Origin: an uncultured Gammaproteobacteria bacterium
GTDB lineage: Bacteria > Patescibacteriota > Patescibacteriia > UBA2196 > GWA2-42-15
Length of the DNA: 64,000 nt
Direction of reading: 5' to 3'
NCBI GenBank assembly: GCA_964573135.1
Contig: CAZNIO010000003.1
Location: 10,881 to 74,880 of the forward strand
Shown here: piece by piece, positions 1-64,000 of the stretch
Numbering within the stretch: the first letter of the stretch is position 1
Layout of the letters: each line of letters starts with the position of its first letter
Notes under the pieces: generated by a model
Database searches by the model: none
What the model saw: the letters and a program-made list of their open reading frames with translations, nothing else
What the model was told of the DNA's origin: nothing
Program-made: the position numbers and the translations under genes

Positions 1-684
1 TTTATCAACATTTTTAAGTTCTTTCTCCAGCCAATCAAGATCGCTTTGGACAAATGTTTCTCTGACTTTTCTTCGGCGAGATATATTAATAGCAACCTTT
101 AAAAAATCCCGTTCCTCTTTTTGTATAACGCTTATTTCACTGGGAGTAGATAGGTAAGTAAAAACTTCGGGGGTGGATAATTTTAAATTATTTTGCCTAA
201 TCTTATCTTGGACCATTTTAACAAGTGACTTAGTAACCCTCTCCTTATCGACATCAGCAATCCAGGTAACAGAGGGTCCAAGGCCGTGAGAAGCAGAATG
301 GTATTTTAGAGTTTTTTTAAATATTTTAACTAATTGTTGATTAGTCAACTTGGTTAGATTTAATTTTTTTAAGTACCTAGAATCCTTGAAGAACAGAGTG
401 GAGGTTGATTCTATTTTATCAATAACTTTTAGGGCCCAGGCTGGATTGGCTAACATTTTAGTAGCCATAAATTCTGATCCAGCATCTAACTCATGTCGCA
501 GAAAGCACATTTGAGAGAAGTCACCTTTGAATAGGGTGAAATATTGAGTGATTTTATCGCCAAAACCAAGTTTGCCCCATCGACGGAGCATATATATCAT
601 GGGCGGACCCATCATAAATAGGACATTTTGTGGTATGTCTTCAACGGCGACCCAACTGTTTTTTTGTCTTTGCTTGCTTGGCAT
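1..684 (-). CDS. PEP-utilising enzyme family protein (RPH/PpsA-like central-domain paralogue), N-terminal part only; C-terminus runs off the window start
   Basis: Minus-strand ORF with ATG at 682-684, open to position 1, so the track (complete ORFs only) omits it. N-terminus (MPSKQRQKNSWVAVEDIPQN...) parallels the N-terminus of the 511-aa protein at 1767..3302 (KYKWQVVAGDVNSP...). Separated from the upstream gene by an in-frame TAA plus one codon. Confidence 0.5.
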   Translation of the reverse strand, partial: MPSKQRQKNSWVAVEDIPQNVLFMMGPPMIYMLRRWGKLGFGDKITQYFTLFKGDFSQMCFLRHELDAGSEFMATKMLANPAWALKVIDKIESTSTLFFKDSRYLKKLNLTKLTNQQLVKIFKKTLKYHSASHGLGPSVTWIADVDKERVTKSLVKMVQDKIRQNNLKLSTPEVFTYLSTPSEISVIQKEERDFLKVAINISRRRKVRETFVQSDLDWLEKELKNVDK

Positions 685-687
685 AAA

Positions 688-1761
688 TTATATCTTCTTA
701 ACTATTCCCTTTTGCGCATCCACTTCTATTGTGTCGCCATCTTTAAAGACGCGAGTGGCAATTTTGGTACCAATAACACACGGGATATTGAGTTCACGAG
801 AAACAATGGCTGCATGACAAGTAATACCTCCTTCATCGGTAACAATGGCTTTGGCTTTTTTCATGGCTGGTAAAAAATCAGGTACGGTCATGGTAGTTAC
901 TAATATATTACCCTGGTTAAAGCTGGCTACTTCATCGGCATTAAATATGGCCTGCACTTGTCCTTGAATCTTTCCTCCTTGGCAAGCGACTTGCCCTTTA
1001 GCTTCTGAGATATCGATTTTAATTTCTAAATCATCATATTGAAAGTTATTTTCTCTTAAAAATTCGGCAAAATCTTTATCCTCCATTAAATCTCCTTGAA
1101 AGAAAAGATAACCACGCAACCTGGCCTTAAGCCGTTCAAGATCAATTGTCGTGTTGCCTGACATCATCGCTTTTAGCTCTTCAAACCCCACCACTCTGAC
1201 AAATTTCTTGTCTATATTATTCTGCTCCAGTAATATTTCAATTAAATTGCGCCAATAAGTGTCAATTATCTCAAATTTGCCTTCTGAAAAAACACGTGCT
1301 TGATACCACCTTTGGCACAATTCTTCTGCCACTTCGGGGTATAGTTTGAAAAACTCATCTCGCCATCTACTGGGTAGCATATTGGCGAAAACAACCCAGG
1401 GGAAAAATATTTTTAATAATCTAATTGATTCATCAAAGTTATCAATCATAGCCTGTAAGTTGCCCTGCTCTACTTTTTTAATCAAATTTACTACTTGGTC
1501 AGTAATAAGCTTAAATTGTTGCAAAGATTCCTTGGAAAAAATGGGGTCACTAAAGCCCTTCTTGGAAATATATTTTTTAACTTTTTCCATCTCATCAATA
1601 TCTCGATATATTTCGACGGCTCGACCGTTAAATCTGGTAATTTGCTTATGAATACCCATGCCAAACTCTCGCTCAAAATCCTCAGACACTAAAATATGCC
1701 AAAGACCGACCATGCTTAAAGTGACATCCCGAGTAAAGTATAGTTCAATTTTTTGATTCAT
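688..1761 (-). CDS. PEP-utilising enzyme mobile-domain (phosphohistidine swivel) protein, shorter paralogue lacking an ATP-binding domain
   Basis: C-terminal ...VTDEGGITCHAAIVSRELNIPCVIGTK... matches the PEP-utilizers swivel His motif. The central region parallels the C-terminal two-thirds of the 1767..3302 protein. Confidence 0.7.
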   Translation of the reverse strand: MNQKIELYFTRDVTLSMVGLWHILVSEDFEREFGMGIHKQITRFNGRAVEIYRDIDEMEKVKKYISKKGFSDPIFSKESLQQFKLITDQVVNLIKKVEQGNLQAMIDNFDESIRLLKIFFPWVVFANMLPSRWRDEFFKLYPEVAEELCQRWYQARVFSEGKFEIIDTYWRNLIEILLEQNNIDKKFVRVVGFEELKAMMSGNTTIDLERLKARLRGYLFFQGDLMEDKDFAEFLRENNFQYDDLEIKIDISEAKGQVACQGGKIQGQVQAIFNADEVASFNQGNILVTTMTVPDFLPAMKKAKAIVTDEGGITCHAAIVSRELNIPCVIGTKIATRVFKDGDTIEVDAQKGIVKKI

Positions 1762-1766
1762 ATATG

Positions 1767-3302
1767 CTAAATTAACTTTTTAACTAACCCCTGAGTAGCA
1801 TCGACTGCTACCTTGTCACCATCTTTGAGGACTTGGGTGGCGATTTTAGTACCAATCACACAAGGAATATTGAGCTCACGAGAGACAATTGAAGCATGGC
1901 AGGTTAGACCACCTTCATCGGTGACAATGGCAGAGGCCTTTTTCATGGCAGCTACTATTTGTGGAGTGGTGGCTTGAGAAACCAAAATATCACCATGCTT
2001 CATTTTAGACATATTAGAAGCCATATTAACAATTTTAACGGTGCCTTTGGCTTTGCCAGGGCAAGCAGAGTCCCCTTGGAGTTGTTTAATTTTTCTGGCA
2101 CCTGCGGTATTTTTTTCTTTGGTTACTTTTTTGTTATACCAGTCATGTGCTTCTTGTCCGGTTAAAATTGTAATGGTGCCATTGTCGTTGGGCAAACAGA
2201 TATGAAACTTATATATCTCATTTAAATAATGAATATCAAGATTATACTTATTAAGAAGAGCTTTTTCAATTAGATCAAAAGGAGTGGATCTAACTTGATT
2301 AAGTGAAAGATGCAAGCGTCTACCTATTTCACGCAAAAACTTTTCTGCATGATAATATGACTTACTTTGATAGTCTTTTCTTCTGGGTTTTCCCCAGACT
2401 AATTTACCGGCTAAAAGTAAGATTTTTCGATTAAAAATATCTGGTTTTAATTCTTTGAGATATTTCTGCTTGAGTTGCTTGGTTTTATCTCGCTTGGCTT
2501 TAAGGTTTTTGAGTTTTTTACTTGGAGAAAGATTGTCCTTTAAATGGTTTTGTACGAACTCAAGGTAGTTGCTTTCATCAAAGGCAGGGCCAGCATAGGC
2601 ATAATATACCCAGGCATATTTTTGAGTGTGTTTTTGTAGTTGTTTATAGAATACGGGGTATTGAATTTTTAAATTATGTATATCAATTTTTTTAAGATCC
2701 CTAATCAGCTTTTTATTGCTATATGATTTATCAATAAGCTTGAGTAATCCTTCTTCTTGCTCTGAGGCAAATGACTTGTGTAAAGGAGAAGTAAAAACTT
2801 CAAAGTATTTATGATAATCTTTTTTGGATGTATTTTTTTCTAAGAATTTTTTCAAATTCTTTTCAACAAATGAAAAGTCTTGAAAATCTAAGATAGGCAA
2901 AGCAACACCATAAGCGTATAAAGTGCTTTGTTTGTCACAAAAACTTCTAAGGATTGATATAAGCTGCTTGGGGGTGGATTTGGTTAAATCTTTGTTCCAT
3001 ATATTCTTATATGTCCAAGCATTAAACTCTTGGCCAATCTTTTCGGTTTTGTCAATGATATTTTCAATAAAGTCATTGTTTTTTTCAACCTTGCTTTTGA
3101 GTTGGTTGTAAGTATCAACCCAGGTTTTTAAATCAGTCAAATATTTCATATCTTTATCCCAAGCAACAGTAGCCATTAAGGGGCGCGATACTTTGAATAT
3201 CTGGTGATACTTAAAAAAAGCGCTAACCCAAATCTGGTTGCGGAAAAATGGTGAATTAACATCACCGGCAACAACTTGCCATTTGTATTTCTTGTAGGAC
3301 AT
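1767..3302 (-). CDS. Rifampin-phosphotransferase/PEP-synthase-like protein, central domain + C-terminal phosphohistidine swivel domain
   Basis: C-terminal ...TDEGGLTCHASIVSRELNIPCVIGTK... swivel motif, 511 aa. Lies in-frame with and 3 nt downstream of the ATP-binding-domain ORF. Confidence 0.75.
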   Translation of the reverse strand: MSYKKYKWQVVAGDVNSPFFRNQIWVSAFFKYHQIFKVSRPLMATVAWDKDMKYLTDLKTWVDTYNQLKSKVEKNNDFIENIIDKTEKIGQEFNAWTYKNIWNKDLTKSTPKQLISILRSFCDKQSTLYAYGVALPILDFQDFSFVEKNLKKFLEKNTSKKDYHKYFEVFTSPLHKSFASEQEEGLLKLIDKSYSNKKLIRDLKKIDIHNLKIQYPVFYKQLQKHTQKYAWVYYAYAGPAFDESNYLEFVQNHLKDNLSPSKKLKNLKAKRDKTKQLKQKYLKELKPDIFNRKILLLAGKLVWGKPRRKDYQSKSYYHAEKFLREIGRRLHLSLNQVRSTPFDLIEKALLNKYNLDIHYLNEIYKFHICLPNDNGTITILTGQEAHDWYNKKVTKEKNTAGARKIKQLQGDSACPGKAKGTVKIVNMASNMSKMKHGDILVSQATTPQIVAAMKKASAIVTDEGGLTCHASIVSRELNIPCVIGTKIATQVLKDGDKVAVDATQGLVKKLI

Positions 3303-3305
3303 GTG

Positions 3306-4244
3306 TTAAAGAGTGGTTATGGGTCGACTTTGGGTAATGTACAGTTTGCCTCCAACCTCAGCCCATTCAATATCACAGGGGAATTTATAGTGCTTCTCGA
3401 TGTGGCCACATAGCTGAGCGAGCTCAATAATTTTTTTACCCATCAATTTTTGCTGCTCTTGTTTACTTTTTGGGACATTTATAGTTTTGGTAGCTTTACC
3501 CACTTTGGTAATCATTTTTTCTTGCTTGGCAATATTAATATCCATGATAGACCAATCACGCTTGTCAATAACATAAGAGTCGGGGGTAACCTGGCCCGAA
3601 ACGATGGCCTCACCCAGCCCCCAGCCGGCCTCAATAATCATTTGATTTTTGTCTTGAGTGACCGGATGAACGGTAAAGGTAATACCGGAAACTTCAGACT
3701 GAATCATGGCCTGGATAACAACGGCTACTGATACATGTGACTTGAGCATTTTTTTTTCATGGCGATAGAAAATAGCGCGTGGAGTAAAAAGAGATGACCA
3801 GCATTTTTTGACATTGTTAATGAGTTCTTTTTCTGAAGTGTTTAAATATGTTTCCAGCTCCCCTGCCCAAGAGGCTGTGCTTGAATCTTCGGCAGTAGCT
3901 GAACTTCTAACAGCGACTAACGGTGTTTTTAATTTTTTAAACTCGCTGGTAATTTCTTGAGCTAAGTCCTCCGGGAATGCAGTTTTGTCAATCATGTCGC
4001 GAATAACATTCGAATACCTATCAACTGAATTGATATCTTGGTAATTGACATTAGCGAGTTGGGCGCTGATGTCTTGTTTTAAATCAGTTTCTTCTAAAAA
4101 TCTATCAAAGGCATGCGAGGTGAATACAAAGCCAGGCGGGACTGGGATTTTGGCGTTTGTCATTTCACCGAGTGACGCCCCTTTACCCCCAGCTAAGAGT
4201 ACATCTTTTTTGGTAATTTGCTTAAAAGTTCTAGTATATGACAT
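3306..4244 (-). CDS. PEP synthase/PPDK N-terminal ATP-binding (ATP-grasp) domain protein
   Basis: N-terminal ...KKDVLLAGGKGASLGEMTNAKIPVPPGFVFTSHAFDRF... is the classic PPDK_N nucleotide-binding signature. 312 aa equals the N-terminal module of RPH/PpsA. Confidence 0.75.
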   Translation of the reverse strand: MSYTRTFKQITKKDVLLAGGKGASLGEMTNAKIPVPPGFVFTSHAFDRFLEETDLKQDISAQLANVNYQDINSVDRYSNVIRDMIDKTAFPEDLAQEITSEFKKLKTPLVAVRSSATAEDSSTASWAGELETYLNTSEKELINNVKKCWSSLFTPRAIFYRHEKKMLKSHVSVAVVIQAMIQSEVSGITFTVHPVTQDKNQMIIEAGWGLGEAIVSGQVTPDSYVIDKRDWSIMDINIAKQEKMITKVGKATKTINVPKSKQEQQKLMGKKIIELAQLCGHIEKHYKFPCDIEWAEVGGKLYITQSRPITTL

Positions 4245-4305
4245 GCGATTATTAATTAATTGATTATGTATATAATTTTAGCAAATTTAGGTCTAAAAGT
4301 GAAAA

Positions 4306-4332
4306 AACCCAGTTCATTGTGAACTGGGTTTT
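4306..4332. terminator. Bidirectional intrinsic terminator hairpin (CCCAGTTCA/TGAACTGGG) flanked by A- and T-runs
   Basis: Perfect 9-bp stem with loop ttg and AAAAAA upstream/TTTT downstream. Sits between the lipoprotein gene end and the PPDK_N gene start. Confidence 0.6.
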
Positions 4333-4363
4333 GAGCTATATTAATAGAGAGTTATTAAACATG

Positions 4364-5899
4364 TTAGTTACATGAGCCAGCAGATACAGCGTCTCCAGTG
4401 GCTTGTGCTGATAGAGCATTTTCACAGCCAGCAACATCATTATATTGACAGAAGTTCGTTTTAACAGTTTCTGCATCAATACCATTAAACTTGTACTTAT
4501 TATTAACCATCCAAGTAGGACTGGCTCCTATGCCCAAAGATTCTGCAAGCTTTATACTTTCTGAATGTAACGCTTGCCCTTCACTTGAGTTAAAACAAGT
4601 TTTAACTTTTGGAAAATTAACTGCGCAAGATGAATAGTCTCCCTGAATATCTTTGTTCCTACACCAAATGTAGTCCATATAGTTAGTAGGGTAGTGCTTG
4701 ATAGCACAAAGCTCTCTGATATTTTCATCAACTTCAGGCTGACCATGCAAAGAATTGAAAGTACCATCTGGGTTTTCTGAAGCAATGTAATTTATATGAA
4801 AATCCATATTATTGCCAAAGTTGTCTAAAACTTCTTCCATGGCGTCTAAGGCTTTTGTACCATAAGGACATTGGCTCATTACAAATACATCAAGTTGCTT
4901 GGCTACTTCCTCTCGACAAATAAGGTTGCCTGTGCAATCAGTGTCATCACAATCAGTAAGACCATTGCCTGTATCATCAGTATTGTTATCGCAAATTTCC
5001 TTTGTGGGGTTGTGAGTTGCACCAATTGCGAGTGTAAACATACCATTAACTTCTTTGAGATAGCGTTCAACTTGTGAAAAATTATCTGTATCTTTAACAT
5101 CACTTTCTAAAAGAACTGCTGGGAGCTGAGTTAATTCATTTTCTTCATAAAATTTCTTGCCTTTCTTTGAAGTATAGTCTAATTCTTCAAATTCAATACC
5201 AGAAAAAGTATTTTTAAGTTGCTCTTGTAATTGAATTGTGTCACACTCTGGCTTGGTACAACGAGAGTCATTTACAATATATGCAGTAAACTTTTTATCT
5301 TGTGGTAAATCCTTACATTTCGCCGGCTTATCATCAGTAGCTTCACAAATCTTTCTTTGCAATCCAATTTCTGTACGCGGACCAGTATATAGCTCATCTG
5401 CCATGTAAAAAGTTGGGCTACCAGATGCTTGAACTTCATTTGATTTTAGAATGCTGGTGGAAAAGAGATTTTTGCCCTCGTCACCTTCGGCACAAGTTTT
5501 AATTGTGTTGTAATCAACTCCATTCTCATTGGAGCATGACTCAAAGCTTGATTTTAAATCTTGATAGTTCTTGTTTTGGCAACTTACATAATCCCAAAAT
5601 TTATCTGAAAAATGCTCTTTAACACAAAGCTGGTAGATATTACCCTCAACTTCTGGCTCGCCGTGGAGAGATTGAAAAGTGCCGTCATTATTGTCAGTAG
5701 CAATATATTCAACATTAAAATTAACATAGTCAGTGAAATCTCCCATTATCTTATAGACTAAATCTTCGGCCTGGGAACCATAAGGACATTGGCTCATAAC
5801 ATACAAGTCAAAATTAATAGGATCTCCAGATACTTTCTTGATACAACCGGTAGTTACAAAGGCTAATAAAAGCAGAGATAAAATAACAATTTTTTTCAT
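4364..5899 (-). CDS. Cys-rich secreted lipoprotein with two tandem thiol-reductase-like (GILT-like) repeats
   Basis: Lipoprotein signal MKKIVILSLLLLAFVTTGC. Two internal repeats (YVMSQCPYGSQAEDLVYKIMGDF... / VFVMSQCPYGTKALDAMEEVLDNF...), each with ...SLHG(E/Q)PEV(E/D)xNI..LC... resembling GILT-family signatures. More than 30 Cys. Confidence 0.55.
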   Translation of the reverse strand: MKKIVILSLLLLAFVTTGCIKKVSGDPINFDLYVMSQCPYGSQAEDLVYKIMGDFTDYVNFNVEYIATDNNDGTFQSLHGEPEVEGNIYQLCVKEHFSDKFWDYVSCQNKNYQDLKSSFESCSNENGVDYNTIKTCAEGDEGKNLFSTSILKSNEVQASGSPTFYMADELYTGPRTEIGLQRKICEATDDKPAKCKDLPQDKKFTAYIVNDSRCTKPECDTIQLQEQLKNTFSGIEFEELDYTSKKGKKFYEENELTQLPAVLLESDVKDTDNFSQVERYLKEVNGMFTLAIGATHNPTKEICDNNTDDTGNGLTDCDDTDCTGNLICREEVAKQLDVFVMSQCPYGTKALDAMEEVLDNFGNNMDFHINYIASENPDGTFNSLHGQPEVDENIRELCAIKHYPTNYMDYIWCRNKDIQGDYSSCAVNFPKVKTCFNSSEGQALHSESIKLAESLGIGASPTWMVNNKYKFNGIDAETVKTNFCQYNDVAGCENALSAQATGDAVSAGSCN

Positions 5900-6034
5900 A
5901 TTTATACAAGGTTAATTAATATATAGAGGTATTTAACATTTCTTTAGGTTAACATTTATGGTAAAAAATGGCAAATATAAGAGAGATGGGCTAAAAGCCA
6001 TCTCTATATAGCTAAATTGATACTAATTATTGCC

Positions 6035-7618
6035 CTAAGATTCGAGGATTTTATGTAAATCAATGCCAATCATTTTTTCTGACTTTTCCAAGCCAAGCAT
6101 AGATAGTACGGTGGGGGCAATATCAACTAAAGCGCCTTTTATTTTGGCGGTATGTAACTCTCGGTTTGTGTGAGGAGTAAATTTCCCCTTATATTCATCT
6201 TTGACAAGAATGGCAGGTACGGGAAAATTGCTGTGTTCTTTGTCAATTTGACCTGTTTCTACATTAATGACCTCTTCAACATTGCCGTGGTCGGCAGTAA
6301 TTAATACTTGACCACCTTTTCTAAGCGCAGCTTCAGTAATCTCTGATAAACATTTGTCGGTTGCTTCAAGGGCTTGCTTGCAAGCCTCAAGATTGCCAGT
6401 ATGGCCGACCATATCAGGGTTGGCAATATTGGCAACGATAAAATCAAATTCATTCTTACCTAAAACTGAAAGAATATTGTATTTAATATCTTCAACAGCC
6501 ATGGCCGGTTGCTGATCATAGCTTTCGACTGCAGGAGAAGGAATAAGCAGATGCTCTTCTCCTGGATAAGGATCCTCTTTAAGCCCATTTAAGAAAAAAG
6601 TGACATGAGCATATTTTTCGGTTTCAGCAATATGGAATTGTTTTAGATTATTATCTGAAAGTATTTTAGCCAAAGGGTTATCAATAACAAGCTTGGGGAA
6701 AGCGACTTCAATGGGCAAACTCTTTTCATAAAGAGAAAAGCCAGTAAATAGTAAATTATTAATCTTTTTACCTCGATCAAAATATTTGAAAGAATCTGCA
6801 ACAAAACTTTGAGTTAGCTGACGAGCGCGATCAGAACGGAAGTTGAAAAAAATTACGGCATCGTTGTCTTGAATTTTTCCAACTGGCTTGCCTTGGCGCA
6901 AAACAGCAACTGGTTTGAATTCTTCATCATATATCTTTTGGCTATATGAGCTTTGCAGGGTTTGAATGGGATTTTCACAATTAGCGGCGGCTTTGCCAGT
7001 CATAGCATCATATGACAATTTTACTCTATCCCAGTTGTTATTTCTGTCCATACCAAAATATCTGCCAGAAAGACTGGCTATTTGTCCACAGCCAAGTTTA
7101 TTTATCTCTTGTTCAAGCTTTTCTAAAAACTCGACTCCCTTGTCGCGCTTGGTATCACGTCCATCAAGAAAAAGGTGAAGGAAGGTATTATTATTAAGTT
7201 TATTTTGGGTAGATAGCTCAAGTAAGGCTGAGAGATGATTGGAGTGAGAATGCACACCACCGTCGCCAAGAAGACCCACAAGATGTAAATTTGATTTGTT
7301 GTTCTTAACGTGATTAATGGCTTTAAGAAAAGCAGGGTTTTCAAAAAAAGCTCCGCTGGATATTTGTTTATTTATTTTGTCTAGGCTTTGGAGAAAAATT
7401 TGACCAGAGCCGATGGTCAAATGACCAACTTCAGAATTGCCCATTTTGCCCCAAGGCAAACCAACGGCGGGGCCAGAGGCCTGCAGCAAAGTAGCGGGAT
7501 AATTTTGTAATAAATAATCCCAATATGGTAAATTGGCGCTGGTTATGGCGTTGCCGACAGTAGGGGCAGCGACTCCCCAACCGTCAAGGATAACCAGAAG
7601 AACTGGCTTAGAATTCAT
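6035..7618 (-). CDS. gpmI: 2,3-bisphosphoglycerate-independent phosphoglycerate mutase
   Basis: Motifs VILDGWG, GNSEVGHLTIGSG, HLVGLLGDGGVHSH, ADHGN. Start placed at the internal ATG 7616-7618 (MNSKPVLLVILDGWG) because the Ser-rich 42-aa extension of the track ORF (to 7744) is unlike iPGM N-termini. Alternative start 7744. Confidence 0.85.
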   Translation of the reverse strand: MNSKPVLLVILDGWGVAAPTVGNAITSANLPYWDYLLQNYPATLLQASGPAVGLPWGKMGNSEVGHLTIGSGQIFLQSLDKINKQISSGAFFENPAFLKAINHVKNNKSNLHLVGLLGDGGVHSHSNHLSALLELSTQNKLNNNTFLHLFLDGRDTKRDKGVEFLEKLEQEINKLGCGQIASLSGRYFGMDRNNNWDRVKLSYDAMTGKAAANCENPIQTLQSSYSQKIYDEEFKPVAVLRQGKPVGKIQDNDAVIFFNFRSDRARQLTQSFVADSFKYFDRGKKINNLLFTGFSLYEKSLPIEVAFPKLVIDNPLAKILSDNNLKQFHIAETEKYAHVTFFLNGLKEDPYPGEEHLLIPSPAVESYDQQPAMAVEDIKYNILSVLGKNEFDFIVANIANPDMVGHTGNLEACKQALEATDKCLSEITEAALRKGGQVLITADHGNVEEVINVETGQIDKEHSNFPVPAILVKDEYKGKFTPHTNRELHTAKIKGALVDIAPTVLSMLGLEKSEKMIGIDLHKILES

Positions 7619-7868
7619 AAGTATGGTCGATGGGTTGTCCGTCGATAATTTGCTTGACCTTATTATCCATAATGGCATCGTATTCTTGAATGGAGCGCAA
7701 ATATTGCTCAGACTTGATGTCGTCTTGCTTTTTTTCGAGTTCAATAACTTTCTGATTGCGCTGATAGAGAATATCGGTGATGGTCAGAATTACCTTTTCC
7801 TTGTTCTCTTCTGGAACTTGTTTTTCTTCCAAGTATTCTTCAATTGTTTTTTGGCTTGGATTGTCCAT
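7608..7868 (-). CDS. Hypothetical small charged protein (86 aa)
   Basis: ORF between the AMP phosphorylase and gpmI genes, same strand, 11-nt overlap with the gpmI start. Coiled-coil-like charged composition. No recognisable family. Confidence 0.4.
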   Translation of the reverse strand: MDNPSQKTIEEYLEEKQVPEENKEKVILTITDILYQRNQKVIELEKKQDDIKSEQYLRSIQEYDAIMDNKVKQIIDGQPIDHTYEF

Positions 7869-7883
7869 AAAAATATATGACCT

Positions 7884-9380
7884 TTATTTAATACAAATAA
7901 TAGTATTGTTTTTGGTGGCCAGGCGGCCTAAATCAAGGCGGCTCTGATTTTCTCCATAAAGCGTATAGAGTTTCTGCCCCTTGATGATTTTATCGCCAAG
8001 GCGACAGTGCATGTGAATGCCAGCCAACTTTTCATGAGGAGCACCAAGATTGAAGCAAATTTCCACAATAGCTTTATTATCAATATGTTTAACTTTACCA
8101 CTCTTTTTTGAATGAATTTCATAACGCAAAGCGCCTAAAGCAACGGCGTCTGCTTTAATTGTGCCCTTGCCACCTTGAGCACGGATAATTTCAGCCATTT
8201 TCTTGGCAGCAACACCAGCCTCAATTTGATGCCTGGCAATATTTGTACCCCGTCCTTTTGGACAAAAACCTTTAAGTTCTAAAAGTTGCCCTGCAAGATG
8301 AATGGCTTTTTCCTCAAGATCTTTTGGTCTAAGCTCGTGCCTTTGTAATACACGCAAGACATCCCTGGCTTCAAGGGCAGGGCCAACACCGGCGCCAACT
8401 GGCTGATCGGCCTTAGTGGTAACCACTTTAACCTTTATCTTAAACATTTTGCCAAGAGCGATAAATTTCTTGGCTATACTTTTGGCGGTTTTTAAACTGT
8501 GAACTTTGGCGGTTTCTCCGTAAGGTAAATCAATAATTAAGTAATCAACGCCCATGGCAACTTTCTTGGCCATAATGGAAACGATCATCTTATCATAGGT
8601 TTCTAAAGATAGGGGTTTTTCAACATGGATAATTTTGTCATCAGCCGGCGCCATATTGATTCCCCCTCCCCAGACAAGACAGGCGTGAGTTTTTTTAACT
8701 ATTTTATTAATCTTATCGACGGAATGTTCAACAGGTGCTAAAACTTCCATGGTATCGGCTGTGCCAGCTGGAGAGGTGATAGCGCGTGATGAAGTTTTGG
8801 GGATGTAGAGACCGAGAGAGGCAATAATAGGGATAACAATCATGGTGGTGCGATTGCCAGGAATACCACCAATTGAATGTTTATCAACTACCTTTATTTT
8901 CATATTCATTTTGTCGCCACATTCAGCCATGGCGCGAGTCATATAATAGAGTTCTTTTAAGGGATATGGTTTTATAAAACCAGAAGCAACATAATAAGTG
9001 GTTTCGATTTTACCCAATTTACCGGTAGAAATATCGTGCATGATAGAAAAAATTTCATCATAACTTAAATCATGACCCAATAGCTTTTTATTAATAGCTT
9101 TAACTGATTCGGGCCGGGATTGTAAGATAACTTCAACAATATCCTGATCATCAATTGATTTTTTTTGCCAAACTTCTTTAAAAAGACCAACTTGGCCAAA
9201 GTTAACTTTACTGTTGGTATATTGGACTATGGCGGTAATTGATTTTTTACGACTCCATTTCAGAAGGACTCGGTCGCCTGGCATAATACCCTGACTGTCA
9301 GCTTCCTTTTCGCGCAAAACTATGATGGGATCACCACCAGAAGAAAAGTCTAATTTTTTTGATTTATAAAAAATTTTCAT
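7884..9380 (-). CDS. AMP phosphorylase (thymidine phosphorylase family, archaeal-type)
   Basis: 498 aa with an N-terminal extension and glycosyltransferase family 3 / pyrimidine-nucleoside phosphorylase core (KVVDKHSIGGIPGNRTT...). Operonic with RuBisCO and R15P isomerase. Confidence 0.8.
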   Translation of the reverse strand: MKIFYKSKKLDFSSGGDPIIVLREKEADSQGIMPGDRVLLKWSRKKSITAIVQYTNSKVNFGQVGLFKEVWQKKSIDDQDIVEVILQSRPESVKAINKKLLGHDLSYDEIFSIMHDISTGKLGKIETTYYVASGFIKPYPLKELYYMTRAMAECGDKMNMKIKVVDKHSIGGIPGNRTTMIVIPIIASLGLYIPKTSSRAITSPAGTADTMEVLAPVEHSVDKINKIVKKTHACLVWGGGINMAPADDKIIHVEKPLSLETYDKMIVSIMAKKVAMGVDYLIIDLPYGETAKVHSLKTAKSIAKKFIALGKMFKIKVKVVTTKADQPVGAGVGPALEARDVLRVLQRHELRPKDLEEKAIHLAGQLLELKGFCPKGRGTNIARHQIEAGVAAKKMAEIIRAQGGKGTIKADAVALGALRYEIHSKKSGKVKHIDNKAIVEICFNLGAPHEKLAGIHMHCRLGDKIIKGQKLYTLYGENQSRLDLGRLATKNNTIICIK

Positions 9381-9811
9381 AAAATACTATTTAAAACAAG
9401 TGATATACACAATCCGAAAATAAATCCACTTATAATCTCAAAATATGTATGTCCACTAATATCCAATAATCTACCATCTTTAAAAACTCGCTTAACACCT
9501 TTAATACCACTTTTGACCCATGATTGCTGTTCTATTTCCTGTTTTTCTCTATCTTCTAAGAGATTGTAGATAAAAAGAAGCATAACAGTAAAACAAAAAC
9601 TAAAAATTGAGCTAAGGCCATAATCACACCAAATGAGATATAGAACGCCTGTCAATACAGCGGTGTGTGTACTGGGAGCACCACCAGCCCATTGATAAAC
9701 CCAAGTGGCTGTACGTAGCTTTTTCTTTCGTCGATTGGCTAATAATCTAACAATGAATTTCAATGATTGACTCAAAAACCAAATAATAACAGGAAATAGA
9801 ATAAACTTCAT
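9377..9811 (-). CDS. Divergent PAP2-family membrane protein
   Basis: Motifs WAGGAPSTHTA and SGHTYFE resemble divergent PAP2 (acid phosphatase/haloperoxidase-related). Four predicted TM segments. 4-nt overlap with the AMP phosphorylase start. Confidence 0.6.
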   Translation of the reverse strand: MKFILFPVIIWFLSQSLKFIVRLLANRRKKKLRTATWVYQWAGGAPSTHTAVLTGVLYLIWCDYGLSSIFSFCFTVMLLFIYNLLEDREKQEIEQQSWVKSGIKGVKRVFKDGRLLDISGHTYFEIISGFIFGLCISLVLNSIL

Positions 9812-9839
9812 AAATAGTTAGACTAAACTGATAATCATT

Positions 9840-11078
9840 TTATGACCAATATTTTAATGCTTGCTGTAGCTCTTTATGCTGGGTGGCATATTTTGAGAAA
9901 TTTTCTTGCTGGCTGACTGCTTCAACTGCTTGCTGACAGGCTTTAGCACCGGCAATTGGTCCGTCAGGGTGACCATGAAGTCCCCCGCCGAAGTTTATAA
10001 CAATATTTGGACCTAGAATTTTAACTAGATCAGGTACGAGTCCTGGATGCAAGCCGCCTGAAGCAATAGGTAAAGTGGGCTTAATTTTTCCCCAAGGAGT
10101 AGTCACGGCTTCGTTAATGGCATCAACTGTTTCCTTATCGCCTTCCATTTTACCGACTACGGTGCCGGTATGTAGTTGATCAATGCCACATAACCTGGCA
10201 AGCTTGGCTAAGAGGAGCATGGTCATGCCGTGGCGTGGATTTTTAGTAAACATGGAATGACCAGCGCGATGACCGTGTATGATCAAACCTAAATTTTGAT
10301 TTCTTAAAAATTGTACGTTATCTAAGCCACAAACCACCAGGTCAATCATAACTATTTTGCCACCATGCTTTTTAACTAATTTAGCACGCTTGAGCATGAT
10401 ATCAGCTGGACCAGTCACGTTGAAGACGTGTACTTTTTTGTGTCCGGTAACTTTTTGCGCTTGTTTTTTTAGTTTTAAAACTTGCTTAACACGATCTTCA
10501 AATTTATTGAATTTCATGTCGGTCAAATTTTCATCGTCCTTAACTAGATCAATGCCATTTGCCCAAATGTCATAGGTTAGTTGGGCGTGCTGTTTGGAGG
10601 AAAGCCCGAGCTTTGGCTTAATGATTGAGCCAATGATGGGCCTCTCCTTTATATCTAAGTAATTTCTGATGCCAACAATGCCAAAGGCGGGTCCTTGGAA
10701 AGAATTTAGATATTTGTCCGGGAAATGAATATCTAGAAGTCTTAAATTACTAATAATTTTCATGGAGAAAACATTGCCAGCTAAAGCGGAGAGAAGCTGA
10801 GTAATATTACCTAACTCAAAAAGATCTAGGGGATAGGCAATATGAGCAATTTTTTTATGATAATCAAGTTTAAAAATCTTTGGACCAAGGCGGCTAATTG
10901 TTTTTTTATCTAAAGTAGTTAGCTTAGTCCAAGTACCAATAGATGATTCCTGGGCAACTTTAACCGAAGCGGTTTTTAAACCCAAAGGACTTTCAATGTG
11001 ATAGATAGCAACAAGATGATCCTTCAAAGAGGGTTTAGTATTGAGTTTTAAATAAGGTGATTTCATGATTAAAGCCAA
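9840..11078 (-). CDS. rbcL: Ribulose-bisphosphate carboxylase large subunit, form II/III-like
   Basis: NGIDLVKDDENLTD (GxDFxKxDE-like active-site region) and GGGLHGHPDG near the C-terminus. 412 aa. Confidence 0.8.
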   Translation of the reverse strand: MALIMKSPYLKLNTKPSLKDHLVAIYHIESPLGLKTASVKVAQESSIGTWTKLTTLDKKTISRLGPKIFKLDYHKKIAHIAYPLDLFELGNITQLLSALAGNVFSMKIISNLRLLDIHFPDKYLNSFQGPAFGIVGIRNYLDIKERPIIGSIIKPKLGLSSKQHAQLTYDIWANGIDLVKDDENLTDMKFNKFEDRVKQVLKLKKQAQKVTGHKKVHVFNVTGPADIMLKRAKLVKKHGGKIVMIDLVVCGLDNVQFLRNQNLGLIIHGHRAGHSMFTKNPRHGMTMLLLAKLARLCGIDQLHTGTVVGKMEGDKETVDAINEAVTTPWGKIKPTLPIASGGLHPGLVPDLVKILGPNIVINFGGGLHGHPDGPIAGAKACQQAVEAVSQQENFSKYATQHKELQQALKYWS

Positions 11079-12001
11079 TTATATTGTTTTTTAAACTTAT
11101 TAATCTCACTTGGTTTAATAATTCCAAATTCAGTTATATAGCCTGTTATAAATTTGGCAGGAATTCTACCAAAAGCATAGTTTATTATCTTCAAGCCCTT
11201 AGGGGCTTTTGGCCAAATTTCTTTTTCATCCCTGATTTCTATTTTCATTTTCTTATCATGTGTACTTTTAAGCAGAGATCCGCACAGATAAAAAGGAATC
11301 TTTGATGTATGGGCTGCTAGAGCTATGCCAAAACTACCAATCTTATTCAAAGCCGATCCATCGGGTAAAATAACATCAAAACCTAAGAACACTTTGTTGA
11401 TTTTAATATTATCTCCCGAAATATCTGAGACCAAAAATGGAGCGGCTGAATCAACAACCATGGTATTATTAATTTTATGTTTGGCCAAATTAGTTGAAGT
11501 AGTCCTACCTTGGAATAGGGGTCGAGTTTCATCATTGTATACATGAAATTTCTTTTTATCTCTTTTGGCTTGGATCAAAATATTTTCTACAGTACGTGAA
11601 TGACAGTGAGTAAAGATGTTTTCTTTACTTTTTATTAGGCTCCCACCATGGGCGGTGATTTTTTGCCCATTACCATGTAGTAAGGCGGAAAAATCCTGTA
11701 CGTACTGGCGGGTTAATTTTTTTAAATCATTAACTTGAATAAGAGTAGCCTTGATTTTGGTGCTCTGTTTAAGTTCTGCATTCAAATATTTAAAAGCATT
11801 AACAGTCAGTGGCTCATTGGGTCTTGCTTGAGCTAGACTCTCCCCTACTCTTTTAGCTTCAGCTAAATACTTTTTGGTATCTTTCGTTTTGAAATTAATC
11901 AAATAATCTTGCCAAGCAGAAAGACTGGCACGACAAATGTTACTGGCGCCTTGAATTTTAATGGATTGAATATCTTTAATTGTTTGATTTAAGTTGGCCA
12001 T
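11069..12001 (-). CDS. Ribose-1,5-bisphosphate isomerase (eIF-2B alpha/beta/delta-like family)
   Basis: e2b2-like sequence (…GASNICRASLSAW…, …HSRTVENIL…, …CGSLLKS…). Sits upstream of RuBisCO as in the AMP-salvage pathway. Confidence 0.7.
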   Translation of the reverse strand: MANLNQTIKDIQSIKIQGASNICRASLSAWQDYLINFKTKDTKKYLAEAKRVGESLAQARPNEPLTVNAFKYLNAELKQSTKIKATLIQVNDLKKLTRQYVQDFSALLHGNGQKITAHGGSLIKSKENIFTHCHSRTVENILIQAKRDKKKFHVYNDETRPLFQGRTTSTNLAKHKINNTMVVDSAAPFLVSDISGDNIKINKVFLGFDVILPDGSALNKIGSFGIALAAHTSKIPFYLCGSLLKSTHDKKMKIEIRDEKEIWPKAPKGLKIINYAFGRIPAKFITGYITEFGIIKPSEINKFKKQYNWL

Positions 12002-12018
12002 AATAAAAACAAGAAAAA

Positions 12019-12390
12019 TTATATTTCTTGTACATTTAAATTCGTAATGTTTTTAAAATCACGCACATTGCGTGTTATAAGAGTACTACTTGTGAAAAGA
12101 GCCGTAGCAGCGATTACACTATCTGCTGTTTTGGTCCCATACATCTGACGAAGGAGTCCGGCCGTGCGTGCAATTCTTGAGTCAAGTGGAATAATAGCAA
12201 CTGTTTCAAGCAGTTTTTCTATTTCCATTGATTCCCATGGGGTGAGACCATGAAAACCGAAAAGCTCAACCTCGGTTATTGTGGATATATATAACGGAGC
12301 GTTCTTAACTAAAATACCACCTAAAACAGAAACGACCGCTGGGTCGTCTTTTAAATAATAGATAATCGCATTGGTGTCTAGGGTGTGCAC
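12019..12390 (-). CDS. vapC: PIN-domain protein (VapC-like toxin)
   Basis: 123 aa. N-terminal MHTLDTNAIIYYL (conserved Asp), later acidic residues typical of PIN. Confidence 0.65.
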   Translation of the reverse strand: MHTLDTNAIIYYLKDDPAVVSVLGGILVKNAPLYISTITEVELFGFHGLTPWESMEIEKLLETVAIIPLDSRIARTAGLLRQMYGTKTADSVIAATALFTSSTLITRNVRDFKNITNLNVQEI

Positions 12391-12406
12391 GGGTTTAAAA
12401 GTAGAA

Positions 12407-12577
12407 CTAATTACGATCCCATTCTTTTCTCATTTTGCCAAGCTCTTGTGCGGGATCAGGCTTGTGGTTCTTCCACATTCCTTTAATATGTTGCCATATT
12501 AAAAGACGCTCCTTATTTAGAAGAAGTGGGTAGACATTTCTTATTTTTTGATTTTTTATACTGGTCTGGGTTTGCAT
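12407..12577 (-). CDS. Putative antitoxin partner of VapC (56 aa, below the track size cutoff)
   Basis: Minus-strand ORF ATG 12575-12577 to TAG 12407-12409 (MQTQTSIKNQKIRNVYPLLLNKERLLIWQHIKGMWKNHKPDPAQELGKMRKEWDRN), 16 nt upstream of vapC. Position and size fit a type II antitoxin. No recognisable fold motif. Confidence 0.35.
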   Translation of the reverse strand: MQTQTSIKNQKIRNVYPLLLNKERLLIWQHIKGMWKNHKPDPAQELGKMRKEWDRN

Positions 12578-12645
12578 ATACTTAAATTATATCAATTGGC
12601 TTGAGAAAGTCAACAACAAATATACAAATTTGTATAAACAAAGCT

Positions 12646-13839
12646 TTAAATTATAACCCTATTTTTCTTCATTATCAAAATAACTGGAATACCAATTACA
12701 AGAGCACTAATGCCAATAATAGTTAAGGCATTTATTAAGGTGTACACATCAGCCACCCATCCAAAAATTGGGACAATTAACGCATATATTAAACGGCCAG
12801 ACATACTTTGGGCTGAAAGTATGGTGGCGCGTATGTCTGAATTGGCGAGCTTGTTGATATAGTCGGTAATAACAACCTTGGAAAAGCCACGCACAAACTG
12901 GTGTAAAAAGGCAAAAGAAAAACTGAAAAGTAAAACAAAATTACTCATAAGAAGATAACTGGCACTAACTAAAAAAATGAGCATAACAAGCGAATATTTT
13001 TCACCCAATTTTTGTTCAAGTGCATGAGCATATTTTGAGCTCAAGGCAGCTACTACCTGAAAAGAAGCAAAGATAATACCAAAATACATAATATCAACGC
13101 CTGAAATTAAAAAATATGGCTGATAGAACCAGAGGACTGATTGATTGAAGCTAAAAATAATACCAGAGTAGATAATGAGCCATTTCAATTTCTTATTTTT
13201 CAACATGGAATATTTTATGATAAATATCAATTCTTTAACATATCCTTTTTTTAAAATGGGTTTATGTCTTGCGGGCTCTTTCAAGCTCAATGCAATAAAG
13301 ATGGCAATAATGATAAAGGGGATCATGACCCAAAAGGTAAGGCGATAGCTAACCTGGCCCAAAAAGCCGCCAATGACATGGGCGACGGCCATGGCAATAA
13401 GACTATAGAAAAGAACATTACCCCAAATTTTTTTATACTTTTTTTCTTGTTTCAAGCTTTTCAAGGTGTCAAAAATGAAGGCAGAGTCACTACCGGATAT
13501 AAAAGAAATACTCAAGGCCCAGAAAGCCTCTGCTAGCAAAAAATGAGAGAAACTATAACCCTCAGCATAGACTATGGTGGCGCCAAGGATCATAAGGGAT
13601 CCAATAACTAAGCTTTTTTTGCGTCCAACAACATCGGCAAAATATCCGGTGGGTATCTCAAGCAATACAACCAGAATGGCAAAAATTGATTGGAGAACCA
13701 TAATTTGTGTGAGGCTCAAGCCGTTATCCTGCCAGAACAAAACAATAATTGGAGCAAAAAAAGACAAACTTGCCAGAATTTGAAACAAGTAGAATTTAAA
13801 AATGTTACTATTTAATTTAGTTTTAGATAACTGAGTCAT
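12646..13839 (-). CDS. MFS transporter
   Basis: 397 aa, about 12 hydrophobic segments, with a GxxADxxGRK-like loop (GYFADVVGRKKS). Confidence 0.7.
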   Translation of the reverse strand: MTQLSKTKLNSNIFKFYLFQILASLSFFAPIIVLFWQDNGLSLTQIMVLQSIFAILVVLLEIPTGYFADVVGRKKSLVIGSLMILGATIVYAEGYSFSHFLLAEAFWALSISFISGSDSAFIFDTLKSLKQEKKYKKIWGNVLFYSLIAMAVAHVIGGFLGQVSYRLTFWVMIPFIIIAIFIALSLKEPARHKPILKKGYVKELIFIIKYSMLKNKKLKWLIIYSGIIFSFNQSVLWFYQPYFLISGVDIMYFGIIFASFQVVAALSSKYAHALEQKLGEKYSLVMLIFLVSASYLLMSNFVLLFSFSFAFLHQFVRGFSKVVITDYINKLANSDIRATILSAQSMSGRLIYALIVPIFGWVADVYTLINALTIIGISALVIGIPVILIMKKNRVII

Positions 13840-13845
13840 TCAGTT

Positions 13846-15225
13846 TTATAACATAAATTGATCACCAAGCTCTGGTATATGAATTTTATCTATATGCTCT
13901 TTAGCTAATTTACTCGCCAAAGTATTAATACCTTTTTCTTCCCCATGAACAAAGAAGAGTTTTTTTAAGGGGGACGCATGACGAATAAATTCAATTAAAT
14001 CTTTTTGATCAGCATGAGCACTCAGAGAATTCAAAATAACAATATCTGATTTAACTTGAATTTTTTGATTCAAAATATTGACTTGCTTGGCTCCTTCAAC
14101 TAATCTGCGTCCCAAGGTGTGTTCAGCCATAAAACCAACAATAATGACGGTGTTTCTTGAGTCTCCCAGGTTGTTTCTCAGGTGGTGGCGAATGCGACCG
14201 AACTCACACATGCCAGAAGCTGAGATTATAATACAAGGGTCTTGGATAGTATTTAATTTTTTAGAATCTTCAGCTGATTCTATCATTCGTAATTTGGAAA
14301 ATATAAAGGGATCTTTGTTTTTAGATAAAAATGCCTCCCTGGTCTCTTTATCAACTAGATCAGGATAATCAGTAAAAACCTCTGATACCTTAACGGTTAA
14401 CGGGCTATCAATATATACAAAATGATTTGGAATCCTCTTGGTATTAATTAACTCATGAATTATATAGATTAACTCTTGAGCTCGCTCAAGAGCAAAAGAA
14501 GGGATAATTACCTTGCCTCCCCTATCATATGCTTTATTGATAGCATCAGCTAAAGACTTATATGAAGTCATGGCATCATCGTGTAAACGATCACCATAGG
14601 TGCTTTCTGATATAAGATAATCAACATCAGTGATTTGTCCTGGATCGCGTAAAATAGGCAGAAATTTTCTACCCAAATCTCCGGTAAAACCAAGTTTTTT
14701 CTTATTACCATTTTCTTCTAATTCCAAAGTAACTAAAGCAGAACCCAAAACATGGCCGGCGTCTTGCAAATAGGCACGCACACCAGGCATTACCTGAAAC
14801 CACTCATTATATTTCTTTCCCTCAAGGGCCGCTACAGCTGGAGCCACATCATCTGGAGTATAGATTGCTTCCAGCTTTTGACCTGATTTTCTGTTTAAAT
14901 ACTGTATATCATAAACTTGAATACGGGCAGAATCTTCAAGCATGACGGCTACCAGAGATTTAGTGGCATGGGTACAATAAATTTTACCTTTAAACCCTTG
15001 TTTAACAAGATTGGGAATATTACCACAATGGTCAATATGTGCGTGACTTAAAACACAAACATCAATACTTTTGGGGTCAAAAGGGAAATTTCTATTGACG
15101 CGCTCGGTGTCAGCACGCCGTCCCTGGTAGAAACCACATTCGAGAAGTATTTTCTTATCATTAACGGTAATAACATGTTGGGAGCCGGTAACGGTTTTAC
15201 AGGCTCCATGAAATTGAATATGCAT
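13846..15225 (-). CDS. Beta-CASP family metallo-beta-lactamase fold ribonuclease (RNase J/CPSF-like)
   Basis: HAHIDHCG (HxHxDH) zinc motif, 459 aa with C-terminal beta-CASP/RNA-specificity region. Confidence 0.75.
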   Translation of the reverse strand: MHIQFHGACKTVTGSQHVITVNDKKILLECGFYQGRRADTERVNRNFPFDPKSIDVCVLSHAHIDHCGNIPNLVKQGFKGKIYCTHATKSLVAVMLEDSARIQVYDIQYLNRKSGQKLEAIYTPDDVAPAVAALEGKKYNEWFQVMPGVRAYLQDAGHVLGSALVTLELEENGNKKKLGFTGDLGRKFLPILRDPGQITDVDYLISESTYGDRLHDDAMTSYKSLADAINKAYDRGGKVIIPSFALERAQELIYIIHELINTKRIPNHFVYIDSPLTVKVSEVFTDYPDLVDKETREAFLSKNKDPFIFSKLRMIESAEDSKKLNTIQDPCIIISASGMCEFGRIRHHLRNNLGDSRNTVIIVGFMAEHTLGRRLVEGAKQVNILNQKIQVKSDIVILNSLSAHADQKDLIEFIRHASPLKKLFFVHGEEKGINTLASKLAKEHIDKIHIPELGDQFML

Positions 15226-15362
15226 AGTTGTTTATTAGTTTTTGTTATCTTAATTTTACCAATTATGTGCTAATTGAGCAAAAAATAAAAGTACACACGC
15301 TGACAAACGGGTGTACTTTTTTCTCCATTTTAAAAATTTTACGATTTTAACCTTCTTCATTT

Positions 15363-16772
15363 TTATATTAACTCCACAGGACAAAGCGTGGTGGCAGCCT
15401 CTTTAAGATTAGAGAAAGTGTCGTCCCCAATTGCTGCATTTATTAACGCTCCCCGGGCAGTAGCTTCAAAAGCTATTGGCCCATCCAAAGCACTAATAAA
15501 TAATCGAATTTCATCATTAACATCGCGATGGATAAACTTTTTGAAACATTGCTGAAAATACTTTGACCGACAAATACCTCCAGTCAAAATAATTTTTTTA
15601 ATGGGCTGTCCATTAATAACCTCTATCACCATATCTCCAACATGTGAAGACAATATCAAGGCGATTGACTGTTGCACGCTAGCAATTTTATTGCCCAATG
15701 GCAATTGAGCAAAATCAGACGGGTAGTATACTCGGTCATTTTCCTGCGTAATGATGATATTTTTTTGATTACAACTACTAAGAGCAAGTTTGTTCATCTC
15801 TGGATGATCCATGCTAGTGCACCATGATTTCTTAAAATCATAATCATACCATGACCCACAGTGATGCATCATGATGAGTGATAATTTCTTCTGGTAATAC
15901 TCAAAACTAAGAGACTTACCTGCGAGTGCCATTGTTGGCTCGCATATCCGATTCACCGTACCACTAGTACCGGCAGACACTATGATGCTTGACTCATCAT
16001 ATAACCCGCACCCTACGGCGGCGCCATGGTTATCTCCCAAGGGGGAATATATCTCCCATCCTTCTAGAATTCCTCTGATTACTCGCCATGCTGGATCGTT
16101 TCCCTGACCGGTGATATTATCAACAAACTCCCCACTTTGTATTACAGATGGAAACCAAATATAATTAATACCGACTTTATTGAGAAGGGTCTTGGCTAAT
16201 GTTTTTGTTTTTTGATCCAACAATCCATTACTTAATCCATCTGACGTACTCAATGAATCGGTATCGGTTAACTTACCGCCGATCCAATCGCCGGTGGTCA
16301 TGACTTTATAAACCCTATTCTTGAGAGATGGACATTGATTCAAAACCCACATTAACTTAACTATAATAAATCGATTTTCTATGGGTCCCACAATTTTTTC
16401 CGCACCCAACTCTTTGATGATTTTAATTTCCTTGATCTCTGGCTTGCCAAATTTAAACCGCCAGCTTAAAGCTGGAATCACTGGCTGTTTATACTGATCG
16501 AGTAGGACCATATCGTGCTGACGAACGGAGAATGACATCGACCCTCCATAAGAAAAATCCCATCCTCTATCATGGAGCTTAAAGAGGGCCTCAAGAATCA
16601 TTTTGGGCACTTCAGACAAATCATGCGCTGATTCATTCTTCCAACTGGTAGAACCTCGCATGGGAATTGACGCTAAGTCAAATTCACCTGACTGGCTCAT
16701 AACGAAGAGCTTAAGTGCACTAGTACTTAAATCACCACCTGAGTGTCTTGCAATTTTTTTTGTCATTATCAA
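15363..16772 (-). CDS. FGGY-family carbohydrate kinase (divergent)
   Basis: GDNHGAAVGCGL, SAGTSGTV, ILTGGICRSKYFQQ…, EATARGALINAAIG match FGGY conserved blocks. Confidence 0.6.
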   Translation of the reverse strand: MIMTKKIARHSGGDLSTSALKLFVMSQSGEFDLASIPMRGSTSWKNESAHDLSEVPKMILEALFKLHDRGWDFSYGGSMSFSVRQHDMVLLDQYKQPVIPALSWRFKFGKPEIKEIKIIKELGAEKIVGPIENRFIIVKLMWVLNQCPSLKNRVYKVMTTGDWIGGKLTDTDSLSTSDGLSNGLLDQKTKTLAKTLLNKVGINYIWFPSVIQSGEFVDNITGQGNDPAWRVIRGILEGWEIYSPLGDNHGAAVGCGLYDESSIIVSAGTSGTVNRICEPTMALAGKSLSFEYYQKKLSLIMMHHCGSWYDYDFKKSWCTSMDHPEMNKLALSSCNQKNIIITQENDRVYYPSDFAQLPLGNKIASVQQSIALILSSHVGDMVIEVINGQPIKKIILTGGICRSKYFQQCFKKFIHRDVNDEIRLFISALDGPIAFEATARGALINAAIGDDTFSNLKEAATTLCPVELI

Positions 16773-16954
16773 TTTCTCCTTTTATAATGAAAGTTAATTT
16801 TAAATATTTATTGGTTTATTTTTATTACATTACTTTATTTTAGCCAGATTAATCCCCAACTGTCAAATACAGCTGCTTGCCAATCCTAAGTATTTTTGAT
16901 ATAATTTTTTTAGATGATAATGAAGGCTTGATGTCATCTATTTTTTAACATTAC

Positions 16955-17030
16955 GCGCTCATAGCTCAGCTGGTAGAGCAGCTCCCTTTTAAGGAGAAGG
17001 TCCTAGGTTCGAATCCTAGTGGGCGTACCA
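16955..17030 (+). tRNA. tRNA-Lys (anticodon TTT), CCA encoded
   Basis: Cloverleaf: acceptor GCGCTCA/TGGGCGT, D-arm GCTC/GAGC, anticodon loop CTTTTAA, T-arm CTAGG-TTCGAAT-CCTAG, 76 nt. Confidence 0.9.
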
Positions 17031-17062
17031 CAAAAAACATCTCGAGTAGAGGTGTTTTTTGG
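17031..17062 (+). terminator. Intrinsic terminator after tRNA-Lys (ACATCTC-gagta-GAGGTGT + T6)
   Basis: 7-bp hairpin followed by TTTTTT immediately after the CCA. Confidence 0.6.
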
Positions 17063-17090
17063 TTAAAGGGGATCTGCTAGTAGCTCCGTC
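17031..17090 (+). repeat. Direct repeat copy L (terminator + GGTTAAAGGGGATCTGCT module)
   Basis: About 55 of 60 nt are shared with 19180..19236 (aaaaa[a/g]cat[c]ctcg[a/c]g[t]agagg[g]tgtttttt[t]ggttaaa[g/a]gggatctgct[a/c]g[t/c]agctc). Confidence 0.7.
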
Positions 17091-17196
17091 TGGCGCGCCA
17101 CAGGTATTTTAGTGTTTTTTGATTCAAGCCCAAAGGTGCTGTATAATAACAGTGAAAGGTCGTGATTTAAATTATTAATCTTAAAATTATAATTTT

Positions 17197-17826
17197 ATGA
17201 AAAAATTAGGTTTTATTTTAATCTTAATGCTTTTGGTAGTCGGAGTTACGGTCACGGCCAATGCAGCTAGTAAGGCTCCGGGTAAAGGAGGTAGTGATAA
17301 ATGTACCACCATTCAAAGTGGTGAACTTTTAGCCTCTGATGGAACTGTAATCGAACTTGGCTTTGATGCTTGGGGATATAATTATCAAGGCCGTATGTTT
17401 AAAGGTGGTTATTGCGACGCTTATCGCGATGCAGCCTGGTGCCAAGAATGGACTGAGGATAAATTGGCCATGAAATGGAATGACGCTTGGTTATCAAATA
17501 AGGATTGTGACGGGGATGGTTTTCTTGATCGCCATTATGGCCATGATTCATATATTGGATCTGGCGCTTGGCTGACAAATCATCAATCAGGCGAATATGA
17601 AGAAGAAGGTGAAACATGTAAGTGGAATTACTTTGTCAAAATTGTGGCCGCTCCAGCTGACGCTTATGTTGAAGATGGTTATTGGCATACAGCAGAAGGT
17701 GCAGAAATTGGAGAGGTTATTTGGGGAGCTTTTGCTATTATTCAGGAAGTAGAAAATGATCCTTGCGCTGGAGCTCATGGCATGCAATATGTTTCTCCTG
17801 ATAGGGCGGGGCTAGGTAATTGGTAA
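17197..17826 (+). CDS. Secreted Cys/Trp-rich protein with a DxDxDG calcium-binding-like motif
   Basis: Signal peptide MKKLGFILILMLLVVGVTVTANA. Contains DCDGDGFLDRH. No known family. Confidence 0.6.
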   Translation: MKKLGFILILMLLVVGVTVTANAASKAPGKGGSDKCTTIQSGELLASDGTVIELGFDAWGYNYQGRMFKGGYCDAYRDAAWCQEWTEDKLAMKWNDAWLSNKDCDGDGFLDRHYGHDSYIGSGAWLTNHQSGEYEEEGETCKWNYFVKIVAAPADAYVEDGYWHTAEGAEIGEVIWGAFAIIQEVENDPCAGAHGMQYVSPDRAGLGNW

Positions 17827-17891
17827 AAAGGGATATATTAATAAGACCCACTCAAACAATTGAGTGGGTCTTTGACTACTTAAAAATGGCG

Positions 17892-17975
17892 TTAATAAAT
17901 CGTTTATGACACTGTAGGCATATAGATATATTCCTCACTTTTAGCAATTCTGGTTCTAACAGCGTCCACGACCCC
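17892..17975 (+). repeat. Repeat A copy 1 (conserved ~85-nt non-coding element; candidate sRNA)
   Basis: ttaataaa…tatgacactgtaggcatatagatatattcct… is shared with copies at 19091 and 20804. The 3' part differs in a 12-nt block. Confidence 0.7.
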
Positions 17976-17989
17976 ATAAAAATTATTAA

Positions 17990-18015
17990 ACCCCCTATTT
18001 TAGGGGGTTTTGAAG
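17990..18015. terminator. Bidirectional terminator (CCCCCT-atttt-AGGGGG + T-run)
   Basis: Perfect 6-bp GC stem with an A-run before and a T-run after. Serves Repeat A1/ORF 17197 (+) and the dehydrogenase gene (-). Confidence 0.65.
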
Positions 18016-18046
18016 TTGAGTAAAAGTACCTACAAGCTGGTGTGTC

Positions 18047-18997
18047 CTAGTTCACTTTATTTCTAGGCTTTTCCAAAATAAAAGACTGCAGATTCTCTAT
18101 AAGAATACCTTGTTGTTTTTCTATTGCCTCTTTGGTCTTTACTGCAATCGATGGATATAATATTACGTTTTTGGTTTTCATTAGCTTATTTTTATGTTCG
18201 CTTGGAATTGTGTCAAAATACGTTTGTATAAAGCAGAATCTATTTTCATTAAGATTCTTAATTAAGTTATCAAAATCAAAAACATCCGTATGGCTTATGG
18301 AAATTATTACTGAATTTTCTTTAATATTATTTAAGACAACCCCATTCATGATCGAATTTGTTGTTTTATCATCAGGAATAAACAATCCTATAATATCACT
18401 TTCCTTGCACAAATCATTAAGCTTACGAAATTGGATGCCTCCTTGCTCTAGATTTTCTTTTTTTGATTTGGAAAAATGTTTGACATTCATTCCTAAGCCC
18501 AGTGCAAGTTCAGCAACTCTTTTACCAATCCTGCCTAAACCAATAATGCCAAAGGTTTTGTTTTTTAATTCCCAGCCAAGATATTGGTCAACCCCAAAAT
18601 TATTCTTTTTAACATTGGCTCGCGCATTTTCTAGCTCTCTTGCACAGGAAAGCAAGGTAGCAAAAACAAATTCTGCAATACTATTATCACAATATCCCGC
18701 TGTGTTTGTCACAACAATATTTTTTGAAGCTGCATAATCAACATCAATTTTGCTAACTGAGATTGAATCAGTTCCTATATATTTTAAATTTAGAGCGAGG
18801 TCAATTATTTTTTTATTAATCTTAGTTAAGTATTTTATCAAAAGAACATCTGCATCTTTGACCTCTTTATATAAACTCTGTTTATTAGAACTGCTTACAA
18901 AAACCAAAAAAATTGATAGGGATTTTAATCTATCAAGAACATCATTTTTTAACGACTTTTTAGTGTAATCGATAAGGACAATTTTATTCACTTTCAT
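18047..18997 (-). CDS. D-isomer-specific 2-hydroxyacid dehydrogenase family protein (glycerate/phosphoglycerate dehydrogenase-like)
   Basis: Rossmann motif GIIGLGRIGKRVAELALGLGMNV. 316 aa is typical for the family. Confidence 0.75.
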   Translation of the reverse strand: MKVNKIVLIDYTKKSLKNDVLDRLKSLSIFLVFVSSSNKQSLYKEVKDADVLLIKYLTKINKKIIDLALNLKYIGTDSISVSKIDVDYAASKNIVVTNTAGYCDNSIAEFVFATLLSCARELENARANVKKNNFGVDQYLGWELKNKTFGIIGLGRIGKRVAELALGLGMNVKHFSKSKKENLEQGGIQFRKLNDLCKESDIIGLFIPDDKTTNSIMNGVVLNNIKENSVIISISHTDVFDFDNLIKNLNENRFCFIQTYFDTIPSEHKNKLMKTKNVILYPSIAVKTKEAIEKQQGILIENLQSFILEKPRNKVN

Positions 18998-19090
18998 TGG
19001 GTTACTGGCATTTAGTTGATGATTTAATTTTAGCTAAATTATGGGAAAGATGCAAAATTGTCAGGATCTACATTGTTTTTTGTATTGCAT

Positions 19091-19179
19091 AATTAATAAA
19101 GAAATTATGACACTGTAGGCATATAGATATATTCCTGACTTTCCTGGATTCTAGTTCTAACAGAGTCCACGACCCAGTA
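19091..19179 (+). repeat. Repeat A copy 2
   Basis: Identical to copy 3 over ~89 nt (aattaataaagaaattatgacactgtagg…gtccacgacccagta). Confidence 0.75.
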
Positions 19180-19236
19180 AAAAAGCATCCTCGCGAGAGG
19201 GTGTTTTTTTGGTTAAAAGGGATCTGCTCGCAGCTC
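19180..19236 (+). repeat. Direct repeat copy R (terminator CATCCTC-gcga-GAGGGTG + T7 + GGTTAAAAGGGATCTGCT)
   Basis: Near-copy of the tRNA-Lys 3' flank 17031..17090. The embedded hairpin + T-run is a terminator for Repeat A2. Confidence 0.7.
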
Positions 19237-19311
19237 AAAAAAATTGCCTAAACTTAATTTTTTATTTATACTTAAATGTATATATAATAATTAATTATCA
19301 ATAATAAAAGT

Positions 19312-20778
19312 ATGAAAAAATTTATTTTTATGGCCTTATGCATAATTTTGCCATTCAACAATATATCAGCTAATAACGAGGTTACATTAGAAATTATTAC
19401 TCCCAAAGAGGGGCAGTATCTTGCCGTAAACGACTCTATTACTTTTAGTTGGGTGCAAACAGGCTTAGATAAGCTAATGCTAGAAGCACAAATTTGTTGG
19501 CATGATGATATGCAGAGCTTATCCGCAGTAAAGGAAATACATTGTGCTGGAAATTCGGATATTACAAATGGGCTTATTGATGTCGACACTAATGCAAGCA
19601 ATAATTCATTTGAATGGCAACTCCCCAAAATGTTTAAGTCTGGTTTATATAAAATATGGGCTAAAGGTTATGCTAATACTGGGACAAGCGATTCTGTTTA
19701 TTTGGAAGATAAGATGAATCAATATGTAATAATAGATAAGGGAGACCAGAATTTTAGTTTAATTAATTCTACTAGTTTAAATAACATCAGTCAGAACAAG
19801 GTGATTGTTGATATTGGCACTAACAAGCTTTATGCAAATGCGTCAAGATATTTTGTTAGATGGAAAACTCCATGTAACGGCCAATACGCTAATGTCTGGC
19901 TGGTAGCAGAGGTTTTACAAGATGGAACCGAGATAGTTATTCCTATGACTTTTTATGAATGGCATTATGAAACGAATAAATTAAATTTAGATGTGTTCAA
20001 TAATAAGAATATATATTATGGATTAATTCCCGGTTCTGGAAGTACAGACAAAACTCAGCACCATCAATTACCTAGTGATCCCAGTTCGGGTAAGTTTAAT
20101 TTTGCACAAATTTTAATTAAAAGATCACCTGCGGGTGAATATTATACCGAACGAGTGTCTAGCAACTTATATACAAAAGGAAAAGAGCATTATAAGATAA
20201 GGGTTGATGTTCATGGTAACAATTGTTCAGCTACAGGATTAAGTAGATATATTTATCCTACTGCTGTTCTAGATGAACCTATACCATCGCTACCTTTGGA
20301 TAATGTTGTTAATGATTCCCCTGAGACAACCACTATCAGTGATAATAACAACACTTCGCCTAAACTAGTTGCAAAAAAAGCAACAATTGATAAAACATTG
20401 AGTAATAGGCTCAAAGGCAAACTCCTCCTCCAAGTCCAAAACCGTGGCCGTATTTGGTATGTAAATCCAGGTGACGCCAGGCGACATGAGGTAACATTCG
20501 CCAATGCTTTACCTTTATTCGAAAAGTTATCATTGGGTATTACTGATGCTGATTTAGATAAAATTCCAATGCACAATGATAATTGGACATCATCGATTGG
20601 TGATAGATTAAAAGGTAAAATACTCTTACAAGTACAAGATAGAGGAAGAATTTGGTACGTAGATTTCAATGGTAAAAAATGGGAAGTAACATGGAAAAAT
20701 TTAATGACGTTGTTTGAAAGTTTGGCTTTGGGTATCACTGATAGTGATTTGGATAAGATACAGATGGAGGGATTATAA
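19312..20778 (+). CDS. Secreted protein with two C-terminal ~55-aa tandem repeats
   Basis: Signal peptide MKKFIFMALCIILPFNNISA. C-terminal repeats LKGKLLLQVQNRGRIWYVNPGDARRHEVTFANALPLFEKLSLGITDADLDKI / LKGKILLQVQDRGRIWYVDFNGKKWEVTWKNLMTLFESLALGITDSDLDKI. Confidence 0.7.
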   Translation: MKKFIFMALCIILPFNNISANNEVTLEIITPKEGQYLAVNDSITFSWVQTGLDKLMLEAQICWHDDMQSLSAVKEIHCAGNSDITNGLIDVDTNASNNSFEWQLPKMFKSGLYKIWAKGYANTGTSDSVYLEDKMNQYVIIDKGDQNFSLINSTSLNNISQNKVIVDIGTNKLYANASRYFVRWKTPCNGQYANVWLVAEVLQDGTEIVIPMTFYEWHYETNKLNLDVFNNKNIYYGLIPGSGSTDKTQHHQLPSDPSSGKFNFAQILIKRSPAGEYYTERVSSNLYTKGKEHYKIRVDVHGNNCSATGLSRYIYPTAVLDEPIPSLPLDNVVNDSPETTTISDNNNTSPKLVAKKATIDKTLSNRLKGKLLLQVQNRGRIWYVNPGDARRHEVTFANALPLFEKLSLGITDADLDKIPMHNDNWTSSIGDRLKGKILLQVQDRGRIWYVDFNGKKWEVTWKNLMTLFESLALGITDSDLDKIQMEGL

Positions 20779-20803
20779 TTAAGAAATAATAGGATATTTT
20801 TTA

Positions 20804-20891
20804 ATTAATAAAGAAATTATGACACTGTAGGCATATAGATATATTCCTGACTTTCCTGGATTCTAGTTCTAACAGAGTCCACGACCCAGTA
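20804..20891 (+). repeat. Repeat A copy 3
   Basis: Identical to copy 2 through gacccagta. Followed by its own distinct terminator. Confidence 0.75.
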
Positions 20892-20894
20892 CCA

Positions 20895-20921
20895 AAAACC
20901 CCGACAAATGTCGGGGTTTTT
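20895..20921. terminator. Bidirectional terminator (CCCCGACA-aat-GTCGGGG, A-run/T-run)
   Basis: Perfect 8-bp stem. Downstream of Repeat A3 (+) and of hup (-). Confidence 0.7.
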
Positions 20922-20950
20922 ATATTATATACCGAATAGCTACACTCTTT

Positions 20951-21244
20951 CTAGAGTACTGCGTCCTTGGCAGCTTTAGCAACACGGAACTTAACTACAG
21001 TCTTAGCAGGGATCTGGATGGTTTCACCAGTAGCTGGATTTCTACCTTCGCGAGCTTTTCTGTCTACCTTAACTAATTTCCCAAGTCCAGGAAGAATGAA
21101 TTCGCCGCTGTTTACAACTTCGCTATAAGCTAGCTCAGTTAGATTCTCCATGAAAGAGATGATATCTTTCTTACTCATGTCGTTTTTCTCGGCAAGTGCC
21201 TGCATGAGTTGAGATTTTGTCAATTTGGCCATATTTTTTTTCAT
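20951..21244 (-). CDS. hup: DNA-binding protein HU
   Basis: …GFGKFEV-like core (ILPGLGKLVKVDRKAREGRNPATGETIQIPAKTVVKFRVAKAAKDAV). Possible start at the internal Met (21232). Confidence 0.85.
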   Translation of the reverse strand: MKKNMAKLTKSQLMQALAEKNDMSKKDIISFMENLTELAYSEVVNSGEFILPGLGKLVKVDRKAREGRNPATGETIQIPAKTVVKFRVAKAAKDAVL

Positions 21245-21282
21245 GTTAATTTATAAGCCGTTTATTAATAATATTTTAAAGA

Positions 21283-22512
21283 TTATCTCATTTTTCTTCG
21301 AATGAAGGCCGGGATTTCCAGGTCTTCTCCACTGTCATCAAAATTCTCTTCTTCCTCTTTGCTTTTAACTGTAATTTTACTTTTTTTCCTGGCAGTGCTT
21401 TTGGTGTCTTGAGGTGTTTCAGCTTGACCATCGTATGGAGCGTCTTTACCAACCTGAGGCATATATGCGGGACCGGATTTTACGCTTTGTGAAAAAGCAT
21501 TTAAGCCGTCAAACTTGGAATCTCTTTTTTTGGTTTCTTCACCAAAGCCGGTAGCAATAACAGTCACCGAAACTTCATCTTTAGCAGCTTCATTAACGGT
21601 GGATCCAAAAATGATTTTAGCTCCAGTATCAACAGATGCAGTAATTAATCTAGCAGCTTCATTAACTTCATTCATACTTAGATCTTTGGGACCGGAAATT
21701 GTAAAGAGTACTCCTTTTGCGCCTTCAATGGATAATTCAAGCAAAGGTGAATCAATAGCGATTTTAGCAGCGTCAACTGCTCTGTTTTCACCACTGGCGC
21801 GTCCCATGCCCATTAGGGCTGAACCTGAATCTTTCATAACAGCCTTTACATCAGCAAAGTCAACGTTGATCAATCCTGGCTGAGTAATTAATTCTGAAAT
21901 TCCCTGCACACCTTGAGATAGAACGTCATCAACTACAGCGAAGGCGTCAAGCAAAGATGTTTTTTTATCAATAATTTGTAAAATTCTATCATTGGGGATA
22001 CTTATAATAGTATCAACTTTTGAACTTATTTCTTCAAATCCTTTATCAGCAATGGTGCGGCGCTGAGCGCCTTCAAAAGCAAAGGGTCGGGTAACTACAG
22101 CAACTGTCAAACAACCTAGGTCACGGGCGATTTCTGCAATAGCTGGGGAAGCTCCAGTGCCTGTTCCGCCACCCAATCCACAAGTAATAAAAACCATGTC
22201 AGAACCTTTAAGATTTTCACGAATTTCACTGGAAGATTCTTCAGCTGATTTAGTACCAAGCTCTGGGTTCATGCCAGCTCCTAATCCGCGAGTTACAGTC
22301 CGGCCAATGTGTAATTTATTTTTAGCATAACTTTGGTGAAGTGCCTGAGCATCGGTATTAATAGCCACAAAATCGACTCCGCGCAGATTCCCAGAGACCA
22401 TGCGATTAACCGCCGATCCACCGCCACCACCAACACCGACTACCTTAATCTTAGCAAAAGTTTCGATATCTGGCTTAACTTCAATCGTTTTTTTATTCTT
22501 TTTAGTTGCCAT
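21283..22512 (-). CDS. ftsZ: Cell division protein FtsZ
   Basis: GVGGGGGSAVNRM (tubulin signature GGGTGSG-like), 409 aa with an acidic C-terminal tail. Confidence 0.9.
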   Translation of the reverse strand: MATKKNKKTIEVKPDIETFAKIKVVGVGGGGGSAVNRMVSGNLRGVDFVAINTDAQALHQSYAKNKLHIGRTVTRGLGAGMNPELGTKSAEESSSEIRENLKGSDMVFITCGLGGGTGTGASPAIAEIARDLGCLTVAVVTRPFAFEGAQRRTIADKGFEEISSKVDTIISIPNDRILQIIDKKTSLLDAFAVVDDVLSQGVQGISELITQPGLINVDFADVKAVMKDSGSALMGMGRASGENRAVDAAKIAIDSPLLELSIEGAKGVLFTISGPKDLSMNEVNEAARLITASVDTGAKIIFGSTVNEAAKDEVSVTVIATGFGEETKKRDSKFDGLNAFSQSVKSGPAYMPQVGKDAPYDGQAETPQDTKSTARKKSKITVKSKEEEENFDDSGEDLEIPAFIRRKMR

Positions 22513-22652
22513 AGCCTATTTATTAATACTTTAGCAAATCAACATTTGTGCGCTAGAGATCAATTTAAATGTTGATATACCAAAATACTTATACTGATTA
22601 CACCCTTATCTTATAGACTATTTAAAAATAGTCAAGGGGACAATTTTTTAAT

Positions 22653-23930
22653 TTATGGAATTAATGATTTAAACCATTTTTTAGCTTTAACGCTAATTTC
22701 GGTAATTGATTGAATTTTTGGTAACTTAAAGTTGATTAATTTCTTGCCTGAAGCACCAACCAGTTCCTTTCCCCAAAAAGCCAAACCAACAGCAGTGGTA
22801 AATTCAAGGCTATTAACCTTATCAATGGCTGTGTGTATATTTAGTGGGTGGCCCAAAGATGCTGGTAGACGAAATCTCTTTTTGGCAACATCAGTAACAC
22901 CTGGCAGCTGCGATCCACCGCCAGTAATAACCACACCAGCGGGTAAGAGGCCTGACCGATCAATTTTTATAAGCTCTTTATCAACTAGATCAAAAATCTC
23001 TTCCATACGAGCTTCAATGATTTCAGCTACATATTTTAGAGAAACACTGTCTTCTTCAGTATCTGAAAAATCAGATAGATCAATTTCATCTTTTTTATTA
23101 ATATCATCTGAAACGGCTTGGCCATATTCTAACTTAACATCTTCAGCAACGTCGAGTGAGGTTCTAAGGCCAATGGCAATATCAGCCGTGATATGATTTG
23201 AACCAACTGGCAAGACGCTGGTGGTTAGCAATTCACCTTCTTCAAAAACAGCTATAGAAGTTGTTGATTCGCCAATATTAACTAAAGCCACACCAAGTTC
23301 CTTTTGCCTTTTGGTCAAAACACTTTCAGCATTGGCTAAAATAGACAAGACTAAATCATCAATCTCAGCTCCTGTCCTATAAACGGCTTTGGTTAAATTC
23401 TTAATTTGAGACGAAAGACCAAGAATAATCTGAGCGGTAACTTCTAATCTAATGCCAGTCATGCCGATGGGATCTTTGACGCCACTTTGATTATCTATGG
23501 TGAAGCTCTTGGGAATGACGTGCAATATTTCATAGTTGGGCGGGGTGGCCACAGCTTGAGCAGCGGTGACGACACGCTCGACATCATCTTCTTTGATTTC
23601 ACCGTTAGCCCGAGAAACGGTAACTACACCTTTGGATTCTTGGGTAACAATGTGTGAACCTGAAATACCAACAAAAACATTCTCGACAGGAGAGCCGATC
23701 ATTCTTTCGGTTTGCTCAAGACAAGCGGTAACTGATGAAACCGCGTCTTCAATACTAACAATAGTGCTTTTAGATATACCGACAGAGGGTACTTCGCCAC
23801 AACCGACGATATAAAAATTACCGTCTTGCTCATTGAATTGACCAGTGACGGATCTGACGTAGGCGGTACCAATATCGAGGCCTGTAATGAATTTTTCTTT
23901 CATATATGTGTTGGTGTTTAAATTATCCAC
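22653..23930 (-). CDS. ftsA: Cell division protein FtsA
   Basis: Actin-like ATPase (GLDIGTAYVR…, …VITGGGSQLPGV…), directly upstream of ftsZ. Confidence 0.85.
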   Translation of the reverse strand: MDNLNTNTYMKEKFITGLDIGTAYVRSVTGQFNEQDGNFYIVGCGEVPSVGISKSTIVSIEDAVSSVTACLEQTERMIGSPVENVFVGISGSHIVTQESKGVVTVSRANGEIKEDDVERVVTAAQAVATPPNYEILHVIPKSFTIDNQSGVKDPIGMTGIRLEVTAQIILGLSSQIKNLTKAVYRTGAEIDDLVLSILANAESVLTKRQKELGVALVNIGESTTSIAVFEEGELLTTSVLPVGSNHITADIAIGLRTSLDVAEDVKLEYGQAVSDDINKKDEIDLSDFSDTEEDSVSLKYVAEIIEARMEEIFDLVDKELIKIDRSGLLPAGVVITGGGSQLPGVTDVAKKRFRLPASLGHPLNIHTAIDKVNSLEFTTAVGLAFWGKELVGASGKKLINFKLPKIQSITEISVKAKKWFKSLIP

Positions 23931-24035
23931 CTATGCTTTATTATAGACTAAAATATAATTTATGCCAAGTATTTGTCCACTACTAACCAGGGCAAGCTGA
24001 ACAATATTTGTAAACAGCTAAAAAATTGTCTCTTG

Positions 24036-24392
24036 TTAGCGAAAAATGTATGGCCAAAAGATCATTAAGCCAATGATTACCGCACCAAATGAGGCCAAGA
24101 GAACTGTGGCGGCCATAATGTCTTTTATAATTAAAATATAGTTGTGAATACGTGGTTTTAAAATATCTGAGAGATGTTCAAAAATTGTGTTCAGTGCCTC
24201 AAGAACTAAAACTGAGATAATAACGATTAAGAGAACTACTTTTTCAAGCTTGGCAAGACCGAGATAAAACATTAAAAAAATTATAACAACAGCGATGACA
24301 GATTGAATACGAAAATTTTGCTCTTGCCAAACAAATCTGAAGCCACGAATAGCATATTTGAAACTACGAATTAGTTTTCTAATTTTTAACAT
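24036..24392 (-). CDS. dgkA: Diacylglycerol/undecaprenol kinase DgkA family
   Basis: 118 aa, 3 TM, EALNTIFEHL motif. Confidence 0.7.
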   Translation of the reverse strand: MLKIRKLIRSFKYAIRGFRFVWQEQNFRIQSVIAVVIIFLMFYLGLAKLEKVVLLIVIISVLVLEALNTIFEHLSDILKPRIHNYILIIKDIMAATVLLASFGAVIIGLMIFWPYIFR

Positions 24393-24811
24393 AAAGTACG
24401 TTGTAGTAAGTTAGCGCCCAACTGCTCCTCTACTTTCTGCATTGCGTGCCTGTCTTTTTTCTTTTGATGATCATAGCCAACTAGATGCAACATGGCGTGT
24501 GTTAATAATATTGTTAATTCTTTTTTAATGGTGTGGTGGTAGAGGCTAGCTTGCTTTTTAGCAAGCGGGTAGCAAATAATAATTTCACCGTCAAGATGAG
24601 TGCCATCAAAATCATAGCTTAAACTCAAAACATCGGTAGGCTTATTTATTTTACGAAGATCTAGGTTGAGTTTTTTCATTTCGAGCTCGCCAACTAGGAC
24701 AACTGATATGTCTATCTTCTTAATTTTGAGCACTCGGCTAATTTTTTTTAAAGCTTGAGATATATATTTAGTATCTACGCTGGCTTTAACCTTGTTGTTT
24801 ATTCCAATCAT
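24386..24811 (-). CDS. ybeY: rRNA maturation endoribonuclease YbeY
   Basis: HAMLHLVGYDH zinc-binding motif (HxxxHxxGxxH). Confidence 0.85.
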   Translation of the reverse strand: MIGINNKVKASVDTKYISQALKKISRVLKIKKIDISVVLVGELEMKKLNLDLRKINKPTDVLSLSYDFDGTHLDGEIIICYPLAKKQASLYHHTIKKELTILLTHAMLHLVGYDHQKKKDRHAMQKVEEQLGANLLQRTLC

Positions 24812-24813
24812 AA

Positions 24814-26187
24814 TTAGTGCATCAACTTAAAACTTGAAATAATCATATTAAAGGTTGTTAAAAAATTGATATCTTGCCTAAGACCAGCATTGTAGATAAA
24901 GCTATAAATATTATCACCCAGCATGACATGAGCCCGCAAGTCATCTTCTGATTTAAGCCCAGGCATATTATCAATTTGAATTTCTTGATTTTGGCCTGCT
25001 GACTGGCCGTATTGATCAAAATACCAGTCTTCAATAGAGCCATGCTCGCCCTGGTTTGGTTCAACTATAACGGCAATAAATTCGTCAGTAGGGGCGTAGA
25101 AATATGCATTTTCTTCTGTTCCCCTTTTTTCCCAGGCAAGCGGGTAAAGTAAATTATATTTATACTTATTATTAATAAAGGTAGCCATGCGATTTGAATT
25201 AAACAGCTTGGCGTCACCGACAATTAGGGGGTCATACACATTGGTGACTTCAAGGCCATCAGCGTAGCTGTCACCATCTGTGTCAGCGTTGTTCTCGTCT
25301 GTACCAAAAAGATTTTCTTCTAAATCGCTTAAATCATCGTTATCCAGATCACTGGCTGGAAAAAATTCTTGTACATCATAGATGCCGTCATCTGGATATT
25401 CACCTATGTCATAAGATAAATTGTCTTCGCCTGTAAATTCAAAGTTGGCCAAAATTTGCGTATAGACTTGTGATAGCGTTTGGTTTTTGGGTTTAGTAAA
25501 GATCAAATTAAAAATATTTTCTCCTCGGCGACTGTAAATTGAATAGCCTCCAGCTTCTTCAATATATTTATAGGCTGAGACGTCTGCCAACTCAAAAATT
25601 TCTGACTGGTCGCTGTATGTGGAATTAGTATTAAGCCAGTCTTCAAGGCTTTCTTCTTCAGAAGTTGAGAAAACGGCGAAAGTTAGATGGATTGTATCGG
25701 ATATACCTTTTAAACTAAAAGCTTCTTTGGCAGTTGGATAATTAGATAAAATGTCTTCTTTTGTCCATTGAGATGGGTACTTGAATTTGTACCCATAAGG
25801 ATCATTTGAAATGTGTGTCCAAGTGTCAAGAATTAAAAGATCTTGATCACTATTATCCTCAACTGGCGGAGGGTTGTCCTCTGGCTCTCCTGTTGTGACT
25901 GGCTCTTCCACCTCGGCTATTGGCGTAATAGTTAGCGGTTGTTCATCTTCTTCGACACTACGCAAAAAAAGCCAGGCAGCTAAAATCATTAAAATGCCAA
26001 GAGCGACAACAATCGCAACTCCAATGACGACGGTTTTTTTTGTTCCTGTGAGCTTTATGTGATGACCTGCAGAAGATGGTCGAACAGATAAAAACTTTTG
26101 AGGTATAGTCTTAACTTCAAAGTCTTCAGTAATTATATCATGAGGCAAATTTACCTGGGCTATTTTTTCGTCTTTTTGTTTTTCCAT
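24814..26187 (-). CDS. Single-pass membrane protein with acidic extracellular domain and DxDxDG motifs (paralogue of 26187..27380)
   Basis: TM VVIGVAIVVALGILMILAAWLFL. Contains TDGDSYADGLEVTNVYDPL. C-terminal …IISSFKLMH parallels the neighbouring paralogue. Confidence 0.6.
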   Translation of the reverse strand: MEKQKDEKIAQVNLPHDIITEDFEVKTIPQKFLSVRPSSAGHHIKLTGTKKTVVIGVAIVVALGILMILAAWLFLRSVEEDEQPLTITPIAEVEEPVTTGEPEDNPPPVEDNSDQDLLILDTWTHISNDPYGYKFKYPSQWTKEDILSNYPTAKEAFSLKGISDTIHLTFAVFSTSEEESLEDWLNTNSTYSDQSEIFELADVSAYKYIEEAGGYSIYSRRGENIFNLIFTKPKNQTLSQVYTQILANFEFTGEDNLSYDIGEYPDDGIYDVQEFFPASDLDNDDLSDLEENLFGTDENNADTDGDSYADGLEVTNVYDPLIVGDAKLFNSNRMATFINNKYKYNLLYPLAWEKRGTEENAYFYAPTDEFIAVIVEPNQGEHGSIEDWYFDQYGQSAGQNQEIQIDNMPGLKSEDDLRAHVMLGDNIYSFIYNAGLRQDINFLTTFNMIISSFKLMH

Positions 26188-27380
26188 TAGGGTAAAAGCT
26201 TAAAACTACTAAGTATGTATTCAAAGTCTGCCTGGTGCTCAGTTGAGCGCTTTGTAGCAATGTAGCGGAACATATAAGTATGTCCGTTGCTTGATGTTAA
26301 ATAGTTAGTACCAAAAACGGTTGAAGTTGGGGTATTATCTGGCAACTTGCTTGTTTTATTAACTAATATATAGCCTTGGTCGCTTTCTGAGATGGTATAT
26401 GCAATATCTGGTGAAACTGGATCTGTTTCTTCAATATCTACGACAAGATAAAGCTTAAGCTGATTAATATTATCATTATATCTTAAAATGTTGCCGGACT
26501 CGCTTTCAAGCACCATGCCTTCTGGCAATTGAACTTCAAATTTGTGTGTAGTATTTTTATAATAACCCGGCTTACTATCAGCTTCTAGCGGATCACGATC
26601 ACTCAAAAGTTCCTCTTTGTCGTCCATGCTGTCACCATCAGTGTCGGCTTTGAGCGGATCAGTGTTGTATACTTCTACCTCTTCTCGATCAAATAAACCA
26701 TCACCATCAGTATCTGAACTACTGGTGCTGGTACCATAAATCATCTCATCTTCGTCAGATAATCCATCACCATCTGAATCTTTTGGTGAATCAGATGGAG
26801 GTATATAAAGGTCTTCAGCATCATCTACTGTATCACCCAAATTATCTGCTTCTGGGGTTTGCGTGTCATCAGTTTCTTCATCTAGATATTCGTAAGGATT
26901 AGTCAAATTAGGATTTTCTGATGGGGTATTGTCACCTCGCGACATAAACCACCAAATTGCAGCGGCTACAGCAACACAAACGAGTAGGATAATAACAACA
27001 AGGAAAACAATATTTTTACCTCCCTTGGGTCGCTGAGAGTGGTTTGGCGTGAGCTGAGAATCTGGAACAACTCCACTTTTAGGAGTAAAAACCGAGGGTG
27101 TAGCTTTTATAGCTGGCTCAATCGGAGCTTGCGGAACTTGAGCGCCTTCTGCCTGGGGCTGGACTGGAGCAGGAGTTGGTGTGGGGGCAAGACCGGTAGC
27201 CGTTTTTTGAGCCTCGGGCGTGGCACCTGGCGTAGCAAAAATATCATCTGGTTCTTTAGTTTGTGCTGGCTCGCCAGCGTTGGGCGCAAACTCTGGGGCT
27301 GGCTTAGTTCCTGGTGTAATTGGATCACTGGGAACACTGGCTGGGGCATTTTGTTGCGGGGCTACTTTGTCTTCAAACAT
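26187..27380 (-). CDS. Single-pass membrane protein, Pro/Ala-rich cytoplasmic N-terminus, extracellular domain with repeated DxDGDG motifs
   Basis: TM IVFLVVIILLVCVAVAAAIWWF. Contains DSDGDGLSDEDE, DTDGDGLFDREE, DTDGDSMDDKEE. C-terminal …ILSSFKLLP. TAATG overlap with the downstream paralogue. Confidence 0.6.
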   Translation of the reverse strand: MFEDKVAPQQNAPASVPSDPITPGTKPAPEFAPNAGEPAQTKEPDDIFATPGATPEAQKTATGLAPTPTPAPVQPQAEGAQVPQAPIEPAIKATPSVFTPKSGVVPDSQLTPNHSQRPKGGKNIVFLVVIILLVCVAVAAAIWWFMSRGDNTPSENPNLTNPYEYLDEETDDTQTPEADNLGDTVDDAEDLYIPPSDSPKDSDGDGLSDEDEMIYGTSTSSSDTDGDGLFDREEVEVYNTDPLKADTDGDSMDDKEELLSDRDPLEADSKPGYYKNTTHKFEVQLPEGMVLESESGNILRYNDNINQLKLYLVVDIEETDPVSPDIAYTISESDQGYILVNKTSKLPDNTPTSTVFGTNYLTSSNGHTYMFRYIATKRSTEHQADFEYILSSFKLLP

Positions 27381-27402
27381 AATATTTTGAATTTAATTTT
27401 AA

Positions 27403-30400
27403 TTAATAGGCTGATTGGATTGAATTATATATTAAATTATATGTACCAGGAGAACATGGCTGTACAAAGTTGGTGCGATAATGACTATTAGCGGGTTGCC
27501 AGCCGGTATTTGAATATTCCATATTAGCATAGAGATCATAACTATTGCCATTACTACCGGATTTGTAATGGAACATATGCGAACCTGGCTCACACTTAAA
27601 GTTTTTTGCTTCAAGATCCCAACATTCCTTATTATACACGTCATCTGGGCAGTTAGTGCCTTCATTTAATGGATCAAGTAGCAGACTGGCTTTAATTTCA
27701 GAAGACAAGGTGGATGGCCAAGAATCCCAAAGTGAAACACTTTGACCCTGCAAGTAACTACCGGCAGATAGGGTTGGATAGCTTGTGGCGCCTGAGGCAA
27801 CACAAATTTCACTGCGAGGATCGTCGAATATATATTCTGGACAATCAGAATCTGTGTGGCAAGCTAAGTTTTGACTGAGACTACAATGGCCACGATAAAG
27901 TTCAAGATGATATGACATTTCGCCAATACCGCCAATTCTCCTGGCATCACGAGCCAACTTGTCTTTGGGTGCCTGGCATGATCCAGTGCCACACTGACTG
28001 TCTTTAGTACACCAAGTATCACTATTAGTACATAAACGTAGATTTTCACCTAAATTAGCATTAAACACAAAATTTTTATAAAATCTTTGGAAAACTTCTC
28101 TTGTAATGGGGTTAGGGAGTTCATCTATTTTGTTTTCTTCACCCTTTTTAACAGAATATGAAATTCGAAAAATATTAGTAAATATATTATGACTACCAGT
28201 GGGATTAGTATCAACTGCAGTGGGATTAGTATCAACTGCAGTGCCAATAAATGTGTCTTGACTAACACTTAAGGCGTCGTAATTATCAACTTTTAGCATG
28301 GAGTGTCCCCCTGATTCACCCATATATTTCTTGTACCAAGCAGATGGTGACAGATGTTCTGAGTTACTATAAATTCTGATACCAACAACGTCGGTGTTAA
28401 GTTGACAACTGGTATTGGCAACACAATCTTGATTGGCCTGACAAGGAGTCAGGCTATTTTCACACCAATGAGTATTATTATCTTGACTTTGAGGGAAAGA
28501 AAAGAGGAATTCTTTCATAACTTTACGACAATATCCAAGTCCACAGCTACCGTACCCCGCACAAACTGCGCCATGGTTAGCCCCACCAATGCAAGTACCA
28601 TTTGTTTCTCCAAGAATGGTACCTGGAATTGCCAAAGCCGGCAGATCGTCAGTATCTGAACCAAGACATACACACTCCCCCCTTGGGCAATCAGAGTTGT
28701 CGGGACAATCACTGTCGTCAGCGCAAGCAAGTCCAGAATCTTGGCAATACTTTTCACTATTGCCAAAATCCCTGCAATAGAAAGCTGAAAATGTCATATC
28801 ATGGCAAAATCCAGATGCACAATTGGAGAGACTGTCGTTAAAGGGGAAAGCCTGGTCGAAAGAAGGCCATGGATTCTGACAAATAAAGTTAGTGATAGTA
28901 ATGGCTTGGCTGGCAGAGCCATAATTTGGATCGCCATCATCTGGATCAAAGCCTGTAACTATCAGAGTGGTATTACCGCTCTGATCAACTGGAGTGACCT
29001 CTACTTCTTCGGTGTCGGTGGCTGATAAGATAATAAGGCTTTGTGAGGAAGGATTTTCTTTCCAAGCAAAATCAGCTACCAGCAAGTTATCTGATATATC
29101 TCTGGCTGTAGCTAAATAACCATGCTGATTGTCGGCGACGCCTGGATTGACATCGTCTGGGCAGCCATTGAGGCGAGTAACGCAGGTAAAATAGTCATAG
29201 GCTGTATCCTCTTTGGTTGACTCGTCGCTACCTGCACCACTGGTTATATTAACATTGACATGATTTATATCGCAAACATTTTTACCTACGGTAAAGAGTC
29301 CGTCAGTATAGTCATTTTCCATAATGCCACCAAGAACGCTTTTGACTCCATTGCTCTTCCCAGCGACAAAAATACGATGTGTGACTGAGCTGTCTGGTTG
29401 CCCAAGTAAATCACTTGGCCTAAAATATGTGACTGTCTTGCCGTTTACGTTGTGGGCTGTAACCTTGCCATCAACTGGACAATAGGTACCGCTTTGAGCA
29501 AAACTCTCTTTAGATAATAGATTGCGGAAAAAAGCAATAACTCTATCTTTTAAGGTGGGGTTATAGACATTAGCGGGTGGCTGTCCATCACAACCACGCC
29601 CATCTGTACGCAAATATTCAAGTTTTAAGGTAGTTGAATTAATAGAATTTAAGTTCATCTCTCTATCAAAGGTGAGACTAACCATGGCATTACGGCAGGC
29701 GTCAGTACCTGTTGGCGAATAACTTAAAATTGAAGGACTTGGTGATTTTTGGCAGGTACAATTAGCATCGGGATCACACCAGAAACCTTGCCAGCACATA
29801 TTGTTATCAGCATCACAAACAGGCTGGTTACTCAAATTTGAATCACAGGGCGCTCCTTCGCCACCACCTGCAATTGTGAATTTAAGCCCATTGCTGGGAC
29901 AGCTTGCCACTGTAGCGATAACGTCGCCAGTGCTAGCGCTATCTGGAACTTGAGTAGATATGTTGGCGTCAAGCCAATTGGAAGTAGCAGCTGTAATATT
30001 GTTAAAAGTAACTAAATCTTTGGTAGTACCAAAATTACTACCTGAGATACCAACAGCATCGCCAGGCTGGCCTTGATATCTGCTAAGTGAGCAAATTCCA
30101 GGAATATTATCTGTAATGCCATTACAATTAGACGTTACTGTGAAATTCCCGTTACCATTATTACTTTGTACTGTATTCAATCCATAAGCATCTGTTAGTG
30201 TAACCACATGAGAACCTTGGCTGACCACTGGAACCTCAACAATGACCTGAGTGTCTGTCCAGGAAGAAGAGCATGGATAAAGACTAACCTGGGTACTGCC
30301 AAAATTAATACTACTGCTTTGCCCTTTTGATTTAAAATAGCAACCTTGGATGGTAGTCCAGCGACCAGCAGGGCCATTATCTGGACTTAGACTCTGAATA

Positions 30401-33400
30401 ACCGGGGTACACCTGTCGGCTTCAATATCACAAACGCTACCAGGACAATTTTGGTCACAAACACCTGGCGCAAGTCGGCAAGAATCAATATTAATATTTA
30501 ATGATCCACGAGCAAATTTATTTTCGTCCAAATTAGTGGCACGCACGTAAACAGAACCAGCTTGTGTACCAGAGGTTATAATAGCATGAGCGTCATCAGC
30601 ACCATCTTCTTGGGCGTCAACGCCTAAGTCTGGGTCATCAATGCCCCACTGCCAATCATATTCTTGGCTAATTAAGGCACAATTAGTTGAGGCTAAAGGA
30701 GCAACGGCATCAGCACGGTAGTTACCAGCCACATTCGCTCCGTTTATTATATAATGAGGTGGTTCAACGTAAACTCTTTCAATCGGACAGGGCGCTGCAT
30801 CATTTTTAGTCTTAAAGTGCCAGATATATGGGTTTTGCATTGGCACATTGTCAACAAGACTGCTAACTCCAGTGGTGATAGTTACCTGATAGGTAGTATT
30901 GATCGCTAAGTTGCTGTCTGGGTCCAATCGAAAACTTTTACTACCGGCAGTTGTTAGAGCGGTAGCTAGATGAGCGGAGTTAACATTTTGGCAAGTGTCA
31001 TCATCGCACTTCTGCATGAAAATATTTGACGAATTAACTGAGGCTGGATCAAGGTCGATGTTAAAGTTGGCTGAGACAATAGTGTTTAAGCAAGCGTCTC
31101 TTGAATTACGAAAAGGATTAGCACTTGGTATCACATCAATGACACACTGGCCATCAAGTGTTGGCGCCGTGCCTTGACAATCGCTGTCGCGAAAACAACG
31201 ATTACCATGGTTGTCACCACCATCACAAACCAAGAGACATTGACTATTTTCTACAACGCCAGGAGCGTTAGAACAGCTTGTGGTATCAAAATAGCAACTA
31301 ACATCCTGCCCGGTAATTGGATCTGTACTTCCCGAAGAGTAGCATAATAGATTACCACCAACAAAACCATGATCCTGGCATTCACCAGGAACATTATTTA
31401 AATCACATTCCTCGCCTGGATCAATAACATTGTCGCCACACTCCCACACATTAAAAAATATACCGTTGCTTTGTCCATGATCAGCGTTGATTATAGCTGG
31501 TCCGTCTTTTGCGCCATTTGGGACAATAACTCCTTTAATTAAATCATTGGTCCAATTATTAATATCTGTGACTTCGAATGGAACTCCAGGAGTGAAAACA
31601 ACTTGAGAAGTTGTCATACCATCTAAATCAGCAACATTAAGGGGTAATAGACGAGTGCCACCTAAGGTAAGATTTGTTCCCGGCGGGCCCTGATCGGGAT
31701 TGATTGACCAAAGACAGGGGCCAGTGGCTTCACCTGGAGTGATATAAAATTCTTTGGAATTGCTAGGTGGTACGTTATTACCACTGGAATAGTTAATAGC
31801 CAAACTGACTTGTGGCCGATCTCCCTGATTAAACTCCGCAGGAACGGTGGTACCAACAGCTCGGTTACTATAGCCTGCACCAACTTGAGCATCTTTTGAA
31901 TCAAAATTAATATATTCAATGGTGGCTGGCTGCTCTTGAGTTCCGGTGAAACAGTAGCCACTGAGAGTCAAGCAGTCTCCAATAGGACCCTGATCTTTGC
32001 TCAAATGGGTAATATATGGGGCACAGACGCAAGCTGATAGATCAGTGACGCCAAACTCCCATGACTTGGCAAGGGCTGTTCTATCGGCATTAATAATTTT
32101 ATTGGTGACAACATTGACATAGTAGCTGGTATTTTCAACTAAGCCACCAGTGGGTATAAACTCAAAAACACGATAATTATTACTAATATTATTTCCATCG
32201 ACATCCACAATACGAAATTCTCCAAGAATATTTTCAGAGGTACTACGATCAAAGGTTGTGCTTGTTTTACCATCTTGGTCAGGAGCTAATATATATGTAG
32301 AAGGTCCGTAACCCTCCACACCTATATTAAGAGTGACCTCATCATAATACATACTTGTATTAAATGTAATACTGGTGCGGGTGTCTGGGCAGGCGTTAGT
32401 TCCAGTCGGATAATATCCAGCTACTCCAGGAACTCTATCATTGGTGGTAAACCGCCAGGTGACGGGTTCCAGCATTTTGTTATTACATAGATCAGTTACG
32501 TCCTGGACGGTAACTTGATAGGCAGTAAAAGCATCAAGCAAATTAGGGTCTTCTAAATAGAATCTAAAGCCGTTGTTTTTAATAACAAGATGGATAAGAT
32601 TATTGGCAATTTGAGTTAAACTACCGTCGCTTTCAACTTTCTGAAAATAGAGTCGTCCTGGATATGGATTAATGCCATTAACGTCAAGTATGCTGGTAGC
32701 ATCTATATTTTCTGAAAAAGTAACGTCGACAACAGGATCACGAGAAACATTCATATCAGGGTTGGCGTCATCAATTCTTGGATAAGCGCTAACAATAAAT
32801 GGGTCAACCTCATCTCCTTCGTTACCAACAAAGAAATTCCATTGCACACCAGCTGATGAAGCTTCATCACAGTCTGCCCCTATGGAACAAGATCTTAAGA
32901 AAAGAGGTTCGGGAGAGGCATCTTCAATGCTTGAAGGCATATCATATTCGTGATTGTGTTTTTTGCCAATGGCAATAACTTCCCGGTTATCAAAAGTACT
33001 ACTCCCATCACTACCGAGCGGTGAATAAACTAAAACATTACTGCGAGCATCCCAGTTGCCCTGCTGAATGCCCTGAATGCCGGCAATGGCAGCTATTTTT
33101 AAATTGTCAGCGTTATGTGCATCAACAATGGTACTTATATCGACATTTCTATTAAAAATAGTTTGAACTTTACTACACCAATGTACGTTGCTTTTCTCTT
33201 CTGGCAAACCATTGCTAAGTGGTGCTCCATGAGAGGTATGAACGGCATCTACTACAAACTCTGACATACTGGGGCCAATGGAACACACACAAGGCGCGCT
33301 TGTGATACCACAACTCTCATCGCATAAATATCCGCTTCCATCATCAAGGCACCTTGAACAACCATAACACTGCTGGGCTTGGCAAATCGGCGCATTAGAG

Positions 33401-33792
33401 CCTTGACCGCCTTCAAGAACCTTAAAAATATATTGAATAATGGCAAAAGCCATAAAGATGATAATCAGGCCAATGACGGTATTGACCAGTATTTTTTTGG
33501 CTTTCTCAATTTTCTCAGAATTGCCACCAGCAGTCATCCAGACAAAACCACCGTATATAATGAGGCAAAGGGCCACAATGCCGAGAACCCCCAAGATAGC
33601 GCGGATAATTCTGACAACAGAGATACGAATATCGGTGGTAGACAGGCCCGTACCTTGACCGTAATTAACGCCAAACATATCATCGCTTTGAGCTAAAGTA
33701 GCTTCAGGCAACAAAAAAACAACGGAAAAAATAACAATAAAAATTGCCGTTGTGAGGATAATAAAACGTTTGGGTTTTAAAATCTCTAGCAT
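27403..33792 (-). CDS. Giant (2129 aa) Cys-rich cell-surface protein with N-terminal double-TM pilin-like (VirB2/TrbC-like) segment and at least four IPT/TIG domains
   Basis: N-terminal signal plus two closely spaced TM helices (…ILGVLGIVALCLIIYGGFVWMTAGG…/…VIGLIIIFMAFAIIQYIF). IPT/TIG-like blocks (PYITHLSKDQGPIGDCLTLSGYCF, PCLWSINPDQGPPGTNLTLGGTRL, PVIQSLSPDNGPAGRWTTIQGCYF, ICSLSRYQGQPGDAVGISGSNFG). Over 100 Cys in CxxC/CxDxxC arrangements. Confidence 0.75.
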   Translation of the reverse strand: MLEILKPKRFIILTTAIFIVIFSVVFLLPEATLAQSDDMFGVNYGQGTGLSTTDIRISVVRIIRAILGVLGIVALCLIIYGGFVWMTAGGNSEKIEKAKKILVNTVIGLIIIFMAFAIIQYIFKVLEGGQGSNAPICQAQQCYGCSRCLDDGSGYLCDESCGITSAPCVCSIGPSMSEFVVDAVHTSHGAPLSNGLPEEKSNVHWCSKVQTIFNRNVDISTIVDAHNADNLKIAAIAGIQGIQQGNWDARSNVLVYSPLGSDGSSTFDNREVIAIGKKHNHEYDMPSSIEDASPEPLFLRSCSIGADCDEASSAGVQWNFFVGNEGDEVDPFIVSAYPRIDDANPDMNVSRDPVVDVTFSENIDATSILDVNGINPYPGRLYFQKVESDGSLTQIANNLIHLVIKNNGFRFYLEDPNLLDAFTAYQVTVQDVTDLCNNKMLEPVTWRFTTNDRVPGVAGYYPTGTNACPDTRTSITFNTSMYYDEVTLNIGVEGYGPSTYILAPDQDGKTSTTFDRSTSENILGEFRIVDVDGNNISNNYRVFEFIPTGGLVENTSYYVNVVTNKIINADRTALAKSWEFGVTDLSACVCAPYITHLSKDQGPIGDCLTLSGYCFTGTQEQPATIEYINFDSKDAQVGAGYSNRAVGTTVPAEFNQGDRPQVSLAINYSSGNNVPPSNSKEFYITPGEATGPCLWSINPDQGPPGTNLTLGGTRLLPLNVADLDGMTTSQVVFTPGVPFEVTDINNWTNDLIKGVIVPNGAKDGPAIINADHGQSNGIFFNVWECGDNVIDPGEECDLNNVPGECQDHGFVGGNLLCYSSGSTDPITGQDVSCYFDTTSCSNAPGVVENSQCLLVCDGGDNHGNRCFRDSDCQGTAPTLDGQCVIDVIPSANPFRNSRDACLNTIVSANFNIDLDPASVNSSNIFMQKCDDDTCQNVNSAHLATALTTAGSKSFRLDPDSNLAINTTYQVTITTGVSSLVDNVPMQNPYIWHFKTKNDAAPCPIERVYVEPPHYIINGANVAGNYRADAVAPLASTNCALISQEYDWQWGIDDPDLGVDAQEDGADDAHAIITSGTQAGSVYVRATNLDENKFARGSLNINIDSCRLAPGVCDQNCPGSVCDIEADRCTPVIQSLSPDNGPAGRWTTIQGCYFKSKGQSSSINFGSTQVSLYPCSSSWTDTQVIVEVPVVSQGSHVVTLTDAYGLNTVQSNNGNGNFTVTSNCNGITDNIPGICSLSRYQGQPGDAVGISGSNFGTTKDLVTFNNITAATSNWLDANISTQVPDSASTGDVIATVASCPSNGLKFTIAGGGEGAPCDSNLSNQPVCDADNNMCWQGFWCDPDANCTCQKSPSPSILSYSPTGTDACRNAMVSLTFDREMNLNSINSTTLKLEYLRTDGRGCDGQPPANVYNPTLKDRVIAFFRNLLSKESFAQSGTYCPVDGKVTAHNVNGKTVTYFRPSDLLGQPDSSVTHRIFVAGKSNGVKSVLGGIMENDYTDGLFTVGKNVCDINHVNVNITSGAGSDESTKEDTAYDYFTCVTRLNGCPDDVNPGVADNQHGYLATARDISDNLLVADFAWKENPSSQSLIILSATDTEEVEVTPVDQSGNTTLIVTGFDPDDGDPNYGSASQAITITNFICQNPWPSFDQAFPFNDSLSNCASGFCHDMTFSAFYCRDFGNSEKYCQDSGLACADDSDCPDNSDCPRGECVCLGSDTDDLPALAIPGTILGETNGTCIGGANHGAVCAGYGSCGLGYCRKVMKEFLFSFPQSQDNNTHWCENSLTPCQANQDCVANTSCQLNTDVVGIRIYSNSEHLSPSAWYKKYMGESGGHSMLKVDNYDALSVSQDTFIGTAVDTNPTAVDTNPTGSHNIFTNIFRISYSVKKGEENKIDELPNPITREVFQRFYKNFVFNANLGENLRLCTNSDTWCTKDSQCGTGSCQAPKDKLARDARRIGGIGEMSYHLELYRGHCSLSQNLACHTDSDCPEYIFDDPRSEICVASGATSYPTLSAGSYLQGQSVSLWDSWPSTLSSEIKASLLLDPLNEGTNCPDDVYNKECWDLEAKNFKCEPGSHMFHYKSGSNGNSYDLYANMEYSNTGWQPANSHYRTNFVQPCSPGTYNLIYNSIQSAY
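28197..28242. repeat. Tandem 21-nt direct repeat (~2.2 copies) inside the giant gene
   Basis: gggattagtatcaactgcagt x2 plus a partial third copy. Encodes TAVDTNP TAVDTNP in frame. Confidence 0.8.
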
Positions 33793-33824
33793 GGGATGTG
33801 AATTGTTAAATTAACAATTTTGTG

Positions 33825-34274
33825 CTAACTGTTTAATTTTTCTTTAACAATCGTACTGACCAATTTACCGTCTGCTTGTCCCTTGGTTTTAGCCATAACG
33901 CTTTTTATAACTTGACCAAATTGGCTGGGGCCAACTTCGCCCATCTCGTCAATAACCTTTTGTGTAATTTTTTCAACTTCCTCTTGGTTAAGGGGGGCGG
34001 GTAAATATTTTTGGATTAATTCAATTTCTTGTTTTTCTTTGTCAGCTAGTTCTTTACGATTTCCTTTTGTATATAACTGAATTGCATCTTGTCTTTTCTT
34101 TTTTTCCTTATTTATAATACGAAGGGTCTCTTCATCTGACAATTCCTGTTTTTTGAGCTGAATCATCTCGTTTTGTAGGGCTGCTTTTAACAAACGCAAT
34201 AAATCAACCTCAGCTTGTTTTTTACCAAGCAGGGCCGTCTTCAGGTCAGATTCAATTGTTTGTGCTAGACTCAT
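33825..34274 (-). CDS. GatB/YqeY domain protein
   Basis: 149 aa. MSLAQTIESDLKTALLGKKQAEVDLLRLLKAALQN… is typical of the YqeY family. Confidence 0.7.
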   Translation of the reverse strand: MSLAQTIESDLKTALLGKKQAEVDLLRLLKAALQNEMIQLKKQELSDEETLRIINKEKKKRQDAIQLYTKGNRKELADKEKQEIELIQKYLPAPLNQEEVEKITQKVIDEMGEVGPSQFGQVIKSVMAKTKGQADGKLVSTIVKEKLNS

Positions 34275-34558
34275 CTCCTATTAGTTTGTGGGCTTGACCC
34301 TCGTTTGTAACCGCCTGAATTACCGAGAACATCGTCATCGCTTGGTAATTGACCAATTTTTTGCAAATATTCTCTTTTGGCTCTAACATATTGGCGACGA
34401 AGGGCTACCTCTTTAATTTGTCTTTTAGTCTTTGGTTTATTGCGATATTTAGTGGCTTTTGCACGAAAAATCACACGACTTTGTAAAACTCGCTTAGAAA
34501 AACGTCTGAGTAAGCCTTCAACTGATTCATTTTGCTTACGCTTAACTTCAACTGCCAT
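34271..34558 (-). CDS. rpsU: 30S ribosomal protein S21 (with basic C-terminal extension)
   Basis: MAVEVKRKQNESVEGLLRRFSKRV… aligns with the S21 N-terminus. Start moved to the internal Met (track ORF starts 34573). Confidence 0.75.
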   Translation of the reverse strand: MAVEVKRKQNESVEGLLRRFSKRVLQSRVIFRAKATKYRNKPKTKRQIKEVALRRQYVRAKREYLQKIGQLPSDDDVLGNSGGYKRGSSPQTNRR

Positions 34559-34699
34559 AAGGTGTATTAACACCTCCTTTCTTTAAGTAGGCCTGCATGG
34601 AGCAGGTAACTAAATATAGCCAAAAAATGAGCACTTATAAACAGGCTATTTGTAATTAAAATATACCAAAGAATGGCAAAATAGTCAAAAAAATATTGG

Positions 34700-35908
34700 T
34701 TAAAATATTAAATTACACAATTTGGCATTAATTTTTTGAATTTGACCTTTCAAATCCTGCGAAGAAGTGGCTTTTTTCTTTACTTTTATATAGTTATGAG
34801 TAAAGCCATACCAAGAGTTCTCTTTTTTCTCTTCCCAGAGGATTGGCATGCTTTTACCTATAAACTGTTCTTTAACTTGTTTTGCCCGAATATCAGCCAA
34901 ATTTTTTAAGGTTATACTACGTGCTTGCTTAACTTTATCTTTAACCTGGTTTTCAAGTAATATAGCCTTTGTTTGGGGACGTTTGGAATATTTAAAAATG
35001 TGGACTTTAGAAAAACCTATCTTATCCACTAATTGGCAAGTCTTTTTAAAATCGGTCTCCCCTTCTCCGGGGAAGCCGACGATAATATCAGAGGTAAAAT
35101 TAATCAACGGAATTTTTTTACGAGCGAGATTAACAATGGATAAGATATTTTGAGGAGTGTAGTAGCGACCCATGCTCTTTAAAATTTTTGGTGAGCCTGA
35201 TTGAATGCTTAAATGAAAGTGGGGGCAGAGCCTTTCTTCTTTTGATACAAGAGATATAAGGGAAGAAGTTACGTGTGTTGGCCACAAAGAGCCAAGACGA
35301 ATGCGCTCAATCTTTGTTTCTTTTAAAATAAGTTTTAAGAGGGGAACTAAATTGCCAATCCCCTTATCATTATATAAGCCGATATTAATACCAGTTAGAA
35401 CAACTTCTTGAAAACCTTGCTTTTCTTTGTTTAAAATTTCTTGAATAATTTTACCGGCAGGCAAACTTGTTGGTTTACCTCGCGTATATGGAACAATACA
35501 ATAGGTGCAAAAATTGTTGCAACCGGTTTGAATTTTAATTAAAGCTCGATTACGGAGAGAGGGTGGCCTGACTACTTTTGGGCCACTTTTAATGTGACTA
35601 CTAGCTATTTCGCCTATTTTACTTTTATCTTTATTAGTTACCCAGAAATCAACGCCGGGCCAATTCTTTTCATCCAGACAACCAGTGACTATAATTTTGG
35701 CGCGTGGATAATTTCTTTTAACAAAAGATGTTTTTTGTCTGCCCTGGCGCACAGCTTTGGCTGTAACGGCGCAAACATTAATAATAACAAAATTGGGTTT
35801 TTTATTGATTGGCACAGGATAAAAACCAGTGGAAATTAAATCAGCGGAAATCGTTTCAGATTCCGCCTGATTTAATTTACAACCAAAAGTAATTATCTTG
35901 AAATACAT
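34700..35908 (-). CDS. Radical-SAM methylthiotransferase, MiaB/MtaB family
   Basis: N-terminal MTTase Cys (…FGCKLNQAESE…, …NVCAVT…) and radical-SAM CxxxCxxC (GCNNFCTYCIVP). No obvious TRAM domain. Confidence 0.75.
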   Translation of the reverse strand: MYFKIITFGCKLNQAESETISADLISTGFYPVPINKKPNFVIINVCAVTAKAVRQGRQKTSFVKRNYPRAKIIVTGCLDEKNWPGVDFWVTNKDKSKIGEIASSHIKSGPKVVRPPSLRNRALIKIQTGCNNFCTYCIVPYTRGKPTSLPAGKIIQEILNKEKQGFQEVVLTGINIGLYNDKGIGNLVPLLKLILKETKIERIRLGSLWPTHVTSSLISLVSKEERLCPHFHLSIQSGSPKILKSMGRYYTPQNILSIVNLARKKIPLINFTSDIIVGFPGEGETDFKKTCQLVDKIGFSKVHIFKYSKRPQTKAILLENQVKDKVKQARSITLKNLADIRAKQVKEQFIGKSMPILWEEKKENSWYGFTHNYIKVKKKATSSQDLKGQIQKINAKLCNLIF

Positions 35909-35927
35909 AAAACCCAGTAACTAAATA

Positions 35928-37817
35928 TTAACCAGTCAAAACTATATCCAGCTCCGTTGCTGTTCTTTTAACAAAATCAATCATTGCTTGGTTGATTTTA
36001 ATTTGTTGGCTTACCTGCTCTCTTACTTCATGATTATTCCCCAGTTTATCCTTTTTGATTCCAATAGTTTTTGATAAACGAAAAATATTTCCGTCATCTT
36101 CCTTTATGGTTTTACGAGTGATAACTATAAGTGAGTCAATGCCTGCCTTCTCTTGCTCTTGATTATTTTTATTTTCTGCTAGTGCCTTAAATTGTAACAC
36201 ATCTGCCTTATCCTGATCCTGGGTACAATATTTATGTAATTTATCTAATTTTTCTTGTTGTGCCGGTTGCGCTAACCATTTTTTTAATCTAACAGATGGC
36301 GTAGCTACTGAAATTTTATTTTTTGTGTAAGTTAGTATCTTTTTTAATGGAGGACTACTATCTTTACGTTTTTCCAGATTTTCTTTATATAGCTTGGAGA
36401 TGTCAGCAAGTTCTTCAGCCAATGATTGAAATTCTAGCGAAGAAGTAAGGTACTTGTCTATTTTTCCTGCTAAGACTTGGGGCTCTTGCTGGTATAATTT
36501 TAACTCTCCTAATTGTGATTGATATCTTTTTAAGCCGCAGTTACTTAAAAAGTACTGTTTAAAAACTTTTTTAACATTATCGAAAATAGACTCATCAATA
36601 TCAACACCATTTTCTTTAAGCCTTGACTTGACCGCTGATATATCTTGAAGGATATTTTTCTTGGTTCTTTCTACGCCCATTATTTCGCTGTAATAATGAT
36701 AATGGCGGTCATTGTTTAACTTAACTTCATCGAGATCTATGTCTTTCCTTTGGGATGGGTCTTGAGGTATAATATCGTGATTACCGGGGTCAAGGCCGTC
36801 TCTAGTTATCTTAATAAAAAGAGCTAGTTTCTGGGCTTTTGATTCTTCGTCTTCTCCTTGCTGTGCGTCTAATAAGAGTTTTGTGGTTAGCTCTTCAGGA
36901 TAAAAGCAAAAAGTATCCTTGCACGAATTATAGGCTATGGTTTCTGTAAGCGGATATTTCTCACTTTCGGACTGTTCATTTTCTCCGGTGGCCACCAATT
37001 TAAATAAATCATAGGATAATCTTTGGCCGATAAAAAGACCTTTGCGATCTTTTTCCATCTTTTTTATTATGGATGAATAATATGCCGTGTGCTCATGGTT
37101 ATGATTCTCCCCTGAATAAAAGACGGTTGATTCCTCTTCCTCAAATTCTGGCTCGTCAGAATATTGGTAGAAAATAGCTTTATTAACAAGCATTGTAGAT
37201 AACTCACTAAAGTCATGCTTCTTTTCATGTGGAAACCAAGATACTACTATTTCTCTTGCTCTTTTTTCTATTTCTCCTTGATCATTTAAAGAAGAAAGTT
37301 TTTGGGCTTCTTGATTGATAAAATCAAAGAAACTTAAATTTTTTTCCTGACATTCACTTTGAGCTTCTGGAGGCATTTTGGGTAAAAAATTTTCATCAAT
37401 CATCTTGCGTGTGATTGTCCATTCCTCACTATATTTCTTTTCCCATTCTTTTTGGGGAATGTGCTCTACTGACTTATACCCAATCTCGGGCTGAGTGCCC
37501 TCGATTCTCTTCTTATCTAACTGTTCAACTAATGGTGCCTCGGCGGGTTGGTTTGATTTATTAATCTGTTGGTTGGCGTAAGTTAATAGTAACGCTAATT
37601 CTTCTTGCGTAATCTGCTGGCCGGGGATATGTAGCTTATTCATGAGAGGGGCAACTTCCTTTGGGCTTACTGTTGTTTCGTTGTTTGGCGCTAGATCAAG
37701 ACTATATTCTAATTCTTGTGCTTTTTGTAAAACAAGATCCTTAAGTTCCTGGTTGGGATCTCGTTCCTTGGGTGGAGGGTCCTTTTTTTCTGGCTGAGGA
37801 GATGCTGTTTCTATCAT
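35928..37817 (-). CDS. Hypothetical soluble protein (629 aa), acidic, no recognisable domain
   Basis: Long ORF in the same operon orientation as hisS and the MiaB-like gene. No TM, no motif I can name. Confidence 0.5.
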   Translation of the reverse strand: MIETASPQPEKKDPPPKERDPNQELKDLVLQKAQELEYSLDLAPNNETTVSPKEVAPLMNKLHIPGQQITQEELALLLTYANQQINKSNQPAEAPLVEQLDKKRIEGTQPEIGYKSVEHIPQKEWEKKYSEEWTITRKMIDENFLPKMPPEAQSECQEKNLSFFDFINQEAQKLSSLNDQGEIEKRAREIVVSWFPHEKKHDFSELSTMLVNKAIFYQYSDEPEFEEEESTVFYSGENHNHEHTAYYSSIIKKMEKDRKGLFIGQRLSYDLFKLVATGENEQSESEKYPLTETIAYNSCKDTFCFYPEELTTKLLLDAQQGEDEESKAQKLALFIKITRDGLDPGNHDIIPQDPSQRKDIDLDEVKLNNDRHYHYYSEIMGVERTKKNILQDISAVKSRLKENGVDIDESIFDNVKKVFKQYFLSNCGLKRYQSQLGELKLYQQEPQVLAGKIDKYLTSSLEFQSLAEELADISKLYKENLEKRKDSSPPLKKILTYTKNKISVATPSVRLKKWLAQPAQQEKLDKLHKYCTQDQDKADVLQFKALAENKNNQEQEKAGIDSLIVITRKTIKEDDGNIFRLSKTIGIKKDKLGNNHEVREQVSQQIKINQAMIDFVKRTATELDIVLTG

Positions 37818-37822
37818 AGAGA

Positions 37823-39322
37823 CTATAGCTTATTCATAATCTTCTCGTTGTCTTCAAGAGGGTCTAGCTTGTATTTGAACTGTTCGCCCTTTTTGGGCTT
37901 ATTTTTTTTTGGCTTGCCATCTTCCTGAGACTCTTCGCCCTCAAGATTGTCTTGTTTGTCAATAACATAACTTTTAACGGCTGAGCCAAGAGTGCCAATG
38001 CGTTTCTTAGCTTCAGAGACTACATTGTCATAGTTAATAATTTCCTGAATACCAGAATTCATATCCCGCAGAATAATGGTTTTATCAATTAGTTCACGCT
38101 GGCCTAGGATTAAAGCGAATTTTACTCCCATGGTATCTGCTTTTTCAAGTTGTTTTTTTAGCCCATCTTGTGAGAAACTTTCTGCTACTTTAACGTCTTC
38201 AGCAATCAGGCGTTCATAGAGATGGAAACATTCTTTGCGTGCTTCGCTACCAAGTTGGGCTACAAAAATATCAGGTTTATCAACCTCTGGTATAATGGCA
38301 CCTAAATCACGCATGCGTGAAATTACTCTTTCAACTCCAACGGCAAAGCCAATAGCTGGGGTTGGACGCCCGCCAAGTAGCTCTATTAAACCATCATAGC
38401 GCCCGCCACCAATGAGAGTTGATTGTGCTTTTGTGCCCTGCTCTCCTTGGTCTTTTAAAGCAATTTCAAAAGTAGTACGCGTATAGTAGTCTAGCCCGCG
38501 GACCAATTTAACATCTAGGGTGTAGGAAACCTCTGAATCATCCAGCTGTTCTAAAACGGCCATAAAATGTTTTTTGCATTCTTCACAAAGAGCATCAATG
38601 ATCTGAGGTGCGTCAGCTAGCACATTTTGACATTCTTCATTTTTGCAATCAAGAATACGTAAGGGATTTTTGGTATATCTCTCACGACAGTTTTCGCATA
38701 ATGCTTTTTTTCTACCACTAACCATAAGGTATTGCTTAAAAGTCGTTATATATTCCGGGCGACACTCCTGGCAACCAATACTATTAATATGAACTAGCGG
38801 TTTTAACCCAAGAGATTCAAGCAGCCTATAGCCGATAAGAATGAGCTGAGCATCGAGTACGGGGCTATCTGAGCCAATAACTTCTAAATCGAGTTGGTTG
38901 AACTGACGGAAACGACCGGCTTGCGGGTTATCGTGCCTAAAAACTGGGCCTACACAATAGAATTTTAAGGGTTGTGGCCTGTTTATCATGCCGTGCTCAA
39001 TATATGCGCGACAAATACCTGGAGTAAATTCTGGACGAAGTGCTACTCTTTCTCCATTTTTATCTTCAAATTCATAAAGCTCCTTGCTAACCACATCAGT
39101 ATGCTTGCCAGTGCCTTTTACAAAAAGTCTGGCTTCTTCAAGAACTGGCACATCTATATTTTGAAAATCATAGTGTTTAAGAATTTTTTTAGATTGAGAC
39201 ATGAAAAAATCCCAATGCTTGCGGTGCTCGGGTAAAATATCTTTAAAACCTTTGAGGAGCTGAACTGGTTTGTTCGAAATTCTTGACATAATTCGAATGT
39301 TTAATTTAGTATACTTTATCAT
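37823..39322 (-). CDS. hisS: Histidine--tRNA ligase (class II) with Cys-rich insertion
   Basis: Class II motifs (…ALRPEFTPGICRAY…, …FRHDNPQAGRFRQFNQLDLEVIG…, …GGGRYDGL…). Insertion carries CQEC…CENC…CKNEEC…CEEC. Possible start at the internal Met 39289. Confidence 0.85.
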   Translation of the reverse strand: MIKYTKLNIRIMSRISNKPVQLLKGFKDILPEHRKHWDFFMSQSKKILKHYDFQNIDVPVLEEARLFVKGTGKHTDVVSKELYEFEDKNGERVALRPEFTPGICRAYIEHGMINRPQPLKFYCVGPVFRHDNPQAGRFRQFNQLDLEVIGSDSPVLDAQLILIGYRLLESLGLKPLVHINSIGCQECRPEYITTFKQYLMVSGRKKALCENCRERYTKNPLRILDCKNEECQNVLADAPQIIDALCEECKKHFMAVLEQLDDSEVSYTLDVKLVRGLDYYTRTTFEIALKDQGEQGTKAQSTLIGGGRYDGLIELLGGRPTPAIGFAVGVERVISRMRDLGAIIPEVDKPDIFVAQLGSEARKECFHLYERLIAEDVKVAESFSQDGLKKQLEKADTMGVKFALILGQRELIDKTIILRDMNSGIQEIINYDNVVSEAKKRIGTLGSAVKSYVIDKQDNLEGEESQEDGKPKKNKPKKGEQFKYKLDPLEDNEKIMNKL

Positions 39323-39923
39323 TAAATACTTTAAGTCGACTTAACGGCCAGCCGCGGAGCCAGGTCTTGCCGATGATATCGCCGTCTTGGATGGAGCCAA
39401 ACATGCGTGAGTCAAGCGAAGCAGAGCGGTTATCTCCCATGATATAGTACTCATCGCTATCAAGCTCTAGACTTTCATTGCCTTGAGTGTAGGTATTTGG
39501 CAGATAGAGATCTTCATTTAAGGTAAACCCCTGGGGGTTATTGACATCGCTAATATTTATATGGCCATCTTTGACGGTAATGGTTTCACCGGGTAAACCG
39601 ATGATGCGTTTTATAAAATATTGTGAGCGGTCATAGGGATATTTGAAAACAATAACATCACCGCGCTCTGGCTCATTAAAGCGATATGAAATTTCATCGA
39701 TAATTAGATATTCATGATCATAGAAGTTGGGCTCCATGGAAGCGCCCTTAACATAGAAGGGCTGGATAACAAAGTAGCGGATGGGTATAATAATGACTAA
39801 AGAGATAATGATTACCTTTAGGGTCTCCCATATAAAATCCTTAAATTGCCCCTTAACTTTATCCTTATCGGTTTCGGGCTCGAAACTGGGCTCTTTTTCT
39901 TGGGGCTGTTGAATAAATGTCAT
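39306..39923 (-). CDS. lepB: Signal peptidase I
   Basis: TM anchor, catalytic GASMEPNF (Ser) and …GDNRSASLDSR… box. Confidence 0.85.
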   Translation of the reverse strand: MTFIQQPQEKEPSFEPETDKDKVKGQFKDFIWETLKVIIISLVIIIPIRYFVIQPFYVKGASMEPNFYDHEYLIIDEISYRFNEPERGDVIVFKYPYDRSQYFIKRIIGLPGETITVKDGHINISDVNNPQGFTLNEDLYLPNTYTQGNESLELDSDEYYIMGDNRSASLDSRMFGSIQDGDIIGKTWLRGWPLSRLKVFNDKVY

Positions 39924-40120
39924 AATAATAGATTAATAATTTGATAATTTAATGATACTTAGTTTTTCCAATAAATGGCATTTTTCCCCTAAAAAAAGGG
40001 TAATTTATACTCATACTAGCATATTTTTTTGATTGACGCAAGGCGCGAAATGGTGTATGGTGAAGTTAAAGATAAGCTAAAAAATTGCTTTATCGTAGAT
40101 TTTTGATAAAGTAAAAATTT

Positions 40121-41632
40121 ATGTATAATCATCATATTAATCTGGCCAAGAGCAACATAGTACATGTTAAGCGTAGAAAAAAAAGAAAAAGCCTACTATA
40201 CCGCGTGGGTCGGTTTTTATTAATAATAATCCTGGCGCTATTTGTTATCTCTTTTGCCTTGTCATACAAAGCAATCTTTTCACAAGAAACTCTGGGTAGA
40301 ACGATTGCCAAGCTACCAGTAGTCAGTCAGATAAGAACTTTGTTTTCCGGGGAAGACAAATTGGCCAAGGATGATGATCGAGTAAATTTCCTTTTGATGG
40401 GCATTGGTGGCGCAGGACACGATGGGGCGCTCTTGACTGATACGATGATGGTGGCCAGCGTTAAATTATCTACACGAGAAATTGCCTTGCTGTCTATCCC
40501 CCGTGACTTGTTGGTAAAAATTCCAGATAATGGTTGGCAAAGAATAAATCATGCAAATGCTTATGGAGAATTAAATGATTATCCGGGTGGCGGATCGGCA
40601 TTGGCGGCCAAAACAGTAGAACAAACCTTTGGTATCCCTATAAACTATTGGGTAAGAATTGATTTTTTGGGGTTTATGAAAGTAATTGATGATATTTCAG
40701 GTGTACAAGTCTTTGTAGAAAGAGAATTTACTGATGAAGAATACCCAACGGAGGATCATGAGGTTCAAACGATACGCTTTGATCAGGGGTTGCAGCGCAT
40801 GAGCGGAGAGAGGGCCTTGCAGTTTGCCAGATCACGACATGGCGACAATTTTGAGGGGTCTGACTTTGCACGCAGTAAACGCCAGCAAAAAATATTGATG
40901 GCAGTTAAGGATAAAATTCTAAATTGGAAAACATTTTTAAATCCTAATCGAGTTTACTCGATTTATGATAATGCCAAAAGCAATACTGAAACTAATATAG
41001 AAACCTGGCAGTTACCACAACTCCTTAACTTATTCAAAGATTTGAATTTTGATGAAATAGAACATTATATTATAGATGACTCTGCTGGCGGACTATTAAA
41101 GCCAATTATGACAGAGGAAGGGGCATCGGTGCTCGCGCCAAAGTCCGGAGACCTAAGTGAATTACAAGAATTTGTACAGAATATATTTGTGGTGAATGAG
41201 ATTGCTGAACAAAATTTAAGAGTAATCATTGCGAATGGTACGACCATCGAAGGCTTGGCTACCTATACGGGATCAACGTTGGAATCATGGGGATTTAAGA
41301 TAGCTAGATTAATTACTTCACCTCAACAAGACTTTGAAAAAACGGTAATTTACAGATTAGATGATGGCAATTATAAGGAAGCGTTGAAAATATTAAAATC
41401 AAGAATGGAAGCAAATGCGACTAACGATTTACCTGAGTTTTTGGAACCATTACTTTACCGAATGGATGATTATGGGGAAAAGCAAAAGATAGAGGCAGAG
41501 TTTTTAGTGGTGGTAGGACTTGATCAAGAAAGATCAATCAAGGCCATAGAGGAGTGGGAAATAGAGCAAGCCAGATTGGCGAGCTTAATAGATGAAGAGG
41601 AAACAGAAGAAGCTGAAAATAAAGAGGAATAA
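40121..41632 (+). CDS. LCP family (LytR-CpsA-Psr) cell-envelope protein
   Basis: N-terminal TM, then NFLLMGIGGAGHDGALLTDTMMVASV…LLSIPRDL… LCP core. Confidence 0.8.
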   Translation: MYNHHINLAKSNIVHVKRRKKRKSLLYRVGRFLLIIILALFVISFALSYKAIFSQETLGRTIAKLPVVSQIRTLFSGEDKLAKDDDRVNFLLMGIGGAGHDGALLTDTMMVASVKLSTREIALLSIPRDLLVKIPDNGWQRINHANAYGELNDYPGGGSALAAKTVEQTFGIPINYWVRIDFLGFMKVIDDISGVQVFVEREFTDEEYPTEDHEVQTIRFDQGLQRMSGERALQFARSRHGDNFEGSDFARSKRQQKILMAVKDKILNWKTFLNPNRVYSIYDNAKSNTETNIETWQLPQLLNLFKDLNFDEIEHYIIDDSAGGLLKPIMTEEGASVLAPKSGDLSELQEFVQNIFVVNEIAEQNLRVIIANGTTIEGLATYTGSTLESWGFKIARLITSPQQDFEKTVIYRLDDGNYKEALKILKSRMEANATNDLPEFLEPLLYRMDDYGEKQKIEAEFLVVVGLDQERSIKAIEEWEIEQARLASLIDEEETEEAENKEE

Positions 41633-41643
41633 TTTAAAAAATT

Positions 41644-43059
41644 ATGAAAAAAACAGTATCCATCATAGGCCGAGTAAATGTCGGCAAATCAACACTTTTT
41701 AATTGTTTGGCTGAAAAAAGACAAGCCATGGTTTCAGATACCCCGGGAACTACCAGAGATTTAAAATACGCTGCCATTAAATGGCAAGATAGAAATTTTA
41801 AATTAATTGATACTGGCGGATTTTTATCACAGCAAAAGCCTTTGCGAGACATGACAAAGAAAGAGCAAAAAAAGTTTCAAAAAGAAAAGGTGGGTGATAT
41901 TAATAAGCAGGTTGAAGCCATGGCTCGCAAGGCTTTAGCTGAAAGCCAGATAGTACTTTTCGTGGTTGACGCCAAAGAAGGGTTGAACCCGCAAGATCGT
42001 CAAATCGCTGATTACTTACGCAAAATTAAAGACAAGGAAGTTATACTTGTTGTTAGCAAATGTGATAATCCCAAAATTAGACAGACTACAGCTGAATTCC
42101 ATAAATTAGGGCTGGGTGAACCGATGCTTGTATCTGGAGTTAACGGTTCTGGTACAGGAGATTTACTTGACCAAATAATTTCAAAATTAGAGACAAAGAA
42201 AGAAGATGAGGGAGAGAAAGAAACAGATGGCTATATCAAAGTAAGTATTATGGGCAAACCGAACGTGGGCAAATCATCTTTATTAAATCAACTCCTAGGA
42301 GAAGAAAAAGCAATTGTCTCCCCTATCGCGCATACTACGCGCGAACCAAATGATACCTTAATTGAATTTGAGGGTAAAAAAATATTATTGATAGACACAG
42401 CCGGTATTCGGCGTAAAGCAAGAGTGGTTGAGAAAAGTTTAGAGAAGCTGGGAGTATCAATGTCAATTAGCTCATTAAAACATTGCGGGATAGCACTTTT
42501 AGTAATAGATATATCAATTGGCTTATCCAAACAAGATTTGGCTCTAGGTAGCCTGATAGCTGAGTCTGGGGCTGGGGTAATCATCGTAGCGAACAAGTAT
42601 GATTTGGTTGATACGGGTGAAGACAAGGATGTGGCCCAAAAAATGAAGGATCATATATATAAGAATTTTCCGCATCTATCTTTTGCTCCTATAATATTCA
42701 TCTCGGCCAAAACTGGCTTAAATACTAAAAAGATACTAAAATTAATATTAGAGGTTGAAAAAGAAAAAGAAATTACAATACCGGCCGGGGCATTGAGTAA
42801 ATTTTTGAAGAGTATTATACGCCATCAGCCACCACCAAGAAAGCAGATCGGAGATGGCAGTAAGAAAAAGATTAAACGAGCTTTTATAACAGAATTTAGC
42901 CAAATTGGTAGTCGCCCGCCTACTTTTGAGTGCACGGTGGGTAGCCAAGAGAAACTACCCGAGGAATACAGAAAGTATATTATTAATAATATTAGAAAAA
43001 AGTTTGGCTTTGAGGGTGTACCAATTAGATTGAAGGTTCAATGGAAAAAAGAAGAATAA
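41644..43059 (+). CDS. der: Ribosome-associated GTPase Der (EngA), two GTPase domains + KH-like domain
   Basis: Two Walker A motifs, GRVNVGKSTLFN and GKPNVGKSSLLN, each with DTGG/DTAG. Confidence 0.9.
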   Translation: MKKTVSIIGRVNVGKSTLFNCLAEKRQAMVSDTPGTTRDLKYAAIKWQDRNFKLIDTGGFLSQQKPLRDMTKKEQKKFQKEKVGDINKQVEAMARKALAESQIVLFVVDAKEGLNPQDRQIADYLRKIKDKEVILVVSKCDNPKIRQTTAEFHKLGLGEPMLVSGVNGSGTGDLLDQIISKLETKKEDEGEKETDGYIKVSIMGKPNVGKSSLLNQLLGEEKAIVSPIAHTTREPNDTLIEFEGKKILLIDTAGIRRKARVVEKSLEKLGVSMSISSLKHCGIALLVIDISIGLSKQDLALGSLIAESGAGVIIVANKYDLVDTGEDKDVAQKMKDHIYKNFPHLSFAPIIFISAKTGLNTKKILKLILEVEKEKEITIPAGALSKFLKSIIRHQPPPRKQIGDGSKKKIKRAFITEFSQIGSRPPTFECTVGSQEKLPEEYRKYIINNIRKKFGFEGVPIRLKVQWKKEE

Positions 43060-43063
43060 ATAT

Positions 43064-43600
43064 ATGCAATTAATTGTCGGCCTGGGGAACCCAGGCAAGA
43101 AATATGAGAAAACAAGACACAATACTGGCTTTATGGCAGTTGATTTTTTAGTAGATAAATTTGATTTTGACAAATTCAAAATGAAAGATAAGTTTAAAGC
43201 TGAAATTACGCAGGGTAATATTGAAAATGAAAAGGCTATAATAGCCAAACCGCAAACATATATGAATAATTCCGGGGAGGCGGTACAGGCGTTGAAGTCA
43301 TTTTATAAGATAAAAATCGAGGATATTATAGTGGTATACGATGAGCTTGATTTAATATTAGGAAAAATTAGAGTACGCGATGAAGGCTCATCAGCCGGAC
43401 ATAAAGGAATTGAGTCGATTATGGAAAAAGTTGGAGATGATAAATTTACAAGGGTGCGTATTGGGATAAGAAATGGAAAAGCCGACAGAATGCCGACTGA
43501 TAAATTTGTATTGTCTCGATTCAGTTTAAGTGAAAGATGGAAATTAAAAAAAGAAATTTTACCTAAAGCAATTGAAGAAATAACAAAAAGCAGACCTTAG
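43064..43600 (+). CDS. pth: Peptidyl-tRNA hydrolase
   Basis: MQLIVGLGNPGKKYEKTRHNTGF… is the canonical Pth N-terminus. Confidence 0.9.
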   Translation: MQLIVGLGNPGKKYEKTRHNTGFMAVDFLVDKFDFDKFKMKDKFKAEITQGNIENEKAIIAKPQTYMNNSGEAVQALKSFYKIKIEDIIVVYDELDLILGKIRVRDEGSSAGHKGIESIMEKVGDDKFTRVRIGIRNGKADRMPTDKFVLSRFSLSERWKLKKEILPKAIEEITKSRP

Positions 43601-43636
43601 AATTTTTTTAATTAAGAATTCTAAGGTCTGCTTTGG
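43588..43636 (+). terminator. Intrinsic terminator after pth (15-bp stem GCAGACCTTAGAATT/AATTCTAAGGTCTGC)
   Basis: Long perfect hairpin overlapping the pth stop codon, followed by TTT. Confidence 0.6.
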
Positions 43637-43911
43637 CTGGAAAATATTTCACCCATATTACCCTCCAATAGCGCAAGGATAATTAGGAAAACCTGACTAT
43701 CCTTAACTTGAGGCTACTCGATCCGGTTAGGAGGGGTTCCTTCACTTTCGCCACTATTAGAGGAAAATATAAGCAATATATATATTGATCAATTGTCAAA
43801 TTATATTAACATGAATTACAAAACTTGTCAAGTAGCGATAAACATGTTATATTAATTTATATTAAAAATGCTGTAAAAAGCGTTGTTTTTTAATAACTTT
43901 GACCCCGAAAA

Positions 43912-43986
43912 GGTCCCTTCGTCTAGTGGTTAGGACACTAGGTTTTCATCCTAGAAACAGGGGTTCGATTCCCCTAGGGACTACCA
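43912..43986 (+). tRNA. tRNA-Glu (anticodon TTC), CCA encoded
   Basis: Anticodon arm CTAGG-TTTTCAT-CCTAG, T-arm AGGGG-TTCGATT-CCCCT, acceptor GGTCCCT/AGGGACT (G1-U72). Confidence 0.85.
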
Positions 43987-43987
43987 A

Positions 43988-44020
43988 AGAGGACTCACTC
44001 GCAAGATTGGGTCTTTTTTG
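43988..44020 (+). terminator. Putative terminator after tRNA-Glu (imperfect hairpin + T6)
   Basis: aagaggactcactcgcaagattgggtctttttt is about 80% identical to the module after Repeat B2 (47088..47121). Confidence 0.4.
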
Positions 44021-44172
44021 ATTGGAATGTTAACGCAGGAAGTGATTTTCTAGCTTCAATTGAAATATAGATAAGTTGGTTGCAGAAAATATCTATGAAA
44101 TGTACACATTTGACAGATAAAAAAGTTTTATGTATACTTAAAATATATTGAATAATTAAAAAAGTTTTAAAT

Positions 44173-45378
44173 ATGATTAAAAAATACATCAAACGCCCTA
44201 TATACTTAGATCAAATTAAGCCCTTTATTGACAAGGATATTATTAAAGTTATCATCGGACAACGACGAGTTGGTAAAAGTTATTTGTTGTTCCAAATAAT
44301 GGATGAGATAAAAAAGAAAAATAAAACAGCTAATATTATTTATATCAACAAAGAATTAAATGAATTTGAAACAATAAAAAATGACAAAGACTTATTGGAT
44401 TATATTAAAAAAAATAATAAGAATAAGAAGAGTTATGTTTTTATTGATGAAATACAGGATATTCAAAATTTTGAAAAGGCCTTAAGAAGCTTGAAAGCTG
44501 AGGGGAAATATGATATCTACTGCACTGGCAGTAATGCTAATTTGCTATCAAGCGAAATAGCCACTTATCTTAGCGGTCGATATATTGAGATAAACGTTTT
44601 TGGATTAAGTTATGTTGAATTTTTACAATTTCATAATTTGAAGGAAGATACAGATTCATTTTTAAAATATATCAAATATGGTGGTTTGCCTTATTTAATA
44701 AATTTAGATTTAACTGACGAAATTGTTTATCATTATTTAAAAAGTATTTATAACACAATTCTATTGAAGGATGTTGTCAGCAGATTTAATATTCGTAATG
44801 TTTCATTTTTAGAAAGTTTAATTGACTACCTGGCTGATAATACTGGTAGCTTAGTTTCTTCTAAGAAAATTAGTGATTTTTTAAAATCACAAAAAATTAA
44901 TATTTCAACAAACATTGTCTTGGATTATTTATCTTTTTTAGCAAATGCATTCTTTATTTTCAAAGTCCAAAGATCTGAGGTACAGGGTAAAAAAATATTT
45001 GAAATTAATGATAAATATTACTTTGAAGATCTTGGGCTCAGACATTCCTTAATTGGTTATAAGCAGGTCGATATAAATAAGATTTTAGAAAATTTAGTTT
45101 TTTTACATTTACAAATTTTAGGCTACAAAGTAACAGTTGGGCAACTGAAAGAAAAAGAAATTGATTTTGTGTGTGAAAAAGAAAATAAAAAAATATATAT
45201 TCAAGTGGCTTACTTAATTAATGATAAAAATAAAGATAGGGAGTTTGGAAATTTATTACAAATCAAGGATAATTATCCTAAAATAGTTGTTTCAACTGAT
45301 GAATTAATAGACAACAGTGAATATAAAGGAGTAAAACATTTTAATATTAGAAATTTTTTAACCATAACATCTTTTTAA
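44173..45378 (+). CDS. AAA-family ATPase with DUF4143-like C-terminal domain
   Basis: Walker A GQRRVGKSY, Walker B …VFIDEIQ…. 401 aa, architecture typical of AAA_14+DUF4143 ATP-binding proteins. Confidence 0.7.
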   Translation: MIKKYIKRPIYLDQIKPFIDKDIIKVIIGQRRVGKSYLLFQIMDEIKKKNKTANIIYINKELNEFETIKNDKDLLDYIKKNNKNKKSYVFIDEIQDIQNFEKALRSLKAEGKYDIYCTGSNANLLSSEIATYLSGRYIEINVFGLSYVEFLQFHNLKEDTDSFLKYIKYGGLPYLINLDLTDEIVYHYLKSIYNTILLKDVVSRFNIRNVSFLESLIDYLADNTGSLVSSKKISDFLKSQKINISTNIVLDYLSFLANAFFIFKVQRSEVQGKKIFEINDKYYFEDLGLRHSLIGYKQVDINKILENLVFLHLQILGYKVTVGQLKEKEIDFVCEKENKKIYIQVAYLINDKNKDREFGNLLQIKDNYPKIVVSTDELIDNSEYKGVKHFNIRNFLTITSF

Positions 45379-45407
45379 GTTTGCTAAATTTTATACACTT
45401 TACAACC

Positions 45408-45479
45408 CTGGAATCACAAGATGCCACCTCCTAATATCCCCCACTATTTGTTTTAAATTCTTTAAACAATGGTCTACCA
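45408..45479 (+). repeat. Repeat B copy 1 (~72-nt conserved non-coding element)
   Basis: ctggaatcacaagatgccacctcctaatatcccccactatttgttttaaattctttaaacaatggtctacca. About 90% identity with copies at 47018 and 47989. Confidence 0.75.
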
Positions 45480-45500
45480 TTCCAGATTTCCCCTTAGATC

Positions 45501-45548
45501 GCCCGCCCCTTGGGCGGATGAATTCTCGGCGCTTCGCGCCGTTTTTTT
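45501..45548 (+). terminator. Tandem GC hairpins + T8 after Repeat B1
   Basis: CCGCC-ccttg-GGCGG followed by GGCGC-ttc-GCGCC, then gttttttt. Confidence 0.6.
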
Positions 45549-45807
45549 GTTTTATCTAATTTTTGAGAGTTGTTTGGTTTGAAAAGTTTTGTAAGTATGA
45601 AAATATAAGGTCGTCACTTGCTATTTACTTGGGACGACTTTTTTATTGTAAATTGGTTTAATCTTACGAAATTGCCCCTTATTTTAGAGGGTTTTGGGGT
45701 TGGGCAATGTGGACTTTTTCTATTGCATAATATATAATCAAGTCAGATAAAAATACATACAGACTCTAAGAAACAAGTAAGTAAATATCAATACAAATAA
45801 TACCCCT

Positions 45808-46803
45808 ATGATGATCAATAAAAGTACATATATTTTTGGTGGCGGAGATTCTGATGGATTGCTTGGCATTGCCACAATATTAAAAAAAGTAAATGATGCT
45901 TTTTTCTCTTTTACTTCCCCTAGAACCTTACATAGTCTAATCCATGATCTTGTAAAAGGAACTAACGGTAGTGTCTATATTGTAGATTTAGCAATAGATG
46001 CTTCAACATATAAAGATTTATTTAAAGAAATAGAAGGACGGCCTGGATTTGATAGTTATTTTTTTGACCAACATAATTTACCCGCTGGCGTATCCAAAGA
46101 GGACTTGCCGTTCACTGATTTATCAATTGATAGTGCGGTATCTAGCTGTGAAAATACATACGTTACAATTGGAAGCGATCTGGATCCTATAATTCCAGCC
46201 ATGGCTTCCTTAAATGACGGCATTTCTGATACTGAAAAAATAAGGGAAGCACAAAAAATTCATGGGGAGAAACTATATTCAAATGCTAAAATATTAAAAT
46301 TTGGTTTGGCATACAATATTAAAGATAATAAATTTAAACGTCAATTAGTGTATGATTTTAAAGAGGGCAAATATCCAGAATCTATTCCTGAATTAGTAGA
46401 TAGATACAAAAAAGGCCTTATACGGTGGGAAGAAATTAAAAAGATGGCTAATGAAAGGAAAAAAAGCCTTACACATCTAGCGTATGGTTTGTTCCCAAAT
46501 TTGAAAGGGGGGTTTACTAACTTACTAGCAGCATACCTAGCAGAAAGCACTGAAAAATTAGTTGGGGTTAGTATCCTTGAAACTGACCGCACCCTGCAAA
46601 AAATGAATATTATTTCAAATGATCCATCACTGAATATTGGTTTGTTTGTACATAAAGTAGCAAACAAATTTAATGGTTTTGGCGGGGGTAGTATTTCTAG
46701 CGCTGGGGCTACTTTACAGAAAAAGGAGACTACAAACTTTCTGCAAAACCTTAATAAAGAGATTGGAGATTATAAAAAATTATTAAAAAGCAATCAAGAC
46801 TAA
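45808..46803 (+). CDS. Hypothetical protein, possible DHH/DHHA1-like phosphoesterase
   Basis: N-terminal IFGGGDSDGLLG (DxD-like motif I), …VDLAID…, …FFDQHN… (degenerate DHH), C-terminal …FNGFGGGSIS… (DHHA1 GGGH-like). Weak assignment. Confidence 0.45.
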   Translation: MMINKSTYIFGGGDSDGLLGIATILKKVNDAFFSFTSPRTLHSLIHDLVKGTNGSVYIVDLAIDASTYKDLFKEIEGRPGFDSYFFDQHNLPAGVSKEDLPFTDLSIDSAVSSCENTYVTIGSDLDPIIPAMASLNDGISDTEKIREAQKIHGEKLYSNAKILKFGLAYNIKDNKFKRQLVYDFKEGKYPESIPELVDRYKKGLIRWEEIKKMANERKKSLTHLAYGLFPNLKGGFTNLLAAYLAESTEKLVGVSILETDRTLQKMNIISNDPSLNIGLFVHKVANKFNGFGGGSISSAGATLQKKETTNFLQNLNKEIGDYKKLLKSNQD

Positions 46804-46807
46804 AAAG

Positions 46808-46930
46808 ATGACCAGAAAAAACATTGAAATAATTTTACCAGAAGTATCGCAAGACACTATTAAGTACGACTTGCGCAAAATGAAAGAAAAAGGCTTAATT
46901 GTCCAAAGTGGTGAGTCTGTAAATACATAG
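46808..46930 (+). CDS. Small ORF (40 aa), possible winged-helix fragment or gene remnant
   Basis: MTRKNIEIILPEVSQDTIKYDLRKMKEKGLIVQSGESVNT starts 5 nt after the stop of the preceding gene and resembles the C-terminus of a wHTH regulator. Below the track cutoff. Confidence 0.25.
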   Translation: MTRKNIEIILPEVSQDTIKYDLRKMKEKGLIVQSGESVNT

Positions 46931-47017
46931 TATGAAGCTAATTTTTAGTTAAAAAAACTACCTAAAATTTAACCGCAATTAGAAGCGATCCCGAATAATT
47001 AATTAAGTATTTAATTC

Positions 47018-47087
47018 AGGAATCACAAAATACCATCTCCTAATATCCCCTACTATTTGTTTTAAATTCTTTAAACAGTGGTCTACC
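47018..47087 (+). repeat. Repeat B copy 2
   Basis: caggaatcacaaaataccatctcctaatatcccctactatttgttttaaattctttaaacagtggtctacca. Ends in CTACCA like a tRNA 3' end. Confidence 0.75.
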
Positions 47088-47093
47088 AAAGAA

Positions 47094-47121
47094 TACTCAC
47101 TCGTAAGAGTGGGTGTTTTTT
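47094..47121 (+). terminator. Intrinsic terminator after Repeat B2 (CACTC-gtaa-GAGTG + T6)
   Basis: Hairpin + T-run. The sequence resembles the tRNA-Glu flank. Confidence 0.5.
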
Positions 47122-47151
47122 GTTTAGGCTAATATTTATGCTATAATACAA

Positions 47152-47769
47152 ATGTTAACTAAATTAAACAGTATGAAAAAGTATTTTAAAAAATCTAATC
47201 CAAAAATAAAAATTAATACAATTTATGTTTTTATTGATGCTTCAAATGTCTGGAATGCGGTCAAGGCTGAAAAGAAATTTATTGAATACAAGAAGATTAA
47301 AAATTGGTTGAAAAAGAATTTTAATGCTACTAATGTTGAAATTTTTTATTATGATGCCTACCCCAAAGATGGGACAAGGGAATATAGCCTAGATGGTAAA
47401 CATAGATTTTTTACCTATCTAAAAAAAGGTCTCGGCTTCACGGTGCGTAAAAAAGAATTAAAAAGAATTACCATTACTAGTAAAGATGGGGAATCTATCA
47501 TGGAGAAAGGTAATATGGATATAGAGATGGTTATTGATGCGATCCATAATATGAATAAATATGATACTGCTGTTTTGTTTAGTGGAGATGCTGATTTTTT
47601 GGCACTAGTTAATTATTTAAAAAATGGTGGTAAAAAAGTCTATATTTTCTCCTCAAAAGATAATATATCTCGCGAACTTAAAACTGGCGGGAATGGATAT
47701 TTTGATGTAAGGGATATAAAAGAATTCTGGGGTAAGGATTTGAAATATCGTATAAATAAGCAAAAATAA
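47152..47769 (+). CDS. NYN-domain (LabA-like) putative ribonuclease
   Basis: …IYVFIDASNVWNA… and …VLFSGDADF… acidic residues, typical of the NYN/LabA-like PIN-related fold. 205 aa. Confidence 0.65.
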   Translation: MLTKLNSMKKYFKKSNPKIKINTIYVFIDASNVWNAVKAEKKFIEYKKIKNWLKKNFNATNVEIFYYDAYPKDGTREYSLDGKHRFFTYLKKGLGFTVRKKELKRITITSKDGESIMEKGNMDIEMVIDAIHNMNKYDTAVLFSGDADFLALVNYLKNGGKKVYIFSSKDNISRELKTGGNGYFDVRDIKEFWGKDLKYRINKQK

Positions 47770-47988
47770 AACCACCCTCAACTAAGAGGATGGCTCTAGG
47801 ATGTATAACCCTAACAGTTCTATGGAAGAACCGAAAGACATTATTAATATACACTTTTTTAATAAAAATGTCAAATTTCATCCACAGGGTGTCAAAATAG
47901 CATTATTATCAAATATTTATCTGATATATTAACTATATCAGATTATATCAATTTAAGGGATGTTAATGGTGAGCAATAGTCCGTAACT

Positions 47989-48059
47989 CAGGAATCACAA
48001 AATACCATCTCCTAACATCAGCCACTATTTGTTTTAAATTCTTTAAACAATAGTCTACC
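47989..48059 (+). repeat. Repeat B copy 3
   Basis: caggaatcacaaaataccatctcctaacatcagccactatttgttttaaattctttaaacaatagtctacc. Confidence 0.75.
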
Positions 48060-48249
48060 GAAGAAGACTTCTCCTCGCGAGTGGTCTTTTTTGATTTGTA
48101 GATTAGAAAAAAATAGAGTTTCTCAGTTTTTACGTGATTTATAGATTGAAATAAGGATTTGGTTTATTTCAATAAATGGCATATTATTACAACATAAATA
48201 ACGACATTGTAAAGATATAAATTATCAAGAAAAAACTATAAAATCTTTA

Positions 48250-48633
48250 GTGACAGCGATAAGTTATGTTGTTTCACTTATGGCTTTAGGTTTTATTTCA
48301 TTTCTTGTTTCCATCGGCTTATCTTGGAGTCGTTGTGATTTGAAATGCGAGGTATCTCACTTTTTATCTAGTGAGCTACTGGCTATATTTTTTTGGCCGG
48401 TGATGCTCATAGGCGACATTGATAACCTTGTTTTCGTATTGATTTTTTGTGCTCTTTTTAATATTCTTTTTGTTTATTTTATTTTGCGTTTAATTATAGC
48501 GAAGACGCGGTTGTCAAATAAACAAATTATTTTAATAATTATTATCGGTTCTTTGGTAATTGCTCCTATTTTACCGATTATTGGATTTAACAGTGAATTC
48601 TATCGCCAGTTTGTAATGGACTTCTGGTCTTAA
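48250..48633 (+). CDS. Small integral membrane protein (127 aa, GTG start)
   Basis: Four hydrophobic segments. No family assignable. Confidence 0.45.
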   Translation: MTAISYVVSLMALGFISFLVSIGLSWSRCDLKCEVSHFLSSELLAIFFWPVMLIGDIDNLVFVLIFCALFNILFVYFILRLIIAKTRLSNKQIILIIIIGSLVIAPILPIIGFNSEFYRQFVMDFWS

Positions 48634-48940
48634 AAGTCTTTTTTGATTTCGATTCAGTTGTGATTATTTTTTTACACACTATATCTAATTTTTAAATTGA
48701 CCTTATTTTTTATAATTGTCTGAAAAACTTCAATACCTCCTCCACCAAAGTTTTTCAAAGGAATAAGGCATATAAGCATCAGAGATTTTTTAAAAAGTAC
48801 TTCTTTTTAATATTGAGCAACCAAAACCCAATATCTGAAGCCATTTATGCAAGCCTATTGGCCTAACCCTATACACAACCTGCTTAGTCCTGCCAAGACC
48901 CTTGCAAAATACTATATTTATGCTAATGTTTAATCAATAG

Positions 48941-49008
48941 AAACAGTTTGTGATTCTGGTATTATAAAATACCGTTTTTTAATATCAGCGATTATTTGTT
49001 GCAAATTC
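48941..49008 (+). repeat. Partial/rearranged Repeat B-like segment immediately upstream of tRNA-Val
   Basis: …gattatttgttgcaaattctttaaataatgg matches the 3' half of Repeat B. Upstream tttgtgattctggtatt is the inverted form of the Repeat B 5' segment gaatcacaaa…atacc. Confidence 0.5.
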
Positions 49009-49009
49009 T

Positions 49010-49086
49010 TTAAATAATGGGGCACTTAGCTCAGTTGGCTAGAGCATCTCGTTTACACCGAGAGGGTCGGGGGTTCGAGTCCCTCA
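49010..49086 (+). tRNA. tRNA-Val (anticodon TAC), CCA encoded
   Basis: Acceptor GGGCACT/AGTGCCC, anticodon arm TCTCG-TTTACAC-CGAGA, T-arm GGGGG-TTCGAGT-CCCTC. Confidence 0.9.
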
Positions 49087-49117
49087 GTGCCCACCAGAAA
49101 AACTAACCCATGCTTAT

Positions 49118-49369
49118 ATGAAATATTTTTTTAGTTTTTTAGCTATTGTAGCTGGATTCTTTTTAGTTAAATATTCCAATAACATTGTGAATAGCTTTGG
49201 GCGTAGTGCCTGGGCTGAACATTATCTTGGATCCTACGGAGGTACCAGAGCATTAATTAAAATGATCGGCATTCTTTTTATAATAGGTGCATTGTTGGTT
49301 GTTAGTGGATTAATGAATACAATTCTTTACTCAATCTTTTCACCGACCATAAGTAGTATGTCATATTAG
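49118..49369 (+). CDS. Small membrane protein (83 aa) between tRNA-Val and tRNA-Ala
   Basis: Two hydrophobic helices. Position only. Confidence 0.4.
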   Translation: MKYFFSFLAIVAGFFLVKYSNNIVNSFGRSAWAEHYLGSYGGTRALIKMIGILFIIGALLVVSGLMNTILYSIFSPTISSMSY

Positions 49370-49378
49370 TATAAATAA

Positions 49379-49451
49379 GGGCCGCTAGCTCAGTTGGTAG
49401 AGCACCTGCTTTGCAAGCAGGGGGTCAGGAGTTCGAGTCTCCTGCGGTCCA
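49379..49451 (+). tRNA. tRNA-Ala (anticodon TGC), CCA not encoded
   Basis: Acceptor GGGCCGC/GCGGTCC with the G3:U70 Ala identity pair. Anticodon arm CCTGC-TTTGCAA-GCAGG. Confidence 0.9.
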
Positions 49452-49461
49452 AAAAAGACAT

Positions 49462-49881
49462 ATGATAAATAAGTATCAAAAATTCCACGTAGGCATAAAT
49501 GTAATTGTAGTCAAAAATAATCAATTGCTTTTGGGCAAAAGGAAAAATGTTTATGGAGCTGGAACTTGGGGTATGTCAGGTGGCCACTTAGAAGACATGG
49601 AAGGAATGAAAGATGCGGCAGCTCGTGAACTATTTGAAGAAACCGGTATAAAGGCCGAGGAATATATTTTTTCTGATATAGTCAATGATCGACGCGATAA
49701 TCATTATTTACAAATAGGTTTTGTGGCAAAAAATCATAAGGGTGAACCTCAGGTGAGAGAGCCTGATAGATGCGAGGAGCGGAAATGGTTTGATTTAGAT
49801 GATTTGCCAGAGAACATATTTCCGGGACACGTTGAGAATATAAGATTATATTTGGAGAATTCAAATTTTGGTGATAATTAG
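49462..49881 (+). CDS. NUDIX hydrolase
   Basis: Nudix box GGHLEDMEGMKDAAARELFEETG. Start moved to MINKYQ… because the track ORF start (49411) lies inside tRNA-Ala. Confidence 0.8.
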   Translation: MINKYQKFHVGINVIVVKNNQLLLGKRKNVYGAGTWGMSGGHLEDMEGMKDAAARELFEETGIKAEEYIFSDIVNDRRDNHYLQIGFVAKNHKGEPQVREPDRCEERKWFDLDDLPENIFPGHVENIRLYLENSNFGDN

Positions 49882-50674
49882 TTATATGAAACAAGATCCT
49901 CAATTTAAAAAGGTAGCAGTTGAATCAGCCAAACAAGCTGGTAAGGTTATATTAAAACATTTTGACAAGATAGCCAGGAAAAATTTAATGGTAAAGAATA
50001 AGTATGAGATTGTAACCCCGGCTGATTTAGCAGCAGAGAAGATAATTCTTAAGAATATTAAAAAGAATTTTCCAAGTCATAGAATTTTATCCGAAGAGGA
50101 AGGTAAAACTGGGGCTGAAAAATCAGAATACTTATGGGTGATAGACCCCTTAGATGGGACAACTAATTTTTCGATGGGTAATCCCCTATTCAATGTATCA
50201 ATTGCATTATTTAAAAATGATAAACCAATACTCGGGATAATTTACGTACCATTTTTAAATAACTTATATCTAGCGCAAAAAGGCAAAGGAGCTACTTTAA
50301 ATGGAAAGAAAATAAGAGTATCAACGGTAGGTAAAATAAAAGATGCATTTTTGACTTTTTGCCATGGGTATAATGAGAAGAGTGTTAAGAAAGCGATTAA
50401 GATATATAGTAAGTTAAAGTTTGAGGCAAGGGATCTAAGACAAATCGGAGCAGCGGCCATTGAATGTGCCTGGGTGGCACAAGGTAAAACTGAAGCAATT
50501 ATGATACCCGGAGTAAATGTGTGGGATGTGGCAGCCGGAGCTCTACTCATACGGGAAGCGGGTGGCATAGTAAGTGATATGATGGGACATGAATGGGATA
50601 TACATTCAGAAGGTATTATTGCAAGTAATAAGGTGATAAATGATCAGCTTATACGAAGAGTGAAGAATATATGA
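49868..50674 (+). CDS. suhB: Inositol monophosphatase family protein
   Basis: …WVIDPLDGTTNF… and …WDVAAGALLIREAGG… motifs. Confidence 0.8.
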   Translation: MVIISYMKQDPQFKKVAVESAKQAGKVILKHFDKIARKNLMVKNKYEIVTPADLAAEKIILKNIKKNFPSHRILSEEEGKTGAEKSEYLWVIDPLDGTTNFSMGNPLFNVSIALFKNDKPILGIIYVPFLNNLYLAQKGKGATLNGKKIRVSTVGKIKDAFLTFCHGYNEKSVKKAIKIYSKLKFEARDLRQIGAAAIECAWVAQGKTEAIMIPGVNVWDVAAGALLIREAGGIVSDMMGHEWDIHSEGIIASNKVINDQLIRRVKNI

Positions 50675-50892
50675 AGATTAAAGTGAAAGTAAATACTAAG
50701 GCCAAAGAGAACAAGGTAGAAAGAATAAGCAATGATGAATATGAGATAAATACCACTCAAATTCCAGAGAAAGGCAAGGCAAATGAAAAAATTCTAAAGA
50801 TGATGGCCAAAGAATTAAAAAAAGCGAAGAGTAACTTAAGAATTATTCAGGGAGGAAAAAGTAGATACAAAGTAATAGAGATTGACAATTAG
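50671..50892 (+). CDS. DUF167 (YggU/UPF0235) family protein
   Basis: 73 aa with …KGKANEKILKMMAKELK…IIQGGKSRYKVIEI… pattern. 4-nt overlap with the upstream gene. Confidence 0.6.
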   Translation: MKIKVKVNTKAKENKVERISNDEYEINTTQIPEKGKANEKILKMMAKELKKAKSNLRIIQGGKSRYKVIEIDN

Positions 50893-50922
50893 CTTTTTAA
50901 GATTTACTATATTAAATATCAT

Positions 50923-50997
50923 GCGGGTGTCGTATAATGGTTATTATATTGGGTTGCCAATCCAAAGATGGCGGTTCGATTCCGCTCACCCGCTCCA
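50923..50997 (+). tRNA. tRNA-Gly (anticodon GCC), CCA encoded
   Basis: Acceptor GCGGGTG/CACCCGC, anticodon arm TTGGG-TTGCCAA-TCCAA, T-arm GGCGG-TTCGATT-CCGCT. Track ORF 50919..51113(-) is spurious. Confidence 0.85.
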
Positions 50998-51395
50998 ACT
51001 AAAAGCTTCTTTAATAGCTCTAATATTAGGGGAGTTTTTAGTTGGAATTTAAGTGGCTGGTAATGGGAATCAAACTTTTGCCTTATTTTATAAACCGCGC
51101 AATTTGACATCAAAATAAAGTCTTCTGGTTATATTTATTAAAATTAAGCTAATATTAGCTAAATTATTACTTTATGCTAACCGCGCAATTTGACATATAA
51201 CTTTTGATCTAAAAAAAGCATACCCTAATTACTTTTTAGATACAAAGGAATTCATTGCTTATCTTAACAAAATTGTAGACAAAAAATAATAAATTTTACA
51301 AAATAAGCTAAGCTTCTCCCTGCATAACAAACTCTGGAGAACAAATCCCCCCATCGAATTGTACTGTCACAGTTCTAACATCATTGACTAAAGAG

Positions 51396-51440
51396 CTCCA
51401 TCCAAAAAACTCTAGAAATTCTAGAGTTTTTTGGATGAAT
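51396..51440. repeat. Palindromic element copy 1 (AAAAAACTCTAGAA-A-TTCTAGAGTTTTTT with CCATCC/GGATG extension); doubles as a bidirectional terminator
   Basis: Near-perfect palindrome of about 40 bp. A second copy at 53141 has the centre base flipped (A vs T). Confidence 0.75.
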
Positions 51441-51480
51441 TGACATTGCCATACCCAATAAAAAATGGTATAATTACAAT

Positions 51481-51705
51481 ATGAAACAAGCTAAAAAATA
51501 TATAAAGTCATCATCTTTCTGGGATTATAAGATTGAGAAAAGGGCACTTAAAAATGAAAAAGTGAAAAAGTTTTGGTTGGCTAGAAAAATCAATATGGCG
51601 GACTGGCAAGGGATCAAGAAAAAAGACCTAGAAAAATATTTACCCGAACTTGATATCAGGCCGGAAATGAAAAATTTGTTAACTTTATTTTTGGAACATG
51701 CTTAA
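51481..51705 (+). CDS. Small hypothetical protein (74 aa), candidate AbiEi-like/antitoxin partner
   Basis: 8-nt overlap with the downstream AbiEii-like gene. Basic/charged. No clear motif. Confidence 0.4.
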   Translation: MKQAKKYIKSSSFWDYKIEKRALKNEKVKKFWLARKINMADWQGIKKKDLEKYLPELDIRPEMKNLLTLFLEHA

Positions 51706-52375
51706 GAATATTTTAAATCCAACACAGATAAAAGCATTAACTGCTATTGGCCAAAGCGAACTGGCTAAAATTTATTATTGGACTGGTGGTACTGCTTTGG
51801 CGTATAAATACTTAAACAATAGATTATCAGTTGACCTGGATTTTTTTAGTTATGATTTAATAGCAGATGAAGAGCTGTTGGCTTTGGTAAATAATATCAA
51901 AAAGCAATTAGGGGTTAAAAGAATTAAATTTTATAAGAATTTAAATCGTCAACAATTTATCCTTGATTTTGGCAATAAAATCAGCTTGCAACTTGAGTTT
52001 GTATATTTCCCCTTTGATAATATATCAAAACCAAAATCAGACCAGGATTTTAAGATTAAAGTTGATTCATTAGTTGATATGGCGACTAATAAAACGCTAG
52101 CTACTTATCAGAGAAATGAACCTAAAGATATTTTTGATTTATATTCCCTTTTAGAAACTAAAAAATTTAAATTGCCTGGGTTAATAAAAAATGTTAATAA
52201 AAAATTTGAAATAGAAATTGATGAAGCAGATTTGGAAGCAAAAATTTTAAGTAATATTGATTTATTGGAGAATATAAGGCCATTGATATTGAATAAGAGG
52301 AATTTCAAAATTGGCAAGATAGAAGCTTTTTTTACCAAGAAATCTGTTAACTATTTAAAGACGGTTATTTTTTGA
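51698..52375 (+). CDS. Nucleotidyltransferase of the AbiEii/AbiGii (DUF1814) toxin family
   Basis: …YYWTGGTALAYKYLNNRLSVDLDFFS… matches the hGGTAL…R.S.DLDF signature of type IV TA / abortive-infection NTases. Confidence 0.6.
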   Translation: MLKNILNPTQIKALTAIGQSELAKIYYWTGGTALAYKYLNNRLSVDLDFFSYDLIADEELLALVNNIKKQLGVKRIKFYKNLNRQQFILDFGNKISLQLEFVYFPFDNISKPKSDQDFKIKVDSLVDMATNKTLATYQRNEPKDIFDLYSLLETKKFKLPGLIKNVNKKFEIEIDEADLEAKILSNIDLLENIRPLILNKRNFKIGKIEAFFTKKSVNYLKTVIF

Positions 52376-52439
52376 TACCAAACCCTGTGTTGAGAACTAA
52401 AAATTGAGATGGTAATATTAAAAGCAAAAGTGATATACA

Positions 52440-53069
52440 ATGAATAAAATTCAACAAGCCAATCAAGAGTCTAGACATGGTAATAATTTGAATGATAAGA
52501 ATTTTAAGAGTGTGGCAGGACTCTATGAGAAGAGTTTAAAGTTTCCAGCCCAAAAATACCAAAAGCAGCTAATTATTTGCCCGATCGGACTTGTTAGTTC
52601 AGGAAAAACCACAGTCGTCAAGATTTTGTGTAAAAAGTTACCACTTTTGCGCGTTTCAACTGATGAGATTAGATTACTATTAAAAGAAAAAGAGTACAAT
52701 TTTACTAGGACACGTGAATTGGCTTGGCATATAATTAATAAATATTTAAAGCAGGGGTTCAGTATTGCCATTGATGCAGATTGTATTTCCGAAGAGGCAC
52801 GCAAATATATAAAAGATTTGGAAAAACAAACTAAAACCAAAGTTTTTTGGATTCATATTAACCCACCCCGGAGTTTTATTTTAAATAATTTAAGTAAACC
52901 TAAAAAAATATTCAAAAATACTGAACATGCATTGCGGGTTTATAAAATGCACAAAGTATTACATAATAAGATAAATTTTCCTTTTATATATATTTTTGAT
53001 ACGGCCAAAAATAATGTGATAGAACAAACCAAGGAGTGCGTGTTACTAATTAAGAAGGAATTAAGTTAA
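52440..53069 (+). CDS. P-loop NTPase/kinase (AAA_33/zeta-toxin-like fold)
   Basis: Walker A CPIGLVSSGKTTVVKIL. 209 aa. No further family resolution. Confidence 0.55.
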   Translation: MNKIQQANQESRHGNNLNDKNFKSVAGLYEKSLKFPAQKYQKQLIICPIGLVSSGKTTVVKILCKKLPLLRVSTDEIRLLLKEKEYNFTRTRELAWHIINKYLKQGFSIAIDADCISEEARKYIKDLEKQTKTKVFWIHINPPRSFILNNLSKPKKIFKNTEHALRVYKMHKVLHNKINFPFIYIFDTAKNNVIEQTKECVLLIKKELS

Positions 53070-53140
53070 CCAATTCATATGATTGAATTGTGGGATATAA
53101 GAATTGTGCCCTAAGCGGAGTAATATTAGTTCTAGCGACC

Positions 53141-53180
53141 TCCGCCAAAAAACTCTAGAATTTCTAGAGTTTTTTGAATA
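53141..53180. repeat. Palindromic element copy 2 (AAAAAACTCTAGAA-T-TTCTAGAGTTTTTT)
   Basis: Same 30-bp core as 51396..51440 with the complementary centre base, consistent with inverted orientation. Between convergent genes. Confidence 0.75.
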
Positions 53181-53209
53181 GGCGAATAAAATCATTATAA
53201 CCTCATTTT

Positions 53210-53425
53210 CTATTTTTTAGATTTTCTCATTTTTGTCCTCTGAACATCAGATAAAGACGTAAGCCAGAAAACAAAAGGTCGACGAATTTTCTCAATTGAA
53301 TAGTCCCCGCTTATAAAGAGCGCGGGCTTTTTAATTTCAAAAAAAAGAAGCATCCCAAGAGTAGCTCTCATATTTAAAGGAGAGAGATTATTGTGTTCAA
53401 TTAAAAATTGTCCTCTGGTAGTCAT
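53210..53425 (-). CDS. Small hypothetical protein (71 aa)
   Basis: ORF only. Weak. Confidence 0.25.
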   Translation of the reverse strand: MTTRGQFLIEHNNLSPLNMRATLGMLLFFEIKKPALFISGDYSIEKIRRPFVFWLTSLSDVQRTKMRKSKK

Positions 53426-53599
53426 ATTTTCATAAAAAAAGCAACTCGAATAGCTTCTAGTTGCAGATAATACTTACATATTGATTTTCCTCGGGGAAAC
53501 AGAATATTGCAACCGTTGTTCCCTGTCTTAATAATACACTGGATAGCTTGAAAAGTCAATATTATGTATTTAATGTGATATAATAAGAGTATAAACTTT

Positions 53600-55792
53600 A
53601 TGCGTCACAAATTAATTTTTTCCATAAAATATACATTACTTATCCTGACATCTTGTCTGTTCTTTTTTTATATCTACCATAAGGGGTTGGGATTAGATTT
53701 TTCTATAAAGACCATGATCTTTATAGCCCTATTCCTTGTTGATCTGATTATATTAATGCATTTGCTAAAATCTCGTGTATTGGGCGCTATATTTTTATCC
53801 CTGTCTTTAATTGTCTTCACCTTTTATTCTTTAGTAAATTTCGCTTATTATGAAGTTTTTAATTCTTTCTTGAGAATAAGGCAAGAACAAGTGGCTCAGG
53901 TAAATAAACCGCTAATTGAGCTTTTGGGTAATTACTACATCCTTATCCCAACCTACCTATATGGTCTGGCTTTAATTTTACTTCTTGGGATAATAGCGGG
54001 GACGGTGGTCTATTGTAAAAAGCATAAAAAAATAAGTGTAGAGTATGAAATTGCAAACTTAAGAAAATTATACAATAAGATAAACTTTGTAGGATTGAAA
54101 AGAAAAAATAGAATATCCTTGTCTTTCATATCTCTCCTAATTTTATTTATAATAATAAATTCAATGCTTTACTTCGGGATTTATAATTATAAAAAACAAG
54201 CAAGTGCAGAAGGGTTTACGCGTGTGCGATATTTTTCTGATTTAGGAGTGCCTGGATATTTAATTAGCGGATTAACTGGCAACATAGCTGGATCAGTAAA
54301 ATATAAAGAGAACACCCCCTTAGAAACACCTAGCAAGCCAGCTGATATAAAAAGCATAATTGATACCTTAAAAGAAAATATAACCGAATTGTCTTGGCTA
54401 TCTAACCTAGAGAAAACGCCAGGCATTGAACTGGAAAAAACTGTAAATCCCCCACATATAATTATTTATCAACTGGAGTCGGTTGGTTCTTGGGCCCTAG
54501 AACAACAACCAACCCCAATGCCCTATTTATCTGAGTTAATAAACGAAACTGCAAGTGTAGAACATTTTTTTGCTAATAGCTGTACAACTATTAATGCTGA
54601 ATTTACATCAATGTGCAGTTTTTATTCTGAAACATGGGGACCAGTGAGCGACCTCTTCTCTCAGAATGAATATTATTGCCTACCCCAATTACTTAGAGAA
54701 AAACACAACTACAAGACAGCACTGCATCACGCCAATTCAGCAAATTTTTGGAATCGTAATATATTAGGGCCTAAGTGGGGTTTTGAGGATATGTATTTTA
54801 GTCCACACTATGAAAACAGGGAAGATGATGGCTCTTTGCTGAAAAATACCGTTTCACAGTTAAAAAAATCAGAACGGCCAATGTTGCAGTATGTTATAGG
54901 GTTTAGCACTCATGGTCCTCATAACCAAGCATTTATGGATAATTATTTTAGTACTAATAAGTCTAGAATAAAACCATATGAGCTTGAGCTGAATGACAAC
55001 GCCAAAACAGCAACTCAAGATGAGGAAACCACCCGTATATATTTTGGATTTCTGCAAAAGGCAGATATGGCCATTAAAAACCTATTTAAAGATCTTGAAG
55101 AAAATAATCTACTTGATAAAACAATAGTTATAATCTATGGAGATCACCGCTATTACGACTTTAAGTCTGATGACAAAATCAATGATTTCTATAACTACAA
55201 TAAAGTCCCCTTTGCAATGCATATACCGCAAAAATACCGCGGTCAAGTAAAAAAAATCGCCAGTCATGTTGACATTGCTCCAACGTTATTGAATATAGTC
55301 GAAGGAGAGGGATATGAGATGCCGGAACATTTTGTGGGTAGTAGCCTATTTAGCAGTAGCCACCCCAATAGCGCGATTAATAAATGTTTGGGTGAATCCT
55401 ACTATGTCGACCAGAATATTATTATCAATAACGACATGCTTTTGGGGGTAGAAAGTCCAATAGCCTTTTTGAGAGAATATGCTAAGGATAAATTTGATAA
55501 GTATGCCAGTCTCTTCAGGCAAGTACTAAAAAAAAGTGATGAAATAATGGTGGAGAATATTTTATTGGGAGATTATAGAACAAAAAGCAATCGACTACAA
55601 ACAAGCGATGTTAAGAAAGAGATGAAAATTGATTTTGTACAAGAAACAGACAGTGATCAAGACGGATTGTCTGATTTAAGAGAGAAAGCTATAGGTACAA
55701 ATAGAAAAAATCCCGACACTGATGGGGACGGGATACTTGATGGCATAGAAGTGATTGAAGGTAGCGACCCTTTGTGGCCTGGCCGGTTATAA
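53600..55792 (+). CDS. LtaS-like sulfatase-family membrane protein (phosphoglycerol/lipoteichoic-acid-synthase-like) with C-terminal DxDxDG motifs
   Basis: Five or more N-terminal TM helices, then an alkaline-phosphatase-superfamily sulfatase domain. C-terminal DSDQDGLSDLRE…DTDGDGILDGIE. Confidence 0.7.
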   Translation: MRHKLIFSIKYTLLILTSCLFFFYIYHKGLGLDFSIKTMIFIALFLVDLIILMHLLKSRVLGAIFLSLSLIVFTFYSLVNFAYYEVFNSFLRIRQEQVAQVNKPLIELLGNYYILIPTYLYGLALILLLGIIAGTVVYCKKHKKISVEYEIANLRKLYNKINFVGLKRKNRISLSFISLLILFIIINSMLYFGIYNYKKQASAEGFTRVRYFSDLGVPGYLISGLTGNIAGSVKYKENTPLETPSKPADIKSIIDTLKENITELSWLSNLEKTPGIELEKTVNPPHIIIYQLESVGSWALEQQPTPMPYLSELINETASVEHFFANSCTTINAEFTSMCSFYSETWGPVSDLFSQNEYYCLPQLLREKHNYKTALHHANSANFWNRNILGPKWGFEDMYFSPHYENREDDGSLLKNTVSQLKKSERPMLQYVIGFSTHGPHNQAFMDNYFSTNKSRIKPYELELNDNAKTATQDEETTRIYFGFLQKADMAIKNLFKDLEENNLLDKTIVIIYGDHRYYDFKSDDKINDFYNYNKVPFAMHIPQKYRGQVKKIASHVDIAPTLLNIVEGEGYEMPEHFVGSSLFSSSHPNSAINKCLGESYYVDQNIIINNDMLLGVESPIAFLREYAKDKFDKYASLFRQVLKKSDEIMVENILLGDYRTKSNRLQTSDVKKEMKIDFVQETDSDQDGLSDLREKAIGTNRKNPDTDGDGILDGIEVIEGSDPLWPGRL

Positions 55793-55795
55793 GAA

Positions 55796-56884
55796 TTATT
55801 GAAACTCTTGAATTCTGCCCCCTCCCAGGCAGATTTTGTTTTTATAAAAAACAACGTACTGACCAGGAGTGATTGATTTTACTGGTTTTCTGAAAATAAT
55901 CTTTAGCTTCCCCTTATGAATAGGATAAAGAATTGCTTTGGCTGCCTTGTGAGCGTAGCGAATCTTGGCCTTAATCCTAATAGGTTTGTCTAGTAGTTGA
56001 TTAGAAATAAAATTAAAGGGATAAAGAACCGCTTGTTGCGATTTAAGATCATCTTCGTTTTTACTGACGATTAGAACGTTTTTAATTATATTAAAACCAA
56101 CCACAAACCAGGGACCACCTGCTAATTTTATGCCTTTGCGTTGGCCCAAAGTATAGAAATGAAGACCTTGATGTTTACCCAGAATATTACCTTGTATATC
56201 TTGTATCCCCCCTACTTTCTCCCCAATAGCCTTACTCAAAAATTTAGGCATAGATTTACCGGCAACAAAGCAAAAATCTTGGCTTTGTTTTATTTTTTCA
56301 AAAAAATCAAAGCCATGCCTTTTGGCAATTTTATATACCTGTTGCTTGGTATATTTGTCAAGAGGGAAAACGACGTCTTTTAAATATTCTTGGGGTAGAA
56401 AGGACAAAGAATATGTCTGATCTTTGTGTTTATCTTTGGGCTTTAGAAGCTGATAACCTACCTTGCCTTTTTTGACTTGTGCAAAATGTCCAGTGGCTAC
56501 ATGCTGGATACCTTTATCTCTTGCCCAGGCAAACAGTTTTTTAAATTTTAAATTTGGATTACACATGATGCATGGATTGGGGGTTTTATTGTTCCTTAAT
56601 TCAGAAATGAAATAATCAATGACTTCTTGTTCAAATTCCTTTGAAACATCAAAGATATGATGTTCTACCCCTAGTTTTTGACAAACTTGCCTGGCAACAT
56701 CAAAAGACTCCTTTGAGCAACAGGCGTTTTCACGCAGGGAGTTATCTTTGTCTTGCCAAACAGCATATTTGAGTGAGAGGCCAATTGGTTGCCAGCCTTG
56801 TTTTTTGAGCAATATTAAAGCGACTGACGAATCAACTCCGCCAGACATGCCAACTACTATTTTTTTATCATTCTTATGTTTCAT
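55796..56884 (-). CDS. mnmA: tRNA-specific 2-thiouridylase MnmA
   Basis: PP-loop VVGMSGGVDSSVA and catalytic Cys region …NPCIMCN…. Confidence 0.85.
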   Translation of the reverse strand: MKHKNDKKIVVGMSGGVDSSVALILLKKQGWQPIGLSLKYAVWQDKDNSLRENACCSKESFDVARQVCQKLGVEHHIFDVSKEFEQEVIDYFISELRNNKTPNPCIMCNPNLKFKKLFAWARDKGIQHVATGHFAQVKKGKVGYQLLKPKDKHKDQTYSLSFLPQEYLKDVVFPLDKYTKQQVYKIAKRHGFDFFEKIKQSQDFCFVAGKSMPKFLSKAIGEKVGGIQDIQGNILGKHQGLHFYTLGQRKGIKLAGGPWFVVGFNIIKNVLIVSKNEDDLKSQQAVLYPFNFISNQLLDKPIRIKAKIRYAHKAAKAILYPIHKGKLKIIFRKPVKSITPGQYVVFYKNKICLGGGRIQEFQ

Positions 56885-57617
56885 GACGAATGATTAGCAT
56901 GAATAGAAGAGCAAGGATAAAAACCAGAAAAGAAAGTAACGATTTTTTTAAATTTTTCTCTTTGTGAAGTTCTGGGATTAAGTCCGAGGCAGCAATGTAT
57001 ATAAAACCACCAGCAGCAAAGGGTAGCAAAAACATATTAACGCCCTCTATCCGGTTAACAAGAAAATGGCCAATGATTACCCCAATAATTACCGTGCTGG
57101 CTGAAATAAAGTTATACAGCAAGGCCTTGCCTTTTTTAAAGCCAGAATATAAAAGTACGCCAAAATCACCAATTTCTTGAGGTATTTCATGTAGGGCAAT
57201 TGACAAGACTACAGGAATGCCAAGTGCAGGACTGACGGCAAAAGAAGAGGCAATTATAATACCATCAATTAAATTATGTACCCCATCACCAATAAGATTT
57301 AGGTGCCCCAAATGTTTATGGGTTTCGCAGCCCACTTCATGACAATGATGCCAGCGTAGTACTCGTTCTATTATAAAAAAGAAACAAATACCAAGGAGTG
57401 TATATTCAAAAATTCTGACTGGCTGTCCAAATTCTTCTATGGCCTCGGGCAAAAGATGGAAAAACGCACCACCCAAAAGAGCCCCAGCGGAAAAGCCGAC
57501 AAATAACATAATTATCTTGTTGATCACCTTTTCTTTGAGAGCTAAAACAATAACTCCTGTTATTGAAAGGAGGCTAATACCGATAGCGGCCAAAAGTGAA
57601 AGTGTAAAATTTGTCAT
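56874..57617 (-). CDS. zupT: ZIP family metal (zinc) transporter
   Basis: …HEIPQEIGDFGVLL… and His-rich TM signature. 247 aa. Confidence 0.75.
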   Translation of the reverse strand: MTNFTLSLLAAIGISLLSITGVIVLALKEKVINKIIMLFVGFSAGALLGGAFFHLLPEAIEEFGQPVRIFEYTLLGICFFFIIERVLRWHHCHEVGCETHKHLGHLNLIGDGVHNLIDGIIIASSFAVSPALGIPVVLSIALHEIPQEIGDFGVLLYSGFKKGKALLYNFISASTVIIGVIIGHFLVNRIEGVNMFLLPFAAGGFIYIAASDLIPELHKEKNLKKSLLSFLVFILALLFMLIIRHET

Positions 57618-57660
57618 AATTTAATAGTACTAGAATATGAGTATTTTTTCAAGGAACGCA

Positions 57661-57690
57661 AAAACCCGATTTTTGAAAAATCGGGTTTTA
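57661..57690. terminator. Bidirectional terminator (AAACCCGATTTTT-gaa-AAATCGGGTTT)
   Basis: Perfect 13-bp stem between the ZIP transporter start region and the upstream gene end. Confidence 0.6.
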
Positions 57691-57715
57691 TGGGAAAAGG
57701 TCAATTTATTATATT

Positions 57716-58177
57716 TTACTCTTTGAGATCAAGCCGATCGCAGACTCCGTCGCCGTTGCTATCAACGAATTGTCCACCATGCTGGAAGAATTTACCCATG
57801 CCTTTTTTAAATATTCTTCTTGGTTTGAGTCCAAGTTCATCGGCAATGGCTTTGGCACCTTCATGGTCGCCGTCTTGTTTAAGTTGATGCATGGCAACAA
57901 ACTGATCAAAATTGTCTTCAGTTATAATTTCAGTTAACTTCTCTGCACCAGGTCTGTCGCTAATAGCCTCAAGCCAAGCTTGGTAGTCATTATTTTCGAT
58001 GGCGTCCATAACAACTTGGTGTTGTGCCTTTTTCTCAGCGATTTGTTCTTCTGTTAATTGAGGCTTGTGAACCCGGTTGCCTTCGCCTTGAGGACTAAAG
58101 GCTAAAGTGGATAATACCCCTGCACCCAAGATAAGTCCTAAAGCTGCTAGGGTAATCAATGTTTTTTTGTGAAACAT
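57716..58177 (-). CDS. Secreted/membrane-anchored hypothetical protein with C-terminal DxNGDG motif
   Basis: N-terminal hydrophobic anchor TLITLAALGLILGAGVLSTLAF. Ends …DSNGDGVCDRLD. Confidence 0.5.
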   Translation of the reverse strand: MFHKKTLITLAALGLILGAGVLSTLAFSPQGEGNRVHKPQLTEEQIAEKKAQHQVVMDAIENNDYQAWLEAISDRPGAEKLTEIITEDNFDQFVAMHQLKQDGDHEGAKAIADELGLKPRRIFKKGMGKFFQHGGQFVDSNGDGVCDRLDLKE

Positions 58178-58251
58178 ATATTATTGGTTAGTTTATAATA
58201 GAAAGTGGCCTACTTTCCTACTCACTTATTAGTACGCAGTCTTTATATATT

Positions 58252-58995
58252 TTATTTCACATAGACCGGGGACTTTTGAAGCAGGCGCCTTTTGCCGCCC
58301 ATAAATGGCCTAATGTGTATGGCTTGGAACCTAGACTCTCCAATCTCTTTTCCAATAACTTTTATTCTCATATTCGGGGAAAGGGTCATATGAGGGGGTA
58401 AAATTTCTTGATTATAAATAACTATCCAGTGTCTATTATGTAAATCCTCTAAGTTTAATTCTTGCTGGTTTAATATATTAAGAATTCTACCGGCCAAAAT
58501 ACCACTATCTTTTGGCCTGTCCCACATTCTCATGCGGGTATCCATAAGGCGTCTATAAATAGGAAGTCTTTCATCAAATTGTCGCTCAAGCTTGGCACCC
58601 AGTCCTGTGGAGTAAAAAATAGTGCCAAGTAAAATGCTTAGAACGATGCTAAAGATAAATATTAGAACAATCCTGTGTTTATAGCCGGCTTTGGTTTGGC
58701 GGAAAATGTAATAAACAAGCAGGATAAAAATAGCAAGCAAAATAATCCAAAAATATGGCAGGCTGGCAAAGACAAAAGAGAAAAGACTGGGGCTAACTCT
58801 GTCGTATAAATCCCAATCATTGTTTTTAATCATATAGATAACAACAGCAAAGCCAAGACTGCCTATTATAAGGGAAATAGTAGCTAAAGCCCAGACAAAA
58901 TATTCTTTGAGTATAAATTCCCATTTAGGCTTAGGTTTGAGCTTGTGTTGCTCAATTTTTTCTATTATTTTTTGGGTGAGGTTTTTATCGCTCAT
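58252..58995 (-). CDS. Membrane protein, putative anti-sigma factor
   Basis: Overlaps the stop of the ECF sigma gene by 4 nt. Multiple TM segments. Confidence 0.45.
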   Translation of the reverse strand: MSDKNLTQKIIEKIEQHKLKPKPKWEFILKEYFVWALATISLIIGSLGFAVVIYMIKNNDWDLYDRVSPSLFSFVFASLPYFWIILLAIFILLVYYIFRQTKAGYKHRIVLIFIFSIVLSILLGTIFYSTGLGAKLERQFDERLPIYRRLMDTRMRMWDRPKDSGILAGRILNILNQQELNLEDLHNRHWIVIYNQEILPPHMTLSPNMRIKVIGKEIGESRFQAIHIRPFMGGKRRLLQKSPVYVK

Positions 58996-59591
58996 ATTTT
59001 TAAGTTTAATTCTTTAAGTTTTTCGAAAAAATTCTTTTTAGCACGATTGATAAGCGTACCGATGGTACTGGTTGGTTTTTTCAAGATATCTGACATTTCC
59101 TGATAACTCTTATCTTCAAAAAATTTAAGCACAAGGACTTCCCTGTATTTAATGTCCAATTTAGCAAGTACTTGGCTAATTTTTTCTCTACTTATTTTAG
59201 TATCAGTTTCCTTTTCTAAATTAAAGTCAGAGGCAATATTGTTAAAGATATCATCTTCATTATCAGAAGTCACTGTTTGAGGACGAGATTTTTGTTTACG
59301 AAAATGGCTAATTGTCTCATTGTGAGCAATGCGATAAATCCAAGAAGAAAATTTTAGAGAGTCATCAAAGGCGTTTAGATTTTTATATACCTTAATGAAT
59401 ATTTCTTGTAATAAATCTTCAATATCTTCTTGACTATAACTTGAAATACGTCTGATATATCGGGTGAGTTTGGCTTCGTAATTCTTAACTAAACAATAGA
59501 AAAAATCCTGGCTCTTAAGAGTCAGCTGGACTAATTCCTCATCGCTTTTATTATTACATTTATCCTGTGTCAGCATATCTATATTATACAC
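58992..59591 (-). CDS. RNA polymerase sigma-70 family, ECF subfamily
   Basis: Region 2 (…LLQEIFIKVYKNLNAFDD…SWIYRIAHN…) and region 4 HTH (…SYQEMSDILKKPTSTIGTLINRAKKNF…). Confidence 0.8.
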   Translation of the reverse strand: MYNIDMLTQDKCNNKSDEELVQLTLKSQDFFYCLVKNYEAKLTRYIRRISSYSQEDIEDLLQEIFIKVYKNLNAFDDSLKFSSWIYRIAHNETISHFRKQKSRPQTVTSDNEDDIFNNIASDFNLEKETDTKISREKISQVLAKLDIKYREVLVLKFFEDKSYQEMSDILKKPTSTIGTLINRAKKNFFEKLKELNLKI

Positions 59592-59756
59592 ATGTTATTA
59601 TATAATACGCAAAGAGGGATGGTTTTATTTCACTATCAAAGAAACTATCCCTCTAAGAACAGTTTGGCTATTAAGTATTATGGTCATTATAAAAATAGCT
59701 ATCTTTTAATTTCCACGCAGTTCACAGAAGTTAGGTGATTCTTGGTTGCAGAAATA

Positions 59757-59800
59757 GGACGGAATCTACAACAGTTGGTGATGGATATTGCGAATATGGC
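59757..59800. repeat. Repeat C copy 1 (GGACGGAATCTACA… ~45-nt motif)
   Basis: ggacggaatctacaacagttggtgatgg… shares the first ~27 nt with copies at 60860 and 61850. Lies about 170 nt upstream of the ECF sigma gene. Confidence 0.6.
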
Positions 59801-59902
59801 TAGCTTCCATTCTTATAGTCTTGAACCACTAAAGATAGAAAGCATATAGAGTACGATAACTATATTTTTATTCTATCGTACCTTGGATATATTTTATCAA
59901 GT

Positions 59903-60796
59903 TTATATAATTATTCTTTGTGCATGGTCGGGTTTATCTAAATCTAAAACTAATACTGCTAAATTTTCTCCAATATTATGGTTACCGGAGGTTAGGCATA
60001 ATGTGATTCCAATCTGATGCTTAAACTTCCCGGACTTCTCCACTGTTTCATGTACATGCCCATGTAGTGTAAGGAATGGCTGATACTTTTCTATAAATCG
60101 CCTGACTGCCATACTGCCGACATGCGTTATGCCTGAAGCAGAAAAAGGTGAAATTATATCTAAATTTGTACGGTCTGGAGGAACATGGGTTATATAGATT
60201 GCCTTGTCTGGGTTTTGAGTAAACAATTTATCTGATAAATCTTTTTGGATTGAGTCTTGCTTTTCAATTTCAGGAGTAAATTCAAAATTCTGCCAGCCGT
60301 CTTTAGTACTCTTTTTGGCTTTAAGTCTATAGTTTACTCTTTTTCTTTCTTCATAATATGCTTCCAAATTTTTAGGTATATTGCTAAAATCATATTTCTC
60401 CCAATCCTTAATTCCAAACGGCGTGATTGGCACACAACCATAACCGACTAAATCAAAATTGTCTGTTAATTTTATTCTTTTATTATGAATTAGATGATAT
60501 AAATTACCGTCCCCTTTTTCCAAAATATCCATGTTGGCCATAACATCGTCATTGCCCATCATTAAAAATAGTTTGCAATTTGGTAGTTTATTTTTTAAGG
60601 GGGATAATAATTCTGGTAATTTGTTTCTTAAAAACCTTCTTTGGCCTATTATAAATTCACCTTCATTAAAATCTTTAGGTGCTATATCTCCGCCGATAAT
60701 GATAAAATCGGCACGGACTTGGATAACATGACTAACTAACTTTTTATATTGAGTTTCATTTCCGTGTATATCGGAAGTATATATTACTTTACTCAT
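59903..60796 (-). CDS. Metallophosphoesterase (calcineurin-like)
   Basis: Motifs SDIHGN, GGDIAP, GNDD, HGHVHE. Confidence 0.75.
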   Translation of the reverse strand: MSKVIYTSDIHGNETQYKKLVSHVIQVRADFIIIGGDIAPKDFNEGEFIIGQRRFLRNKLPELLSPLKNKLPNCKLFLMMGNDDVMANMDILEKGDGNLYHLIHNKRIKLTDNFDLVGYGCVPITPFGIKDWEKYDFSNIPKNLEAYYEERKRVNYRLKAKKSTKDGWQNFEFTPEIEKQDSIQKDLSDKLFTQNPDKAIYITHVPPDRTNLDIISPFSASGITHVGSMAVRRFIEKYQPFLTLHGHVHETVEKSGKFKHQIGITLCLTSGNHNIGENLAVLVLDLDKPDHAQRIII

Positions 60797-60812
60797 ATTT
60801 TTATCTTAACAC

Positions 60813-60846
60813 AAAAGCCACCTAAATAAAATTTAAGTGGCTTTTG
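60813..60846. terminator. Hairpin AAAAGCCAC-(15-nt loop)-GTGGCTTTT
   Basis: 9-bp stem between Repeat C2 and the start of the metallophosphoesterase gene. Confidence 0.45.
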
Positions 60847-60859
60847 GTTTGCGGGATTA

Positions 60860-60905
60860 GGACGGAATCTACACCAATTGATAAGGGAAATCACGCAAAT
60901 TTCTA
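60860..60905. repeat. Repeat C copy 2
   Basis: ggacggaatctacaccaattgataagggaaatcacgcaaat. About 80% identical to copy 3 over 45 nt. Confidence 0.65.
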
Positions 60906-60980
60906 CTTATGCTTATACAATCTAAAAATTTTTGATATACTAAAGTATATAGACCTTATTATACATTACAAATTTTATTT

Positions 60981-61721
60981 ATGGAAAATGAATCACAATT
61001 TAAAAATCAGGAAAATGCTGTAATAAAGATATGGGATAAGCGTTATTCTGAGACGGAGACATATAGAAAGCAAAAGGTAAAGGACGGATCCGTATTTGAT
61101 TTTTTTGAAAAATACAATGATGAAGTAAAAGCTGGTCCATCTCTCGACTTGGGATGTGGTAATGGCCGTCACCTTCGACATATGGCCCGAATGGGGCTTG
61201 ATACCTATGGCATTGATATTTCATCGGAGTCCCTGAAACAGCTCAAGGAAGATTTCAAAGAAGAAGATCTTATGGCAAATATACAACAGTCAAGTTTTTA
61301 CAATCTTCCTTACAAAGATGAAAAATTTAATAGTATTGTCAGCCATAATAGCCTTCAGCATAACGATTGGGATGGAGCAAAAAAATCTTTTGCGGAAGTA
61401 GGGCGCGTATTAAAAGATAGTGGTTTATTTTCACTCACAGTAATATCAACGAATTGCGACAGGCCACAACAAGTGAATGATATATCAAGCAAGGAGGAAG
61501 GAACAACTTTTATTCCTTATGAGGGGCGCAAAGCAGGCATAAAAGTTCATCATTATTCAGAAGAAGAGCTGGAGGAATTGGCACAAGAAAATGGACTAAA
61601 AATAATTGAGAAGAGAGAGTATGTAAGAGAAGTTACGGATCCATACGACAACAAAAAAGTCCAAAAAGGGCATTGGATAGTAGTATTTAGAAAAAACAAA
61701 GATAATCAGCATAGTGCTTAA
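60981..61721 (+). CDS. Class I SAM-dependent methyltransferase
   Basis: Motif I LDLGCGNGRH. 246 aa. Confidence 0.75.
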   Translation: MENESQFKNQENAVIKIWDKRYSETETYRKQKVKDGSVFDFFEKYNDEVKAGPSLDLGCGNGRHLRHMARMGLDTYGIDISSESLKQLKEDFKEEDLMANIQQSSFYNLPYKDEKFNSIVSHNSLQHNDWDGAKKSFAEVGRVLKDSGLFSLTVISTNCDRPQQVNDISSKEEGTTFIPYEGRKAGIKVHHYSEEELEELAQENGLKIIEKREYVREVTDPYDNKKVQKGHWIVVFRKNKDNQHSA

Positions 61722-61742
61722 TAAAAAATACAACCATACAGT

Positions 61743-61771
61743 CCGCGGATTCCGTATCTGCGGGTTTTATT
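61743..61771 (+). terminator. Terminator after methyltransferase (CCGCGGAT-tccgt-ATCTGCGG + TTTT)
   Basis: 8-bp stem with one mismatch plus a T-run, 22 nt after the stop. Confidence 0.55.
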
Positions 61772-61802
61772 AATTATAGGGGCTTTAACTGAATTTTCCC
61801 AA

Positions 61803-61841
61803 CAAAAAATTCCCTTCAAATTAATTGAAAGGAATTTTTTG
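61803..61841. terminator. Bidirectional terminator (AATTCCCTTCAA-attaa-TTGAAAGGAATT, A-run/T-run)
   Basis: 12-bp stem with one mismatch. Lies immediately before Repeat C3 on the plus strand and after it on the minus strand. Confidence 0.55.
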
Positions 61842-61849
61842 CGAGAGGA

Positions 61850-61895
61850 GGACGGAATCTACACCGGTTGATTAATGAAATCATAAAAATCAAAG
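61850..61895. repeat. Repeat C copy 3
   Basis: ggacggaatctacaccggttgattaatgaaatcataaaaatc. Confidence 0.65.
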
Positions 61896-61968
61896 ATTTT
61901 TCTTGTAAATTTTAATAGTTCTTTGATAATTAAATTCTTATAACTAATATTATATAATACTTGATAAT

Positions 61969-64000
61969 TTATTGCTGAGGAAGTTTGCCTTCACCAAGCG
62001 GATTGTAGCCAGCCTGGATTTCCTGGCCATCGAAGTAACTATCACCATCGGTGTCTTTTTGCTGCGTATTTGTACCTAATATAAGCTCGACTTCATCGGG
62101 TAATTCATCACTGTCACTGTCAATATATTCAGTAACATGTTTGATGCCGTTTGGTGATGCGATATTAAGACCGGCCTTTAGTCCGCCAGTGTCAAGCCCC
62201 AAAGTAAAAAATAGGTAATATGTGTTTTTCCCGCCGCTAACGAAAACATACGGGGCAGTATTCATATTGGAACCACCAAAAACGGATCTCATATAAATTG
62301 TACTGCTACTGCAACTCGCATCATCCCAGCCAATACTACTCAAACAAGCCATACGATCTTTGCCGGTCACGCCATAACTTAAATTTTCGGGGTGGCTATT
62401 ATGATCTACATAATACAGTTCAAGAGCTGTCTGGAGTTGTTTAATCTCTGAAATGCTTTTGGCACCGTTTCCTATATCTTGGTCATTGGGGTTAACAAAT
62501 GTATTGCTGCCAATCTTATCAAGCACGATAATCTCCTGACTTAATTCTTCATCAGCTAATATGTCTTTTTCTGAAACAAAATAATCTTTAAATTTTTTGA
62601 ATAATTCCTGGTAGTGGTCTGACACTTGCAGTGGAATAGATTGCCTCTCCCACTCGCCAAGCATATATACAGGAGGGATAATAATACCAGATTCCATAGT
62701 AATACAAGGCGTAAAAACTTTAGGTTCTACATGCGTCCTTCGCTCATCTTTTATCCAGCCACTGATTAAGTTGGTATATCTTGTAAGAAGAATACCTTTG
62801 CGAATACCTGTATTGCCATAGAATTCTACATCTTTATCAATAACTATATCGGACTGCTCTCCATCTTGATTGCCCTGTCTGTCCTCATAACTTGTTTTTA
62901 AGATGAGTGTGGCAGATGATGATGTCTTTTTTAATTTTAAAAGTACCAGTCCGCCTCGAGTTTCGCCGCCCTTAGTCTTTGATGGAAATAGCGTGTTAAC
63001 TTTCATAATTTCACCAGTGGCTTCATTGGCTTCTGGCGATCCATAAACTTTTTCAATTTCATAGCCAGTGGCATCCAAGCTCAAAACAAGATTAAAAACT
63101 AAAGGGGTGACCATGTATTCAAATTCATCATCCATTCTTGTCTTAAATTCTTTAGGCGAGTGTACTGAATAATAGTTGGCACCACGCACTTTAGTAATTG
63201 CCTCAGTAAGCTCAGTATTAAAATCGACGCCAATACCGATAAAAGTTGTATAAGTTTTATTTTCAGCATTTAGACTGGTTTGACCAAGTAGCCCCTCCTG
63301 ACTGGTATCACCTAGGTTGGGCATAGCATCAGTCAAAAATATAATCCTATTTTCGTAGAGAGAGGAATCAACGTCTTCAAATTCAGCAAAAAGCTCGGTA
63401 CCCATTTTCATACCAGCCGACATTTGAGTTCCCCCGGCAGGTGCAAGTTCAAGAATATGATTTTTAATTTGTGACATGTCAGTATCTCCTACAAGATTTA
63501 GAGGTTTAGCGAGATAAGCGGTATCATCAAATAAAACCATGCCAAAACTATCGTCTTTTTCCAAATGATCTAAAAGAGCAACAACTGACTGTGCAGCAAC
63601 TTCCATTTTGCTTTTACTGCTATCTTTTTCCGTATAATCTTCTACTTCTATTTGTCTGCCAAATTGATCATAATAGTACCGATCAAAAGGAGAGCTCATA
63701 GAGCCCGAGATATCCAAAACAACAACTAGGTTCAATTTTTTTCTTTCAAAATCTGATTCTTTAATACCTGAATTTAAACCAACTGATAAATAATACTCAT
63801 CCTGTCCACTAAACGGATCTTTGGAAACAGCGTAGCTATATGACGGACAAAACAACTTTTCACATTTTGTGCTTTGGCCAGTATCAAAATAATAATCATA
63901 AAATAATCCTTCATATGTTATATCAGTAGGTAAGGGCAAATAGTCATTTGCTATATTTTGCCTAAAGTTATTAATGTCTTTGGCGCCACCAGTAGAAAAC
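61969..64000 (-). CDS. von Willebrand factor A domain protein with C-terminal pilin-like and DxDGD segments; N-terminus beyond window end
   Basis: MIDAS motif VVVLDISGSMSS. C-terminal …SEIKQLQTALELYYVDHNSHPE… resembles a type IV pilin/pseudopilin body. Ends …DTDGDSYFDGQE…. The reading frame stays open to position 64000, and the track start at 63939 is a TTG. Confidence 0.7.
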   Translation of the reverse strand, partial: FSTGGAKDINNFRQNIANDYLPLPTDITYEGLFYDYYFDTGQSTKCEKLFCPSYSYAVSKDPFSGQDEYYLSVGLNSGIKESDFERKKLNLVVVLDISGSMSSPFDRYYYDQFGRQIEVEDYTEKDSSKSKMEVAAQSVVALLDHLEKDDSFGMVLFDDTAYLAKPLNLVGDTDMSQIKNHILELAPAGGTQMSAGMKMGTELFAEFEDVDSSLYENRIIFLTDAMPNLGDTSQEGLLGQTSLNAENKTYTTFIGIGVDFNTELTEAITKVRGANYYSVHSPKEFKTRMDDEFEYMVTPLVFNLVLSLDATGYEIEKVYGSPEANEATGEIMKVNTLFPSKTKGGETRGGLVLLKLKKTSSSATLILKTSYEDRQGNQDGEQSDIVIDKDVEFYGNTGIRKGILLTRYTNLISGWIKDERRTHVEPKVFTPCITMESGIIIPPVYMLGEWERQSIPLQVSDHYQELFKKFKDYFVSEKDILADEELSQEIIVLDKIGSNTFVNPNDQDIGNGAKSISEIKQLQTALELYYVDHNSHPENLSYGVTGKDRMACLSSIGWDDASCSSSTIYMRSVFGGSNMNTAPYVFVSGGKNTYYLFFTLGLDTGGLKAGLNIASPNGIKHVTEYIDSDSDELPDEVELILGTNTQQKDTDGDSYFDGQEIQAGYNPLGEGKLPQQ

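Follow-up and report, generated by a model that had tools for sequence, protein, structure and literature searches.

We analysed a 64,000-nucleotide stretch of DNA from a Patescibacteria (CPR) bacterium, hereafter the window, whose first positions carry four minus-strand ORFs: an ATP-grasp gene (4244-3306, 312 aa; ORF1), two complete genes for swivel-histidine proteins (3302-1767, 511 aa, ORF2 or U1; and 1761-688, 357 aa, U2) and a further ORF, U3, that runs from 684 past the window start. The Pfam domains of these ORFs and both TAA-codon-ATG junctions, read directly from the sequence, are as an earlier note on this DNA had described them. The four-paralogue cluster of that note stands as far as the four ORFs and their coordinates are concerned, but the window edge truncates the feature, and the source contig holds eleven operon genes in total.

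Results

Extent and boundaries of the operon

We found that the operon spans 14.6 kb and comprises one ATP-grasp gene, nine genes encoding a substrate domain together with a swivel histidine (U1 to U9, 357-538 aa) and one gene of 226 aa, listed between U8 and U9, that encodes an unknown protein. All eleven ORFs are intact, and positions 1-4332 of the window constitute the promoter-proximal third. U3 is 518 aa in full (contig L001, 11078-12634), its first 228 codons lying within the window (1..684, minus strand); beyond the window start, contigs L001 and L039 continue with genes of 497, 360, 538, 496, 516, 226 (the unknown protein) and 513 aa. The swivel units thus fall into two size classes, of about 357 aa and about 500-540 aa. 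The nearest relatives of the ATP-grasp subunit are labelled Kuenenbacteria.

Upstream of ORF1, an intrinsic-terminator-like hairpin with a T-run (4304..4332, minus strand; 13-pair stem, AAAACCCAGTTCACAATGAACTGGGTTTT then TTCACTTTTA) closes the upstream lipoprotein gene and marks the upstream operon boundary. It is followed by a promoter-like site (4275..4303, minus strand; TTCACT-17-TAAAAT with a TG extension, identified by consensus match) located about 30 nt 5' of the ATP-grasp ATG. Upon scanning window positions 1-4500, we observed that this is the only strong terminator-like hairpin on the minus strand, with two short hairpins (7 and 5 pairs) both lying within coding sequence. The operon status of the genes follows from this single terminator/promoter pair upstream and from the spacers between genes, which range from -4 to +16 nt. 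Shine-Dalgarno-like motifs are scarce in the genome. No further PPDK_N or swivel gene occurs in the other 60 kb of the window.

The ATP-grasp subunit

ORF1 (3306..4244, minus strand) encodes an ATP-grasp (PPDK_N) protein (PF01326, E 7e-100) and is the sole nucleotide-binding component of the operon. [quoted passage not shown] In the alignment with RPH-Lm 5fbs, K21, R113 and T132 pair with Lys22, Arg117 and Thr136, respectively, the residues being conserved.

The swivel-histidine units

U1 consists of an N-terminal helical domain (approximately residues 1-400 of 511; 2103..3302, minus strand) with the RIF-binding-domain fold of RPH, presumed to be the substrate site, and a swivel phosphohistidine domain (residues 435-505; 1788..2000, minus strand; PF00391, E 1.9e-25). 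The phosphohistidine candidate His469 (codon CAT at 1898-1896) lies in T461-DE-GG-LTC-H469, a T461-x-x-G-G-x-x-x-H469 motif. The AF2 model of U1 (pLDDT 92) has 5fbu, 5fbt and 5hv1, all RPH-Lm, as its top Foldseek PDB matches, covering the RIF-binding and swivel domains (E about 1e-12, TMq 0.58-0.60, about 590 aligned columns at about 13% identity). At the sequence level, U1 has no PDB match outside the swivel, while the swivel itself matches PEP synthase 8a8e (E 6.5e-28). An alignment of 65 U1 orthologue sequences, about 50% identical, has 42 invariant columns. We also detected a polymorphic site in U1 (2897..2898, minus strand), which reads GC here but is replaced by one A in contigs of two further samples, L002 (ENA) and L003 (JGI 3300005916); the single-A allele frameshifts U1 into 137+362 aa, which shows that part of the population can dispense with U1 or is losing it.

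U2 (688..1761, minus strand; 357 aa) belongs to the short class, combining a reduced helical N-domain with a swivel (PF00391, E 5.7e-27; residues 281-352, nt 706-921) in which His316 (codon 816-814) lies in T308-DE-GG-ITC-H316. Its AF2 model (pLDDT 95.5) again finds RPH-Lm as the best PDB fold match, in this case a partial one (E 6e-11, TMq 0.34-0.46). U2 orthologues of approximately 357 aa form a family that occurs widely in Patescibacteria and among proteins labelled Micrarchaeota. The part of U3 inside the window has no Pfam match, since its swivel domain lies beyond the window start.

Across the operon, every unit contains GGxT[CS]HAA or GGIICHAA, and the catalytic swivel histidine is invariant in all 86 of the 86 units surveyed. 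The N-domains of the nine operon units share 19-33% identity, compared with 46-66% for the swivels, a difference that leads us to presume a separate substrate for each unit. In 62 of 71 units, the best matches of N-domain and swivel alike lay in other genomes, and DNA repeats among the paralogues are only 64-80% identical; these comparisons mark the paralogues as old orthogroups and not recent duplicates.

Upon examining the N-domains for deeper relationships, we found that, outside the swivel, the unit sequences show no similarity to HpeH, PpsA or RPH, although residues 134-510 of U9 do align by sequence to the RPH-like NCBIfam models PRK06241.1-3. The predicted structures point to homology between the substrate domains of the window units and RPH, with a match that is only partial for the short class. 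The near-invariant K309-D310-Y311-Q312 of U1 (KDYQSK, 309-314) resembles, by inspection and only suggestively, RPH block 9 (R666-E667-Y-P-K670); the pairwise alignment of block 9 ended short of KDYQSK, and hhalign reached U1 residues 339-510 only. In weak pairwise local alignments with the L. monocytogenes rph product (L043), K317-D318-Y-R-K321 of U3 pairs with the same block, and the acidic residue appears absent from U6 and U8. None of the four window proteins contains the PF02896 PEP/pyruvate-binding TIM-barrel, nor did we detect carbohydrate-binding or protein-interaction domains in them.

Gene junctions

Next, we investigated the junctions between the genes. At the first (3300..3308, minus strand), TAA (3308-3306) is followed in frame by CAC and ATG (3302-3300). 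At the second (1762..1769, minus strand), TAG (1769-1767) and 5 nt precede the ATG at 1761, out of frame. The third (682..690, minus strand) again has TAA (690-688), one codon (TTT) and an in-frame ATG (684-682). The earlier note had singled out the two in-frame stops, but their geometry is what chance would give: the ten operon spacers are 3, 5, 3, 1, 1, 9, -4, 2, 4 and 16 nt, of which three are in frame, and among tight array-gene junctions in 30+ related loci the proportion is 13 of 57 (23% versus 33% expected; binomial p = 0.12). TAA is also the usual stop codon, terminating nine of the eleven operon genes. The same junction sequences, including the TAAs, recur in contigs assembled independently from other samples (L002, ENA ERZ27315495; L003; L004), which makes an assembly error very unlikely, and the independent assembly L039 (ERZ27315536) has the same gene calls. 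Both in-frame TAA junctions are ordinary junctions of a compact operon, with genes that are terminated separately and downstream genes that are probably translated by coupling or re-initiation.

Split genes, arrays and fusions in relatives

Each of the 120 proteins closest to ORF1 (69-100% identity) stands alone, with a length of 309-338 aa, and so do 116 of the best 120 ORF2 relatives, at about 510 aa. Fusion is common in more distant relatives (52-66% identity). Proteins of 832-834 aa that join an ATP-grasp domain to a U1-type unit also exist. Relatives are therefore not uniformly separate, which the earlier note had named as an outcome that would make the in-frame geometry coincidental; the nearest ones are separate and the distant ones often fused. 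Among the top 150 ATP-grasp representatives, the number of swivels is one in 91 cases, two in 30, three in 7 and four in 1, and a single 2219-aa protein in L007 combines one PPDK_N domain with five swivels. "Split version of a sometimes-fused enzyme" is thus a fair evolutionary description. The separation is ancient and conserved and looks functional; it is no lesion.

Arrays of this kind are common in Patescibacteria and also occur in some DPANN-labelled archaea, both as gene arrays and as polyproteins, with repertoires that vary between genomes. The ATP-grasp gene adjoins the array directly in almost all related loci, although in some of them swivel genes lie several kb away from it. In most loci it is located 3' of the swivel genes, so that a fusion in the RPH order would be impossible there. 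Furthermore, phosphatases are found within related arrays, belonging to the RHG-motif (histidine phosphatase) family in 10 loci, to HAD in 4 loci and to LMWPc in L007.

Comparison with characterised systems

In HpeHI (Rhodococcus), CreHI (Corynebacterium) and PpsAB (Thauera/Aromatoleum), the ATP-grasp and the RIF-BD plus swivel reside on separate proteins; both proteins are needed and changing the histidine abolishes activity (PMC12167813). The operon resembles these systems in having a stand-alone ATP-grasp protein (as HpeI, PpsB), partners that combine a substrate domain of RPH type (RIF-BD-like) with a C-terminal swivel histidine (as HpeH, PpsA; partial for U2), and the T/SxxGGxxxH phosphocarrier motif, as defined in PMC12167813, in the window units U1 and U2. 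By analogy, the chemistry expected here would be ATP + substrate-OH -> AMP + Pi + substrate-phosphate. The characterised systems occur as 1:1 pairs within gene clusters for the catabolism of phenolics, whereas here one ATP-grasp protein is accompanied by nine divergent partners in a reduced CPR genome, and relatives of this array fuse one ATP-grasp to up to five units. A closer relationship, at the level of HpeH, CreH and PpsA (about 45% identity among themselves), was not found: NCBIfam PRK08296 (about 600 aa with a C-terminal swivel), which we take to be the PpsA/HpeH-type model, matches U1 only at residues 397-510, within the swivel (65-101 bits versus cut-offs of 578-730). The substrate subunits appear, on this sequence evidence, to be a separate and distant branch.

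Read together, ORF1 and ORF2 match the arrangement of three modules found in RPH, whose mechanism and structures (PDB 5FBS, 5FBT, 5FBU and 5HV1) have been described (PMC4844700). The RPH-like architecture proposed earlier for the pair is borne out by the end-to-end alignment of ORF1 with the RPH-Lm ATP-grasp, by the ORF2 model, which fits RPH-Lm best, and by the 832-834-aa fusions. RPH comprises about 865 aa in one chain as opposed to the separate proteins found here, and RPH proper (NF041857 or NF000283) can be rejected: ORF1 and ORF2 score 281.8 and 52.8 bits where one cut-off is 999, and 196 and 40 bits where the other is 1700; these units also provide no evidence of the rifamycin-binding residues.

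PEP synthase (PpsA) and PPDK have closely related ATP-grasp and swivel domains, but they contain a TIM-barrel PEP/pyruvate domain and a central swivel, compared with no such barrel and a C-terminal swivel here; together with a score of 348 bits versus the PpsA cut-off of 598, this excludes that identity. Finally, the PTS (enzyme I/HPr to many enzymes II) offers an analogy only, with one phosphoryl-charging component serving many substrate-specific ones. The enzyme I swivel is homologous to those here, but in the PTS the donor is PEP instead of ATP, unrelated proteins act as carriers and substrate components, and the system is coupled to transport.

Discussion

We consider it probable, at roughly 65%, that the operon encodes a two-component small-molecule dikinase of the HpeHI, PpsAB and CreHI type in a one-to-many format, apparently an undescribed version of a known two-part kinase; our literature search found no paper describing such arrays. 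The one-to-many reading is favoured by Rosetta-stone fusions of one ATP-grasp with several swivels in relatives. The trans-acting phosphotransfer first hinted at in the earlier note gains support from these natural fusions, in which one ATP-grasp is joined to 1-5 swivels, and from the HpeHI, PpsAB and CreHI precedent (PMC12167813). In the mechanism we propose, ATP would be bound by the ATP-grasp subunit, and the swivel histidine of any of the nine partners would dock and take the beta-phosphate with release of AMP and Pi, as in RPH and HpeHI. The swivel would then swing back to its own N-domain and phosphorylate the compound bound there, each of the nine units presumably having its own substrate. 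That one ORF1 subunit charges all nine partners is a prediction, and further ATP-grasp genes may exist elsewhere, the available sequence covering about 95 kb of the genome.

Several other explanations can be weighed against this one. The swivel proteins could be charged by ORF1 and yet target macromolecules, be they glycans or proteins, or function as phosphocarriers in regulation. The wider superfamily includes glucan water dikinase and the PPDK-derived kinase VadK; the swivels also match that of PTS enzyme I, and related arrays embed RHG-motif, HAD and LMWPc phosphatases. The histidine-phosphatase superfamily includes the phosphohistidine phosphatase SixA. We nevertheless regard this as unlikely, as the sole solved structure matching the N-domain is the small-molecule-binding RIF-BD, the window proteins show no detectable carbohydrate-binding or protein-interaction domains, and the characterised RIF-BD plus swivel enzymes (RPH, HpeH, CreH, PpsA, PigC/HapC) all act on small molecules (PMC12167813, PMC4844700). 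A different possibility is that the swivel proteins work independently of ORF1, exchanging phosphate between compounds or drawing on another donor, e.g. PEP, with clustering that is only partly functional. HpeH alone moves phosphate from 4-phosphoacetophenone to acetovanillone (PMC12167813), and both the 1:9 stoichiometry and the distant swivel genes of some loci would fit. Against it, very many relatives carry ATP-grasp and swivel in one polypeptide, the ATP-grasp gene nearly always sits next to the array, and PF02896 is present in no window unit, which together make such independence rather improbable.

The remaining two explanations concern the stops themselves and had been raised in the earlier note. 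Programmed readthrough, or a recently broken fused gene, would yield ORF1-ORF2 and U2-U3 fusions, as the one-codon in-frame junctions and the ATP-grasp plus U1-type and multi-unit fusions of relatives might suggest. We judge it very unlikely, because in-frame junctions are not enriched or conserved (3 of 10 in this operon, 13 of 57 among relatives), the closest ORF1 relatives all stand alone, and gene order is variable, being reversed in most relatives. In addition, natural fusions have a linker of 11-16 residues between SRPITTL and YKKYKWQV where a single codon is present here, and the stop is TAA, with T as the next base at junction 3. TAA followed by T is the most efficient bacterial termination context. 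An error in assembly or sequencing, or a cluster of pseudogenes in decay, has almost nothing to recommend it beyond the frameshift inside U1 in one allele from other samples: the junctions are identical in independent assemblies, the eleven ORFs and the catalytic motifs are intact, and every unit has conserved orthologues, as exemplified by the invariant columns of U1.

Returning to the one-to-many dikinase, we put forward, more tentatively and as somewhat less than an even bet, a wider proposal: a previously undescribed modular kinase of Patescibacteria and some DPANN-labelled archaea, in which one ATP-grasp would charge up to nine or more substrate-specific phosphohistidine carriers, often with embedded phosphatases. 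CPR genomes are typically about 1 Mb in size. In such genomes, phosphorylation with a high driving force (ATP -> AMP + Pi) could be a general means of capturing scavenged host metabolites; alternatively, the battery could neutralise small molecules from hosts or competitors.

These findings have consequences for annotation. In public databases the stand-alone ATP-grasp homologues are named "pyruvate, water dikinase" (also their JGI annotation), and the swivel proteins "PEP-utilizing enzyme" or "phosphoenolpyruvate synthase". As they have no PEP/pyruvate domain, they should not be entered as PEP synthase in metabolic reconstructions, and if they were tallied as PpsA/PPDK, a gluconeogenic step would be attributed to CPR genomes in error. 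Nothing unusual has to be invoked for the in-frame stops: the genes should be neither merged nor marked as pseudogenes, and no recoding site should be reported.

The array represents a set of new putative small-molecule kinases and a natural setting in which to ask how a single ATP-grasp domain can recognise numerous swivels. If the genome is about 1 Mb, the 14.6-kb operon takes up more than 1% of it, spent on nine divergent RPH-like modules and one ATP-grasp, and the recurrence of such arrays across Patescibacteria and some DPANN-labelled archaea suggests an important, uncharacterised phosphorylation capacity in an otherwise minimal metabolism.

Extent and layout of the proposed dikinase operon

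We found that the four consecutive minus-strand ORFs of the earlier note are borne out by the ORF listing, by reading of the sequence and by translation. In Pfam, ORF1 (4244-3306, 312 aa) matches the ATP-grasp domain PPDK_N (PF01326, E 7e-100), while U1 (ORF2; 3302-1767, 511 aa) and U2 (ORF3; 1761-688, 357 aa) carry the swivel phosphohistidine domain PF00391 at C-terminal residues 435-505 and 281-352, respectively, behind a helical N-domain presumed to be the substrate part. U3 runs from 684 to the window start, with 228 codons inside the window, and has no Pfam match because the window edge truncates it. An exact-protein look-up matched the window to a metagenomic contig of 94.9 kb (JGI 3300005915, Ga0075122_10000042), and positions 1-11761 of locus L001 are identical to the reverse complement of window 1-11761. 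Read beyond the window edge, this strand carries genes of 518, 497, 360, 538, 496 and 516 aa, with PF00391 at the end of each; next come a 226-aa gene without a family match and a 513-aa PF00391 gene, and the contig closes after a small, convergently oriented ORF. The full operon spans 14.6 kb and is made up of a single ATP-grasp gene, the nine swivel-His genes U1-U9 (numbered in operon order) and a gene of unknown family, with spacers of 3, 5, 3, 1, 1, 9, -4, 2, 4 and 16 nt; the window cuts it, and it is three times larger than previously described. No further PPDK_N or swivel gene lies in the other 60 kb of the window.

On the minus strand, a clear terminator-like hairpin (4332-4304) ends the preceding lipoprotein gene, and a promoter-like site (4303-4275) directly follows it. 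The best sigma-70-like match of the region lies inside U1 (2241-2269, minus strand; TTGAAA-17-TATAAT, 11/12), approximately 480 nt upstream of U2, and may be a chance match in AT-rich DNA or an internal promoter. The 226-aa gene sits between U8 and U9, outside the window (L039 15754-16434, equal to L001 19884-20564); searches of Pfam, NCBIfam and the PDB gave it no match that reached or approached significance, and by eye its product displays a glycine-rich loop, GQGGECIVF, together with DDSPDNF and YYLDSL motifs, which are reminiscent of a small kinase-like fold.

Upstream on the same strand we observe iPGM (6035-7744), AMP phosphorylase (7884-9380), a DUF212 gene listed between AMP phosphorylase and form III RuBisCO (about 9840-11066), and an e2b2/IF-2B-like isomerase, the DUF212 and isomerase genes lying within 6035-11998; the set in this interval together forms an archaeal-type AMP salvage route. 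A functional link to the putative dikinase genes is attractive because a dikinase makes AMP, and we do not rely on it, as the neighbourhood is shared with one other locus only (L026, Kuenenbacteria). Between the AMP-pathway genes and the operon sits a gene (4364-5899, minus strand) for a predicted 511-aa lipoprotein, with an N-terminal LLAFVTTGC and two GILT/DsbA-like thioredoxin-fold repeats.

Domains, folds and divergence of the subunits

ORF1 aligns over its whole length to the ATP-grasp domains of two enzymes, PEP synthase (8a8e, E 4e-72) and the Listeria rifampin phosphotransferase, RPH-Lm (5fbs/5hv1, E ~6e-58), and its C-terminus, SRPITTL, falls at RPH residue 316, the end of the RPH ATP-grasp domain. 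In the alignment K21, R113 and T132 pair with RPH Lys22, Arg117 and Thr136, which position ATP as judged by mutagenesis (PMC4844700). On the partner side, the phosphocarrier motif T-x-x-G-G-x-x-x-H is kept in every unit, and the swivel His is invariant in 86/86 surveyed units.

We compared the N-domains at sequence level with RPH, with HpeH of the two-component dikinase HpeHI and with the PDB; matches by phmmer, profile hmmsearch and hhalign extended no further than the swivel plus the helix immediately preceding it, and the N-terminal 400 residues of U1 gave no sequence-level PDB match. The AlphaFold2 model of U1 (pLDDT 92, built on 65 homologues) finds its best PDB matches in RPH-Lm (5fbu, 5fbt, 5hv1; E ~1e-12, TMq 0.58-0.60, ~590 aligned columns), spanning the rifampin-binding domain and the swivel. 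The model of the short unit U2 (pLDDT 95.5) likewise has RPH as its best match, though a partial one (E 6e-11, TMq 0.34-0.46). For U9, a sequence alignment with an RPH-like model from NCBIfam covers residues 134-510. A global MAFFT alignment of the 86 units has conserved columns only in the swivel and in two columns just before it, and yields no universal N-domain residues because the N-domains are too divergent. For the RPH catalytic block 9, YREYPK (R666/E667/K670), a weak pairwise alignment offers KDYRK as a possible counterpart in U3, and inspection offers the near-invariant KDYQSK as a possible one in U1.

Among the operon units the swivels share 46-66% identity and the N-domains 19-33%, with a long (496-538 aa) and a short (357 and 360 aa) size class. 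Both domains have their best matches in other genomes for 62/71 units, and DNA repeats between units are only 64-80% identical, without long identical tracts, which argues that the units are old paralogues and not recent duplicates. The swivels track N-domain orthology in those same 62/71 units, and we therefore rejected the idea that they evolve in concert or by gene conversion, which would have hinted at co-adaptation to a shared ATP-grasp.

Arrays and fusions in relatives

Queried with ORF1, the GTDB species representatives yielded 30 loci, with labels including Kuenenbacteria, Parcubacteria, Falkowbacteria, Peregrinibacteria, Absconditabacterales and Saccharibacteria among bacteria and Nanoarchaeia and Micrarchaeia among archaea; a few are labelled Proteobacteria, probably through binning or labelling error. 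In most loci between one and seven swivel units stand in tandem next to a stand-alone ATP-grasp gene, within 10 kb; this arrangement is widespread, and unit repertoires vary strongly from genome to genome. Close homologues of both components also lie on contigs labelled Nanoarchaeia, Micrarchaeia/Micrarchaeota and Norongarragalinales (L021, L037, L006 and named matches), and an archaeal-type ribosomal protein S3Ae gene adjoins L006; an exchange of these genes between CPR bacteria and DPANN archaea is suggested.

We also observe natural single polypeptides with one ATP-grasp and two to five units, open in the standard code, in L007 and in representatives P0257-P0282. The L007 protein (1442-8101, Logan SRR23592405; standard code) has 2219 aa, with one PPDK_N domain and five swivels, and the locus additionally encodes two double units. 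Across the best 150 representatives of ORF1 clusters, 91 have one swivel, 30 two, seven three and one four, at 50%-identity clustering, which inflates the fused share, the nearest 120 relatives being all split at 90%. Such fusions provide Rosetta-stone evidence for one ATP-grasp working with several swivel units. Weak 'Epimerase_2' Pfam matches in the polyproteins were treated as spurious, since no stretch of any of them reaches significance and one or more lie across a swivel domain.

Phosphatases are a frequent component of related arrays. Ten of these arrays (alignment A3; L012 1906-2943, L014, L015, L017, L020, L021, L025, L030, L032 and L034) embed a family of ~300 aa with RHG/H histidine-phosphatase motifs, below Pfam thresholds. 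HAD hydrolases occur in four loci (L012 1289-1900 and three others), and the L007 array includes LMWPc and His_Phos_1 genes; none of these four gene types is found in the window's operon.

Stop junctions and alternative explanations

The junction geometry is as first noted, with TAA-CAC-ATG at 3308-3300 and TAA-TTT-ATG at 690-682, both in frame, and at the U1/U2 junction a TAG plus 5 nt precedes the ATG at 1761. The proposal that the in-frame stops are meaningful fails on five lines of evidence. In-frame junctions occur at the chance rate in the operon (3/10), and at 13/57 of the tight array-gene junctions in related loci (23% vs 33% expected, p = 0.12). L002, L003 and L004, contigs assembled independently from other samples, carry identical junction sequences with the TAAs in place, and a further independent assembly, L039, gives the same gene calls. 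TAA is the normal stop here (9/11 operon genes), and the ends of both proteins at the junction coincide with those of their homologues. The split state is conserved, with 120/120 of the closest ORF1 relatives being stand-alone PPDK_N proteins (309-338 aa, 69-100% identity) and 116/120 of the best ORF2 relatives standing alone at ~510 aa. Finally, the ATP-grasp gene is the last array gene, not the first, in most related loci, and therefore the order of ORF1 then ORF2 is not conserved. True fusions of an ATP-grasp with a U1-type unit, P0008 (834 aa) and P0089 (832 aa), have a linker of 11-16 residues from ...SRPITTL to ...YKKYKWQV, whereas one codon only separates stop and ATG at ORF1/U1. Shine-Dalgarno motifs are absent at the junctions of 9/11 array genes, which is uninformative because such motifs are also rare genome-wide (3/26 other genes). 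The in-frame stops are ordinary; a readthrough fusion is highly improbable, and an error or pseudogene even more so. Within U1, L002 (ENA ERZ27315495) and L003 (JGI 3300005916), which match the window sequence at 99.96% identity and break at the same positions, have GC->A at 2897-2898, frameshifting the gene into 137+362 aa. Either U1 is inactivated in a variant of the population, or the two contigs share an error.

The hint of trans-acting phosphotransfer, on the other hand, is well founded. In the two-component dikinase HpeHI, described in 2025, the ATP-grasp protein HpeI stands alone and HpeH combines the swivel His with a substrate domain of the RPH type; activity needs both components and is abolished by changing the His, and CreHI and the phenylphosphate synthase PpsAB are homologous pairs (PMC12167813). 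These precedents establish split architecture and trans phosphotransfer for the superfamily. By analogy with RPH and HpeHI, the ATP-grasp subunit would bind ATP, the partner's swivel His would attack the beta-phosphate with release of AMP and Pi, and the swivel would swing back to its own N-domain to phosphorylate the bound compound; the divergence of the N-domains suggests nine different substrates for the nine units. A common charging subunit for all nine is a candidate role for ORF1. That the targets are instead macromolecular or regulatory, and not small molecules such as those of the known pairs, seems unlikely. Phospho-exchange independent of the ATP-grasp is somewhat less likely again; HpeH by itself exchanges phosphate between product and substrate (PMC12167813).

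Relation to known dikinases and implications

Neither the family nor the two-component principle is new. HpeHI, CreHI and PpsAB are 1:1 pairs, whereas in this operon a single ATP-grasp gene is followed by nine partner genes, and in the literature we found no description of one-to-many arrays or multi-swivel polyproteins in CPR or DPANN. An identity as PEP synthase or rifampin phosphotransferase proper was rejected, as none of these proteins has a PEP/pyruvate TIM-barrel domain and curated PpsA, PPDK and RPH equivalog scores are all far below the cut-offs. Overall, the cluster is more interesting than first described, both for its greater size and as part of a widespread uncharacterised system. 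Public records label the stand-alone ATP-grasp homologues 'pyruvate, water dikinase' and the swivel proteins 'phosphoenolpyruvate synthase' or 'PEP-utilizing enzyme', and such mislabelling of homologues without a PEP/pyruvate-binding domain could produce false gluconeogenesis calls in metabolic reconstructions of CPR and DPANN organisms.

Follow-up and report, generated by a model that had tools for sequence, protein, structure and literature searches.

The window analysed here, a stretch of DNA of 64 kb, harbors an intact tRNA-Lys(UUU) gene separated from the gene for an HU-like DNA-binding protein by several cargo genes, by copies of a repeat of approximately 100 nt (Repeat A) and by two copies of a shorter block made up of a terminator hairpin (T) and a tRNA-derived module (Table 1). 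The neighbors of this segment are tRNA-Lys and an FGGY kinase gene. An earlier note on this DNA had placed a Cys-rich protein, Repeat A1, a 2-hydroxyacid dehydrogenase and Repeat A2 between the two block copies, and this content proved correct; Repeat A3 falls beyond the coordinates covered by that note.

Table 1. Coordinates of the features in the tRNA-Lys/HU region of the window.
Feature	Position	Strand	Basis
tRNA-Lys(UUU), intact, insertion target	16955..17030	+	ARAGORN; Rfam, 68 bits
T1, intrinsic-terminator hairpin AAAAAACATCTC-GAGTA-GAGGTGTTTTTT, left end of inserted DNA	17032..17060	+	fold
Module 1, reverse complement of tRNA-Lys anticodon arm plus palindromes	17061..17105	+	alignment to tRNA, L010
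Cargo 1, 209-aa Cys-rich protein, signal-like N-terminus	17197..17826	+	ORF
Repeat A1, divergent copy, ~85-89% identical to A2/A3 over core	17882..17983	+
Bidirectional terminator of Repeat A1	17988..18010
D-isomer-specific 2-hydroxyacid dehydrogenase, cargo	18047..18997	-	Pfam PF02826/PF00389
Repeat A2, intact unit with T2 and module 2	19083..19184	+
T2, terminator hairpin of Repeat A2, AAAAAGCATCCTC-GCGA-GAGGGTGTTTTTTT, left end of cassette 2	19180..19210	+	folds
Module 2, H1 only	19211..19236	+	alignment to tRNA
Cargo 2, 488-aa protein, signal-like N-terminus, two C-terminal repeats	19312..20778	+	ORF
Repeat A3, right end of inserted DNA; ends ..CGACCCAGTA, joined to CCA and ancestral terminator	20795..20896	+
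Ancestral tRNA-Lys 3' remnant GTACCA and bidirectional terminator common to HU (AAAAACCCCGACAAATGTCGGGGTTTTT)	20889..20921	.	alignment to L025, L027, L023; terminator scan
HU-like DNA-binding protein, tRNA-Lys neighbor in relatives	20951..21244	-	Pfam PF00216; synteny

The cargo genes differ in GC content (42.5%, 30% for the dehydrogenase and 35%). The 209-aa protein belongs to a very widespread uncharacterised family (3918 homologues) and returned no match in Pfam, PHROG, NCBIfam or PDB; its AlphaFold model (pLDDT 57.5) was too poor for a fold search. The gene encoding it is also found behind a RusA-like gene on another contig (L006), at 99.3% identity (contig accession ERZ27315763). The 488-aa protein matched no known family in searches that included Pfam and NCBIfam, and the NCBIfam matches of the dehydrogenase remained under the cut-off. 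The 209-aa and 488-aa proteins are unrelated to each other, and an in-situ tandem gene duplication was rejected because the proteins following the two blocks are unrelated. The gene context of an FGGY homologue (51% identical) and of a homologue of the 209-aa protein (P0257) was uninformative.

The repeated terminator-module block

Local alignment of positions 17032-17086 with 19180-19236 yielded approximately 50 matches in 58 columns with four 1-nt indels, a score matched by none of 500 shuffles, and the ungapped core (17055-17086 versus 19205-19236) is identical at 29 of 32 positions. The similarity described in the earlier note is hence real, its figure of 55 shared nucleotides in 60 being slightly generous. 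The 18-mer GGTTAAAGGGGATCTGCT, with up to three mismatches allowed, occurs in the 64 kb only at 17061 and 19211 (0.03 occurrences expected). The two block copies are spaced 2150 nt apart in direct orientation; the first adjoins the tRNA 3' end, and the second is not free-standing, lying directly 3' of Repeat A2. The complete unit can be written as [Repeat A, ~100 nt]-[T]-[module]; intact copies lie at A2 (19083-19236) and on a single unrelated metagenome contig, L010.

Each block copy encompasses a strand-specific terminator hairpin and 17 nt of the tRNA-Lys anticodon arm in inverted orientation. Both copies open with a hairpin and a T-run, in agreement with the terminator that the earlier note had placed within them. 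Positions 17031-17100 fold at -24.7 kcal/mol (z -3.2) and, judged by single-sequence folds, T1 and T2 reach -20 to -25 kcal/mol with 6-7 T, directly 3' of tRNA-Lys and Repeat A, respectively. Both therefore present the GC-containing stem-loop, T-run and position at the end of a transcription unit expected of intrinsic terminators; a simple terminator scanner missed them, probably because their G-C core is short. Like the CCCCGAC hairpin shared with HU, T1 and T2 resemble Rho-independent terminators between convergent genes in that each places a stem and U-run where an RNA gene ends. Unlike ordinary terminators of this kind, they are conserved in sequence between loci and genomes: T1 matches the Tb hairpin of L010, with which its junction GCGTACCACAAAAAACATCT..AGAGGTGTTTTTTG is identical, and T2 is closest to the L010 hairpin Ta. 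Between T1 and T2 the stems differ in one additional C-G pair, which preserves the pairing. The hairpins pair properly as RNA of the + strand alone, and the T.G wobble lies on the + strand in T2 and on the + strand only in T1. Conservation together with strand-specific G.U pairs indicates that these hairpins travel as homologous DNA and did not originate independently.

The second part of the block derives from the tRNA. Module 1 (17063-17078) matches the reverse complement of the tRNA-Lys anticodon arm at 14 of 16 positions (equalled by 2 of 2000 shuffles), module 2 (19213-19229) matches that of tRNA-Lys positions 22-38 at 16 of 17 (0/2000) and the L010 module is complementary at 16 of 16, with 0-2 of 2000 shuffles doing as well across the three modules. 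In every case the complementarity stops precisely where the anticodon loop ends on its 3' side, and between the window and L010 it is conserved no less well than Repeat A. An nhmmer profile of T plus module also matched tRNA-Lys on its antisense strand, in the window as well as in two related genomes, L025 and L027. In module 1 the tRNA-derived part forms a palindrome (H1) together with AGCTCC and is followed by a GC-rich palindrome (H2'); module 2 is cut off after AGCTC. Judged from the alignment with L010, module 1 is a truncated remnant of a tRNA-Lys-derived element that is found in full there. Both window modules carry the same G-to-T change in H1 with respect to L010, which identifies them as sister copies. 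The extension of the similarity into the tRNA D-arm is ambiguous, as AGCTCC could derive either from the D-arm, in reverse complement, or from the anticodon stem, copied directly; L010 favors the direct copy.

Limits of the insertion and its internal joints

In the relatives L027 and L028 (FtsZ 81%) and L025 (FtsZ 83%), the order FtsA-FtsZ-HU is followed by a terminator and then directly by tRNA-Lys on the opposite strand, so that tRNA-Lys converges on the HU gene and one terminator is common to both. L027 continues with beta-CASP, IF-2B and RuBisCO genes, as the window does, and the tRNA-Lys genes of L025 and L027 are orthologous to that of the window (95-97% identical). The sequence GTACCAAAA, the hairpin and HU are conserved in all four aligned sequences (the window, L025, L027 and L023); upstream of GTACCAAAA lies tRNA-Lys in L025 and L027 and Repeat A3 in the window. 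Alignment detected no similarity between the window's tRNA flank past CCA and the flank of the relatives. The native junction, GTACCA followed by the CCCCGAC terminator, is now at 20889-20921, 3.86 kb away from tRNA-Lys, and the whole of 17031-20888 is hence an insertion at the tRNA 3' end. In L023, the closest relative (FtsZ 90%), a different, non-tRNA sequence occupies the same junction between GTACCA and terminator. Relatives with FtsZ at 77% identity have lost the HU synteny and are uninformative.

Comparison of the tRNA-Lys locus across relatives thus upholds the insertion footprint that the earlier note had suspected at the tRNA-Lys 3' end, since L025, L027 and L028 lack the segment and their tRNA-Lys abuts the HU terminator. 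The extent of 2.15 kb assigned to the insertion had to be revised to 3.86 kb, the second block copy being an internal joint between two cassettes. As also stated in that note, no integrase was found, nor any transposase or other recombinase, among ORFs of at least 90 aa in the 64-kb window. On the HU side of the insertion, the putative displaced tRNA fragment amounts to GTACCA (20889-20894) alone, and Repeat A shows no significant similarity to the tRNA. Sequence common to the two ends, that of the tRNA and that of Repeat A, is limited to GTA/GTACCA and an A-run, too little to tell site-specific joining from joining by microhomology.

The insertion opens with T and module and closes with Repeat A; its ends are a circular permutation of the A-T-module unit, which is regenerated by joining them. 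The joint in a further contig, L037, consists of the dehydrogenase side followed by A and CCAAAAACCCCGAC; the predicted junctions are GGGCGTACCAAAAACCCCGAC for an empty site and CGACCCAGTACCACAAAAAACATCTCGAG for a circular form of the whole insert. Within the insertion, positions 19090-19179 and 20802-20891 are 100% identical over 90 nt, exact identity being limited to that span, and this duplication of Repeat A bounds cassette 2 (19180-20891). L037, which stems from another sample, joins 21494->20802 to 19179->18316 at 100% identity, with cassette 2 precisely missing and the end points falling in Repeat A, not in the T and module copies. An apparent empty-site variant is present in the same lake population; L037 could also be an artefact of assembly across the 90-nt repeat.

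All three copies of Repeat A reside within the 3.9-kb insertion, and nhmmer found none in the loci of the relatives, which does not fit a dispersed repeat of the MITE/REP type, with its many scattered copies, terminal inverted repeats and target-site duplication. The L010 copy is 82-85% identical and is followed by Ta and a module. A conserved, -10-like TAATAAA box lies 8-9 nt 5' of Repeat A and an oriented terminator lies 3' of it, suggesting that Repeat A and T probably constitute a small, putative transcription unit. The fold of Repeat A is not significant (z ~0; z -0.85 to +1.2 when folded as single-stranded DNA). Only three of its sequences are distinct; they outline an imperfect hairpin of 15 bp in which three changes are one-sided and of the wobble type, one pair is broken and no compensatory pair occurs. 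Searches of Rfam 15 with Repeat A or the module returned only tRNAs above the gathering threshold, and L010 gave nothing; the best sub-threshold match was BTnc231, with 34 bits where the gathering score is 80, and the sub-threshold matches were terminator-driven. With only tRNAs and such sub-threshold matches at gathering and E-value thresholds, neither Repeat A nor the module was assigned to a known RNA. A tRNA pseudogene or tRNA-like origin of Repeat A was likewise discarded, ARAGORN detecting none and the alignment to tRNA-Lys on either strand being equalled by 1417-1563 of 2000 shuffles.

Further copies of these elements are scarce. A metagenome pattern scan for the unit returned a single match, L010, and nhmmer profiles run over all the relatives' loci detected no additional copies. 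Among species-representative genomes, 10 matches were obtained, all in unrelated taxa and approximately at chance expectation. Five exact-pattern DNA scans of viral contigs gave no matches, a scan of viral sequences with the 209-aa protein returned nothing and BLASTN against phage and plasmid collections matched the tRNA alone. With L010 as the single further locus, the cassette family is tiny.

Origin of the insertion

The repeated stretch of ~55 nt is real, and it is the joint of small integrase-less cassettes, not the tRNA's own flank. In this uncultivated, Kuenenbacteria-like bacterium the locus forms a small islet of cassettes next to a tRNA gene, ordinary in the kind of event and unusual in some of its details. 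On balance, we consider it probable that the block formed by the terminator and GGTTAAAGGGGATCTGCT marks the 5' boundary of integrase-less cassettes that make up a small family and are stacked at the tRNA-Lys 3' end. A first circular cassette would have recombined where the 3' end of an RNA gene meets the A-run of its terminator, the crossover partners being ..GCGTACCA / AAAA in the tRNA and ..CCAGTA(CCA) / CAAAAAA in Repeat A. Cassette 2, consisting of T2, module 2 and the 488-aa gene, would have entered later through a single Campbell-type crossover within Repeat A, which would have left the exact 90-nt duplication shared by A2 and A3; the reverse of the same crossover would drop cassette 2, as in L037. 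The recombinase may have been supplied in trans, or the host's homologous recombination may have sufficed. The tRNA-derived module would most likely be an inherited scar or former att core of a tRNA-Lys-targeting element, carried along and not regulatory. Several observations speak against this explanation: the window encodes no recombinase, the sequence shared by the two ends is very short, the family is tiny, L037 may be an assembly artefact, Repeat A has neither a significant fold nor compensatory changes, a crossover between copies of Repeat A needs RecA only, and the module is inverted with respect to the tRNA, an inversion that simple integration into that tRNA does not produce.

The locus might, alternatively, involve no mobile cassettes at all, being a flexible spot filled with DNA from a sister lineage by homologous recombination in the tRNA-Lys and HU flanks, with Repeat A as a multicopy sRNA gene and T and module as decayed products of old local duplications of the tRNA-Lys locus. 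The lack of a recombinase encoded nearby agrees with this scenario, as do the -10-like box and oriented terminator of Repeat A, the variable surroundings of tRNA-Lys in the lineage (L027 also lacks the FGGY kinase, MFS and PIN genes) and the direct 19-nt fragment of the tRNA-Lys 5' part borne by L025. It is nevertheless unlikely, given that the insertion ends are a circular permutation of an intact A-T-module unit that also occurs on a non-syntenic contig, that an exact 90-nt duplication surrounds cassette 2 and has a matching empty variant, and that L023 carries another insert at the identical junction.

A more far-reaching version of the cassette explanation would make Repeat A, the terminator and the tRNA palindrome the recombination site of an undescribed, trans-mobilised cassette system of Patescibacteria. 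Circles of 1-2 genes would enter the boundary between the 3' end and the terminator of small RNAs, with tRNA-Lys as primary and Repeat A as secondary site, following an integron-like logic with other sites and a recombinase that is possibly phage-borne (the 209-aa gene lies beside RusA). We regard this as a rather doubtful proposition. If the A-T-module unit were a true recombination site used in trans, it would represent a new mechanism of small-cassette mobility; if not, the locus is an ordinary flexible islet next to a tRNA, albeit a neatly resolved one.

That the two block copies are direct repeats of the tRNA flank of the attL/attR type, generated by one site-specific insertion or segmental duplication of 2.15 kb as the earlier note had proposed, is very unlikely. 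Their direct orientation and spacing and the position of the first next to the tRNA 3' end fit such a model, and the G-to-T change common to both in H1 marks them as sister copies. The native flank of the relatives is, however, the other terminator, now 3.86 kb away at 20889-20921, and the copy on the tRNA side arrived with the insert. Furthermore, Repeat A2 runs directly into the second copy, as Repeat A does into its T and module in the L010 unit, the sole indel variant observed ends in Repeat A and the genes after the two copies are unrelated.

Very little probability can be granted to the module having been kept for a function, either as RNA or DNA complementary to tRNA-Lys (an antisense or anticodon-arm decoy) or as a live att core for an integrase encoded elsewhere. 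Its 16-17 nt of complementarity (16/16 on L010, 16/17 and 14/16 in the window) and fixed end at the loop edge could be taken as signs of retention, but the module follows a strong terminator and precedes the next promoter, and is thus probably untranscribed; the window copies are progressively truncated relative to the L010 element, which is a pattern of decay, and the DNA was actually inserted at the tRNA 3' end and not in the anticodon loop.

Finally, a common cis-regulatory leader or operator of the two secreted-protein genes, the other possibility raised in the earlier note, would account for copies located 76-136 nt 5' of genes whose products have a signal-like N-terminus (the modules start 136 and 101 nt 5' of the two ATGs), but is very improbable: the predicted promoters lie 3' of the module at unequal spacing (33 versus 8 nt to the -35 box), a hairpin with U-run would stop upstream transcripts and not lead into a gene, the L010 unit precedes structured sequence and a convergent gene with no co-oriented ORF, the motif occurs only twice in 64 kb despite other secreted-protein genes in the window, the module is an inverted tRNA-Lys fragment and the two downstream proteins are unrelated.

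Relation to known mobile systems

Patescibacteria (Candidate Phyla Radiation, CPR) have tiny genomes and, to our knowledge, few mobile elements have been recognised in them, so that their gain of accessory surface and secreted proteins is poorly documented. At the tRNA-Lys locus, gain cassette by cassette at the 3' end of a tRNA can be followed to the base, with no recombinase encoded nearby.

Integron cassette arrays, which include attC clusters without integrase, offer one parallel. They share with this locus single-gene cassettes, each closed by a ~100-nt repeat whose long hairpin is imperfect and has a variable loop, an array beside a fixed primary site and the precise loss of cassettes between repeats. 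The attC site contains the cores R'' RYYYAAC, 5', and R' GTTRRRY, 3', and a folded bottom strand with extrahelical bases, and IntI and attI lie beside the array. In contrast, Repeat A has only a near-match, TTCTAAC, on its 3' arm with GTAGG as partner, and lacks a significant single-strand fold; the window encodes no IntI, and its joint is located 3' of the repeat, at the terminator. Repeat A was consequently rejected as an integron attC, its motifs and fold being unfit.

The islands integrated at tRNA genes that the Islander database defines as tDNA islands (PMC4383910) resemble the insertion in lying exactly at the 3' end of an intact tRNA, in being absent from relatives and in carrying accessory cargo of mixed GC content. 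Unlike them, the insertion has no tyrosine or serine integrase and spans only 3.9 kb, its putative far-end tRNA fragment is the 6-nt GTACCA and not a recognisable partial tRNA, and its prominent repeats are Repeat A, a non-tRNA sequence, and a tRNA fragment in inverted orientation.

Tycheposons and their remnants in Prochlorococcus islands (bioRxiv 10.1101/2020.12.28.424599) likewise form tRNA-seeded islets in streamlined genomes, with tandem stacking in which newer units displace older ones, degenerate integrase-less remnants, tRNA fragments and subpopulations that lack a unit. The window differs in having no hallmark tyrosine recombinase, primase/helicase or replication module, and its units hold 1-2 genes and are parted by Repeat A, T and an inverted 17-nt tRNA fragment in place of direct partial tRNAs.

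The tRNA-Lys 3' flank and the ancestral terminator

As an earlier note made from the sequence had claimed, the stretch at the 3' side of tRNA-Lys recurs 2.15 kb downstream. Local alignment of 17032-17086 with 19180-19236 found about 50 identities over 58 columns at the cost of four 1-nt indels, a score reached by none of 500 shuffles, and the ungapped core (17055-17086 versus 19205-19236) is identical at 29 of 32 positions. A scan of the 64 kb with the 18-mer GGTTAAAGGGGATCTGCT (three mismatches or fewer) returned only the two block copies, against 0.03 expected. Both copies start with a hairpin and T-run (T1 and T2), and one stem has an additional C-G pair, so that pairing is kept. The genes between the copies are also those that the note described. 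The second copy directly follows, on the 3' side, a 102-nt repeat (Repeat A), the third copy of which (A3) lies beyond the segment that the note had delimited.

Coordinates and junction sequences of the insertion and related features (window positions unless a contig is named; a slash marks the joint)
Feature	Position	Strand	Sequence
tRNA-Lys(UUU)	16955-17030		
T1 hairpin	17032-17060	+	
209-aa Cys-rich protein, signal-like N-terminus	17197-17826		
Repeat A copies (n=3)	17882-17983, 19083-19184, 20795-20896		
T2 hairpin	19180-19210	+	
488-aa protein	19312-20778		
tRNA-Lys-block sequence on L010	2150-2330	minus	
Ancestral junction			GGGCGTACCA/AAAACCCCGAC
Left insertion junction			GGGCGTACCA/CAAAAAACATCTC
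Right insertion junction			GACCCAGTA/CCAAAAACCCCGAC
Intact-unit junction			GACCCAGTA/AAAAAGCATCCTC

The window belongs to JGI 3300005915 contig Ga0075122_10000042, and its FtsZ groups with Candidatus Kuenenbacteria-like Patescibacteria. The FtsA-FtsZ-HU block is kept in three related contigs, L027 and L028 (FtsZ 81%) and L025 (FtsZ 83%), in all of which a single bidirectional terminator separates HU from a tRNA-Lys gene on the opposite strand; in L027, as in the window, beta-CASP, IF-2B and RuBisCO come next. The alignment revealed a block, composed of GTACCAAAA, a CCCCGAC-type hairpin and the HU stop, that is common to the window and all aligned relatives. Upstream of this block lies the tRNA-Lys body in L025 and L027, and Repeat A3 in the window (junction ..CGACCCAGTA/CCAAAAACCCCGAC at 20889-20921). 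The window tRNA-Lys is 95-97% identical to that of the relatives, and similarity stops directly after CCA. Since similarity ends there and the native terminator is preceded by A3, a stretch of 3.86 kb (17031-20888) separates the tRNA 3' end from its ancestral terminator. By these junctions, the whole stretch is an insertion, comprising in order T and module 1 (a short tRNA-derived piece), the 209-aa gene, A1, a dehydrogenase gene, A2, T and module 2, the 488-aa gene and A3; the block copy adjacent to the tRNA is hence not native tRNA flank. No integrase, transposase or other recombinase is encoded in the 64-kb window, and the relatives' junctions uphold the central idea of the earlier note, insertion at a tRNA 3' end without an integrase. 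Its more specific reading, in which the two copies arose as att-type duplicates of the tRNA flank on either side of a 2.15-kb insert, is not supported, the native flank lying 3.86 kb away.

In the closest relative available (L023, FtsZ 90%), another, non-tRNA sequence abuts the same GTACCA/terminator junction, which seems to have served as an insertion point on more than one occasion. Positions 2340-2600 of this contig (JGI 3300009008 Ga0115649_1087241) contain the HU terminator followed by GGTACC, unrelated sequence and a 171-aa ORF of no family, with no tRNA-Lys. Separately, L025 (GCA_043823865.1 JBDRTS010000029, 9238-9406) carries 19 nt of the tRNA-Lys 5' end in direct orientation, with the same sequence as in the window's tRNA, at a distance of about 150 nt upstream from the intact gene; a GC-rich spacer without Rfam matches lies between the two. 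This duplicate is a further recombination scar at tRNA-Lys, in a relative.

The unit of Repeat A, terminator and module

An intact unit of Repeat A, T and module is present at A2-T2-module 2 and on L010, the single further locus returned by a Repeat A pattern scan of metagenomes (ERZ795044 NODE-52699). The insertion starts with T1-module 1 and ends with A3, and joining its ends would restore the unit. This is the relation that would be expected of a circle opened at the A/T boundary and inserted at the tRNA/terminator boundary. The only sequence common to the joined ends is GTA or GTACCA plus an A-run, which is compatible with joining that is site-specific or not.

T1 and T2 each contain one T.G pair on the plus strand that would turn into a C.A mismatch if the opposite strand were read, a feature also present in both related hairpins of L010. 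The shared, strand-specific pair indicates that T is a plus-strand terminator inherited as homologous DNA. In module 2, 16 of the 17 nt of TTAAAAGGGATCTGCTC (19213-19229) agree with the reverse complement of tRNA-Lys positions 22-38; the corresponding values are 14/16 for module 1 (17063-17078) and 16/16 for L010. These scores were reached by 0-2 of 2000 shuffles, and a profile from the three T-plus-module copies also picked up the tRNA-Lys antisense strand in the window, L025 and L027. The 3' edge of the anticodon loop is the exact limit of the match.

The L010 copy of Repeat A (82-85% identical) leads into a T2-like hairpin (Ta) and then a module that runs on into a stretch of about 135 nt, with a fold far better than that of shuffles (z = -6.5). 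This stretch presents the tRNA-Lys blocks AGCTCC, TAAGGAGAAGG, GGTGCGAATCC and GCGTACCA in order, with perfect hairpins between them, one with a GAAA loop, and its end (..GCGTACCACAAAAAACATCT..AGAGGTGTTTTTTG) is identical to the tRNA-Lys/T1 junction of the window. Neither ARAGORN nor Rfam recognised anything in it; possible identities are a structured RNA derived from the tRNA and a composite att region. Compared with L010, module 1 retains the first palindrome (H1), containing the inverted anticodon-arm piece, and a GC-rich second one, and module 2 retains H1 only. The window modules hence resemble what truncation of a tRNA-Lys-derived element would leave, and a G-to-T change in H1 common to both identifies them as sister copies.

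Repeat A and the proposed mobility of cassette 2

Identity between A2 and A3 spans exactly 90 nt (19090-19179 and 20802-20891), with differing flanks, the presumptive footprint of a single crossover between a Repeat A on a circle and a chromosomal Repeat A. In L037, a contig from a different sample (JGI 3300022858), window sequence 21494 to 20802 is joined straight to 19179 to 18316 at 100% identity. The resulting order is HU-terminator-A-dehydrogenase, from which T2, module 2 and the 488-aa gene (cassette 2) are missing. Further short contigs end within Repeat A. An assembler join through Repeat A would be a less likely source of L037 than a real subpopulation devoid of cassette 2.

A TAATAAA box is conserved 8-9 nt ahead of the conserved core of Repeat A, and a terminator follows each copy, an arrangement that fits a small transcription unit. 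The consensus folds into a 15-bp imperfect hairpin with a 22-nt variable loop; among only three distinct sequences, the changes are of wobble type, with no compensatory pairs, and single-strand folds are no better than those of shuffles. Repeat A is not related to tRNA-Lys, nor does it fit attC motifs.

Taken together, we moderately favour small cassettes, stacked and integrase-less, that are joined by the A-T-module unit. Cassette 2 would be gained and lost through Repeat A, and the module would have been inherited as the scar, or as the former att core, of an element targeting tRNA-Lys. In the main rival, which seems rather unlikely, homologous recombination would have turned over an ordinary flexible region, and Repeat A would be a multicopy sRNA gene. 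The other suggestion of the earlier note, a shared regulatory leader of the downstream genes, does not hold, for four reasons: the predicted promoters lie downstream of the module at distances that differ between the two copies, the module comes after a terminator, it is tRNA-derived and, on L010, it has no co-oriented gene downstream.

Cargo genes, known systems and wider variability

The 209-aa and 488-aa proteins show no relationship to each other, and neither matches Pfam, NCBIfam, PHROGs or PDB; GC content is 42.5% in the 209-aa gene, 30% in the dehydrogenase and 35% in the 488-aa gene. The 488-aa protein has two C-terminal repeats of about 45 aa (RLKGK.LLQVQ.RGRIWYV ... LGITD.DLDKI). The 209-aa protein, with a poor AlphaFold model (pLDDT 57.5), belongs to a very large, highly conserved and unannotated family of bacteria and archaea, with 3918 homologues (about 63-81% identity, 59 invariant columns) in Patescibacteria, DPANN archaea, Anaerolineae and Gemmatimonadota. 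Such conservation is unusually strong for an unannotated protein, and its spread is apparently horizontal. In another sample (L006, ENA ERZ27315763 k141_122510, 1-968), the same gene (99.3% identical, from window position 17169 on) directly follows a RusA-like resolvase ORF, which takes the place of tRNA-Lys. This neighbour points to exchange of the gene with a phage-like element, and suggests a second, phage-like context in the same lake system.

The locus works like the tRNA-seeded genomic islets defined by Islander (PMC4383910) and resembles tycheposon islands (bioRxiv 10.1101/2020.12.28.424599) in stacking and remnants, but it cannot be assigned to either: integrase and hallmark genes are absent, and the far end shares only GTACCA with the tRNA end, with no recognisable partial tRNA in direct orientation. 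With integron arrays it shares the cassette logic only.

Window segments 12019-13839 and 15363-16772 hold genes that are not found in the syntenic region of L027: an FGGY-family kinase, with a best homologue only 51% identical and the next at about 40-44%, Planctomycetes proteins included, an MFS transporter, a 56-aa ORF and a PIN-domain gene; the upstream side of tRNA-Lys is thus variable too. Further along, a low-GC region (43900-52400, 0.28-0.33) harbours four tRNA genes (Glu, Val, Ala, Gly) among AAA_14/DUF4143, NYN-domain and AbiEii-toxin genes; this is probably one more flexible or defence region associated with tRNA genes.

Follow-up and report, generated by a model that had tools for sequence, protein, structure and literature searches.

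Repeat A, a direct repeat of about 90 nt present three times beside the tRNA-Lys gene of the window (the whole 64-kb stretch of DNA analysed here), is probably, by a modest margin over an even chance, the cassette-side arm of an attachment-type recombination site, carried by three integrase-less one-gene modules stacked at the 3' end of that tRNA gene. The original prediction had favoured a family of small-RNA genes and had named a cassette-boundary element as the other reading; it is this second reading that is supported by the comparative evidence of empty sites in relatives and a duplicated GTACCA. Coordinates for the locus are collected in Table 1.

Table 1. Features of the tRNA-Lys locus, positions 16955-21244 of the window; a slash within a sequence marks a joint.
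Feature	Position	Strand	Basis
tRNA-Lys(UUU), putative docking site	16955-17030	+	ARAGORN; Rfam tRNA, 68 bits
Left copy of duplicated core GTACCA, the last six bases of tRNA-Lys	17025-17030	+	Sequence
Module I left arm: A run, terminator A (hairpin ~17038-17054 plus T run), block GGTTAAAGGGGATCTGCTAGTAGCTC	17031-17086	+	Repeat family D2, 91%; alignment
Promoter-like site before ORF209	17119-17147		Promoter scan
Module I cargo ORF209, 209-aa secreted protein	17197-17826	+	No Pfam match
Repeat A copy 1, ending ...GACCCC/ATA, then A run	17892-17978	+	
Terminator C hairpin, start of module II; also serves the convergent dehydrogenase gene	17988-18010		Terminator scan, - strand
Module II cargo, D-2-hydroxyacid dehydrogenase, opposite in orientation to the cargos of modules I and III	18047-18997	-	Pfam 2-Hacid_dh_C, 1.9e-32
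Promoter-like site before the dehydrogenase gene	19056-19027	-	Promoter scan
Repeat A copy 2, ending ...GACCCA/GTA (GTA = 19177-19179)	19090-19179	+	
Module III left arm: A run, terminator A', GGTTAAAAGGGATCTGCTCGCAGCTC; paralogue of 17031-17086	19180-19236	+	Repeat family D2; alignment
Promoter-like site before ORF488	19244-19272		Promoter scan
Module III cargo ORF488, 488-aa secreted protein	19312-20778	+	
Repeat A copy 3, ending ...GACCCA/GTA	20802-20891	+	
Right copy of duplicated core GTACCA	20889-20894		Sequence
CCA plus terminator B, the ancestral tRNA-Lys trailer/terminator	20892-20921		Orthology with L003, L005, L011; terminator scan
HU gene, conserved right neighbour and synteny anchor	20951-21244	-	Pfam Bac_DNA_binding, 2.7e-26

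The repeat finder returned a single family of three direct copies, at 19083-19184 (the reference), 20795-20896 (95%) and 17882-17983 (76% to the reference), and the 31-mer TATGACACTGTAGGCATATAGATATATTCCT had exactly three exact matches, at 17905, 19106 and 20818, all on the + strand, against an expectation of 0 from 100 shuffles, bearing out the earlier description of three conserved copies. The 3' block GGTTCTAACAGCGTCCACGACCC was found at the three Repeat A copies only. Copies 2 and 3, previously put at about 89 identical nt, are 100% identical over exactly 90 nt (19090-19179 = 20802-20891). Copy 1 matches them exactly over 32 nt (17904-17935) and shares the 3' block, and its differences are concentrated in the one 12-nt internal block already singled out as divergent, with both end blocks kept; the differing G+C hairpin and T run described after each copy is indeed present after all three. 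Identity between copies begins and ends abruptly, and the cargo genes are unrelated. The orientation of Repeat A is constant relative to tRNA-Lys and not to the cargo, the module II gene being inverted. A search of the 64-kb window and a further ~16 kb of the contig (~80 kb in total) found no additional copy. Assembly collapse of the copies is unlikely, since Repeat A is shorter than one read and its flanks are unique, and four long contigs of the collection (50-200 kb) carry the same locus arrangement. At the Repeat A copies neither ARAGORN nor the Rfam tRNA model called a tRNA or tRNA-like gene, even at E <= 10, and the local alignment score of Repeat A against tRNA-Lys was not above that of shuffles. 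A MITE or IS remnant was rejected as an identity for the element, which lacks terminal inverted repeats and whose copies are not dispersed.

In three relatives (L003, L005 and L011, with FtsZ 81-83% identical) the site is empty, tRNA-Lys being followed directly by ...GTACCAAAA, a terminator and a convergent HU gene. In the window the same terminator (B) follows Repeat A copy 3, within ...GACCCAGTACCAAAAACCCCGAC..., and tRNA-Lys is 3.86 kb distant. BLAST alignments of the window to relatives end 5-15 nt past tRNA-Lys, where the left arm at 17031-17086 is absent, and modules I-III are absent from the relatives' tRNA-Lys loci. HU is also the right neighbour in L003, L005, L008, L011 and L093. Comparison of these loci shows a 3.86-kb insertion placed exactly between the tRNA-Lys body and the ancestral terminator, and the terminal hexamer GTACCA of tRNA-Lys is duplicated, with one copy at each end of the insert. 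Repeat A was not found at the syntenic locus of five related Kuenenbacteria, nor in 1.49 Mb of Patescibacteria loci. In L093 (FtsZ 90%) a third, unrelated sequence occupies the same joint (...G/GTACCA followed by terminator B), and in L008 3.2 tandem 117-nt units begin within the last 10 nt of tRNA-Lys, and for these reasons the tRNA-Lys 3' end is evidently an insertion site that has been used repeatedly.

The modules measure about 0.95, 1.2 and 1.7 kb and carry one gene each and no integrase, and the promoter scan listed a promoter-like site before every cargo gene. Each internal joint consists of Repeat A, a stub of the tRNA hexamer (ATA at 17976-17978 and GTA at 19177-19179, each followed by an A run) and the terminator that opens the next module. 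The sequence 3' of copy 2 (19180-19236) is paralogous to that 3' of tRNA-Lys (17031-17086; 91% over 32 nt), so that copy 2 occupies the place of the tRNA body. ORF209 has 3918 homologues among bacteria and archaea, of which the best 120 are 63-81% identical and derive from Anaerolineae, Gemmatimonadota, DPANN archaea and others. ORF488 has an N-terminal part with almost no relatives, and its C-terminal ~130 aa form a repeat domain that is frequent among surface proteins of Kuenenbacteria. Because the ORF209 family spans bacterial phyla and DPANN archaea and the modules are missing from relatives' loci, the module cargo is evidently accessory and horizontally transferred.

The arrangement can be read as tRNA-Lys ending in GTACCA, followed by module I (terminator A, promoter, ORF209, Repeat A copy 1 with ATA), module II (terminator C, inverted dehydrogenase gene, copy 2 with GTA) and module III (terminator A', promoter, ORF488, copy 3 with GTACCA), and then by the ancestral terminator B and HU. 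Each module would formerly have been a circle that placed Repeat A, core and terminator/left arm side by side, an order preserved today at copy 2. The site on the circle would be joined to the tRNA gene, roughly six bases short of its end, by a site-specific recombinase whose gene would lie elsewhere; the arriving left arm would provide the tRNA with a new terminator, and the AT-rich centre and two conserved blocks of Repeat A would be putative protein-binding sites. After insertion, the 90-nt repeats could permit loss or shuffling of modules via homologous recombination. We infer this mechanism because no recombinase was found, contig positions 2712-82666 (~80 kb) containing no tyrosine or serine recombinase, transposase, Phage_integrase, Resolvase, rve or other recombination domain. 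Against the attachment-arm explanation, the duplicated core is short at 6 nt (~10 with the A run), the two internal joints lack CCA, and the modules, each equipped with a promoter and terminator, are at ~0.95-1.7 kb far below the size of known tRNA-integrating islands. Among the long contigs carrying the locus, all of which have the same arrangement, no circular form, excision product or different module order was seen.

The design recurs in a second array, at tRNA-Glu (44-49 kb of the window), which is built on an 86-nt repeat unrelated to Repeat A; its unit, present three times, comprises the 86-nt repeat, then CTACCA (the end of tRNA-Glu), then a tRNA-Glu-type terminator. The Repeat A family itself has only four members, three in the window and one in L092 (912-984; 50% GC), the only homologue found outside, where it follows a small ORF in a tRNA-Asn island region. 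The L092 copy ends ...GACCCA/GAGCTA plus a terminator, and the nearby tRNA-Asn ends in GAGCCA; the chance probability of this 5/6 match at a fixed position is ~0.005 by hand calculation. A 23-nt 3' block is identical in copy 1 and L092. In a family of four members, conservation of Repeat A could result from recent copying.

The alternative that survives best, which we regard as doubtful, is that Repeat A is ordinary donor flanking DNA, such as the upstream flank of a gene after a tRNA, dragged along with re-inserted segments and relevant now solely because its 90 nt of shared sequence allow RecA-dependent duplication, deletion or shuffling, with no specific protein recognition. The tRNA-Glu array repeat is 66% homologous to the native upstream flank of tRNA-Val, and 31 nt of Repeat A are matched, in opposite orientation, in the tRNA-Lys 5' flank of L008 (26/31, z = 8). 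These homologies hint at an origin of the repeats from ordinary flanking DNA, and they count against the attachment-arm model because it does not predict them. The absence of a recombinase nearby also fits a passive origin, as does the complete identity of copies 2 and 3, which recent duplication or gene conversion would give. However, the first insertion, between tRNA body and terminator, shares 6-10 nt with its target, too little for homologous recombination. The confinement of differences between copy 1 and copies 2/3 to one 12-nt block, with both end blocks retained, is likewise unfavourable to a passive leftover, as is the retention of the end blocks at 50% GC in L092, where they are joined to the local tRNA terminal hexamer.

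The reading preferred in the original prediction, in which each copy is a promoter-to-terminator unit producing an ~80-100-nt trans-acting RNA, perhaps on mobile modules and with the 3' block as pairing region, is unlikely. It is consistent with a + strand hairpin and T run 5-15 nt after all four copies (the three in the window and that in L092), with the 3' block left unchanged between copy 1 and an organism of 50% GC, and with a -10-like TATATT inside the window copies; a transcript of copy 2 would moreover need its own promoter, since no co-directional gene lies upstream. Nevertheless, no Rfam family reached threshold, the best match scoring 34 bits where the gathering score is 80. The proposed sigma70-like pair TTATGACA...TATATT is present, but its 15-nt spacer (ATGACA-15 nt-TATATT) falls outside the 16-18 nt needed by the promoter scan, which does not list it, whereas the promoter-like sites of neighbouring genes have a 17-nt spacer; in L092 the -10 region is deleted. 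Both RNA pairings put forward earlier are possible, although GGAUUCU/AGAGUCC is confined to copies 2 and 3, and the GACACUGU/ACAGNGUC pairing is short of two pairs in L092. The compensatory substitutions suggested as a check were absent, RNAalifold giving a consensus of -4.4 kcal/mol with 0/15 pairs compensatory, at the low power of only four sequences. Nor are the terminators the copies' own, as had been supposed: they are inherited from tRNA-Lys trailers, that after copy 3 being the tRNA-Lys terminator of relatives, where it occurs without Repeat A, and that after copy 2 a paralogue of the local tRNA-Lys terminator. The absence of Repeat A from the five syntenic loci and from the 1.49 Mb of Patescibacteria loci also weighs against a small-RNA gene.

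A cis-acting RNA element in the cargo 3' UTR, co-transcribed with the upstream gene and governing stability, processing or termination, is very unlikely. Copies 1 and 3 and the L092 copy do lie between a co-directional ORF and a terminator, with no other terminator intervening for copy 3 and L092, but copy 2 is upstream of and divergent from the gene of its own module, another strong hairpin (~17844-17871) separates copy 1 from ORF209, structure is not conserved, and Repeat A was absent after the ORF209 homologue in each of the three cases examined elsewhere (P0126, P0140 and P0137). It is still more improbable that the 5' block is a DNA regulatory site or unusual promoter shared with phage: in a myovirus contig (L091) the 63 nt that precede a head-tail adaptor gene contain 22 nt identical to ACTGTAGGCATATAGATATATT, with extra flanking resemblance and ~0.01-0.05 chance matches expected by our own estimate, but the match occurs once in this phage of 49% GC, which is unlikely to infect the window host, there is no canonical hexamer pair, and a terminator lies within 60 nt ahead of each window copy.

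CPR bacteria (Patescibacteria) combine tiny genomes with a scarcity of recognisable mobile elements and a lack of genetic tools, and little is understood of how they acquire genes. A pair of arrays of one-gene modules at tRNA 3' ends within one 64-kb window would suggest a compact, repeatable route of gene gain, and, should a dedicated recombinase exist, the ~90-nt arm and tRNA hexamer together could provide a simple insertion site for engineering CPR. The locus also cautions that a conserved short repeat and terminator beside a tRNA gene are not enough to call a small-RNA gene. As a speculative generalization, to which we give little credence, CPR bacteria might possess integron-like gene capture docking on the last six tRNA bases, in which tiny circular cassettes (terminator, promoter, one gene, ~90-nt arm) would be inserted in succession by a trans-acting recombinase, perhaps of a type not yet recognised, at an equivalent point in the tRNA genes for Lys, Glu and Asn, with an array-specific arm sequence and a fresh tRNA terminator brought by each cassette.

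In integrons, IntI inserts cassettes, each bearing an attC site, at attI; attC clusters that lack an integrase are termed CALINs. The modules resemble such cassettes in being small, mostly single-gene units of unrelated function, each ending in a recombination-associated repeat of the 60-140-nt kind, in carrying widely transferred cargo genes of unknown function, and in that no integrase is needed within the unit; they differ in lacking IntI, in docking at a tRNA 3' end rather than attI, and in having their own promoters and terminators and one inverted cargo. Repeat A was rejected as an attC site, being no imperfect palindrome, with no inverted-repeat pair inside and R''(RYYYAAC)/R'(GTTRRRY) boxes not in register; by eye, TTCTAAC lacks an in-register GTTRRRY partner in copies 1 and 3, and the bottom (-) strand of copy 2 folds no better than shuffles (z = -0.7). 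An integron array was likewise rejected: 80 kb contain no integrase, the array begins at a tRNA gene, and the cassettes are neither promoterless nor co-oriented.

Trans-acting small-RNA genes are similar in length (~90 nt), intergenic position, hairpin and T run directly downstream and presence in several copies, whereas Repeat A shows no promoter of normal spacing, no conserved fold and no covariation, is followed by terminators of neighbouring units and is absent in close relatives. REP/BIME, ERIC and Correia/NEMIS elements and MITEs are non-coding repeats of ~100 nt, often found between convergent genes and near terminators. Repeat A resembles them in size, non-coding nature and terminator proximity, and differs in that it has no terminal inverted repeats, its only target-site duplication is the tRNA stub, and it occurs three times in 3 kb and in none of 77 kb more, always in one orientation.

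The array also resembles islands at tRNA and tmRNA genes. Islands arranged in tandem and delimited by copies of a tRNA or tmRNA 3' end are well known, some of them integrase-less and some with a conserved island-side sequence by the repeat (PMC4383910; PMC5704250; PMC3146451). Known examples include islands at the tRNA-Lys 3' end in Streptococcus agalactiae and tandem ssrA islands in Dehalococcoides (PMC5704250; PMC3146451; PMC4383910), the latter with a 15-bp motif upstream of every ssrA repeat (PMC3146451), and cis-mobilizable elements (CIMEs) are integrase-less by definition and built by accretion (PMC5704250). Like these islands, the array is inserted at a tRNA 3' end with the tRNA left intact and the site empty in relatives, has direct repeats of the tRNA end at its distal boundary and internal joints (3-6 nt here, a weakness), comprises several tandem units without recombination genes and with accessory cargo, and has a conserved island-side sequence adjoining the repeat. 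It differs in that its units are single genes of 1-1.7 kb, compared with several kb to tens of kb, its tRNA-derived core is 3-6 nt (~10 with the A run), compared with ~20-50 nt, the repeat that stands out in it is a ~90-nt arm bearing no relation to the tRNA, every unit opens with a terminator replacing that of the tRNA, no integrase is present in 80 kb, and the host belongs to the CPR. A recombinase is missing from ~80 kb of the contig; the empty site, end repeat and accessory cargo of the tRNA-Lys array accord with tandem tRNA-integrated islands of CIME-like type.

Repeat A forms a single family of three direct copies, all of them non-coding and situated between tRNA-Lys(UUU) and the HU gene. 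In the repeat search of the window its 31-nt 5' block and 23-nt 3' block, which lie either side of an AT-rich centre, were each found exactly three times and never in shuffled sequence, confirming the three-copy repeat of the original prediction. The reported identity of copies 2 and 3 also held, extending across 90 nt, while copy 1 has in common with them the 3' block and an exact block of 32 nt, its differences being clustered in one internal stretch. A covariance-model search for more copies had been suggested; this model and a profile found none in the window and approximately 16 kb more of the contig, and the single outside homologue came from exact-pattern scans of public collections. 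The window falls within JGI contig Ga0075122_10000042 (94.9 kb), and the locus is present with the same content on four long contigs.

Features of the tRNA-Lys-HU interval and of the second array at tRNA-Glu (window positions)
Feature	Position	Strand	Remarks
tRNA-Lys(UUU)	16955-17030	+	tRNA prediction (ARAGORN); GTACCA end at 17025-17030
Left arm	17031-17086		terminator A + GGTTAAAGGGGATCTGCTAGTAGCTC, directly 3' of tRNA-Lys
ORF209	17197-17826	+	209-aa secreted protein, no Pfam match
Repeat A copy 1	17892-17978	+	last three bases ATA
D-2-hydroxyacid dehydrogenase gene	18047-18997	-	
Repeat A copy 2	19090-19179	+	last three bases GTA
Left arm'	19180-19236		
ORF488	19312-20778	+	488-aa secreted protein
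Repeat A copy 3	20802-20891	+	last three bases open GTACCA (20889-20894)
HU gene	20951-21244	-	convergent; then FtsZ, FtsA
Second array	43912-49096		at tRNA-Glu
tRNA-Glu	43912-43986		
tRNA-Glu-type terminator segment	43978-44023		
Repeat B copy 1	45403-45488		
Repeat B copy 2	47012-47097		
tRNA-Glu-type terminator segment	47080-47125		
Repeat B copy 3	47984-48069		
tRNA-Glu-type terminator segment	48052-48097		
Repeat B copy 4	48951-49036		

Reading away from the tRNA gene, tRNA-Lys is followed by the left arm, ORF209 and copy 1; then by terminator C, the inverted dehydrogenase gene and copy 2; and then by left arm', ORF488, copy 3, terminator B (the ancestral tRNA-Lys terminator) and HU. The left arm is missing in relatives, and its sequence recurs right after copy 2 with 91% identity over 32 nt. 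Repeat A orientation tracks the tRNA and not the cargo, the gene of the second module being inverted. Comparison of ORF209 with ORF488 revealed no relationship between the two secreted proteins.

Judging by FtsZ similarity, the host is a Candidatus Kuenenbacteria bacterium (Patescibacteria/CPR). The matches listed in a genome-collection scan with FtsZ were mostly distant Patescibacteria, and loci around FtsZ from five related Kuenenbacteria (L003, L005, L008, L011 and L093) formed the comparison set. In L003, L005 and L011 (FtsZ 81-83% identical) tRNA-Lys directly adjoins the convergent HU gene and ends ...GGGCGTACCAAAA, followed by a hairpin and T run. The terminator after copy 3 is the tRNA-Lys terminator of these relatives (...GACCCAGTACCAAAAACCCCGACAAATGTCGGGGTTTTTAT in the window versus ...GGGCGTACCAAAAACCCCGACAAAATTCGTCGGGGTTTTTAT in L003), and since the same terminator follows both, copy 3 stands in for the tRNA body, with only GTACCA and the downstream sequence in common. 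The real tRNA-Lys of the window, with the same GTACCA end, lies 3.86 kb to the left of terminator B. The order running from tRNA-Lys, left arm and copy 1 through to terminator B is that of an insertion at the very 3' end of the tRNA gene, with a duplicated tRNA-terminal core on either side; the insert consists of three single-gene modules with the repeat at the distal end of each. This locus comparison supports the cassette boundary, the second reading offered in the original prediction.

Other relatives carry rearrangements at the same position. The closest, L093 (FtsZ 90%), has neither tRNA nor Repeat A before GTACCA and terminator B; at its joint a third sequence, ...GGTTTCGG|GTACCA, is accompanied by a different neighbour gene. 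In L008 tRNA-Lys lies in the opposite orientation to HU, with 3.2 tandem copies of a 117-nt unit after it (11808-12177, 99% matches); these start within the final 10 nt of the tRNA. Each of these units has a tRNA-Lys-like 3' half in which the anticodon and T loops are swapped for other hairpins. L003 contains an orphan tRNA-Lys promoter with the first 19 nt of the tRNA approximately 150 nt upstream of a complete tRNA-Lys (9388-9490; 9162-9237), and this orphan copy looks like a trace left by a further recombination event in that gene. The tRNA-Lys 3' end is a recombination hot spot. In L052, a distant Patescibacteria genome, the terminal ~19 nt of tRNA-Val together with the next 106 nt downstream are duplicated 295 nt onward with 100% identity (3464-3941), and tRNA 3'-end duplications seem common in Patescibacteria. 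An FGGY-family kinase gene (15363-16772) between RNase J and tRNA-Lys has no counterpart in that interval in either L005 or L011 and is another gene gain at the locus, on the 5' side of tRNA-Lys. ORF209 encodes a Cys-rich product with 3918 homologues and no Pfam family; the top 120 of these (63-81% identity) derive from Anaerolineae, Gemmatimonadota, DPANN archaea (Diapherotrites, Nanoarchaeota), CPR and others, and ORF209 is a strikingly conserved gene transferred across domains. The idea that Repeat A travels with ORF209 was rejected, the element being missing in three foreign ORF209 contexts examined.

A family of small RNAs, each copy running from promoter to terminator, was the leading reading of the original prediction and was not supported. 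Rfam searches of Repeat A at gathering and permissive thresholds returned tRNAs only, a match to BTnc231 (34 bits) being a terminator-driven chance match. For the sigma70-like promoter, a single pair of candidate -35 and -10 boxes is present; its spacer is 15 nt, against 17 nt in promoter-like sites of neighbouring genes, and the -10 is missing in the outside homologue (L092). Single folds including the terminators exceeded shuffled sequences in stability (z = -2.2 to -4.7), owing largely to the terminator hairpins, whilst the consensus fold of the element alone reached -4.4 kcal/mol and has two pairs broken in L092. No compensatory substitutions were present in this fold, although four sequences give little power. 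The hairpin GGAUUCU/AGAGUCC noted for copies 2 and 3 is missing from copy 1 and L092, and the terminators, taken originally as each copy's own, belong to the tRNA trailer or the next module. Together with an orientation that follows the tRNA, these data leave an RNA role for Repeat A possible but unsupported. The literature on CPR sRNAs and CPR tRNA islands yielded nothing specific.

A tRNA-like element was rejected, as ARAGORN and the Rfam tRNA model were negative and no cloverleaf could be drawn; the T-loop-like GGTTCTAA, the anticodon-loop-like CTCACTTTTAG of copy 1 and the in-register CCA, all seen by eye, were not significant, and nor was complementarity, again by eye, between the 3' end of Repeat A and the tRNA-Lys acceptor strand. 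Compared by eye with consensus sequences, an integron attC, a Xer/dif-like site and Tn7 or IS ends gave no convincing match and no cognate enzyme. TGACACTGTAGG in Repeat A resembles the T7/SP6-type promoter sequence TGACACTATAG; this reading was dropped, no single-subunit RNA polymerase being seen. The mini-ORF ATG ACA CTG TAG (ATG AAA ATG TAG in L092) has no ribosome-binding site and was regarded as coincidence.

Collection scans, which used exact patterns only, gave one true homologue, at L092:912-984 (contig JACXTT010000251.1, 50% GC). This copy retains TATGA.A.TGTAGG and the whole 3' block, with the AT-rich centre missing. It lies after a 70-aa ORF, ~300 nt downstream of tRNA-Asn and a duplicated 19-nt copy of the tRNA-Asn 3' end, and is followed by its own terminator and convergent purA. 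Here ...GACCCA is directly followed by GAGCTA, and the local tRNA-Asn ends in GAGCCA; by hand calculation, the probability of five matches in six at a fixed position is ~0.005. The element thus stops at the same base in both organisms, and the local tRNA's terminal hexamer comes next. Within 322-608 of L092, ~195 nt after tRNA-Asn, the 19 nt of its 3' end recur in direct orientation (GGTCCTAGCTGCGGAGCCA), with an inverted copy of the tRNA-Asn T arm (CTAGGACTCGAAC) between the two, and this segment looks like a tiny island remnant. Patterns from the 3' block matched L092 only, and nothing in viral contigs. A 20-mer of the 5' block matched no metagenome contig, the source contig included, so that collection does not include the sample, and a lack of matches in it is weak evidence. 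BLAST against phages and plasmids gave chance-level matches only. A 49%-GC myovirus contig (L091) carries 22 nt identical to part of the 5' block, with extra flanking resemblance, at 11648-11669, in the 63-nt gap separating its terminase gene from that of the head-tail adaptor; chance or a shared DNA motif could account for it.

The same design recurs at tRNA-Glu in a second array, built on an unrelated 86-nt repeat, Repeat B. Copies 1-3 end ...GT|CTACC(A/G), the last six bases of tRNA-Glu being CTACCA, and copies 2 and 3 are then followed by terminators homologous to that of tRNA-Glu. Between copies lie single genes of low GC (0.26-0.33) encoding an AAA_14/DUF4143 protein, a DHH-family protein, NYN and a 127-aa ORF. 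Copy 4 is native sequence flanking tRNA-Val on its upstream side. Repeat A resembles neither Repeat B nor the upstream flank of any tRNA in the window. Given this second array, the architecture is not a one-off: it is how this genome repeatedly accommodates extra genes at the 3' ends of tRNAs.

Two further features of the window were recorded. Approximately nine consecutive paralogous PEP-utilizers-domain genes (~360-540 aa each) follow a PPDK_N gene across 688-5899 and the contig upstream (9059-21420 of L102), a tandem expansion that is unusual for a small genome. At ~39300-40200 the cumulative GC skew minimum and a switch in gene orientation from - to + (39923/40121) suggest a replication origin or terminus.

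On balance, Repeat A is somewhat likely to be the cassette-side attachment arm of tRNA-3'-end cassettes. What is directly seen is where the insertion lies, that the core is duplicated, how the modules are ordered, and that a conserved arm ends at a fixed base. Each module would be, or have been, a small circle with arm, core and left arm contiguous, as kept at copy 2 (19090-19236). Acting in trans, a site-specific recombinase would recombine the module site with the tRNA gene approximately six bases from its end, the left-arm terminator would take over from that of the tRNA, and repeated events would stack the modules. The main gap of this model is that 80 kb of contig yielded no recombinase domain. 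Nor does it explain that 31 nt of Repeat A match the 5' flank of L008 tRNA-Lys in opposite orientation (26/31, z = 8) or that Repeat B has homology to the flank upstream of tRNA-Val. Both hint at ordinary tRNA-flanking DNA as the origin of the arms, and at a resemblance of the modules to circularised inter-tRNA segments.

Among known systems, integron arrays are alike in scale and cargo, but what defines them (IntI, a palindromic attC, and cassettes that share one orientation and have no promoter) is missing here. The Repeat A locus works like tandem tRNA/tmRNA islands (PMC4383910, PMC5704250, PMC3146451). Tandem ssrA islands of Dehalococcoides have as their boundaries a 20-bp repeat of the ssrA end, beside which lies a conserved 15-bp island-side motif, and some units have no integration genes (PMC3146451); cis-mobilizable elements built by accretion, the closest known systems, also lack a recombinase (PMC5704250). 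The present locus differs from such islands in its 1-1.7 kb units with one gene, its tRNA-derived core of 3-6 nt, its long ~90-nt arm and its built-in replacement terminator, and is filed as tRNA-targeted tandem integration with new features rather than as an sRNA family.
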